Positions 1-64,000 of a stretch of DNA of 64,000 nucleotides are shown piece after piece. Made by a program: the position numbers and the translations under genes. The stretch comes from Amoebophrya sp. A120 (taxonomy: Eukaryota; Protista; Dinoflagellata). The stretch spans positions 7,145,146 to 7,209,145 of the forward strand of contig CAJINV010000004.1 in NCBI GenBank assembly GCA_905178155.1, written 5' to 3'. Each line of letters opens with the position of its first letter. Position 1 is the stretch's first letter. The notes beneath the pieces were generated by a model that did no database searches, was not told the origin of the DNA, and saw only the letters and a list, made by a program, of their open reading frames with translations.

Positions 1-350
1 GACAAAAGTGAAAAGTTCGTCAGAATCTCATCAAGTACATGATAATCACCTCTAAACTCACGACTTCTCTCCGCAGATTCAATTCGACGTCGCTGAAACC
101 TTTTTAGAAAAAAGATTCCGCGACGTTTTCCTTTCGCCTTTAAAAGAAGGTTTGTTTTCAATACAAATGGTTGTTGTACTCTATACCGTATCAAATCGAC
201 AAGTAGAGATGATGGTGATGATGCTCATCTTTCGTCGTGACATAGATAGTCAAAGTGTTGTCTCTCTCATCTCAACATCACCTATCATCTCCCCGTTTAT
301 TCTTTCCAAAGAACCTGCTAAAGCTCTTTTTCAGAAGAAAAACCACCGAT

Positions 351-827
351 TTAATCAGCCTCCTCATCGACGCCGGAAGCAGCCTTCTTGGCCGCGGCCT
401 CCTTGGCCTTGCGGGCGGCGGTGCGCGGGTTCATGACCTGCTTCTTGGCGGACTTGAAGGACTTCAAGATGGCACTGTACTTCTTGGTAGCCGCGCCGAT
501 CAAATCCCGGCGGTAGCCGTTCTTGGTCAACAGCTTCTCGACCATAGCGGAACCCTTCTTCGGGTTCTTGGCGATAGCGGTGTTCAGGGAAGCGGACCCC
601 TTCTTCACGAACATGGAGAGGGTGACGAGTTCCTTCTTCTCACCGGACTTCTTGACGGAAACTCCCGCGGACTTCTTGTTGGCCAAACCGGAGTATTTGA
701 AGCTGTTCAAGCCGGTCAGGTTCTGCGGCTCGGAGGTCATGACCGGGAGCTCCTTCTGCTTCTTGATGAAGCTGGAATTGTTGCGGACCAAAGTCCACAG
801 CAGGTCGGACGGCACTTCGCGGACCAT
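351..827 (-). CDS. RPL28: 60S ribosomal protein L28e
   Basis: MVREVPSDLLWTLVRNNSSFIKK...SEPQNLTGLNSFKYSGLANKK matches the L28e signature. ATG at 827, intronless. Confidence 0.92.
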   Translation of the reverse strand: MVREVPSDLLWTLVRNNSSFIKKQKELPVMTSEPQNLTGLNSFKYSGLANKKSAGVSVKKSGEKKELVTLSMFVKKGSASLNTAIAKNPKKGSAMVEKLLTKNGYRRDLIGAATKKYSAILKSFKSAKKQVMNPRTAARKAKEAAAKKAASGVDEEAD

Positions 828-1276
828 TTTGTTGTTTTTGTGGTGATTTGATATGAAATTTAGGTACAGTACAACCTCGTGATTGTAACAACCTTCTCGA
901 AAGACTAATGTCCCGAGACTAGGTTCCCTGTGATGGTATTGGGGTAGGGAAAAGGAATTGATTTTTGCATAGAATGGCGTAAGAAACAAGGCCACCAATT
1001 CCAACATAGCGGATCTAGATATTGAGCATGATGAGCAAATCTGCCTAAATTTACGCAACGCGCGTGCAAGATCGCGTCCTCAAGAATCCAGATATTCGAT
1101 TTAGATTTCCATTTCGTTCAGCATTTTGGATCCGAAGCATGATCTTTAGATCGTGGTTTTGGACTTGCCAGGCTGGTGAGATCGCAACATAACTTTGCCG
1201 TGGACGCAACATCGTTGGGCTATCAGTTCGATCTACACCCCACTACAGACAGTGCTTTTACTGCACCTGGAAAAAC

Positions 1277-1615
1277 TTGTATCAGAATCTCTTTTCGACT
1301 TTTTCTGTGACAGAAACGTCAAAGAGGATGACCTCTCAGATATCCCTATCTACTAAAATTCACGAGTTTCATCCTGCTTTGCTTAGGATCGCGGACTTTT
1401 TTGTGTCGACGAGCTGCATGCATTTCTCTCGATCCAGGTGGAACTTTTTTTCGATAAGATCGCGATTTTGATCCTAGCAAAACCAAAATTTAGAAACGCG
1501 GATCATGACGTGTACTTGTTCAGAATCTCTTTTCGACATTTTTGTGACAGCGACGTCAGGGAAGGTAATCCTTCTCAGATATCCCTATCTACAAATTCAC
1601 TGGACTCATCCTGCT
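1277..1615. repeat. Two diverged ~100-bp direct repeats (~1277-1377 and ~1517-1615)
   Basis: Shared CAGAATCTCTTTTCGAC...TCTCAGATATCCCTATCTAC...CATCCTGC. Confidence 0.7.
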
Positions 1616-3009
1616 CTTTTTCAAAATTGATCTTCTCTGGAAGTCGATCAAACCTGCCACCGACACTTACAAATTTGTAACCTTATTTTATTACTAAGCT
1701 TCGAAAAACGCGCTAGCCAGCCGACAAAGTCGACTATGGCAGCGTTTGTACAGGTCTCACGGACGGTCTTTCTCTGCGGGTCCACCTCGGATTGAACACT
1801 GTCGAGAGGAGGGGCACGGCATCACAACTTGTGCCGGATCAGGATCTGACGTCGAAATTTCTTGTTTGCAGCTCAGCTCAAAGATTCTCGTCTACCACTC
1901 GTGCCAGACGAGGGAAGAGTTCAAAGTTTGCTCCAGAATAGGTTACATCGCTCTCAACAGAAGTGATGAAATAAAGCGCTAGAAGTAGCCCGATTGTCAA
2001 ACAAAAGCTGCATGTTACAAGAAAGTTCGAAATAACTGCAAGATGATGATGTTAGTATTATTGTCCCAAAAGCGCTTTGAAGAATAGACTGTCAGCCCGA
2101 AATTACAAACAAGTTTTGCAATAATCACCGTGGGGCTCCTCTGGTGCGGCGGTAGAAATAGCACGTATTGCATATTTAGAAATTTTGTAAACAAGAAAGG
2201 TTATACAGAGTGGTTTTTGAAACGACGAGCAGCTAGAGGAATTAAGCGCGGCTACTCAGGTGGTTAGCCCTTAGCCATCTTGTTATCATACAGTTGTGCG
2301 ACGTCCTCTGAGGAGGAACAGAAAGCTCTTAGCTGCTGCATGGCGCAGATTTAGAAATTTTTCAAGAAGGAAAAGTCTGACATTTAGAAACCGAATCCGA
2401 AATAAGTAGCTGAATCTTACAACTTAAAATTCTGATATAGTGTTCTGATTTTCCTATAAAGTGTTTTCCGATAGTCTGGTCTGATTTAGATTCTGGTTCG
2501 ATTTAGATTTCATTTTCACAAATAGTAAACTCGATAGAAGACGACCTTATGATAGAAGGTTGTAAAACAATATATACCCTGACAGGAGTGATTCTGTTTG
2601 CTGTTTATCCTGAAAGAATACCCTGATTTTCAAATTACAAGTTAGGCGCGTGGTGGTCTGATTGGTGTCTGATTTTTCAACAAATGTGGTTCATTTAAAA
2701 GTTTGGCATTTTAGTGTACTTTCGCGTTTTGAATTTGATGACAGAAGGAGACGATTTGTTACAGGTCGACGTGTACTATTTTCCGCTGCAGCACTAAATT
2801 TGTACATCGGAGGGACAGAGCTGCTACAGAAGTAGTAGAGAAAGGAAGCCCGAATCTTCATACACGGTTTTTAATATTAGAGCACGTAGTAGAGTTTTAA
2901 AAGTTGCTACTAGGTAGAAGGAGTTCTTGCCGAACTAGCCCTTTGTTTGCTGCAAAATTTAGAATTTAGATATGAGGAGTTCTTGGCTGGATGTTCAGCT
3001 CTTGTTCAC

Positions 3010-6000
3010 TCACGCTTCCTCCTCCTTCTCAAACTCCTCCGCGTACTCTTCTTCCGCAGCAGCAGCTGCTGGCGCTTCCTCCGCCGCCGGAGCAGCAGCA
3101 GCCTCCTCCTCGGCAGGAGCGGGTGCAGCAGCAGCCTCTTCTTCCGCCGCCGGAGCAGCTTCCACTTCCGCTGCAGCCGGAGCTTCTTCCGCGGCTGGGG
3201 TGGCTTCCGCTTCTGCCACCGCATCTTCCGCCGCTGGTGCGGGAGCCTCCTCTGCAGCTTCCGCAGCCGGAGAGGCCACTTCCTCCTCCGCAGCTGCTGG
3301 CGCTTCTTCTTCGGCGGCAGCAGCCGGTTCTTCTGCAGCCGCAACTGGCTCCTCCACCGCTGGCTCTGCTTCCGCGGCTGCCGGCTCTACTTCCGCAGCG
3401 GCCACTGCCTCGTCAGCCGCAGCCGGCGCCTCCTCCTCCGCCGCTGGCGTTATTTCCTCCGCAGCAGCCGGTGTTGCCTCCTCCTCTTCGGCTTGTACTT
3501 CCACAGCTTCCTCTTCTGCAGCCGGCTCGACCGGAGCCGCAGGAGCATCTTCTGCTGCTGGAGCTACTTCTACTTCGGCCGCGGCTGGGACTACTTCTTC
3601 TCCCTCCGCAGCAGGAGCACCAGCGTTCACCGGTTCTACTACTTCCTCCCCAGCACGACCAGCAACTTCTGCCTCCTCGACCACCGCAGCAGAAGTTGTC
3701 AAATCGATTTCCACGGGACCCGTCTCTTCCTTCTCGAAGTCATCCTCTGCGTATTCGTCGACCTCTTCTTTTTTCTCACTCTCATCTGCAGTTGGCAGTA
3801 AGTGCGCGAAGGGGTTGTCCTCCTTCTCCTCTTCCACCGTCTTCAGATTGTCGTCCTCCACCTTCTCGTACACCTGCGACTTTGCCCGGCCGAACGCCGC
3901 CCCGCGCTTCGGTTTCGCGGAAGGAGCGCTAGACTGCGGCTCGGGATCCGAGTTCACCTTGGAGGTGGAAGGAGCAAATCCGACCTTACTCGATTTCCTC
4001 CCTCCGGCTTTGTCCTCGTCACTGCTTGTCGGTGGGAGGTCGTCAAACGGGGATTTGTTCTTTTTCAGATCTTCATTCGCGGCTTTTAATTTCGCCGCGA
4101 TCTCCTGCTCCTCATCGACGTCTTGTCGGAGGGCGGCGTCCAGGTCGACCGTCTTTTCACTGTCAAATCGGCTGTGGGACATGGACATGGACCGCTTGTT
4201 CCGCATCGCCGGTCGCCCGTCGAGAACAGACATCGTCTGGGATTTGGAAACCTGAGATAGAATGTTTTTTACGTTGGTTTAGATGCAAAAACAACTTCTT
4301 CCTTGTATCGATGAAGCATCAGAACAGAAACACAAGCAGGTGCAATGTTGTCACGACTTCCCGGTACGTAGGATCATGTTCACACAGCTAGGTAAGGACG
4401 CATGCATGACACCCTCGCATCGGAAACGAAATTCAAATAAACAGCACTTCAAATCTATCCTCTACCCTTTTCTTGATTGTCTCCGTCTCCGTGTGGTCGA
4501 ACATGGCCGCGTCCATGGTTTTCCTTCTTCGCAACAACTCCTTCTGCGCCCCCTTGGTCTGGTGCAGTTCGGCGGTGCCGTGGACTAACAACGCAGCGGA
4601 TTTCGCCGCCTCCACCGATCCATACCACTGGATTTTGTACTGGTTCTTGTCCAACTCCACCATCAACACGTCGAGATCTTCCAAAATCAGTCGCTGCCTG
4701 CCCGGCTCCTTGATCAGTTCCTTGTAGAAGAACTTCTTCAAGTTCGTCTTCCGGGCGAATTTGCTCCCCCCGTCCTTTTCTGATACAAACCCGATTTCCT
4801 TGCAGATCCCCTGGAAATCCTCGTAGTCGACATCCGTTTTCCTTTTATTCTGGTTCTCCTTGATCCACGCGAGCATACCGCCCCACGCCATGACCACGCA
4901 GCCCTTCCACTCGAGAAGTGCGTTTTTGAAGGAGAACACGTCGTCCCGGAGAGCCGGTTCGAACGCGGCGAGGCCGAGGAACCCGCGCTCGAGGCCGCCG
5001 AGGGCCTCCCAGAGGTTTTTGATGTTTCCGGTGTAACCGAAGGTACGGGCCGCCATGATAAACTCGTTGTAGGAAAGACGACCTTGTTTCGTGGTGAAGA
5101 GGAAATAAATTTTAGATTCAGTGACATTTTTCAATTCTCAAACCTCTCCATCAAATCGATCATGCAATTTTCCATAATGCTCATTATGCTCATACAACAC
5201 GATGAAAACACACACAATATGCTTTCTCGCATCTTCAGAACCGACATTCAGGTCCGACTACTCGCATGACGGGGGCTGGTGCACCGAAAAAAAGTAGCAC
5301 TAATACTAAACGAACGCCATTGCCCAAAATAAACGAAAACCTCAAACTCTTATCCTTATGAAAATACCATTTCCGTCCGTATCCAACCCTTCTCGCCACG
5401 CGCGCAGCACCGATCCGTACCTGTGGATGATCATCTTTTTGAACCCATCCACCGATTTTCCGATGATCGCCTGCATTTTCTTCTCGTATTCTTCCTTCTC
5501 CTTGGCCATGTCCGCCATGGCGGTTTGCGCGCGAGAAGACCCGAACGCGTGCAGTTTGTTCCAGTTCTTCGCGCGCTCGTGCGAGCCGTACCACTCGTTT
5601 TCGTAGGTTTTCTTGTCTAATTCGATCATCAAGATTTTCAAATCCGACAAAATCAGCGCTTTCCGGTGGTTGTCGGCGATCAACTGCTTGTTGAAAAACT
5701 TGAACCCGTCCTGCGACTTGGCTTCAAATATAACCCGCTCAGGTGTTACAATCTCAAGCGTTACAATAGAATATGGAAATCTGTGATGCAAGATGGCATG
5801 ATCTAGCCAAGTCTCATGGGATTGCGCATGACAAGTTCGGGAGCCCTAAACCCACCGAAAATCTGGCGAAATTTGTATTGCAAAAGGTGGAACGTTGTGC
5901 GAGTCCATCATGCTCATCATGCAACACAAATTCCAGATTCTATTGTGACGTTTGAGATGGTAACTGATTTGAGCAAGTCATATCAAACCCGATGATCTTC

Positions 6001-9000
6001 GAGACCTCCTGGAACTCGCCCCAGTCAATCTCCTCGTTCTTCGTTTGTCCGGGCTGGAGGTCCAGCATCGCGGACCAGGCGTCGACGATGGTGCCGTACT
6101 TGGTCAGGAGGCACTTTTTCAGCTCCATCAGATCGTCTTTGAGCGGCTTGTCGAGGTGTTGCATGCCGAGGAAGCCCGCCTCTTCACCACCCAGAACAAC
6201 CCACAGGGTCTTCATGTTGCCGGCGTAACTGTTTTTTTTGGAGGGTTTTTGGAAGATTTTTGTGTTTCGTCCTGCTTGTGCTTTCGCATAATGATAATTG
6301 GTTTCCACTATATAAGCTGTTGGTTTCCAACCATACTGATCTGGCTGTCGAACAACAACAGACATACAAACACAATGTCCCTTTTCTGGCCAGAAAAGTA
6401 TGAATCTGGAAAGAATTGTGCAACGCCAGTGTGCGCGCTCTGACAGAATACTGCCATATCGAGCCCGCATAGCGAGGTAGTTGCCTACTTTCGTTTACCA
6501 CAGATTAATTACGGATTCTCGCACAAAAAAAGCGAGCGCCCGGCCTATTCTGTGGAGAATTTTTAACACTAACAGTACAGGAAATGAGAAGTGCAACTAC
6601 GACGTGTTGGATCTTTGCCTTTGATTTTTCTCCGAGGAATAGGTGCTCTACAACTTCACAAGGATCTCGTGGCCGCGTGCGACTGTGAAACGTACTGCTT
6701 CACAGCTGGTACTAGACATCGCGTGTGTAGAAAGATCCTCGTGTCGTAGACACTTGCTTCCAGTACTTGGTAACCGGCACAATCTGAACCTCGCGATGAA
6801 TCGGAGGACTAAGAAGCGACCGCAAAACCAAAAGCTAGTACTAGCACATCTACATCATCTTCAAAAACAAAGCTCTATCTAACTATACCCTAATGTCCTC
6901 GCCGCCTGCATGAATTCGTTAAAGGACAGCCTTCCGTTGCCATCACTATCTAACCCGAACCGCCAGGCCCGGGCCATGCTGCCGTGCCGGCGCACGATCT
7001 GCTGCTTAAAGCCCTCTTCGGATTTCGCGGCGACGATCTGCGCCTTCTTGGCCCGCTCCTCCTGCACCAGCGCTTCCCGCTTCTGCAGACCCATAAACTG
7101 CGAGATGCGGTTGGAAAAGCTCATGGACTGTCGCTCCTGGAAGGTCATTCTCGACTTTTCCGCGGAGGTAATCTTCGGCGCCAGGATCATCTCGTGGTGG
7201 CCGGACAGGTAGTTTTTCATCAGGAATGGATCCAAGTCGCCCATGGTCAGGTACTGCCGACCCTGCTCGAGCAGAAAAGTGTAGAACAGCTGCTTGGTGT
7301 CACCGGTGTACCTGATAGAAAGGATAAAGGATTCGAGGTGTTCATGAGGATCACTGAGTGATGTAGATGTGAGGTTGTAGAAGATGCATGAGAAAAAAGT
7401 TCTTGGATCGCCAAATGTGCAACACAAATTCCCATAGAACAACAAGCTGTACCCCAGCTCCTTGGCTTTCCTCTTGAACTCTTCGAGTTCTAACCGGCCG
7501 GAGCGATCCTCATCGAGCCCTTTCTTCCAGGCGTCCACTAGGTTTCCGTATTTCTCGTTACAAAGACCCAGGAAGGTGTCGATGCGGGTTTGTGCCTTAA
7601 AGGGGAATCATTTTTTCGGTGTCAAAAGGCTGTATATGATTGAGTGGGTGTGTGGAATACACACCTATTAGTTACACATGCTGTTCCACCAACTTGACAA
7701 TTTCATTGCGTATGCGCGCACGACAACAAAGGCAAAGCATCAGTTCGTGTTGCACAAAACCAACAAAAAAAATCCTTTGTACATCCGGGTCCAGCTCTCC
7801 GAGCGAAATGTTCGCCGATTTGTCTTCATCGAGGGTTTTAAACAAAAGCGAGATGTTCCCTGTGTAACCCAAGGCTCGCGCTGCGTTGCAGAACTCGACA
7901 AAAGCGAGCTTGTTGCCCTCGTTCGTAACTTCACTGCACATCCCAGCGCGCCACCCGCGGGCGACACTGCCGTATTTTCTTCGCAGCATCTCCTTAAAAC
8001 TACGCACGTCCTGGGGCCCGAGATCTTCACCCGTGTCGATGTAGGACGCCCGCTTGCGGAGCATGGCTGTTTTTTATTGAGTTTAAACTTCTTGCTGGAC
8101 GAGGGAAGAATTGCTGATATCATGCGTACACTATGGAGAAACTGGAACTGCCCCGATGCACGAGACACAATCATCTTCTGAACCGCAATTTAATGATCAT
8201 CATGTACACACACTGACACACAGGTCGTGTTCTTCTTCTTACAGTAGTAAGTTCTCGTTTTACTCAACATAAAAATTCCAATACAGAATTTCCTTTGCGC
8301 CAGCAGCTTGGCCCTTTTCAGCTGATTTCTGATTGTCTCCTGCTGCCTCTCTTCAAAGGACATCTCCATCGGGCCCTTCCGTGGGCTGGTATATCAAAAG
8401 GAAAAATCCCCCCTCCCCATATCAAAAGGAGGTTTCTGATGCTGGATTTGCGTACACAAATCAGCTTTGCATTGCAGAGCGGCACTGCGAGCAGATCTCC
8501 AGGCTGAGTAGGGGCGTAAGTGTCTAGCTGCTCAGCATGGCAAACGGCTAACCTTTAGGCCCAACAGCATGACAAATCGCCTCCATAACGGGGCGGAAGC
8601 TCCTGCCCTTGTCTTCTTGCAAGACAGTTGTGATTTGTGACCTCAAATCTGCAACACAAATTTTCGAAGTCATACCTTTTCAATATGGGGAGGGGGGATT
8701 TTTCCTTTTAATATGGTAGCCGGGGAATTTTCCGGACTCTCCTCCGCCACCTGGTCTTTACTCGGATCCAGCAATATCCTATGCAAAAACGTCCCCGCCC
8801 CATAGTGAAGATGGGGGATTGGCTAGACAAATCCACAAGTTTTGGGTGTCTTGCATGACAAATTTGGACTCGTAGCGTAGTGCTGTTTGAGCTAGCTCTG
8901 CAGCATTACAGACTCAGTATATCCTGCTGATTGGAGCATGACAAATTGCAAAGCACGATTGAAAAATGCTTCTCATGGGGCTCCGCATGAGAAACAATTT

Positions 9001-12000
9001 CAGCATGCAGATTTACAATACAATTATGGTGTGGGGACGTTTTTACATAGGATAAGCAAACCGCGGTAGTCGTCCAACCGCATGGCGGCGCCGACCTTGC
9101 TGTCGAAATCGTCCACCTGCATGAAATTCCGGTCTTCCAGAAGCAGCATTTTGAACATCTTTTCCGGCTCCATGTCCGTGTATCCGAGTTCCTTGCACTT
9201 CTGATTCCACTCGTGCAGTTCCACCCGCCCCGACTGGTTCAGGTCAAAGTGACAGATCCACGCCTCGAGGAGGGAGCCTGTGGGTTTATTTGGAGAATAA
9301 AGTTGTAGTCCTCCATGCGTTCTTTTGGATGTTGTCATGCGAAATAACTCCATTTGAAGGAAAAGGGACAAATGGAAAACTTGCTGTTGCAACCCAGAAT
9401 CTGAATCATACCACCAGCGAACTACAAACAGACATGTTTTTCGATAAAACAGGATATTGTTCTCCGCACCTTTTTTCTCGATGCAGCATCTGCGGAAATT
9501 GACGATAGCGTTAAATGTGGGCTCGTCGAGTTCTTTCAGGTATCAAATGCAAAAGTGCCTGGGTCTCGAAGATTCTGAGACTTGTCATGCACATTTTGCA
9601 TGAACCACGATGTCTGTGATGCATGCCCTAGCATCCCAGGTTTTTTGAGGGATTCTCAATGCCTAATCCGCATGATAGATGCCCTCTCCGCGTAGCAAAA
9701 AACAGACTCCTTTTGCTGCTCATGCAACACAAATTTTTTAGACATCCAAATGCAGCATCACAATTTACATTGTTCCAGACCAAGACATATTTGCATTTGA
9801 TATCAGGGAGATAACACCACTTCTATCGTCGTCCATCTCCAGGAAGGTTCCTTTCACGTTACCTGGAGAAGTTGTTCGCTTTGTATGTTCGAAGAGATGA
9901 TTGAGAGACGAACGGGCGTATGTGTAAGTTGTACCTGGTCCGTGCCTCATGCTCATCATCTTTCGCACAAACACAAATTTTTCCCAAACTCTGTTTTTCA
10001 TCGGATGACGGAAAAATGCAACAGCAATGAAAATCAAATCCCTCAGTACCATGAAACCCGCATTCTCTGCAAGCGGCGCAGAACTCTGTGAACGACAACT
10101 TCTTCGTTGCGTCGCAGCCCAAACCCTTTCTCCAAGCGCGCCACAAGTTGCCGTATTTTCGCTTCAGCAAGGCCTTAAAGTCGTGCACTGTGTAGGCCGA
10201 CATAGTCTTCACCAAGTGCCGACCCTGCTCGTGCGCCAGCTCCTCGCGGGCACGGACGGTCTGTTGATTTGATTTTTTGTTAATCAGAACATTTTATCAT
10301 TTGTCTTGCGCGATTGACAGCGTCACGCAGAAGTAAAATTTCCACGCGGAAGTCAGAAAAACAAAAACAACCTTACTATACCATGAGCCTTCTGTAGTCC
10401 GCCGACGTTTCCGTCAATGCGAGCATTTGGTCGTCCCCTCGGCGCAGCGCCAGCGCTGCCACGGGGTCAAACTCGTCGATCGACAAAGTTTTTTTGAAAG
10501 GCGCAAGCAAGAAGGGCCACACCTGCTCCGGGTCCCCCTGGTACTGCAACTTCTTGATGCGGGTGACAAACTGGTGTTTTTCCACTTGTTGCGTGTTGTG
10601 CGGGTCCAGGACGCGCCAGGCGGCGAGCGTGTTCTTCGCCAGATTTGCGATGCTGTGAGATGCAGATGGATCGATTCGGCGAAGATCGATGTGTTGTTTT
10701 ATGGTGCGTTTATTTGATGTTAAGTGTTACAACATCTCGACCAGCAGCACATCAGCGACAAATTCAGCTTCACTTACAATCAAGTAGGTCAGTTCTACCA
10801 CAACCGCTAGGGTCTTTAAATGCGTTCAGGATCTTAAATATTTTTTTTCATACATGGGATCCGCCCAAAGCGCCGCGCCTCCGACCGGGGTCGCCACGTT
10901 GGCCGCACAGCCCGCCGCCATGATCTGAGCCAGGGTCTTGCCGCTTTTCAAATTTAACACCGAGAACGCCGCATCTTTTTCGAAAATGCGACTGCACTCT
11001 TAGCCTGGGGCCCCTACCTTGTGGCCCGAACACCTGGACCACCAGCGGCCAGGCCCCGAGACTTCCGGCCGCCGCGGGAGCGGCGGCCGCGCGCCCACGA
11101 CCGCTCGCGCCGCTCGGAATTCCGGCCTGGCGCCGCCCGCGCCGCTCGGGGCGCTTCCGGCCGCTCGGGCCCTTGCCGGCGCTCCGGGCCGCTGCCGGGA
11201 GCGGGACGGGCTCGAGCGGCGCAGCGAGCGGCCCGGGCGGCTGCGCCGCTCGGACCGCCCGGGCCGCTCGCGCCTCTTCGCTGCGTTCGCGGCGCCCCGG
11301 TGCGCTCGGTGGAGCGGAAGGCTTCCAGGGGCGCGAGCGGCACCGCCCTGCGCCCCGGCGCGGGGGCGGCCGAGCGGCCCGGACGGCTGCGCGACGGCTT
11401 CGGTCGCGCGACAGTTTTTTTTTTTTTGCTGCTACACATTAATTTGAAAAAACGAACGCGATTTTCTTCGATCTCGCTCTCCTGCCATTTTGCGAATCCG
11501 AAAAAACGAACCGACGAGCGCGCGCGCCCCACCATCTTTGTCCCCCATGTGAGCCAGACTAGAATGATCTTGCGTCACTGGAATGCGGTTAGCCATGCAA
11601 AACCAAATGTAAGCTTTCATTTTGCGAACGCATTTAAAGCGCCGAGCGGTTGTGGTAAACTGACCTACATAATTACAAGAATCAGACAACCAATCGAAAA
11701 AAAATCCTTTTTACTCCTCGTAAAACTGCTTCAGAGTTTGCGCTGCCATGGGGTGGACCTCTTCCAGGTGCACGGTTCCGACCTGTTTCGTGTCCAGTTC
11801 TGCCCAAATTGACTTGATATCTCCACCAATTCCGTGCTGCCGGCAGGCGTTACAGAACTCGTTGAAGTGCAGGGCGCCACCGTAGCTGAAGCCGTACCGC
11901 CAGCCCGCGCAGACCGACCCAAACTTTTGCCGCAGCATGGTTCGGAACGCCTTCTTGTGTTCGGTGGAGGTCACGGGGGACTGTGACCTCCTGCGCGTTG

Positions 12001-13548
12001 GCGTTGGGGCACGGGACGCTTGCGGCGACCCCGGGGGCGGAGAACGCGCTTCGGCGACCTGGGTGATGAAACACACAAAATTCTTTCATGATTTTTATTT
12101 GGCAAACTGGTATGTACGTAAATGCAAACCGATTCTGTACTAGTACGTGTGAGTACTTTTGAAAGAAAGAAATCGAAGTGAAAAATGCAAAGCATTCAGC
12201 ATTTTCATCATTCAACAAAGGCTCAAAAATTTTTCATACCAGTTCCCGCGTCAACTTGCCCATTTCCAGCTTCCTTCTTGCGGAGAACGTGACGTGGTTT
12301 AGGGTAGAGTTTTCCCGCCTTGACTGCAGGTGCACGCTGGGGTCCTGGTAGTAGGTAAACGGACTCTTGTTGACGGCCCCCACGGAGGGTGACCGGTCGT
12401 AGGACTGGTGCACAAAACCCTCTGCCCCCATGACCGTGTGGTTATTGTTGTTTGTGCCCATGATCTTGCCCACGTTTACCAACTTCGGGAGAACGGGCAT
12501 ACTGTGCGAGAAGGGGTCGGACCTGATGAAGGAAGGAAAGATTCATAAAAACCGTAAGTAAGATAAGAAAATTTTTTTTCCATGGCATGCGCCAATGACA
12601 GAGAAACACATCAGAATTATCAGTCACCAAGGTTGAGATTTTTCCTCCTCGTTCTTCCTTACGAATGCAAAAGTAAAATTGTGGTCATGGTGAAAGTCAC
12701 ACCAAAATATTCAATTCAGTACGTCTTTGTCGCCGGGACGCTTCCGACGGACTCATCCGGGTAGGGGTGGATGCTAAAGGGGCTGGCCGCCGCTTGTCGA
12801 TGCGAGGAAGCGTAGCCCGATGGGGAATAACTGTTGTCGGACATTCGGCTTCTGCTTTGACTCCGGTGGTTCTGCGACCTTGTGTGCCTCAGGTTCGCCG
12901 CACGGCCCCGGGCTTTGTGGTACTTGTCCAGGGAACCGGGCCGTTTCACAGGTCGCGGCTTCTAATGTGTGGGTTATTGGAAAATCTAAATTTGATCTCT
13001 ATGTGAAAAAAGTGTTGTGGCTAGGTTTGATGTGCCTCAAAATCAAATGGCCATCAAAGGAGGGATTGCTTCTAAGACTAAGGCTAAGCAGGGGTTCTGT
13101 CGTGATGATTGAGGCTGAAAACGCAGAATACAATAGATTTCTGTACTGAAGTGAACTGCAGCAGAACAATAGTGCTTTGTTCTAAACAAGAGCTGGTTGA
13201 CATCACGATGCTGCTGGTGGCAACACCCAAGGTTTTATGGAACGAAAGACCGACTCAGACTATCCCAGGGTAACTGCCCAGTTGGCGCGTCAGTACTTGC
13301 AAGCCACAATCGCAATGCAAGTCTCTGTCTAAGTGTAAGTTCCAGAATAACAGCTCGTCTAGGTCTTAAATTTTAATTTTGGAATTCACATACCAGAGAT
13401 GAACAAACAAACAAAACTTCCATACCCCCATGTATTGGCTTTCCACATCCCGTATCATCCTGAGCCTCTTGTATGCTCCCTCGTTTTTCAGAAGCTGCTG
13501 GAACTGCCGCTCATGCAGCGCCCGGTAGTGCATACTCGAGCTCGACAT
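3010..13548 (-). CDS. Large multi-exon EF-hand repeat protein with Ala/Glu/Pro-rich acidic tail
   Basis: Recurring exonic motifs RAWRxGLDxDGNGRLSFNEF, LDEDRSGRLELEEF, LDEDKSANISLGEL. Canonical introns traced (4252-4465, 5083-5367). First exon 13548 MSSSSM...YMG splices in frame to KPRPVKR. Last exon 3010-4251. Interior boundaries only partly resolved. Confidence 0.75.
5729..5982. mobile_element. Introner-like TIR element (non-canonical intron)
   Basis: TATAACC...GTCATA, ~65-bp imperfect IR, TSD TCAAA. Removal gives IIGF-EAKSQ. Confidence 0.8.
8392..8713. mobile_element. Introner-like TIR element, family G-like
   Basis: TATCAAAAGGAAAAATCCCC...GGGGATTTTTCCTTTTAATA, TSD TGGTA. Confidence 0.85.
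8775..9054. mobile_element. Introner-like TIR element, family D
   Basis: TATCCTATGCAAAAACGTCCCC...GGGGACGTTTTTACATAGGATA, TSD AGCAA, 280 bp. Confidence 0.88.
9541..9802. mobile_element. Introner-like TIR element, family A
   Basis: TATCAAATGCAAAA...TTTGCATTTGATA, TSD TCAGG. Confidence 0.88.
10850..11555. mobile_element. GC-rich insertion inside an intron of the EF-hand gene
   Basis: Abrupt shift to very high GC, no credible ORF, weak terminal IR ACATGGG/CCCATGT. Ends approximate. Confidence 0.45.
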
Positions 13549-14434
13549 GTTTTGTTTTCCTTTGCAGACCGTACTATAAGTGCCTAGTGTACTAAATCAA
13601 TACCCACAAAAAACAACAAAAGCACGACCTAGTAGCAGTTGTAGAAGACGAGGGGAAAAATGATCGAATAGTTGATGAAGTGGAGCTTTATCTTTTTACG
13701 CACTTCTTGCACTAACACGACCTCACCGAACGGAGGTGCGTTTGTTGCTGTGCTCCTTCTAGCTTGCTGTGGTAAAAGCATGGATAACGTCGATTTTGTG
13801 TTGGTGTTTTTCTTTTGACTATACAAGCCTAGTATTCTTTCACACGAAGCTCACGATTATGGTGGTACAGTACTAATTATTGGCGTTGGCCCACACCCAC
13901 ACGTCGACGAAAAATAATAGGGATAGGCTTTTTTGCTTCTTATTTCTTCCTCTACTCCGACGTAGCTTCGACGAACGATGAGCACGTATAAAATTTTTCG
14001 CACGAAGGACAACCAGCACGAAATAACAGCACAAATTATACGTTTGAGTTTGTCTTTTCAGGACGAGAGACGAGGAAAAGAGCCGCTTGCCAAGGAAGGC
14101 GACGATCACGCTCAAGTAGTGAAAGTAATACCAAAGGAGCCGTCATTTCAATCGGTCGTGCGTTTTTGTGTCAGTGTATAGCGTTTTTATTATACAACCA
14201 ATTACACAGCGACAGCTGCAACAGTCTCACGCTCACGGACGAAGAACAACACCCATGTGCGGAGAACACTACTTATTCACGTTTACTTCTCAGCGACGAC
14301 AACGAGTTGCGACTGTGGGCGCCACGCTCAATAAAGGTGACTTCTTTCGTCGTGCGCATGATACTCCGAGGAGTCCCCTCTCTTTGTTTGTCGCCAGTTA
14401 CATGAAATGGGGTCCAGAGGAGCAGCGCGAACAG

Positions 14435-14750
14435 TTTTGCGCGCGCGCGCGATTTGGCGCGATTAGCGCCTGCGTACGCGCGGCGATTACGCTTTTCAGG
14501 CGCGCGCGCCGCGAAAGGTGTGTGCGCGCCGCGAAAGGTGTGCGCGCGCCGCGAAAGGTGTGCGCGGGCTGCGTGCGAAAGGTGTGTCTCCGCGCGCCGC
14601 GAAGGGTGTGCGCGCCCGCCCTGCGCGCAGAAGGTCGGGCCCGCGCGCGCGGGCACAAACGATTCGGCCGAAAGGCGCGCGCGCGTGCGCACGCGCGCGA
14701 AAGGTCCGGCCCCCCCGCGAGCGCGCAAAAGGCTCGGCCCGCGCGCGCTT
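14435..14750. repeat. GC-rich minisatellite (CGCGCCGCGAAAGGTGTG-like units)
   Basis: Tandem degenerate copies, clearest at 14500-14620. Confidence 0.75.
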
Positions 14751-14994
14751 GGGATGCAGATGCGAAAACGTTCGTCGCCAGACCCGGAGGGACCACACTT
14801 GCCTCTTGCCGACCGGCGCCGGTCCGGCGACCGCGAGCGCGCTCCTTTCATCCTTCACCAGGAGGAGCAATGCGCTCGGTATCGGTACGGGGAGCGGAGC
14901 CGTTCTGTGCCGTAAACGTGCAGGCTGTAAGTGCAGAAAATTTCATTACAGATGTGCTAGCTGTAGCACTTCGCACGAAAGAACTCGCCTCTCC

Positions 14995-15380
14995 ACAATC
15001 CTATTTTTGATACATAAGCAAGAGTGAATGAATGATTTACCCAGAAGATCAGCACGTCATCATAACACATCAGCGCGTGTCGCTCTTGTTTTCCGTTTGA
15101 TTTCATCTTTCACGATCACGAGCCAAAATGCGTTCCAACGCGAATCTTTACAAAACGACCCTGATGTATGATTTTTACAAACCTAGTATGGGTATGATTC
15201 ATAGAACAAACTGTATCAATACTTTGACTCCACGGTCTGTTTCTCTCTCTCTTTCTCTCTTAGACACGAAGTCATTCTTAAAGATGTTTTTTTCTTTCAC
15301 GAGACCAAACGAACAATAGCAAACGTGCTTCCAAGACCAACTGCGCATTCGCATTTTCTTTTCAGAACAAGGAAACTCAT
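14995..15380. repeat. ~380-bp direct repeat, copy 1 (copy 2 at ~17165-17535)
   Basis: Shared TTGTTTTCCGTTTGATTTC...CACGATCACGA...TTTACAAAACGACCCTGATGTA...AACTGCGCATTCGCATTTTCTTTT. Confidence 0.8.
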
Positions 15381-15559
15381 CATGTCAGGATGCTCTAGTG
15401 GTACATCCATTTGTTTCTTCATATGTTCATTTTCAACAACAAAGTCAAGCAGGTCAAAGTTGTCTTGTCCGAAAGTGCTAAGTTTAATCTCATAGCATCT
15501 CCTACAGTGAATTGCTTGGCTTCGCCGGCTTGTTAGCAGTGCGGACGCACTGACGCAAG

Positions 15560-17101
15560 TCACGCATTCCGCCACAAATCCTCGACATCTGACCACTTTA
15601 ACCAAGTGACATTGTGCTTTACGCTTTCTCGCTCCATCGTCTCGCGAAAACGGGCAGTTAGTCCAGCGCGTTCGAGCTTTTCTCCGTTGGTCTTGAGATC
15701 GATGAAATCTTGTAGCGGCTGCATGATCGGCTGGAGGTCGTAGGCGATGTGCAGTTCCTGGAGCAACGCGGAGAGGTAGCGTAGAGGTTCCAGACCCCGC
15801 TGCATCCCCGAGTCCATTTCGGAGACAATCCGCGTCCGGAGTGTGTTCTCGAGGACTTTGCGTACAGCCTGCTTGCCTACCTTCCGTCGTCCCACAAAAT
15901 GCCGCACAAAATGCAGCGCGTTGCTTTCTGCATAGTAACTCGCCAAGCTCTCGCACTGCAACTCGTAGCTGAGATGCCGACGCTCAACGACAGAGAACAC
16001 CTCCGCCAACCGTCCTTCGCTCGCAACGCATTGGATGAGCAATTTGGTGTAATCGCGGTGCCAATCTTTCCTAGAATGCATCGCATCGAAAGCGAGTGTT
16101 TTTGCCACCCAATCGACGTCCATGGCAGCTTTTCCCAGTTCGAGCGCCTGCTGCAGCAGGGCGAGGTAGACTTCTCGGGAGGTGCTCATCCCGGCGGGGA
16201 CGTGGCCCCCGGCTACCTCGGGGACGAAACGACGGTGGTAGACTGCCTTTGCGACCTTGAAGCAGAACTCTTCTCGAGTCGCTAATTCAAAGCACAGTCC
16301 ACCACCTTCTTGCAGACCGTGCTTTCGCCACTCCTCTGCGCTCATCGCAACAGCTGCACGCACTAGATTCCATTGGCCCCGCGAATCTGGCCCAAGTGGC
16401 ACCGCACGAGAACTTGCAAATGCTGGCCCATCCTTGACCAGACCCGCGATCGGTAGGCAGATGCGGAGCAGGCGAACGCGGTCATCCACCGAGGACACTT
16501 CGGCGTAGACGCGGTTGTAGATGAACGCTTGCGCGTCTTCCACAGTTTCCAAACCGTTTTTAACCGCCCAAAGCGCGCGCTCTTCCCAATCCTCCAAGTC
16601 CTCTTCCTCCGTACGACGGGGATCGAAGTCGAACCCGCTGTGCGCGATTACGAATTGGCACGCAACGTCTCCGCTGAACTCTATTTCCGCACCCGGTTCA
16701 AGAAAAGCGGTCGGACCCGCATCGCTGCGATTATTCTGCTCTGCCTCAACTTGTTTTCCGTCCGCGGTGGTTTCTTCCCCAGAACCCACGTAGTCAAGAT
16801 CTGCGCCGTCGTCACGCCAACTATTGGCACCGTCTGAAAAGTCTGCCTCCACCTCATCGCGAATTTGGATCCAACGGACCAAGGAGGTCGGCGGAACCAG
16901 GTCCGTCTCAAGGTTGAGAAAGAGGGAGAGGAAGTTTGTCTTGTAGAGATCGCCCACCTTCGACACTTCGCTAGGGTCAACCGAGATCGTGTGCTCGACT
17001 CCGTTGAGGTTCCGAATCCGGATTTCCTCCGTGGATAAGCGCGCGTCGACGTCCATCGGTGGCGCACCGGAGAGCCCTGCTGAAACTCCTTCAGAGGTCA
17101 T
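15560..17101 (-). CDS. Intronless hypothetical protein (~513 aa from MTSEGV)
   Basis: Long uninterrupted ORF with globular-protein composition. No family recognised. Confidence 0.7.
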   Translation of the reverse strand: MTSEGVSAGLSGAPPMDVDARLSTEEIRIRNLNGVEHTISVDPSEVSKVGDLYKTNFLSLFLNLETDLVPPTSLVRWIQIRDEVEADFSDGANSWRDDGADLDYVGSGEETTADGKQVEAEQNNRSDAGPTAFLEPGAEIEFSGDVACQFVIAHSGFDFDPRRTEEEDLEDWEERALWAVKNGLETVEDAQAFIYNRVYAEVSSVDDRVRLLRICLPIAGLVKDGPAFASSRAVPLGPDSRGQWNLVRAAVAMSAEEWRKHGLQEGGGLCFELATREEFCFKVAKAVYHRRFVPEVAGGHVPAGMSTSREVYLALLQQALELGKAAMDVDWVAKTLAFDAMHSRKDWHRDYTKLLIQCVASEGRLAEVFSVVERRHLSYELQCESLASYYAESNALHFVRHFVGRRKVGKQAVRKVLENTLRTRIVSEMDSGMQRGLEPLRYLSALLQELHIAYDLQPIMQPLQDFIDLKTNGEKLERAGLTARFRETMERESVKHNVTWLKWSDVEDLWRNA

Positions 17102-17851
17102 TATAGAGTTCAAAATCGCTAAGAAAATCGCTGCACTTCTAACCCCGAGAAGACAACACAAAACGCTTTTTTTGATCCATAAGCACAACACATCAACGCG
17201 TGTAGCTATTGTTTTCCGTTTGATTTCCTTTTTCACGATCACGACCCAGAATGCGTTCCAGCGCGAGTCTTTACAAAACGACCCTGATGTACGAGTTTTA
17301 CAAACCTAGTATAGGCAATGATTCATTGTTAAAAGCACCAACTAAACTGTATCAATACTTTGATCCCACGGTCTGTTTCTCTCTTTCTCTCTCTCTCTCC
17401 TTCTCTCTTTATACACGAAGTCATTCTTCAAGATGTTTTTTTCTTTCACGAGACAACGACCAAACGAATAATAGCAAACGTGCTTGCTCCAACACCAACT
17501 GCGCATTCGCATTTTCTTTTTGGAACTCATCAGAAGAACTCGTCCTTCAGGGAGGTCTCATTCTCAGGGCATGTCCCTGCTCTTGACGAATTTTATTTTT
17601 CTCCGGATTGTACTTCTTTAAAGCGAAAGCGATCTACTTGCTTGCCTTCGTATCATGAGAGGACGAGCATAAGTTCCAGGATCATTCTTCCTTGTGCTGG
17701 TGATGTCTTTTTTGTGTTGCGGTTTCAATGTGACCTCTTCTTTCAGCTCCTACAACTCTTTTTGGAAGTGCTAGTGTAGGTCGGTCTTCACCACTTGCAC
17801 TTCTATCTAAGTAAAAGGTCCTTCGTCCTCGTCCTCAACCAAGTCGTCCAC

Positions 17852-20800
17852 CTATCCGCCCCAGCCCAAGCCCCAGTTGGTGATCTCCGGACTGTCTTGT
17901 CGTTTCAGCTGCGTCGATTGCTGGGCTTGTTGCGCCTGCTGTTGTCCACCGCCAGCACTTGCTGCAACAGCGGTCGCGGTCCCTGCTCCGGTGGAAATTT
18001 GGTAGTAATTCCCGTCGGAACCCAGAATGTAGGAAACAGCCTGCTGCGTCTGTTGATGGTGTGCAGCAGGAGCCCCCGGAGCTGCTGCTGCTGGTGTAGT
18101 AGCCTGCTGATGATTATACTGGGCCTGCTGCTGCTGGCCGTACTGCTGGTGGCCTCCTGTTCCAACCGGAGCTGCTGCTGCTGCTGCTGCACCCCCGTAC
18201 GCCGCACCAGCGGTCGTACCGTCTGCGTACCTATACTCCGTTTGAAGATGCGCGGATGGCTGCTGGTGTCCGCCTCCTGCGGCCGCAGTTGTACTACCGT
18301 GGTACTGAACAACCGTCTGATGTTGCTGGTGGTATCCAGTTGTACTTCCCTGTTGAGTACTATACGACGTAGCAGGAGGAGCAGCAGCTCCACTTCCCGC
18401 CTGTGCTTGTTGCTGGCCGGAGCTGGAAGTTGTTGTCGCACTACTCGTTGCTGCCGGCGCCGCCGCGGTGTAGTAGGTGCGACTCCCGTCCGGTTGTTGT
18501 ACGACATATTGGATCTGCGGTTGCTGCTGCTGCTGTGGTTGCGCCGTCTGCTGCTGTGGTTGCGACTGGTGTTGAACAACCGGGTGGTAGGTTTGGTTGC
18601 CATGGGCATCCACGTGAACCGTGTAGGACGTTGTGGTTGTAGCTGCGCCAGTTGATGTACTAGGCGCTTGCTGGTAAGACTGCTGGTTCTGCTGTTGGAC
18701 TGTTGTTGTACCATGATACTGCTCCTGGTGCTGTTGGTAAGATGAACCTCCCGGAGCTGGTGCACCAGAGCCTGCCGAGGCTTGCTGCTGCTGGTGCTGC
18801 ACACCACCTCCAGCTTGGTTCGTGCTTGTTTGATAATGGCTATTCGGCTGCTGAAACTGCCGATACTGATTTTGCGGTTGCTGCTGGTGTTGTTGTTCCC
18901 CACCGCCCTGATTATACTGCTGCCCTGCGTCGCCTGCACTGTGGCTGTACGGACCTTGCCTATAGTCGTGATCCGCATTCTTGCGGTGATGCGAAGAATA
19001 GCTGTGGCTCATCTGCTGTTGTTGACCACCCGGGCCAGGCTGCGGCTGACTCTGACTGTGGTGCGCAGCACTTGATGACGAATTCGGAAAAGTTGAGTAG
19101 GAGTTAACATTTCCAGTGGCAGAAGGATGTTGACCTCCGGTCGCCGTTGTTCCGAGCGGAATCAAGTTCGGGTTCGCAGAAGAACTACCATGATCACCTC
19201 CCTTGTCCTTTTTCCCGCCCTTGCCCCCTTTCGAGTCTTTGTCACCTCCCTTTTTTCCTTTCTTTCCGCCTTTGTTCTTCCCGCTGTCTTTGTGGTCCTT
19301 ATTCCCGCTTTTTGAAGTAGAATTGTAGTCGTAACTGTCTTTAGTACCTTGCTTACCCGAGATGGACTGCGGAGCAGGCGCGCCTGCGGCCGGGGTGAGA
19401 TGCACTGCACCCGGAGGAGGTGCTCCTATGTTGCTTGAAGAACCTTTATTGTTCGTCCCGTACGCGTCGCGCTGCTGCTGGTGGTGACCTCCACCCTGAG
19501 GACCTCCTGTCAACGAAAACGCGTTGTACGGTCCGCCTGGTGCGCTTTCGGTGCGCACAAGCTCCTGCCCGTGCGGCGATGGCACGCCCGACGTTGGCGG
19601 AGGTTGGTGCTGGCCCTTCCCTTGCTGATGCTGGTTGTACGGCTGATGCCCACTACTTCCACCTTGAGGGAAAGTAGAAGACCGACCGTATTGCGAGCTC
19701 TGTTCGACAGGTGTGGCAGAGGGCGGTGGCTGGTGACCATACTGCGAGTGATGATGTCCGCCAGCTGGCGGCGGGGCACCTCCACCTTTCCCCGTGGGAT
19801 GCTGTTGTTCATGATGCGGCTTTCCGCCCGCACCGGGAAGATGACCCTTCTGCTGGTGGGGTTGCTGGTACTGGCTTTGATGTTGCCCCCCGCCACCCTT
19901 GTGCTGCTGTTGATTCGGGTCGTACCGAATGGTTTGGTGCTGCGCCGGGGGTGGCTGAATCACCGCCCCCTTTTGCTGCTGGTGCTGCTGTCCATGATAC
20001 GGCGCACCGGCTTGTTGTTGCGGGTGGTGGCCGGGTGAAGGGTGATGTTGCGGTGGAGCAGGAGCGTTCGCACTTTGATGCGGTGGTGGCTGATGAGGTG
20101 CATAATCTTGTTGTTTTCCATGATGTTGATCCGGCTTTCCCGACGAGGACCCCCCATGCTTCCCAGCACTGTAAGAGCCATCCTTTTTTCCACCCTTCCC
20201 GCCATGCTCCTTCGCAGTGCCACCACTCCCTTTGTGCGCTTCCTGCACCGCTGCGGGCGCGCGGTAGGTTCCACCTGCGCCTTTCGGGGCTTGCTGTTGG
20301 TGCACACCAGTGCTCTTTCCACCCTTTTCCGCGGGGGGCCCCGGGGGTGGAGGAGCTCCTTTTGGCACGATGAGCTGGGCGGACTGGTGGTGCACGGGCG
20401 GTTGTTGTGGCGGAGGGTGTTGATGATGATGTCCTCCAGCTGGTGCGCCCTTCACGGCCGAGAACTGGCCATACGGCCCGCTTCCCTTTGGTGGACCTCC
20501 GGACGGCGCTGCTGGCCCCTTGATCGGCCCGTAGCCCGTGTCTTTCATGCGAAAGGTGCCGCCCATGTTGACGGATTGGGTCGTTGGTTTCCCTGCTCCA
20601 GGGGGGTGGTGTTGGTGGTTCTTGTCGTTACTTGGTGGATGATGCTGATGTCCATGTCCTCCGGTTGGCCCGAACCCGAACTGGTTGTTCTTGTTTAAAT
20701 AAACCGTGCCAGACGGTGATTTCCCGATACTATAATACCCTTTCTCCGGAACAGGAGGCGGTCCGTTCTTGTGACCACCATATTTACCTTTTCCACCATC

Positions 20801-23781
20801 GTGATACACAGTACCGTTCTTGCTGTTGACACCAGGTTTGCCTCCTTTGTAGCTGCCCTTGTTTTTGTCATAGTAGGAGCTGTTCTTGTCGCCTTTGTGA
20901 TGTGGTTGGACAACTTGATTCGCTCCCGCTCCGCCATCTTGATGATTATTCTCCCCTCCATCCACCCCTGGTGGCAGTCCCTTCCTGTTTTTCTTCTTCG
21001 TTTTCTTCTTTTTCGGACCATTTGCAGTAGCGGCACCCAAAGGCTGGTCCATTTTTGCGAACAAGTACTCCCGCTTCACGGTGAACAGGTCTTTTTGGAT
21101 GTCCTTGTCGTTGAGCCGAGTTTCATCGGGAACGCCGAGGGAAGAGAAGGAATTCTTGTTTTTCATATTGTTTTCATCGCTGTTTTTCTCCTCGTCGTCG
21201 TCTGAATTGGCTGGACTCTCCGAGGGAGATAAATTGCTATTGAACACCGCGTCAATGTTTTGCTCCAGAATTCGCGTCACCACTATGCTGTGCAAAAGTA
21301 TCGTATTCGTATAAATGCAGGTCTTGCATTACAAATTTCTTTGTCAAGGCAAATCAGCATTACAAATTTTATTTCTCATGCTGAGAAAATTTGTAATGCA
21401 TTTATACGAGTACGATACTTTTGCAGTTCATAACCACCTCCGGCTCGCAATTCAGCAGTTGCGACATCGACAAGCCGTCCAACAGTGCGCCCTCGGTCTC
21501 CCGCAGCAACTCCGGCGGAACGCCGACGTAGAGTCCGCGCTTCCGTTTCGCCAGTGCGTTTTCCAGGGTCGCGATGATCGCGTTCGGCTTGTCAATCGTC
21601 GCGGGGGTGGTCGGCGTTTTCGGTTCCTTGGCGGGCGGCGGGGGTAACGTGAGGCCCCCGTTGCCGTCGAGGCCCGGGGCTTGCCGCAGGTCGGTCACGA
21701 CGAACAACTTGGGGAAGAGAGTTAAAATCCGCTCGGGTGAGAAGAGGCATTCGAAGGCGCGCTTCAGCAAGCTTACATCCGGTTCGAGGCCGATCTCATG
21801 CACTGTTTTGATGTAGTTTTCAATTTGACAAAACAATATTTTGTTGCTGCTGATTTGTTGACTATTCGCATTTTTCTACTAGGCATTCAATTTTAGCTCT
21901 CTTCCTTAGATGTTGAACGTACAAGAATTGAGTTCTTTGTCAGTGACTGCGAGGAAAGTCGAATGGTAAAGAAAAGCATTTCTACTTTTTTTTGCCCTCG
22001 TGCTTGATTTTTGCAATTAGAATCAATTATTTCACAGTTGAAATCAATACGTTTGACTTTGTCCTCGCATCCTTCCGGTTTCCCATATTTCGACCCCTGG
22101 GGGCCCCCCGTCTTCTGCGCTTCCGACAAGCTGGCCATCTTTTTTCGGTGGCGGAGAATGCTCCGCAGCAACACTTTCAAAAAGACATCCCGGACCAAAT
22201 TTGCCCGGTCCGCGAGGGGCTGGTTGTGAAACTGCCAGTCCGCAGATCGGTTCCACTCCAAGCAGACCTCGATCAACAACTCCCGATCCCGCTCCATGCG
22301 CTGCTTGTTCACGTTTCGGTTGCGTTTTTCTTCCTCCGTCTCTGGCTTAGGTTCCCGCTTGTTCGTCGTGTGTCTCTTGTTCGTGCTGTTGTTCCCGTGA
22401 GGTTGATTGTGGTCCTGATTTTCGTCGTGGTTTTGGTTATTTTGATTTTCCTCCTGCTCCTGCTGATCCACCTGCGTGTGATCCAGCATCTCGTCCTTTT
22501 CAGGCGCCGCGGCGGGAGACGAGGTGTCGCCCGCGGAATTATTGTTGTTATGTGCGGGAGAAGAGGATTGATTTGCACCATCTTCTGCGTCGACTTCATT
22601 GGGTTGTTTCTCAACATCTTTGGTTCCACCAATAGAGGACTTCTTCCGAGGAGGACCACCAGCACTTCCTGCTGTAGCCGTTCCACCGACCCCTGCTGCA
22701 GACAATATCACCTGGTTGGTCTCGGTGAGCCGCTCCGGGTGGAGCCAGTAGGTCAACCCAGGTAGGAGTTTCCGGACTTCGTCGTCGGCCAGCAACCGAT
22801 CTGGTTGCTTCAACGGGCGCTTCCCGCTGGTAGAAGGTTCTACTCCCGCTTCGACAACGTCCAGAATCTCGTACAGACGGTCCATCTATGAATTGCAAAC
22901 ATGTCTGGGTATCATGGAAAGGTTAAGAATCTGTATTGCGTGTCCACAATTCCTGAAAAATTTGTATTGCATAAAAGCAACAAAGGCACCACAACTTCGT
23001 CATGAAGCGTCGCAGTTTGTAATGCGCACTAAGCATCAGAAAGCGCTTGAAAAATTTGTCATGCTACACTTCACTTACAGGCGCACTCAATCATGAACAT
23101 TCAGCATTACAGATTCCAAAACCCAGACATATTTGCATTTGATACCATCAACTTGTGCTTCGTCTCCTGCCGTTCCTGCAAACGCCGCGCGCGGTTTTCC
23201 TCGGTGTTTTCAGCATCAAGGTTGTTATTTCCGTCATCATCGAACTCCGAACTCGACGCCGCCGGGGCCGACCGTTTGTTGCTCGCCATCTTTTTCGCGG
23301 ACGGCTGGCCGGAAGGACGCGGTGGTCTTCCTGGACCTTCGTTTTCCCCGTCATTCGCGTTCCCCGCTGAGTCATTACTATTATGCCGATTATTTCCATC
23401 ACCCTCTTCGTCTTCCTCGTTCCCACCAACATTTTGCTCCTCGTTGGAACTGTTTTGGTTGAAAATATTATTTTCCTCGTCGTCGTCAAAGATTTCTTGC
23501 GGAGGTTCCTCCTCGTCCTGCTGGTTGTTTTCCTCGACCACAATCTCGTCACCACCGAAGTACGGCTCCTGTGATAAATATGTCGGGTTGTAATTTCAAT
23601 TTGTGATTGAAGATGCGCTACCTATAGTTATACTCCCTTGAAAATATGCATGACAAACACAAACAGCACCGCACGTGTATTGAAAACATGAATGACAAAA
23701 AGCATTTTTTTTCCATACCTCGCTTTCCTCCAAATCGCTCGGAAGATCATCCGGCGGGTTGTTCTGCTCGATCACAGACAT
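17852..23781 (-). CDS. Large multi-exon protein with Gln/Gly/His/Pro-rich low-complexity C-terminus
   Basis: ORFs 23107-23541, 21893-22885, 21402-21836 and 17852-21295 join once elements 22887-23144 and 21284-21432 are removed (EPEVV-TRILEQ). Start uncertain. Confidence 0.7.
21284..21432. mobile_element. Introner-like TIR element, family B
   Basis: TATGCTGTGCAAAAGTATCG...CGATACTTTTGCAGTTCATA, TSD ACCAC. Confidence 0.9.
22887..23144. mobile_element. Introner-like TIR element, family A
   Basis: TATGAATTGCAAACATGTCTGGG...CCCAGACATATTTGCATTTGATA, TSD CCATC. Confidence 0.88.
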
Positions 23782-26700
23782 CCTGCCGGTTGATGCCTGC
23801 CGGTTGGTGTTCTACTTGCGATCGTTGTAAAAAGTGTAGTTTTCTTCAAAAAATCTTCGCCGCGCGTACTATAATCCTCCTTCACGACGACACGAATACG
23901 CCGCTTTACGTTGGTTTTAGTGCGAAGCAATTTGCTGCTAGCTTTTTCCTTCCGGAGCTCTTTCTTGTTGTAAAAATGAACTTAATGCCCGGAGTAGTTC
24001 TTATGTGTAGTAGAAATCGAAAACAAAATCGTCCAAGCCCCGTAATGTTAACGACAGTGCTTTCTTTTGAAAACAGCTGCGTCAGTGGGGAAGTAGAGAA
24101 AAAAAAACCGCTGTAGAGGTCCTCCTCGGTCTACTGCAAGCCGTGATGCCGCGCTCGCCGAAAGAAAAGTTGCACGGTCTTCGCGAACTTCTGCCGAGGA
24201 TGCTGATGCCGAGGTCGCTAGTACTCACTGTGAGTGTGGGCCAACAAGATGTCAGAGTGGTCGCGCTGACACTTGTCTAAGGTCCATAGGTTGATGCTTC
24301 TTGTTCTCAAAAGTCGTACAGCAAGTGTTGTCTCTAGTAGATGTTGGTACTACCACTAGGATGATGAGCTCGAAAACGATATAGTCCTCGAACTTGTCTC
24401 CTCTTCTTGCTGTTTATTGAAGAGTGGTTTATGTTTGTATCCTACCTACGACAAAACAGCGCCAAAAAAAAAGCTGTTGTTGTGTTTTGGGTACTCAACA
24501 TACAAGTAAAACTCGAGCGGTGTGTGTTACGTGAAAATCGGTCGATACCTCCCCTGGAGGCACGTAGTAGTAGTTTAGGGCGATAATATAATGCCGTAAG
24601 TGCTAGTGTTTTCAAAGGGAAAAAGAAAACAATAACAAGCGTTAAAATGAATATGAAAGTGATGGCACTAAAGGTATGCTAGGGGGGTTTGCTTTATTTT
24701 TGTGGAATGCGAGCCGCGAATAGTTTCCATATCGAACTGATTCGGTGCCTATGGCGAGGCCGAACCATCGACGCTGAAATTTGATGAGACCCTGTCGAGT
24801 TTATGATGAGGTGCATGATATTGAGGCGTTGTGGTAGGTATAGGTCCGAAGTCGCCTACAACTACATAAAAATAATCGGCTTTCGGTTCTCATTGAGTTG
24901 TTCGCCTAAACGAGACGGGGCTGCGCGGTGTACGACTATGTCAAGGGAAAAAATCGATGTTGCCTATACTTTGATACGGGGTGGAATTTTTACTTCTACT
25001 TTCAAATTCAAGCGAACGACCCAACTTGCAGACTAAGTGCAAGCGGAGCTATTCATTCTCATTTTGTGGTGGACGAGTTGTATCTATTGAGGTATTTCTT
25101 TCAATTTCTTGCGCTCTGTTCCACCTCATTCGTATTTGCATAATCACGAAATAGTTCGAGCTTGATCTTCTGCTTTTCAGCACGACTTGCATTCATCTTC
25201 CCTAGCAATGCGGTTGTAAGTGCGTCCTCTACGTAAAAACATTCCCTCGATGAAGTGAGCGATGTCAATAGCTTTCTGCATGTAGCCCGCTACCAACATC
25301 ATTTATCTCCATCTTCTGATCAGATTTTTTCTTTCTCGCCGCAATGGACGTCGGAAGCCTCGAGGGCTCCTGCAAACTTGATGCAATTTGAATTTCCGTA
25401 TAACGCGAGCGCGATTGCAACAAAGTTGGTGAAAAAATTCTTTTTCGTGTGATTGAGGGCTGTATATTTACTTTTCGCTCATAGTGTACCTACTTGGCTC
25501 TAGAGGAGTTTATTCGACGCTTGCTTCATCTGTGTTCGACTTTCATTTTGATTTTCAAGGATCGCTTTCGCAAAAAAGTATGATAGTTTTGCTACTCTTC
25601 TTGATTCAGCAGTAGATTAAGATTGTTTTGTGGTGCCACAAATGAAAATCTCACTGCCTCGATGAATGATGCGATCTTCGAGGCTAAACATCGGGTAAAA
25701 GTTTTCAATGTTTTATTTTTAATGCGTGTGGTGATCGATTTGTACGCCCCATCATATGCTTGTTTTGTTCATCTTGCTATCAGTTGGCGCAGCTCTACTA
25801 CTCTAGGTGCACGTCAGGATTAGGGTATGAGATTTCGCTCATATACTAGAAATTTCATTCTGACGACCTCCAAGTGTCGGACGCGACATCCATCGTCAAG
25901 GTCAATGTCACGACGGACCATGCTACTACAACTAAAGTTTAAAAACGACCACCTGTAAATTTGTATTTGTATTGCTGGTGTGGCTGTGGGCACCATCTGT
26001 CCTAGCCAAAGAGATACTCTGTGGCTCAAGTTCAACCACACACTTTCGAGGCTGTTTGAAAAAAGTTGCTTGCTTGGTGTCACCTCGTCCTGACAGAGAC
26101 GGTGACTGACAGAAACGGGGTGCAAGATATATATATATAGTCGTACGAACGATGTTGAGGCAGTTCCAACGGTATTTGCGATATTCCAATACGTATAGAT
26201 CTTCTGGTTTCTCAGTAGTTACGAACACGACGAGCGCACGAACCTACCTTTTCGAGCAACACGTTTCTGATAGGTAAGAACCATACTGAGGAGCACCTAG
26301 AATACTAGAAGCAAGTACTTTCATCGCTGCGTGTCGTGTGTCTGTTGCACGAACAAGTAGATCGTCCATACAAACAACTTCTATACCCAACTTTTTTTCT
26401 GCAGCGAAAATTTGGCCTGGCGGTGATATCTCGCTGGCAATTTGAAAAAAATTGAATACGTCTCGACCACAACGTTGGCCGCTTAGATTTTAGATTTGGA
26501 TTTCTCGCTTGGACGATCTACTTGAGAACGTCGCTGTATTTTTGTAAAGTGGAGCTTTGTACGAAGTACGATTTCGTTGTTGACACTTGTTGTTTTATAG
26601 CATTCTGATTTATATTCCGTATACATCAAGGTGTACGTACTCGTTGATCTGAGCACACCAAAACAAGCGCAGGAGTACTACATAATCCGCTTGCAGCTTT

Positions 26701-27092
26701 GGTGGTTATCAGAAATCATGTGCGCAATGCATTCAAAAAGTCTCAGTCTTATTTCAGACAAAAGTAAGTACTGAAAAGCGGAGGAGAATTATGCTTGTCT
26801 TAAGTGACAGTGAGCGTGGACGTGGTCGTGGTGAAAAGCAGCATGGTAGGCACTACTTGGAGGTGGCTGATGGCAGCTAATCTACGAAAATTCATCTACT
26901 TTCGGTTTCGACACTTGTTGCCGTCTGCAAAAAATTGTACGGTATTCGTGACGGTAGAAAGATGAAAAGAAAAGTTTTCTAGGCAAGCGTCGGCTGCGAA
27001 CATGTTTTCCGCTCTTGCGAATTACAGTATTCCGGACGACGAGCACAAAGCGCCTGTCCACAAGGTCGACGCCGACGCCACGGCAACTAGTA

Positions 27093-29220
27093 TTAAGCCA
27101 GTGTCGCGACGCACGTTTTTAGTGCGTCTGCGACGTCGCTGGATGCGTCTTTGCCCTTCAGCGCTTCGCCCAGGACGCGCTGTGCTGCCCGCCTCTTGCC
27201 GATCAGAGTTGTGTCTGACATCATGAGGCAGAAGCGGTGGGGCGTAGGAATGAAATTCACGGTCTCTTCTCGGCCCTCCACCAGGACGACAGACCTTAAT
27301 GTTTTCGGATTCTTTATTTGTGTAGATCTCGTGCTGCCCGACCGCGCAAATCATAACGTTTTGTCGCTGTTCTTGCGTCTATCATTTCACATACTTCTTA
27401 ATGGATCCCATGCAGGGTACACAACAAGAAATGGAAACTGAAGAAACGAAATCACATAGAAAAGTTTTTGAACTACCCGTCCTGCCCCATTTGCTGGCAT
27501 GCGTCTGCGGCAAATTTCACGACTTCTCCCTGCGATTTCTTCGCGACGCTGGGAATGTTCTGGCCGATCCTGGGCTCTTTCAGGAGCGTGTTGCACGTTT
27601 CAGAAACGAGGACTTGAGAACCTGAAAAACAATTTCAGTGAAGTTTACCAGCATGACAGAAGATAGCGTAGTCGGAAGTGTTTATGACAGATGACAAATG
27701 ACTACAACTTACACCTTAAAGCTAATGTATGTTAAACAGAGTGCCCGACCGATGAAATAAATGAATGTATCTGTATGACTTTTCTACCATCTGCTCTGGT
27801 GAGCTGTATGTCCCATTTCTCGTTGAATTTTCCGAATTTCAGATTCTTCATCCAGCCATCGAGGTTCTCCGCCGTCTATGTTCTGCAAAAGTATCGCACT
27901 CGTATAAATGCATTACAAATTTTCTCAGCATGAGAAATAAAATCTGTAAGTAATGCGGATTTACCTTAACAAAAAGATTTGTAATGCATGATTGCAATAC
28001 CGGTACAATACTTTTGCACAGGATACCGTCAACGCCTCGTCTATTGCCGCGACGCCGTTCTTCTCGCAGAAGTCACATATGGAAGCGTCAGGTTTGAAAT
28101 CGACAAAGTTGAAATGATTTGTCATGCTAAACCGACCGAAACCACTACACAACCTGTAAGGGCACCTCACCGCAGATGGTTCGGCCACCAGGTCGTGGAA
28201 AATCTGCATGATTTGTCATGCATAAAATGGATGCCAGTTGGAACCCAGTTTTCAAGTGGCGCATGACAAATTTTGGTGGTCCCTAAATCCAGTTTGTCAT
28301 GCTGTTTAGGCAAAGAAGACCGATTTTCTCATGCTACTTTAGCAGCTCGAGCTCTAACCTCAAACAGGCTCACAATCGGCCTCACTTGCCTGCTCTGCAA
28401 CGCACGTACCTCGGGTCATGCATTTTATGCATGACAAATCATTTCAACTCCGTCGATTTCAATTCTGACACTTCCATATCACAGGCTTGCACGGTAAGAC
28501 ACCGGAAAAGGTTACCGTTTGACCAGGTGACCGCAGATTTTAACTTTGCTTGGAGCTTCGCTACTGTGGTGCCCTTTCCCGTGCCGGAGAGACCAACCAG
28601 AACCAGGACACAACCTGCAGTTGGCGGTGGAGGTGAAATTCATTTTTGCATTCATGCATGAAAAATTGTAATTTCCTGCTACACGGCGACACTACACACA
28701 CTGCATCACAAGTTGTATTTGATCTGCCTCTATTACTCTTTCTATTTCTATACCTTTATCCGCTCCTTCCCCAATCGCCTTCAATATCTCTTCCGCAACT
28801 ATATCTGCTGACTTTCCCAAAACGTTGATTTGCGTGTACGGGTCTGGTTTCAGCGCCGGCAATACTCCCTTGTCCTGCGCGAATTTTATTCCGGCGGCCA
28901 GCGCGTCGCCGTCTTTCTGGTCGCGGGAAAGAATGTCCGTCATCTCCGCATCGGAGAGCTTTTTGAAGCAGCCATCCTCACAAAGTATGAAATGCAAATT
29001 ATCTTTCCCGTACAAGTACAACATGCATCACAAATTTCATCCATTTGGAGGGAATACTACTTGTCGTGCTAAACTAGGATCGAAGCCAAGTTTTGTCATG
29101 CAGAGACCGCATCTGTACGTGTACGGGAAATTTACTGTGGATACAAAGTAAATCAATCACACAGCTGGTCGCTACGTCGTCCTGAGCGGCGAGCGTGTCC
29201 CAGCTGAGACCCGCAGCCAT
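27093..29220 (-). CDS. Cytidylate-kinase-like P-loop nucleoside monophosphate kinase
   Basis: Reconstructed exons give VLVGLSGTGKGTT (Walker A), WSNGNLFR, NIPSVAKKSQGEVVKF and VEGREETV...KRRAAQR, in CMP-kinase motif order. Could start further upstream (~29583). Confidence 0.72.
27877..28025. mobile_element. Introner-like TIR element, family B (opposite orientation to 21284)
   Basis: TATGTTCTGCAAAAGTATCG...TACTTTTGCACAGGATA, TSD CCGTC. Confidence 0.9.
28078..28478. mobile_element. Introner-like TIR element, family E (401 bp)
   Basis: TATGGAAGCGTCAG...CTGACACTTCCATA, ~50-bp IR, TSD TCACA. Confidence 0.88.
28986..29143. mobile_element. Introner-like TIR element, family C (reverse orientation)
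   Basis: Reverse complement of the 30866 and 49803 elements, TSD CAAAG. Removal gives IDLLC-EDGCF. Confidence 0.88.
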
Positions 29221-30482
29221 AGTGGAAATAAATGTCGCTGAGGGGTAGAAGTGGTGAAGTTCTTTGCTGGGCGACTCGTGGAGATGAGTGGATGCTGTTG
29301 CCCTCGGTGCAGCGCAACAAGTCGCTGACGCTCCAATCCTGGCCGCCTCCTGTGGGCCTTGTCGCTTTGATGGTGCTAGAAGAAGGGATGAGCCAGAGGA
29401 GCAGCGTACGTTGCCTCTTGCAATTTTTGCAACAAGCGGAGATGATAGTGAGCTAGCACATCTGGAACTTGTAGTTCTGTTGCCTACGCTCGAAAAGCTT
29501 CCTCTTTGGATACAACTACGAGTCGAATAACTCAAAGCAGTACTTCTAAAGCGTAAGCATAGGCAGCGATTTTGAAATATCATACGAGCATAGTTGTTTT
29601 TGGTTGTGTGTTGTGAGGCGCCCTGTCATCCCGAGCAAGAGCCACTTTGATTTTACTCTTCAGCCGGTTGGTTTAGCACTTGGCGGTGGTATAGCTCTAG
29701 TTACCACATATCTTTGCTCGTGGTTTAAGTTTGGATCATCTTCACATAAGCAAAAATTATGAGATCGGCTGAAGATCTTCATTTGTGCGCAGAGCTGGAC
29801 CGGCGAAAGAAAGAACATGCGTGAAAAATGAAATTCGACTTCAGCGCAAGATAAGCAGCGCGAGATATTGAATGCAGACGATTTCTTTGTAAAAGTGTGG
29901 CACTTTGACCATAGTCGTAAAACGCTTGCTAGCACTGTAATAAAATTCATTATCATTCGCTATCGGTATCGCCGTGTTCTAAGCTTCTACAAAACAAGCT
30001 TGATTCAAAAGTAGATACAATAGGAAGTCGTAGTGTCGTTTATGATCTTTTCGCAAAATGTAATAGTAGCCATCGGTACTTGTAGTTGTCAATCGATGTT
30101 GCTGTGACAATGTCCTAGAATCCTTGATTTCGGGTTGTAATGTAGTAGCAACGATGAAAATTAGTATTCCCTTGAGCTTTGTTGGGTCACCGTGTGATCA
30201 TCTGGGAATTCCAAATGCCATATTGGTTTATTTCAGGTTGTTTCTTGTTACCAAAAAGGTTGTCTACTGTGCCCTGTGTTTTTTCAATTTCAAAAAAACG
30301 ACGTTGTCATTGTGTCGACTTATAATCTCTTCTTGAAATAACCAGGAGAACCACATAGGGGGCACAAGTAGCTTCGCATTCTTTGAATCGATCGCATTCA
30401 ATTTTGAATCTAGTACAACCTGAGCTGCATCGCGATCGTCGGTTGTATCACCACTATAACAAACAAAAACCTCCCGCGGCCT

Positions 30483-33400
30483 CTATGCTCCCGCCGCGGC
30501 CTCCCCTGCTGGTCCGGCACCTGGGCCACCGGGTCGCGCGCCGACCAGGGTTAAATTGTTGTCCGTCACCCGCTATCAAATGCAAAAATGTCCAGGTCTG
30601 GAACTTTGTGATGCTGACACATGCGTCGCAAACAGACTCCAACACGCAGCTACGCATCAGAAATTTCTGAGTGGTTATGAGAAATCGCGTTTTTGCATTA
30701 CAGAAGGAGGTTGACGCTATCCAACAACATGCATCACAGAGTCTAGGGGCATAAGAGTTCAGCAATACAAATCTCGTATTCATCTTCCAGACCCAGGAGA
30801 CATTTTTGCCTTTGATACTCGCTCCTGCTCGCACGTGCGGTAGAGAATGTCCTCGTATTCTGCGATATCGACAGTAAATTTCCTGTACACGTACAATTGC
30901 GGTTTCTGCATGACAAAACTTGGCTTCGATCCTAGTTTAGCATGACAAGTTTTACACTCCAAATTGGTGTAGTTTGTGATGCATCTTGTACATGTACGGG
31001 AAATTTGTATTGCATATGCGATCATGTCGTGCATGCGCTCCTTGGCCTCGAAGAACATTTCCAATTCGCCGTTTGCCTCCAGGAACTGCCACACGTAGGC
31101 CTTGTGGTAGAAGAGCTTCAGAAATTTTTGGTACGTGCGCATAAACAGTGTCCTCGCCGTATCCTGAGTAAAAACGTCCCCACACCAGAGCTGTAATGCA
31201 GATTTGCAAAGACAAAAAGACTTGTGACGCGCACCCCCCATGAGAGCCATTTCCAATCGTGTTTTGGAATTTGTGATGCTGTGAACAGGATGAGCAGATG
31301 AATCTGTGATGCGGCTGCACTTGCTAACCTGCACTACACTGCATAGCGCAACTTGTCATGCGTGACTCACAAAACTCCTAGGTTTGTGTTGCAAAATCCT
31401 CATCCTGACTCTGGTGTGGGTACGTTTTTACTCAGGATACACCGCGGTGGTGTTCGCGAGTAAAGCGCCCTGACGATCGGATTTCGCCATGAAACCTGAA
31501 GTGAAGTGAAGTGAAGTGAAGATCGCAAGAGCAATGCTCAACTCAGTTCCAGGACAAGGCCAGGTTCTGGAGTCCCCGCCGGACCCGGTCCAGAAACAGT
31601 GAGGGGAGGCGGATATATGATGTGGTGATCACTCCAAAAAAACTCCCCAGACCGTGGACTAGGTAGAATCCCCGGCCTTTTGGCACTGCAGACCGAGAGC
31701 AGTAACAGGAGCACTGTTTACGCCCAGGTGGCAACCGAGCTGCCGGGAGTCCGGGTGGGGGGTCCTCCGGGCGCACACGATGTGAGAAACAACCGAGCGG
31801 CGACGACGCGACGAAACTTCACACACGACAACACGAGGACAGAAGCGAAGAAAACCACAGGACGCGGGGAACCTAAGTCCTAAGCCTAGCTGCTTTAGCA
31901 TATGCGGCCCAGCTATGCAGCACAGGTGGCGCAGCGCCAACTGGAGCCGTTAATTGGGATAACAAACGCTAGCGAATAAGTATTGTACGTGGGCTGCAGT
32001 TCCAAATTCACACCGCTACAAGTACAAGAAAGGAGCTAGCAAAGAAACTTACAAGGATACTATAACTATTGAAGAGACAAAATTCTATGGGAAAGCGAAT
32101 GTAAGTCACAACAGAGAAACAGGAGTAAATCAAAATCAGAGGCGATTATAGGACGCGCCACTGTGTCTGTGCTTGTAGATGTACAGGGCTAGCAAAAAAA
32201 ACCCAAAGAAGAGAAAAGCGCAGCGCTTCGTATGATCCTCTCACCAAACTTCACTGCGTCGAAAGTCGGCCAATCTGCTCGGAGGCACGGCAGCAACTGG
32301 GAGGCGACATCACTGAGCACTCATAGTGATATCTAGCACGGGCGGTCGCTCCGCGACCGCCGGGAGTTGAGCACTCATAGTGATAGTGTGTTACTCATGT
32401 AGGTGGAGTCATACTATTCGGGCGGCAATAAACGGGGAAAACGGGACACAAACAACAACGAACCAACAGCGCTCGCCAAGCGCACAGCTTGATCGGGTGA
32501 GGTAGAACAACTACACAAAACCGCGGCACGCTGGAACAACAACCAGGGGAGACACAAAGCAAAGAATCTCGGAGCCTTTGGAGCCCCGCGCCTGGGAATG
32601 GTTTCAATTTGCCAGACTATGGGCGGGGAGTCTGGGAATGGTTGGTAGTTTGCCAGGCGAAGTGAAATCAGCTATCTAAACAACACAGGGAGAGAACGCC
32701 CTAAAAATAAGCGGTGGTGTTCGCGAGTAAAGCGCCCTGACGATCGGATTTCGCCATGAAGCCTGCGAGTGGGCAGTAGATTGAGTATTTTCGTCATGTC
32801 AACATTACTATCTAAACTGCAGCAGCTGGTCAAAAATGCAGGCGAGGGGTATGTTCGGGGGTATGTTCGGGGGTGTGTCAGGGGTATGCAAATGGCCGTC
32901 AATCACGGGCGGATTACAATTTTTTGGCGAAAAAGCAACAGGCGGGGTATAAACATACCCCAGACACACCCCAGACAGACCCCCGAACACACCCCAGGCA
33001 AAAAGTCCGAACATACCCCAGACACACCCCGGGCAGACTTTCCGACACACCCCGGGCAGACTTTCGGACACACCCCGGACACACTTTGGGACCTCGCCAC
33101 GCGAGATGTGCAATGGCGGGCTCCAGTTTGTCACGCGAGCCGCCACCCTGTCGAGCTTCCCGGGCCCCGTTGGCAAGGCCCAGGGACGAAAGGCGCCCTC
33201 GGTCAGCGCGGGGACCCGGTCCCCGCGTCATGACCTGGGGGCCAGATTTGGGCGCTTCCCGGACACCGTACGGCCCAGGGGCAAAAGCCCTAGGTCAGCG
33301 CGGGGACTCGGTGTCCTCACCGCGGTGGTGTTCGCGAGTAAAGCGCCCTGACGATCGGATTTCGCCATGAAACCTTCTGCGAGTAGGATGTAGGTTCAAT

Positions 33401-35946
33401 ATTTTCATCATGTCATTTGTCATGCGCATCATTTGAAGTGTGTGTAAGTAATAGTGATTCATTCTGTCATGCTGATACAACAACATGATGAGTAAGTAGA
33501 AGGACCTTCCGGCACGTGTGGGGGCTCCGCAACTGCTCCGATTTTGAAGCCACCATGTCCCAACCACGGCAGAAATTTCAAGCCCTCCCGGTGCCCACCG
33601 CTGGGGTTCATGAGCTCCTGAATCGCAGCCGTGCACTCCAACGGTTGAATAGCCAGGTGGATCTGATATTCATATTTGTCATCTTCTGCATGTAGAAATA
33701 TAATGCTGCACGCATGAAGAAGATGTCTTGTATGACAGCACGAACTACATGAACAATCTGTCATGCTACAAAAACTTCATAAAGACAAATTCTCTTACGT
33801 ATCCTTCCGCATCCTCGCTCCCGTCGCCAATCACCTCGGTTAAGTGGTCCTGCAAATCTTCCTTCTTCAATCGGTCGAACCCGCGCATCAAAATCGAGCA
33901 CGCCAAGTACCGGTTCTGTTTCAATTTCCCCGGCCCGATATCCGCGAGGAAGTTCTTTTCCTCGAACAGGTCCGTGATCAATTCCCGCGTCGTGAAATTC
34001 TCGTGCTTTGCCCGGGACGGGTGGCGCACCGTATGCATCGCAAAAGTATCGCACTCGTACAAATGCATTACAAATTTCCTCAGCATGAGAAATGACATTT
34101 GTAATGCTGATTTACCTTAAGAAAAAGATTTGCAATGCATGATTGCAATACGAGTATGATACTTTTCCACAGGATACACCGGCGATAAGGACAAAATCGG
34201 ATAGCGGAACTTCACCTCGGGAACCATATTCGTGACCACTTCGTCCAGACTCGCGTTCAACTGGGTGGCGAACCGCAGCGAGGTGGTCGCGGCAGACACC
34301 ATCTGGGCGATAATCATATGCAACGCAAAAGCATCGCACTTACGTAGTAGTCGCAATCATGCATCACAAATCTCCATTGCTATACCGAGGCGAAACAGCA
34401 TGACAAACCCCATTTCTCATGCTGAGCTAATTTGTGATGCAATTGCTACTAGTACGATAATTTTGCTAAATTTTTGCAATGCATAAATTCGGTTCAAATG
34501 CAAAAACGTCGGGTGCTTCACCTTCAAGTTCTCCCGGCACATGCGGTAGGCGGCTTGGTTATCCAACACCATCGCCAGGTCGACGTTCTCCCGGGTGTAG
34601 GCCGTTGCGAACATGCAGTTGTAGGGCTCGACGACCGAGGACACGTAGTCCTGCGAGGGGTAGACGAGCGGTTGCATGATCACCTTTTTCGCGAACTGCG
34701 CCCGGGTATTGAGAGGAAATCTATTGTTCCCGTACACGTGACGTCCAAATGCTGCTTCTGTGTGACAAAACTTGCCGCGGCCTTCGAGCTTAGTCAGCAT
34801 GACAAGTTTGTTGACATCACTCCAAGCTAGAGAAATTTGTCATGCAGTTTGCACATGTACCGGAATGAATTTGTATTCCATAACGGAGGGTGTCGAGCAC
34901 TTCCACGCCGACACCGGTCCCGGTCCCGCCGCCGAAGGAGTGGAAGACAAAAAACCCCTGTAACGACTGACACTTGTCCACCTCCTTTCGCACGGCATCC
35001 ATCACCGACTCCTTGATTTTGTATTGGTTCGAAGCGGACCGCCCTTCAAAAAAGTTGGACCGTATGGTGAGCAAACGCGTAGTACTAATAGTCGCAGTCA
35101 TGCATTACGAATCTCGTTCTCAGGGTAAATCCGAATGGCAAATTCCATCATTTGTCATGCCGAGCTAATTTGTAATGCACTTACTACTAGCACCACGATG
35201 CAACTATTGCAATTCATAGACCGGCAGTCCTGTTTGTACGCCAGGAGCGAATCTGGGTGGAAGGTTTTCCCGTGCGAGGCATTCAATAAATCGATCCTGG
35301 TTGCGGGGTCGGTATCCATGAACACCGCGCGGGGCACATGCTGGCCAGCGGCGGTCATCCCAGAGAAAAATTTGTAATGCCAAAATAAATACACAGAAGC
35401 ATGCCCCACGCCATGCTGTTGTGGATCATGCGCAACACAGACTTTTTCGTGTATTTATTCTTGCATTACAAATATGACCCTTTTTTCCGTGTGATAGCGG
35501 TTTCGGCGAAAAAGGAGTTGAGCGGGTCATCGGGGAGCGATTCGCCGTGAATCTCTATCAACTGCAAATATGTCTGGGTCTGGAAGAATGCCAGACTTGT
35601 CATGCAGGTTTTCCATGACCCATGAGGTCTGGTATGTAGGACATAGCATGAGAGATTCTGTGAGAGTTCTACGATGCCTATTCTGCATGAGAAATTGCAT
35701 CTCGAAGATTAGGTCACACGTGGACAGCTTTTGGTAATCATGCAACACAAATCTTTCCCATGATTCACATTTAGCATGACAAGTTCCAACCTTCCAGACC
35801 CAGACATATTTGCAGTGCATAATCTCGTCCCGGGTACCATCGGGGAGGATGCCGTGCTCCTCGCACATCAGCTCCCATACCTGCAGACCGACCTGGCAAC
35901 CTGCCTGGCCCAGGTGGACCGTGATGCACTCTTTCACCGGTGGCAT
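30483..35946 (-). CDS. Highly divergent alpha-tubulin-like protein, ~12 introns
   Basis: [35 protein letters not shown] (tubulin signature), [24 protein letters not shown]...SLRF, LANTTAV, FFEAKE...EYE. Confidence 0.85.
30574..30817. mobile_element. Introner-like TIR element, family A
   Basis: TATCAAATGCAAAAATGTCC...TTTGATA, TSD CCCGC/CTCGC. Confidence 0.85.
30866..31016. mobile_element. Introner-like TIR element, family C
   Basis: TATCGACAGTAAATTTCC...GGAAATTTGTATTGCATA, TSD TGCGA. Confidence 0.88.
31160..31439. mobile_element. Introner-like TIR element, family D
   Basis: TATCCTGAGTAAAAACGT...ACGTTTTTACTCAGGATA, TSD CGCCG/CACCG, 280 bp. Confidence 0.9.
31498..33310 (-). mobile_element. 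Nested long-TSD insertions in the tubulin gene, with (GAAGT)n tail
   Basis: Tubulin exon present three times (31440-31497, 32711-32765, 33311-33375). Pentamer tail at 31498-31521. GAACATACCC/GACACACCCC array at ~32845-33085. Confidence 0.7.
34032..34176. mobile_element. Introner-like TIR element, family B
   Basis: TATGCATCGCAAAAG...CTTTTCCACAGGATA, TSD CACCG. Confidence 0.88.
34317..34485. mobile_element. Introner-like TIR element, family B (older)
   Basis: TATGCAACGCAAAA...TTTTGCAATGCATA, degenerate TSD AATCA/AATTC. Removal gives LNRIIAQ. Confidence 0.8.
34707..34882. mobile_element. Introner-like TIR element, family C-like (older)
   Basis: TATTGAG...GTATTCCATA, degenerate TSD CCGGG/ACGGA. 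Removal gives DTLR-AQF. Confidence 0.75.
35063..35218. mobile_element. Introner-like TIR element, family B
   Basis: TATGGTGAGCAA...TTGCAATTCATA, TSD GACCG. Confidence 0.85.
35356..35496. mobile_element. Introner-like TIR element, family F
   Basis: CATCCCAGAGAAAA...TTTTTTCCGTGTGATA, TSD GCGGT. Removal gives [13 protein letters not shown]. Confidence 0.8.
35556..35821. mobile_element. Introner-like TIR element, family A
   Basis: TATCAACTGCAAATATGTCTGGGTCTGGAAG...CTTCCAGACCCAGACATATTTGCAGTGCATA, TSD ATCTC. Confidence 0.9.
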
Positions 35947-36789
35947 TTCTTGTTTTCTACTTATACTTTTACAAGAATTATGGTGTAATCAAGAAGCTCA
36001 AGGTGGAATTCGTAAATTTCTAGGTAGAAGTTTCGAGCACAAGAAGATGAAAGATCTTTCACAAGTACAACACCGAACTGTTTTTCTGAACTGTGCGTGC
36101 TGGCGGTTTTTCCCCGCGCAAGTCGCTTGCGACAAGAGCAAGTAGACAGGGTTGTCTACAGGGAAGATTGATGCTGATGAAATTCTCTCAAAGGAAGAAG
36201 CAGGTCGTTCAAGACAACAAACAAACCAACACGACGGTCGAAATAAAGCACGCCGGCGCAAGACAACGACGAGGAACAAAATTAGAATTACTACGACGTC
36301 GATGTTGAAAGAAAAGCCCAGATGAGTCCTCTCAATTGCTACATCAGATGATTCAGCGTATTCCTTTTCCTGGCTTCACATAAACGAAATTCTACAGGTA
36401 CATTGCAACCCCCAGCGGTCGTGCTCATAATCATGTCTGTCGTGTTTTTGAATCTTGGATTATTTTAATTCGTAAAAAAACCCAGGGGCTGTGTTCAAAT
36501 TGTACAGGTTTGCTATGCGGAAACGACAACAATCCATGTTCGGTGTAAGATTGACTCAAGTTGTGAATTCAAAGAAACATGAAGCAGGCCTTTGCCGATC
36601 GGGCTTGCGCTTGGTGAACTGTATTCTTATTTTTTGGTATCAAGAAGTAGAAATTTTATCAAGGTCAGAGTATTGTTGAAATACGAAAGTTGTAACTTAA
36701 ACTTGTGTTGATCTGGATCTGCTGATGCAGAAGTTTCCAATCGGTCGGTAGTTTTTTCTTCTTTGTACAACGTCGAGCTCCTCCCCTCC

Positions 36790-39700
36790 TCACACCGGGC
36801 ACGGCAATCCGCTGTCCCCCAAGGACACGTCGAAGCGAAACACATCCTGCCCACTGCCCAGAAACACCGTAAAATCTTTCGCGCCGCTCCTCGCTGCGGT
36901 TAGCGCGATGCGGTTGTCGTTTTCTGGTAAGTCTTCCGGATTTTTCATCACATCGGGGTCGACTTCATGCAGCTTCGGAAGTTTGTACTCCGCGAGTTGT
37001 TGGGGTTGTTGGAGCTGTTGGAATTGTTCTAGCTGTGCTGGGGATGAAATGTTGTTCTCACCTGCTCTACTGGTGGACTCCAATTTTTCCGGGTTGCTGG
37101 TTTCCGTGCGTGTAGTTGCCGCAGCAGATGTTGGTACTACTTCAGGTCGTACTGCCGGTGCTGTTTCCGACCTTGAAGTTGTTAAACGCGGTTCCTGCTC
37201 GTGCTCCTTTTTCATCACCTTGCTTTCCTGCTCCGTTGTTGTTGTCGAAGCTGCAACCGATGCTGCAGTAGCTTGCGTCTGACTCGTAGTACCAAGTGCA
37301 AGAACTTCACCTCCTACTCGGGCCGCTGAAGGAACTGGCGCTGGCGCTTCTTCTACTTCGCTACTACTTGTTCCGGCTTTCTCTTGCTCTCCCGAAAGAA
37401 CCCCCATGTTGATCCCGCCGTGTCGTTGCCCCAGCAAAACCCGTATCCTGTGCAAGAGTATCGCACTCGTATACGTATTGCAGTCATGCATTACAAGTCC
37501 TGTTCTTAAGGTAAATCCGCATTACAAATTTTATTTCTCATGCTGAGGAAATTTGTAATGCATTTATACGAGTGCGATGCTTTTGCAAAGCATAACCCGA
37601 TGCTGCAACCGCCAGTCATCCAGAGATTGATAGTTCTTGGACTGTCGTAACAAATCTCCCGCTTGCTGTATCGCAAGAAAAAACTGTTTCACTGTGAACC
37701 TGTGATGCAGAAAATGGAACACAAAACTTTTTGTCTTGCTACACATGCAAGGCATTGGATTTTCCAGCGTGTTTTCCCTTGGGAAGTGCGCATGACAAAT
37801 TTTCAGTGTCATGCGTAACAAACTTGTGATGCAGATCTTGCAAAATCATCACAGTGAAGCAGTTTTTTCGTGGGATATGCTGCTGCGCGTCCTGCAAGCC
37901 CGCCGCAAGCTCGTCCAGGTGCGCTGCTAATCTGCTGGCCTGCTCGCCAGCAGAGCTGAAGGAGGAGGATGAGGTGGTGGAAGCGTTTAGGCTTCCCTTG
38001 TCCTCATTCATGATCGCACTTCTAGCCGTGGTCGCTGCAGTTGCACCTCCTGCTTCAGCCTGCTCCGCTGTTGCAGTGTTTTTTACCTTTACAGCTGCCT
38101 CAGCCGCTGTTGATGGCGCAGCATCGTGTGAAAGAGCTCCCGCCCCGCCCGGTGCGCCGGCTAGTTCCATAGGTTCTTTTCGATCTTTCGCAAGATCCAG
38201 CTCCACTGCCAGTTCGGACTTTGCAGGATGTTGAGCATCAGCTTCTGCGACACCACCGGACTGTGTCTCGTCTCTTGCAGATGAAACAGCTGTACTGGCG
38301 GCAGTTTTCTTCGCTGTTGGCGAAGCAGCTGCCAACGACAACGAGGAAGGTGCTGGTACGGGAGGCGCTGCAGGTACTTCTAACACAGCGGGATTCGTAG
38401 TTTTTGATTTCAACATCAGGGGTCGTTTATCCGGATCTGACTTCACTTCCGAGGGCTTCCCACTGTCCCCAGCGGAAGATGCAGAGATGGAAGGAGAAGA
38501 CGAGGAGATCTGCTTGTCCAGCTGATTCTGGTCCTGTTCTACCACGACTTTCTTGCCACTCTCCGCCTTGGTCGTGGTATCCACTACCTGCAGAAAAAAC
38601 AGGAACGAATTCGTCCCGCCAGCGGGGCTTTCTCCAACGCCCGCAGTAGATTCGCCCTCTCGGGGGGCCGCGGTCGTGGCTTCCTCCTCATCCTCCTTCT
38701 TTGGCTTCCAACGGACCAGCGCGTCGTGCACAGGTATGAAAAAGGTGAAATGGGGTTTCTGACAGTCAACTGGCGCTGCATCACCGTACGTATAGATTGA
38801 TCGCGGAAATATAGGAATCTGATCTGAGAGGAAAAACACAGCCTCTAGTTTGATGGAACCCAAAGAGGGTCTCATCTTTGTTGGCGAATTCATCCCATAC
38901 ACACAAGTCGACATCAATCAGGTACTTCTACTTACATGGTACAACTGTGCGCCAATATCACGGTGACAACGCAAAGTCCCTACTTTTCACCGCTTTGATA
39001 ATCAGCGCTTTCACTTCGCTTGCCGGTGGCGCTGGCGTGGTTGTGGGTTGTGTCAAGTTTGTCCGCAAAAACTTGTACCAAATGCAAAAATGTCTGGGTC
39101 TGGAAGAATGCAAGTTTGTCATGCTTGTCCAGCATGACTCTTGAATCTGTCATGCATGAGCAGGAAAGCAGCCTCTTACCTGTCATGCAAAAACGCAGTT
39201 TTTCATGCGGGAAGCGCAACACGACATAGGAGCTCAGAAACTTGTAATGCGTGGCCGCGTAAGAACCCAGTGCGCCCACTATGCACGAACTAGCAGTTTC
39301 CAGACCCAGACATATTTGCAATACATAACTTGATTTCCGGCACCACCCCGTGCTCCAACGCTTCGGCAACCGGGGTTCCAGGTTCGCAGTCCGTCGAGTG
39401 GTCGACCAGGGTGAATGTGATGAGGTAGATGAACACCTCCCCCCAGGTCTTGAAGCACCCTTTCATCTTCTTGGCAGAAATCTTGCTGCCGCGGAGGAGA
39501 GCGACCTGATCGTGGTCCTGGTTCATCTTGTCTACACCAGCTAGAGTTGTACCTCCCACCTCCGCAGCTGCGGGGTCATTCGCGGTCGTCCCCGCCTTGG
39601 AGGACGTGGTCGTCGACACAGGACTCAACCCAGCGTCCAGGTAGTGGTGTGGCTGGATGGCGACGACGTTTGGATTTGATGTTTCACCAGGGACGTCGGA

Positions 39701-42211
39701 GATCATGACTGGTGGAGATTTTTGCGATTGGGAGGTGGAACCCAGAGCAAATAAACCAAGCGCTGTAGAAGTCACAGACAACCTGGCCTGCTCTTCCTTC
39801 TTTGCTATTGCTCCCCCGCCCGAAGCTGCTGCTGCAGCTTCGCCGGCGGTCTCCGCTGTAAACTTCTGTTCTGCCAGGATCACTTCCGGCTTTGATGGAG
39901 TTGTTCCACCGCTAGAAGATGAAGTAGCTGTTGGTTTTGCAGCAGTCGCGACTGCACCAGCAGCCTTGTATTTCTTCGCCGAAATACCCGCACCTCCGGG
40001 CACCGTCGCTCCAATACTGGGCCGCCGGAGATCCTTCTCCGCTTCGGAAACTAGGGACTCCACCTCGTCGGACGTACTATCGGTCTTGTAGATGTGCAGC
40101 GAATTTTCCTTGTCCACTGCGAAGAGGTAACCTTGGGATTTCAACAGGATTTTCATTTTTTGCAGCTTCCAACCCCAACAGGACCAAAACAAAACTTACT
40201 GTTTGTTAGCACTTAACCTTAAGTACTCAAACTTATACAAGCGCATAAAAATGAACGCAAATTCTTCACGACCGCACAACCGTTCAGCAAATCACTACCG
40301 TCGAGACTCGCGACCGCTCTAGGCGCCGGGACCATCGACAGAAATTTTTTCCCGTCCCTGTGAACCCCGTCCGCTGCCACGGTGAACACGTGCTGCCCCT
40401 CACTGCTCAGGGCGAAGGAAGAACTGCTGCTAGTTGATGTACCTGAACCTGGATTGTTGACGCCTGCGGTGATTTTTTCGTCTGCAGAGGCCGCGTCGCG
40501 TTCTTCCGTCATCTTCGCCGCATAGGGATTTGCACTGGCTTCGAGCTCTTCTGCCGTGTGATCTTGGGTGTTGTACCGGAGTAGCCGGCGGCTCGTCGTG
40601 CTGATTGTTGACGCAGTAGAGACGCTTCTGCTTTTCATGATCTTCTCGCCCTCGTCTTCTAGCATCGTGAGATACAAATACGGGCTCTCCGGCACTTCTC
40701 GGTCGTAGACGTGCAGGCCAGTTTGAACGACCTCACCACCTGACACTTCCTCAGGAGTGGCACTTGAAACCTTCGAGGAAGACGCGGCATCGGCCGAGGA
40801 GGAGGCCTTATTTGCTGCGTCTGGATTTGCAGCTGAGACTGCTTGTCCTTCCGCGACGGCATTTGCGCTAGCTGCATCCGAAGAAGTAGCTCCTCCTGCA
40901 CTACTAGTCACTGATCGACCCGATTCGACCAACCGTATGCCCAGCGGCGTAGTGACGCTTTTTCTCGTCCGTTGAGCGTCTTTCACAATTCTTTGCGCTT
41001 CTGGATCGGCACTGAGACCGGTTAGGACTAAAGGGGAGTCGACGACAGCGTCCTGAGTTTTGAATAATGCACTTTTTTTATCATACGACAAGGGCAACAT
41101 CAGAATCACACTCAGATACAGTTTTAGCAGTTCCAGAATCATGACATGCATAAAGCAAATGATCAACATGATACCAAAACCAATCATACCTCCACTCCCG
41201 CCGCATGGCCCTTTCCCAGATCTGCTTTCGTCATGAAGGAGAATGTGGCGTCTACATCGGTTTTCTGCAGCATTTGGTCAACAAGAACACCCCGATTTTT
41301 GGTTGAAGAACTCGTACTCGTCAAAAATGAGGAACTAGTGCTCGTTGTCGAGACCAACGGGCGGTAGTGCAGCACGTTGTCCTCGGTTAAAGCGACTAGG
41401 TTCTGTCCCGAGATCGCCAAACCAATCACGTTCCCGTTCACCCGAGGGGTCTTCAGATGCGGCAGGGAGTAGCAGGCCGCGGCGGACTATCACACGAAAA
41501 AAGTGTTACAGTTACACATTTGTTGGCAATTCAGCAACACAAATTTCTCTGCATGAGAGAAAAAACTTGCAATGCAAAGATCCTACGGGAAAACACGCAC
41601 GACACAGGGGTCCTATGCATATCCGGCATGACAGAGCTCGTCTGTCTTGCTTGGCCTGCAACACAATGTGTAACTGTAACACTTTTCTCTTGCGATACGG
41701 ACACCTTCTCGTGCAGCGCGCGGTCCAATTCGTTCAAAACCATCGGGGCGGTGGCCATGGCGGCGTGGGCGAAAAAATAAAAAGGGCTTGAAGACGTCGT
41801 TGCAGTTGTTGCAGAGAGGAGCTTGACGACGGTTTTCGCTAGCAAAGATCCTCGCCTGCTTTTTCTCCTTGTTGCTACTGTTCTTCTCATACTGGTCGAC
41901 GTGGGTCTGCTGCTGATCTCGATTTTGATGTTCCCGCGCCGCGGCAAAATTCGCTCTTCTTGTGTTCGCCTCGACGAGGACGGCGTGCCCGAAATTCTTT
42001 CTGAAGAGCTGCTAGTTGAAGATAAGCTAGGAACCGCTGCTGGATGAAACGATATGGGCATGGCAGGAGCTGTCCTAAAGTTCGTTCCTCGGATCTGTTC
42101 CTCTACACCACATTCGTAGAAATTGTAGTGGCGCCGGTCATGGTCGCTTTCGCAGAGCTCCATCGACAGCGGCTCCCGCAAAACCGGTTTTAGCTTTGTT
42201 TTAGTCCTCAT
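36790..42211 (-). CDS. Large multi-exon hypothetical protein, Ser/Ala/Thr-rich linkers
   Basis: Chain of minus-strand ORFs (41531-42211, 41184-41441, 40219-41187, 39290-40192, 37739-38917, 36790-37491) separated by canonical introns and TIR elements. Start may be 41758. Confidence 0.6.
37444..37594. mobile_element. Introner-like TIR element, family B
   Basis: TATCCTGTGCAAGAG...CTTTTGCAAAGCATA, TSD ACCCG. Confidence 0.88.
39076..39327. mobile_element. Introner-like TIR element, family A
   Basis: TACCAAATGCAAAAATGTCTGGG...CCCAGACATATTTGCAATACATA, TSD ACTTG. Confidence 0.88.
41488..41697. mobile_element. Introner-like TIR element, family F
   Basis: TATCACACGAAAAAAGTGTTACAGTTACACATT...AATGTGTAACTGTAACACTTTTCTCTTGCGATA, TSD CGGAC. 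Confidence 0.88.
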
Positions 42212-42319
42212 GCTTCGTCATGATCCGCTCCGCGTCTGTGTCGACCAGAATGCGGGGCGGCGAGGATTGCGATTGGTGTGCTAGCGCCAGCGCGCGGCGA
42301 GAAGAACAAGAAGACTCAT

Positions 42320-45300
42320 CATCATCCAAATCGGGCTACCCTGTGAATCGCCTTCCCGAAAAGCCCACGAAATCCAGTTCCAGACTCCACGTTTTTGCAA
42401 GTAGTCATTAATGCAGGCGGCGGCACCACCACGGTGGCGTCGAGTTATTTCCACTGAAAAATATTGCTTTTGCTTGCACGACCAGCACCATCCAAGTCCA
42501 ACTTCCACTTAGTACTATCGTGGTGAACGCTTGCTCTATGGCGCGTCAGCCATACAGCTTTTCGTTTTGTGGAGGAATCACGCGAATCACAGCTTCAGCT
42601 ACAGCTGAGTGTTGACTTCACAATTTAGAGCGTTACGCTCGACTCTATGCTTTCGCTCTTGCTCAAGAATACCAACATAAGAAGGCACTCATCACTACCC
42701 AATCATGCAGACGGAATGGATATGAGCAAGACTCTGGGGCTACCATTTTCCGTATCCCGCCAGAAACCTGTGCTTGCGAGACCACTGTGGGAGCTACTTG
42801 GACAGGTGGGTAATACAAGAATAATTGACATCAATCCAGAATGGACGGAGGAACACTTCCGTAGGCCTACATGCTTTTTTTTGGCGAGGCAAAACACTGG
42901 CGGCCAATTCTTACGGCTGCGGAAACCGGCACTGCTTAAAAATTCGCAAACAGGTCAACCCTCCTTGCCGGGCTGTGGCAGAGGGAGGGCGCACCCACAC
43001 TCAGGCGCACCCGGGTCAGAGCACCCAACTTCGCCTGGGCACTACCTTGCGGCGTAAACACTAAGGGCGGCCACAAACTCCAGGCCACGCACCAAAGGAA
43101 AGCCGCGGCGCAATGTGCATATCTGAAGCAAGGGCACCCCCCTGCGTGTCCTCCAAACAAAAGCCCCCCCGTGCCGACTGGTTGGCGCGCGCGACTGAAG
43201 GGTAGGCCAATAAATGGGCGCCGGGCGCGCGGGGGAGACCTGCCGGGCGCGCCTGCGTGTCTGTGTTCCCGCCGGGCGGGGGGCCCAAACGACGCCAACC
43301 TGCCGCCAGGGTGTGCAAGGCCGGACCGGCTGGCGCCACGCCAGGGCCGACGGGCCCGGGGAAGGGGCGGCCCCGCCCCCTTTCTTTGTTTGGGGCGCGG
43401 CAGGAGTGCCGGCGCCCGGCCCCCCCGCCAGGGAGGCCGGCCGGCCGCACAGGCGGCGCGGCGCGGCCCGGGCGGGGCCGGCTGCTCGCTCGCTGAGAAC
43501 ACGGGGCGGCCCGGAGAGAGTCGCCGGCCGTTTGGCTTTTCTTCCCTTTGCGCGGGCCCGCCTACTGGGCGGCCCGGCTCCTCCGCTGATGAACGCGCCA
43601 ACCTCCTCTCTTTTCGCCTCTTCCTTCGCCACTGCTCGCGTTCTTTCCCTACTGTAGGCGTAGTTTTCCGCCTAGGCCTAGCCGCGGCGGGGACACTCCT
43701 TGAAGCCGGGCAGCGCAACCGGGCAAAGTAAGGAGGCAGGCCCCATGCCCGCCGGCCGCCATTGCATGCCGCCCCCTGCTTCTTTCATACCTTCCTTCTG
43801 CGTGCTGAAGTGGAACTCCGCAGCGACCTCCTCAAAACTCAACCCTTCCTCCCCTAGCTAGTCGCGCCCGCGATCTTTGTCCGCCCGGAATTTCTGGGGA
43901 ATATACCAAGTCTACGGCACCGCTAGCGCCCGCGGCCGGCGCGCCCAGCCAAGCTTTGCCCGGTCGGCGATGGGGTCGGGGTCCGGTCGGGGGCCGGCGC
44001 CGGCGCAGCCCGATGGGCATGAAATTCACGCTGTTCAAGTTGAACCCGGCAGCGTCATCCGGCTTCCGGTCCTGAGGCCCAAGCTGCGTGCGCCGTCTGG
44101 AAAAGGCCGGGAGCCCAGCCACTTTGGGCCGGGCGGCATCCGGATGGGAATGAAGGCCCCGACCTCCCTTGGGCGCGGCCGAGGTAGGCAGCAAGGCGGG
44201 CGCCGGCGGCCCTTGGTTGTATCCCCTGGCCAGGTCAATGCAAGGAACGGGCAGGCTTTTCCCTGCTGCCATCGATCTTCTCCGCCAGCTTTCTCTGAGT
44301 CACAGCGCGGCCCTGGCGGCGTGGCGCACCCGCTTGGCGCTCGTTCGTGTGCCTTCCCGCGGGTCCTTCGTCTCGTGTCTTTCAGGAGCGCGGGCGGCTA
44401 GGAGTGGTCGCGCCATACAACCAAAGCCCGCGGCGCTAGCTTCGGGCCGGCGCGCCCCGGCTACGGCGAGGGGGGGGGGGGGCGCTTCCCACAACGAGCC
44501 CGCCCGCCCCACCATCCTGCCGGGCCCGGTGGGGGCTACTTCGTTCCGCAGCCCGATAAATCTGACTGCGCGGGTCCGCTGGCTTTCCGCGGCCGGGGGC
44601 CGGCGAGAGGAAGGGGGCCCCGGGGGGCCGGGACCCGCAGAAGCGGCGCGGGCCACCCGGGCCGCGGCCTGGAGCACCCTGCAAATAGGGAACCAAGAAC
44701 CACGGGGGCACGCTTATGATCCAACAACACTGGTAAAACCGTGCACACGTGTCATGGAAGGCATTAGCCAAAGAACAAACATTAATGAACATTGACGGGG
44801 CCTCAGCCTTTACCTTTCAAAGGCCTGTAGGCCAGTAGAAGTGCTTGATGACTGTTTTCGTTGTGTAGCATAAAAACCCAGTGCTTAATGAAATACTGCG
44901 CACGGCGATGGGTGCTTCGTCTTCGTTGGTTCGTCTTTGTTCTTCAGAATCTCGGTTTAGAAACAAAAAACCTAAATCGTACATAGGCGGACAGTGTCTA
45001 CTTCTCACAACTTGCAGCCATTCTGTATTCTCGGAATGAACAGCAACATTCACATTGGCGGTAGTTTTTGTTCTCGGAGAAAAGATGTCTTCATAGCGTA
45101 GCACTTGACTCTTTCGTCCAGCGAGCATTTCAACAACTCTCCGTTCATCGTCGAGCCCACCGATCGTTCTTTCACAGCAAGCGCGCTGAGCACGATCCCT
45201 GCTGCAGCTTCATCCTTGAAACAAGTAGTTGGTGGGCTCCCGCTGTTCACCTCAGGTCGGCGCCGGAGTCGTCACCGGGTCCGGTTTGTAAACAAGAAGA

Positions 45301-47700
45301 CTGATCATCATCCAGATCGGGCTACCCTGGGGATCGCCTTCCCGAAACGCCCAAGAAATCGATATTCCATGTTTCTGCACCTTTCACCATATCGGGGTGA
45401 ACGCTTGCTAAAACATGGCGCGACAGCCATACAGGTTTTGTGGAGGAATCACACGCCTCACAGCTGAATGACCTCACAATTTAGAGCGCTACGCCCGACT
45501 CTATGCTTTCGCTCAGGCTCAAGAATACCAACATGAGAAGGCACTCATCGCTAGCGCTACCCAATCATGCAGACGGAAACGGAATCAGATCAGATCAGAT
45601 CAGATATGGCATGGCATGGGGTGATGTGATGTGAGGGGGGCGGTCCAGAACTTTAAGAGTGCAGCTGGAGCTTTCATGAGCTAAAACTTGACCACGCTTA
45701 CTGTACTAGTAGAGGTTTGGCGTGTCGGAACTTTAAGAGTGCAGCCGACTTTTTCATGAACTAGAGCTCGACCACGCGTACTATTCTAGTAGAGGCGGCT
45801 AACAGTGATGCTTGTACCCCGCCCGCGATACAAATTCCCCGGGCCGTATAGCATGCCTATTGGGTGGGACTGGGAATTTCGGCCAGAATTGGGTGGGGGA
45901 GATAGTTTTTTGTAAATACTCATAAAGAGTAAGTTTACAAATGCTCGCTCGAAAGCGGCGGTAGGGACGTTGTGTAACTAGAAAAAAGCGATAAGGAAAA
46001 AAAGATAAAAAGGCTTTTGCGCTTGCTTTGATATGCAGCAAGATTCTGCCATTATTTTCCGTATCCCGGGAAAGGCCTATGCTTGCGAGACCGATGTGGG
46101 AGGGAGCTACTCGGACCGGTGGGAAGACTGAACACAAGAATGATTGACAAGCAATGGACGGAGGAACACTGCAAAAAGCCTACTTGCGTATTTTTGACGG
46201 AGCCAACCATTAGTGGCCAATTTCGACTGCGAAAACCGGCCATCCGTGCCGGGATCGATGTGGCAGAGGGAAGGCGCACCCGTACGGGCACGCTAAACAC
46301 ACTCACACAGACAAATCCAGGTCAGGGCACGCAACCTCGTGTGGCTCAACGTACATTCGGAATCCCTCCGGGGCCATGCCGCCCCCAAAATATTTTTAAA
46401 CACCCTTGGCGCCCAGTAACCGCACGCCGCCAAAGGCATGCAGGCCGTGGCGCAAGGCGTTTCAGGACGCGCCCGCGTGCTCTTGTATGTAAAAAATAAA
46501 GAAACAGCGGCGCGGCCGAGCGCAAATGCCTCGGGTAATATTGAAGAAAAAGAATGAAACAAAACACGGCCGGGCGGGCCAGGGGCTGTCAGCGTGCTAG
46601 CTTCGTGCCGTCCCCCAGACGCCCCAACTTCGCCCCAGCCCGCAGTTCCTGCGCCACCCGCCCCAAGCCGACAGCGGTGAAGCCGGCCGCGCGTGGCACA
46701 TCGGTAGCGCAGTCGGCCCCGGAGTCTTCCGCGCTGGGCGTGCGTCTCGCTGATGTTGTCTGTCGACGCAGGAGCTGCGCGCGCCCTCCAGGAGGGTCGC
46801 GCCCGTCGTGCCGTTCGCAGGATCTCCGTCGTAATCGCCCCCGCACAGTCGGCCCATCGGTGAAGCCCGGCGCGCGCGGCCGGCGGCAAGGGCCATGGCG
46901 ATAGTTTGCGACATCACTGCCCGGCACCGGGCAGCCCAGCTCCGGAACCACGATAGGTACGCAGGCGCCCCCCCTAGGCTACGTCGTTCCTGCCGTTCAA
47001 ACGCACTCTCTGGGGCGCGGCGAGCGTCCGCGCGCCGGGCGGCACAGGCAAGCGCGCCATACTGCGTGGCGCCGTTGATAGTCTTCGAATGATCTTTACT
47101 TCATGGTGGAGAGTTACAGTTCAAAGCCTTTGAACATCGGCGCAGAGACGTCGTCTCTACGAAGAAATCTGCGGCAGGTACTGAGGCCCTCCATCTCCAT
47201 CAACAAATTAGACTGCAAAAAATAGCGTGGAGAATTTTCATTGTCAATTTGTACGAAAAAACCTTTATCAATAATTGTGCACTGTGACGCCTGGTTGATG
47301 TCCAGCATCAGCTGATTCGTACACGTACTTCTACTTGCGGTTTTGGTTCAGAAACAGAATAAGGATGAGAAAGCCAAAATCCTACATGGAACGTTTACTC
47401 AGCCACTCTGTATTCTCGGAATGATTAGTGTGTCTGGACGAGGTTTATCTTTTTCTTTGCTCTCGTGGAAAAGGTCGCAGGGTCTTTTAGTCACGCATTG
47501 CTTTTTCCACCATCTCCAAAGCCTCCCCATTTCTCGTCGTTCATCTTGCAGCCCACGTAATGTCGCCAGCAGCGAGCCACACTAAGTACGTAATTCCTGG
47601 TGGACGTGGAGCAGCAGTAGGAGGAGCTTCAATTGACTGTAACTGGCGTGCTACTGCTGTTCACCTCAGGTCGGCGCCGGAGTCGTCACCGGGTCCGGCT
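42320..47700. repeat. Degenerate tandem segmental duplication with GC-rich insertions
   Basis: ~42320-43040 is homologous to ~45305-46350, and ~44900-45290 to ~47300-47700 (CTGTTCACCTCAGGTCGGCGCCGGAGTCGTCACCGGGTCCGG in both). Confidence 0.75.
45580..46030 (-). mobile_element. Insertion with compound pentamer tail
   Basis: Absent from the paralogous site at ~42717. Begins (ATCAG)n(ATGGC)n(GTGAT)n and has an internal ~80-bp tandem repeat. Confidence 0.65.
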
Positions 47701-47803
47701 TGTACCACGGCACGTCTGGACAGTTCACTTCCTGTGCCTTATCCAGATTCACGTCAAACCTGATAGATGAAGATTAGGATTTTTACTCGGCGGGGCTAAT
47801 TTT

Positions 47804-48841
47804 TTAGACCAGAAAATCGGTCGAAGTACATGTTTTTTTGCGCATCCCCGTGCAATGGGGGTCACTGGCGGAGAGAAGTTGGGGGGTGCGAAGACGCGAC
47901 CGCGTTCCGGGCTGCTTTACCCCGGAAAAATTGGCCTCCGGCGTTGCGGCGGGGCGGCCGGGGCCGGGAAGGGTCGGCCTGACATGGATAGGAAGGCGAC
48001 GGCACGCAGCCAACACTTCGCCACCCGATCCGCGCGAGGCTCACGGCGGGGATGCACAGCCGACTCGGCGTGCATCCCGGGGCCCCAACTCGAAGCCCGC
48101 CCGGGGCCGGAAAGGCTTTTGCTCTGGCTGCGTCCGGGCGCGCCTTCCCCCATCCGGGGCCCCGGCCGGCGGGTGGACTGCATGCCCTTTGAAAGGCGCG
48201 CACGCCCCCCCCCTTCCGGGGGGGGGAAAAGGGGGGGGGCCGAATTCGCCCAATTCGCTACCCCTTTTGGGGGGGGGGTAAAATGTGCCCGGTTCTGGGC
48301 CATTTTGCCCCCCCCCTGTAGCATCGGGGGAAGGCCATTTTTTGCCCCCCCCTAAAAAGGAAGCAGAATTACGCCAATTCGGCCCCCTTTTTACCCCCCC
48401 CCCCGAAGGGGGGGGCGCGCGCGCCTTCCGGGCCCCCCCTCATTGCCCCCAACTTGGGGGGCGTTGGCTTGGGCCGAAGCCGGGCCAGCCCAAGGGGCGC
48501 GCGCCCTACTGCTTCGGAGGCCGGCCCCTCCTTTACGGCAATCAGGCCCATGCGCGTCCGGCAAAAAACATGGCGGCGGCGCACCGCCCCGACATTGCCA
48601 GGCCCGTGGGAAAGCCGCTTGGCGGGGCGGCGCTTCTCGCTCTGGGCGGGCTTCGAGGCCGGGAGGCCGCCCCGGCTCTCTTTGACAAGCCACAACGCCC
48701 GAGCCGCTGCATGGCGCAGCGAGGTCCTCGGGCCGGGTGTGTTGCGAGGGCATCCCGCCGCCCTCGAATTGAAACGAAATCGGCCCGCCATGCCAGCGGG
48801 TGCGCGAAAAAGTATGTACTTCGACCGATTTTCTGGTCTAA
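47804..48841. mobile_element. 1-kb GC-rich MITE-like TIR element
   Basis: TTAGACCAGAAAATCGGTCGAAGTACAT...ATGTACTTCGACCGATTTTCTGGTCTAA (28 bp perfect, ~45 bp imperfect), TSD ATTTT. Confidence 0.88.
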
Positions 48842-48969
48842 ATTTTGAACTGAATTTGCGGAGAACCACGTGAAAGCGGCACAAATTCGAAATTCATGTT
48901 TTTTCTTCATGCACAAGAATCACAAGAACCATAAGAAGATCAACCAAGAATATTTCATGCGTTTTGTTT

Positions 48970-51900
48970 TCAATACGCGTAAAGGCTCCTTTCCCGGTCA
49001 CTCACCGCGAACAGCGTGAAGTCCTTGAGCGTCCGCCGCGTCGCGACGAGTCCCACAATCCCCTCTATCGGCACCGGAAAAACCGCAATCGGATCGAGCC
49101 CGATGCCGAGGCCCAACCTCTTATCAAATGTCAAAATGTCTGGGTCTGGAAGAATGCAAGTTTGTCATGCTTGTCTGGCATGACTTGGGAATGTGTGTTG
49201 CATAGGCACGAAAAAGCCCTCTTACCTGTCATGAAAAAACGCAGTTTGCCATGCGAAATACGTAAGACATTGCAGCCAAAAAATTTGTCATGCATAACTA
49301 CGTATTGCAGTGCGTCTATCATTCATTTTTAGCATCACAAGTTTCCAGACCCAGACATATTTGCATTTGATACCGCTGTTGCCGCGTCAGCTTCTTTGCC
49401 CAGGAGGGAATAGCGGGGAGAGCGAGCTTCTTGTTTTGGTTGGTTTCGAGAGCTTGGGATCTAGTGGTAGTGGTTTCCGTAGTTCTACTCATCTGACGGC
49501 CCTGCCGTGCCTCTAGTTGCAGTACTTTGGTTGCGCGTCTAGTCGTACCTTCGCGGCCGTGTGCAAGTGATTTACTCGTCTTCTGCGCCAAGGCGATTGC
49601 AGATGAGAGGAGTTTCTTGGAGGATGAAGAGGATGAAGTTCTTTGCCTCTTCTTCCTTTCTACTGTTGCTCTTCTTGTTGTTACTTTACGCGACGTCCTG
49701 CCACTAGTCGTAGCTGCCGCGGTCTGCAAGAAGCTCGTGGTCATGGCGAAGCGGATGCCCTGTGCCGGCACCCGGTAACTGGTGTTGAATTTGTCCTCCA
49801 GCTATCCACAGTAAATTTCCCGTACACGTACAAATGCGGTCTCTGCATGACAAAACTTGGCTCCGGTCCTAGTTTAGCATGACAAGTGTTACACTCCAAA
49901 ATGGTGAAATTTGTGATGCAACTTGTCCATGTACGGGAAATTTGTATTGCATACCAGCAAAAAATTGGTCTCCGTGTCGTTTACAAAGGTCTGCAGGGTT
50001 TTGTAGATGTCGTTTTTCTCCTTCGTTTCCTCCGCCTCGTATACGTAAATCGACGCCGCTTTTTTGCTATGCATTGCAAAAGTATCGCACTCGTACTGTG
50101 ATTGCAATCATGCATGACAAATTTTGTTTCTTAGCCAAACTAGCATTACAAATTCCATTTCTCCTTCTGAAAAACTTTGTAATGCGATTCATACTTCGTA
50201 CGATACTGTTGCAATGCATATTTGCCACTCCCGTCGGGCGACATGTGAACAAACAGGTACCCGTCATTGTACGCCATTGCGGAGATTCGGCGGGCGGGGC
50301 CAGATGTTGAAGATCCCGTAGCTGTACTACTTGCCGGATTCTGTGCTTGTTTCTTTTCCACTAAGCTCTGCAGCTCTATTTGTGACTCCGCGACCGCATC
50401 GGCCACTGACTGGCCGGCACTTTCTTGTCCAGCTCCACTTCGAGCAGAACCCAGCTCACTTTCACTTACCGTCCTCCTTTTCCGCGCCGTCAACGGGATT
50501 TTGATCTTACCGGAGGAGCCAACATCACTGGCTTTACCCAAAACGGCATCGTACGCCTGTCCCGCGGCATCGTACGCCTGTCCCGCGACTTCTACCGTTT
50601 TCTCCGCCGCGATACCAGCGCCAGTGGCCGTTTTGTCGGCCGCGATACTGCCGTATTTGATTGCCTCGTCTTTTGCGAAGTCAGTGTACTCGGCCGTGTA
50701 TTCCATTCCCTTTTCCACGTACGGTTTGGACAATTTCCATCCCGCGTTGACTTCCTTTCCCGTAATGTCCACCGCCTTCCCCGTGATTTTCGCTAAGGGG
50801 TACAAAACCGAGCGAAACGGCTCGGGCAGTCCTTCCGTGGAGTTCTCGATGTCGTTGCCCGGATTGTACGCGGTGAATTCTGGCAGAGTGTAATTCGCCC
50901 GCTCGTTTCCCTCGATCAATCCCTGTCTGCGCCACGGCTCCTGTCCCGGCTCGTACTTCCCCTCGAATTGAAGCTGCTTCTGGTCCTCCGCCTTACCGTT
51001 GTCAGCGTAAGCGTCGCCCCAAAACTCGCTTGTCGGTGTCGTCCACTCGCGAATGGGGGACCCGGAGGTCAACGGGTCCGACTTCTCGTAGGTGGTCAAA
51101 AACTGTCTTTTGGTAAACGGAATGTCAATCGTGGGCGGGGGCTCTGGCGTCGCAGCTGGGTCGGGGGGAGATGTAACGGCGGCGAGAGGCGCGGCGGTGG
51201 TTGCACTTGCAGCAGCAAGGGCAGCTGCCCCCGCGGAGACTGCAGTAGTACCATTTGATGCCCCCGTCGAAGATGCGTTATTTGCTCCTGCTGTTGCGTT
51301 AGAATTCACCTGTTTCATCATCACTTCAGATTCCGAGTCCAATTGTTCCAAAACCATGAAGGGCGGCGCCGCGGTTGTCGTCACCGCGGGTAAGTTCGCC
51401 GTGTTGTTTGCCAAATAACCTAGTAATTGCTGCGTGTAGCTGGGCCCCTGGTTCGACTTGCCCTTCACATCGTATTCGCGCACAACAGGCAAAACATCCG
51501 CGGTTTTCGGCGCAGTCCCGGCGTACACGTGGAGCACTTGGCCGAAAGTGAGCGCGTCGAGGGTGTAGTCGTCGTACCCTCTGCCTGTGTTCAGCGTTGC
51601 GAAATTGTCCACCTTCTTTTGCTTCACGTCGTAGCAGACCAGCTTCGCGCCGTCCTTCACGGACAGCCACACTTGATCAGTGTTATTCACGTATTCGCCA
51701 GGAAGGTCGAGGTCGCTGGGCGTGAGACCCGGCGTGTCGGCCTCGACGCGGACCTGATGAAGTATAATGAACCTTTCTAACAAACACAGTTGGCTTCAAC
51801 ATTCATGTTATCGCTCAGGTTCATGTGCACCAGTTGTATTCTCTGTTCCGCATGACAAAGGCGATTTATCATTTATCCTATACCTTCCCCACCAGGGTTT

Positions 51901-64000: not shown

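What the first reader, a model, noticed from the sequence alone, without database searches (positions are those of the whole stretch)
31440..33420. Tubulin exon triplicated by nested long-TSD insertions; the pentamer tail creates a new splice acceptor
Seen: the exon [18 protein letters not shown] occurs three times. This fits insertion X (~32801-33310, ~105-bp duplication) followed by insertion Y (31498-32710, ~54-bp duplication). On the coding strand Y ends CTTCACTTCACTTCAG directly before GTTTCATGG: a pyrimidine tract plus CAG at the same position as the original AG. Inference: the insertion neutralises itself by duplicating the exon and supplying an acceptor, a second route to intron gain or to alternative exons.
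Basis: partly seen in the sequence, partly recalled or inferred. Interest (0 to 1): 0.72.

Follow-up and report, generated by a model that had tools for sequence, protein, structure and literature searches.

The report
Triplicated tubulin exon, silently spliced out
In a marine parasite's tubulin gene one exon stands three times, likely because two stacked insertions each copied it together with its existing splice junction, yet the spliced transcript carries a single normal copy, so the insertions are likely harmless and no new intron is gained.

Summary
The triplication is real, and removing the inserts by coordinates restores a 105/102-nt duplication around X (509 nt) and a 55-nt one around Y (1,212 nt). 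The gene is a divergent alpha-tubulin; one exon is 100% identical to an Amoebophrya sp. A120 protein, and most of its introns are hairpin introners. Spliced contigs of four runs (one sample) carry one normal exon copy. Copy 2 is excluded as the main exon; copies 1 and 3 give identical mRNA, so junction reads cannot separate them. Copy 3 is favoured: that route uses only a GT-AG intron and a hairpin introner, whereas the copy-1 route needs a 2,163-nt intron with neither. The pentamer tail did not make the acceptor: CAG stands in the same register in copy 2, so it came with the duplicated target. Intron number is unchanged and no alternative exon was seen. Y lies on unique DNA contigs and has no ORF of note, X is high-copy repeat, so they are not one family. 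This is a long-duplication variant of known splice-site recruitment from target duplications. Unexplained: copies 1 and 3 are identical while their adjoining intron ends differ by about 18%.

The parts
33506..33662 (-). upstream tubulin exon, ends at the GT donor of 33505
   Evidence: joints and contig pieces
33374..33505 (-). original 132-nt GT-AG intron with a 6-nt direct repeat at both junctions; absent from a distant genomic ortholog
   Evidence: L005 continuous here
33311..33415 (-). left copy of the 105-nt duplication: 42 nt of intron end plus exon copy 1 (33311-33373); lacks the introner
32802..33310 (.). insert X, 509 nt, 62% GC, internal tandem and inverted repeats, high-copy in DNA contigs, no pentamer or poly(A) tail; read-through from copy 1 hits a stop
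32711..32801 (-). copy 2: diverged intron end (7 mismatches and a 3-nt deletion against copy 1), CAG acceptor at 32765-32763, exon part with one synonymous change
31499..32710 (-). insert Y, 1,212 nt, no long ORF, on unique DNA contigs, no end pairing; likely the 3' part of a retroposed element
32314..32385 (-). third nested level inside Y: 36-nt piece (32332-32367; GC hairpin followed by CTAG) of a multi-copy family between exact 18-nt direct repeats
31497..31521 (-). (CTTCA)5 tail; its last CA overlaps the duplicated target
31440..31498 (-). copy 3: CAG at 31498-31496 and exon 31495-31440; likely the exon in use
31155..31439 (-). 285-nt introner, terminal inverted repeats 31 of 32 nt, 5-nt direct repeat with one mismatch, multi-copy family
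31017..31154 (-). downstream tubulin exon; its first 7 nt (31154-31148) are the end of the X duplication
30861..35946 (-). divergent alpha-tubulin-like gene, ATG at 35946, 10 joints seen in this span; continues below it

Best explanation
One tubulin exon stands three times and the spliced transcript holds it once, likely because two successive insertions each duplicated a long target that already contained the exon's AG|GT splice junction, and the cell likely splices to the last copy. Inferred order: repeat fragment X went in with a 105-nt duplication (intron end plus exon); then Y, likely a 5'-truncated retroposed piece primed on a CA match to its (CTTCA)n tail, went into the right copy with a 55-nt duplication, and a 285-nt introner entered just behind. 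Because each duplication carries the old acceptor, the donor at 33505 can reach copy 3 either directly (2,010-nt GT-AG intron) or in two steps (the old 132-nt intron, then a 1,878-nt GT-AG intron from the regenerated AG|GT at copy 1); the introner is then removed by its hairpin as usual. Shown: geometry, transcription, single normal copy, non-use of copy 2 as main exon, acceptor inside the duplication. Inferred: order, retroposition of Y, use of copy 3.
For: Flank reconstruction aligns end to end. Spliced contigs with one copy and 0 differing letters in 4 of 4 runs of one sample; the protein is colinear with orthologs here. The copy-3 route gives the same mRNA. All 7 non-GT-AG joints elsewhere in the gene, and the 285-nt introner, pair their ends (z -3.3 to -12.0), while the 2,163-nt intron of the copy-1 route does not (z -1.3) and has no GT-AG reading in any of 9 registers. 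The only GT/GC/GA-AG cut inside the copy-1/copy-3 identical block is 33373 to 31496. Pentamer tails are on record for LINEs (PMC3747384, passages).
Against: No read or contig shows a part-spliced form joining 33506 to copy 3 with the introner still in place (0 such joints listed; contigs drop rare forms). The direct route must pass two nearer acceptors. Y has no second copy in the DNA run laid at 88% likeness and no reverse-transcriptase ORF, and its 3' fold is weak (about 1.9 s.d.), so retroposition is unproven. X has no tail. Copies 1 and 3 differ at 0 of 63 exon positions while the intron ends differ at 7 of 39 (P about 0.016 under one functional copy), which a single old duplication does not explain without conversion or use of both copies. 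The published survey found end pairing in only 30% (or 68% by profile) of non-canonical introns, so unpaired non-canonical introns do exist.
Confidence: 0.55

Rival explanations
1. Same history, but copy 1 stays the working exon: the old 132-nt intron is spliced as before, and X, copy 2, Y, copy 3 and the introner leave as one 2,163-nt non-canonical intron, readable as GA-AG inside an 8-nt direct repeat.
For: This is the joint the aligner reports (31147 to 33311); GA..AG is one of the 9 registers; GA-AG makes up 1.5% of RNA-supported introns in A120 (PMC7789003 Table S4); the nearest acceptor is used.
Against: The joint is identical in sequence to the copy-3 route. It would be the only intron of the gene that is neither GT-AG nor end-paired, and the introner keeps 31 of 32 paired terminal bases.
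Confidence: 0.2
2. The 105-nt overlap is not a target duplication but a repair scar: the left part of the gene was copied from another allele lacking the introner and was joined by microhomology into repeat X; only Y made a true duplication.
For: Explains the diverged intron ends beside near-identical exons, the synonymous nature of the one exon change, and the lack of the introner after copy 1. X-family contigs run on to 33312-33313, a 2-3 nt overlap with copy 1, and X breaks off inside a tandem array.
Against: Needs alleles about 18% apart in introns with 0 synonymous changes between copies 1 and 3; copy 3 shares the copy-1 base, not the copy-2 base. Other long exact direct repeats around inserts in the window (18, 23, 30 nt) suggest duplication at insertion is common here.
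Confidence: 0.15
3. One reading: the pentamer tail itself builds a new acceptor, giving a new intron or alternative exons.
For: The tail gives the richest pyrimidine stretch of the acceptors compared (15 of 19, against 12 and 13), and its last CA coincides with the CAG.
Against: CAG is present in register in copy 2; a confirmed GT-AG intron of the gene works with 6 of 19 pyrimidines; intron count is unchanged; no alternative form listed in 4 of 4 spliced runs.
Confidence: 0.07
4. Assembly artefact: the exon was written three times around collapsed repeats.
For: X is high-copy and no listed contig bridges its junctions; run X1 may be the source sample.
Against: Unique DNA contigs cross both Y junctions with 0 differences; copy 2 has its own diverged intron end; contigs break exactly 30 nt into the shared blocks, as a real repeat would cause.
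Confidence: 0.03

Closest known systems
Splice-site recruitment from a duplicated AGGT (transposon insertion into a protosplice site; tandem genomic duplication; PMC3443670, PMC3265369, passages)
   Same: A duplication containing AG|GT supplies the splice site, and the insert leaves the protein unchanged.
   Different: Here the AG|GT is an existing intron-exon junction, the duplication is 55-105 nt with foreign DNA between, it happened twice in a stack, and no intron is added.
Dinoflagellate introners: Amoebophrya IR/DR introners (PMC7789003) and Polarella classes recruiting both sites from an AGGH target duplication (bioRxiv 2020.10.14.339549, passages)
   Same: Same lineage and gene context; 8 elements of this gene fit the IR/DR type; splice sites come from target DNA.
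   Different: Described repeats are 3-5 nt (Amoebophrya) and 3-8 nt (Polarella); X and Y have 105 and 55 nt, no paired ends, and Y is not multi-copy.
Non-LTR retrotransposons with microsatellite tails (UnaL2 TGTAA, RTE TTG; PMC3747384) and with long target duplications (rotifer R9, title seen only; nematode RTE-1, recalled)
   Same: Y ends in a pentamer array against a long duplication with a 2-nt overlap, and has no terminal repeats.
   Different: No reverse-transcriptase remnant, no sister copies, weak stem-loop; X has no tail at all.
Recursive splicing at AG|GT sites (recalled)
   Same: Removing the old intron would regenerate a donor with the same six-base junction as the original one.
   Different: No intermediate was seen; untested in this organism.

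Membership tests
Amoebophrya introner (285-nt element 31155-31439) | terminal inverted repeats | tested here: met
   31 of 32 nt; end pairing z -12
Amoebophrya introner (285-nt element 31155-31439) | 3-5 nt direct repeat at the borders and repeated in the genome | tested here: met
   5-nt repeat, 1 mismatch; 146 DNA contigs end loose at its border and a 70% copy at 8775-9054
Amoebophrya introner (X and Y) | terminal inverted repeats / end pairing | tested here: not met
   z +0.8 for X with the copy-2 intron end, -0.4 for Y
Amoebophrya introner (X and Y) | 3-5 nt direct repeats | tested here: not met
   105 and 55 nt
Introner in the wide sense (Y) | multi-copy element that creates new introns | tested here: not met
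   unique contigs at flank depth; intron count unchanged
Non-LTR retrotransposon or SINE (Y) | 3' simple-repeat tail next to a target duplication, no terminal repeats | tested here: met
Non-LTR retrotransposon or SINE (Y) | reverse-transcriptase ORF or homology to a known LINE/SINE | tested here: inconclusive
   no long ORF in six frames; no Rfam match; no eukaryotic repeat library on hand; a 3' UTR would show none
Non-LTR retrotransposon or SINE (Y) | dispersed sister copies sharing the 3' end, variably 5'-truncated | tested here: not met
   no further contig laid on 31474-32287 at 88% likeness in 1 DNA run; more distant copies are not excluded
Non-LTR retrotransposon or SINE (Y) | 3' stem-loop before the tail | tested here: inconclusive
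   -32.7 against -25.7 +/- 3.7 kcal/mol in shuffles for 103 nt; no signal for the last 46 nt
Helitron (36-nt piece in Y) | 3' hairpin followed by CTAG (feature recalled) | tested here: met
   9-bp hairpin then CTAG; 2 such ends in the window
Helitron (36-nt piece in Y) | no target duplication (PMC12130899) | tested here: not met
   exact 18-nt direct repeats flank it
Intron gain by AGGT duplication | duplicated block contains AG|GT giving a precise GT-AG intron | tested here: met
   33373-31496, 1,878 nt, the only such cut
Intron gain by AGGT duplication | a new intron splits a formerly continuous exon | tested here: not met
   the AG|GT is the border of an existing intron; no exon bases lie between
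Recursive splicing | intermediates or lariats at the internal AG|GT | not testable with these tools
   only contigs exist for the runs that hold the gene
Alpha-tubulin-like protein | Tubulin and Tubulin_C domains; nearest solved relatives alpha-tubulins | tested here: met
   Pfam above cut-off; all 60 listed of 171 solved-structure hits are alpha chains

The most novel reading that the evidence does not exclude
Amoebophrya has a recurrent insertion process that writes 18-105-nt target duplications around unrelated DNA; where the duplication spans an existing AG|GT junction it builds stacked recursive splice sites, so kilobase insertions in coding exons are spliced away stepwise in an organism reported to lack U1 snRNA, and both outer exon copies are kept identical.
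Probability: 0.15. Interest if true: 0.66.

Novelty: new variant of a known kind. Interest (0 to 1): 0.38.

Why it matters
It is a natural case in which insertions into a conserved, expressed gene are tolerated because the duplication carries the old splice junction along, extending known target-duplication splice recruitment from 3-8 nt to whole small exons. The locus offers a clean test of how Amoebophrya picks splice sites (nearest AG, hairpin closure or recursive steps), which is open for this lineage. It is a single locus, adds no intron and changes no protein, which limits its weight. It also warns that gene models and junction reads cannot tell such routes apart.

Tried and rejected
No whole genome is held, so the genome-wide search for tailed copies and their duplication lengths could not be run; DNA contigs were the substitute. 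Raw RNA runs X9-X11 (same species label): 151, 0 and 441 reads laid, all 90-95% alike, nearly all only in part and on repeat ends, none on exons; no test. No listed holder is on record as RNA; X3-X6 are guessed RNA, and are treated as such only because their contigs skip introns. Most of Y and X had no cover in X3-X6; not used as evidence. Rfam, 31000-33700, E up to 1: 0 matches. Y against phages and plasmids: no match. Hairpin-CTAG motif in viral contigs: 0. First metagenome scan used a wrong-frame query and is void; the repeat gave 5 loci, of which 1 (L005) was read as genomic and used. Earlier scan notes: nothing. Paper searches for AGGT plus target duplication, for RTE-1 long duplications and for long TSD with microsatellite tails returned 0 papers. 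A search of one PNAS data file for LINE, SINE, Helitron, RTE gave 0 hits and may have been the wrong file. Rejected: copy 2 as main exon; Y as copy of a cellular UTR still present in this genome (no second DNA contig); Y or X as hairpin introners; my 498-residue read-through C-terminus, which missed a last joint outside the laid stretch (the 514-residue record P0002 has it).

Full report
Setting. The locus lies in a minus-strand gene whose exon 34486-34701 is 100% identical over 72 residues to a 514-residue protein labelled Amoebophrya sp. A120 and 94% to one labelled A25. The protein has Tubulin and Tubulin_C domains above cut-off, and all 60 listed of 171 solved-structure hits are alpha-tubulins.

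Observation. The exon stands three times: copy 1 (33311-33373), copy 2 (32711-32762), copy 3 (31440-31495). Copies 1 and 3 are identical over 58 nt; copies 2 and 3 agree at 54 of 55 nt; copy 2 also shares about 40 nt of intron end with copy 1. Five simulated windows gave no exact repeat of 17 nt or more within 8 kb. A distant genomic ortholog (L005, 70% identical in this segment) is continuous across the whole region, so the 132-nt intron, X, Y and the introner are all likely later gains.

DNA evidence. One DNA run laid on 31400-33600 (it may be the source sample) covers Y with two unique contigs that cross both junctions without differences; summed depth over 31474-32287 is 42.5 against 42.6 in the unique flank. 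Over X it is 518 to 52,332, with joints that go back 44-104 nt, as in a tandem array. Depth here is no copy number, but the contrast is plain: Y has no sister at 88% likeness or more, X is a fragment of abundant repeats. The two are not one family. Inside Y a 36-nt piece of another repeated family (hairpin then CTAG) sits between exact 18-nt repeats.

RNA evidence. A 2,238-nt contig of run X3 shows 10 joints in the gene, among them 33371 to 33504 and 31147 to 33311. Runs X4, X5, X6 show the same first joint, the piece 33311-33371 with 0 differing letters, and a loose end that matches 31118-31147. These four runs are one sample of one study and are only guessed to be RNA; their skipped introns argue that they are. 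So the gene is transcribed and the main mRNA has one normal copy; the protein is colinear with orthologs here. Copy 2 would show its synonymous base and does not. Three raw RNA runs did not cover the exons and are no test. Reading from copy 1 into X or from copy 2 into Y meets a stop, so unspliced forms are dead ends.

Which copy. The route through copy 1 (132-nt intron, then 2,163 nt) and the route through copy 3 (2,010-nt GT-AG intron, then the 285-nt introner cut so as to keep its upstream repeat) give the same mRNA. The reported joint is therefore not evidence for copy 1. Of the other 9 joints, 2 are GT-AG and 7 are not; all 7 pair their first and last 40 nt far better than shuffles (z -3.3 to -11.4), as does the introner (z -12.0), while the 2,163-nt candidate does not (z -1.3) and has no GT-AG register, only a GA-AG one. 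GA-AG is 1.5% of supported introns in A120 (PMC7789003, Table S4 read). This favours copy 3 but is indirect; the same paper shows that many non-canonical introns lack described inverted repeats (passages). A two-step version is possible: the only splice-type cut inside the identical block is a 1,878-nt GT-AG intron from 33373 to 31496, the donor regenerated once the old intron is removed. No part-spliced contig joining the upstream exon to copy 3 plus introner was listed; contigs drop rare forms.

The acceptor. Copy 3 has CAG at 31498-31496; copy 2 has CAG in the same register at 32765-32763; copy 1 uses AAG at 33376-33374. The 55-nt match between copies 2 and 3 includes the CAG, so the acceptor came with the target; the tail's last CA overlaps it, as priming by a short match would give (inference). 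The tail raises pyrimidines to 15 of 19, against 12 and 13, but a confirmed GT-AG intron of this gene has 6 of 19, so a tract is not required. In no route is an intron added between exon bases.

What Y and X are. Y has a pentamer tail, no paired ends and a long duplication, which fits retroposition; LINEs ending in short repeats are on record (PMC3747384, passages), long target duplications by the rotifer R9 element I saw only as a title, and the RTE-1 case is recalled (searches found nothing). Against: no ORF, no Rfam match, a weak 3' fold, no sister copy. X has no tail and breaks off in an array with a 2-3 nt overlap, which also fits break repair. Other exact repeats of 23 and 30 nt frame a nested arrangement at 61540-63718 that ends in the same hairpin-CTAG motif before a gap, so long duplications are not confined to this gene, though the gap limits that case.

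Unexplained. Between the two flanks of X the intron part differs at 7 of 39 aligned positions plus a 3-nt deletion, the exon part at 0 of 63 (copy 3) or 1 (copy 2). With one working copy the chance that none of 7 changes falls in the exon is about 0.016. Gene conversion, use of both outer copies, or an origin of copy 1 from another allele could explain it; I could not separate these.

Known context. Recruitment of splice sites from a duplicated AGGT is an established route (PMC3443670 and PMC3265369, passages); Polarella classes do it with 3-8 nt duplications (bioRxiv 2020.10.14.339549, passages; its supplements are closed); Amoebophrya introners have 3-5 nt repeats and U1 snRNA was not detected (PMC7789003, passages, section 10 and part 3 of its supplement; its figures were not visible); A120 introners attributed to non-LTR elements are mentioned in PMC12130899 (passages; its data files may hold relevant families that I did not find). 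My searches showed no report of exon-length duplications of this kind in Amoebophrya; the library lacks many journals.

Verdict. Real feature; nested long-duplication geometry and a normal transcript are shown; the tail-made acceptor, intron gain and alternative exons are not supported. New variant of a known kind, interest 0.38.

Noticed in passing
window 61540-63718: Second nested case: about 1.95 kb (ending in the same hairpin-CTAG motif as the piece inside Y, then a 100-N gap) between exact 30-nt repeats (61582-61611, 63562-63591), framed by exact 23-nt repeats (61540-61562, 63696-63718). The gap may hide or cause part of this.
   Followed up: partly
window 32314-32385: A 36-nt Helitron-like 3' end flanked by an exact 18-nt duplication, although Helitrons are described as making none; the family is repeated in DNA contigs and appears in the spliced runs.
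   Followed up: partly
window 1275-1378 and 1514-1615: A 104-nt direct repeat at 82% with 135 nt between; possibly an older event of the same kind.
   Followed up: partly
window 15061-17526 and 54868-58226: Long diverged direct repeats (about 310-340 nt at 82%; about 690 nt at 67%) each enclosing an intronless ORF (581 and 335 residues) with no Pfam match; LTR-like or retrocopy-like.
   Followed up: partly
window 42305-48900: GC-rich stretch with several repeated blocks (42305-42930, 45015-45578, 46030-46240, 47400-47704) and a 45-nt inverted pair (47803-47847, 48798-48842); another inverted pair at 10778-10827 and 11626-11674.
   Followed up: no
window 33374-33505: The GT-AG intron before copy 1 has a 6-nt direct repeat and a short inverted end match, like an aged introner turned canonical; the distal AAG is used although a CAG lies 3 nt upstream.
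   Followed up: partly
window 30500-35946 and P0002-P0011: The gene belongs to a divergent alpha-tubulin-like family with an insertion near residues 330-380, shared with unnamed relatives at 53-88% identity; P0011 lacks exactly the triplicated segment and the next residues, probably a gene-model error at the same place.
   Followed up: no
window 28077-28479, 35556-35821, 21284-21433, 27885-28026, 34032-34177, 37444-37595, 49803-49953, 53466-53621, 59447-59599: Many members of at least three introner families share 77-92% identity within the window.
   Followed up: no
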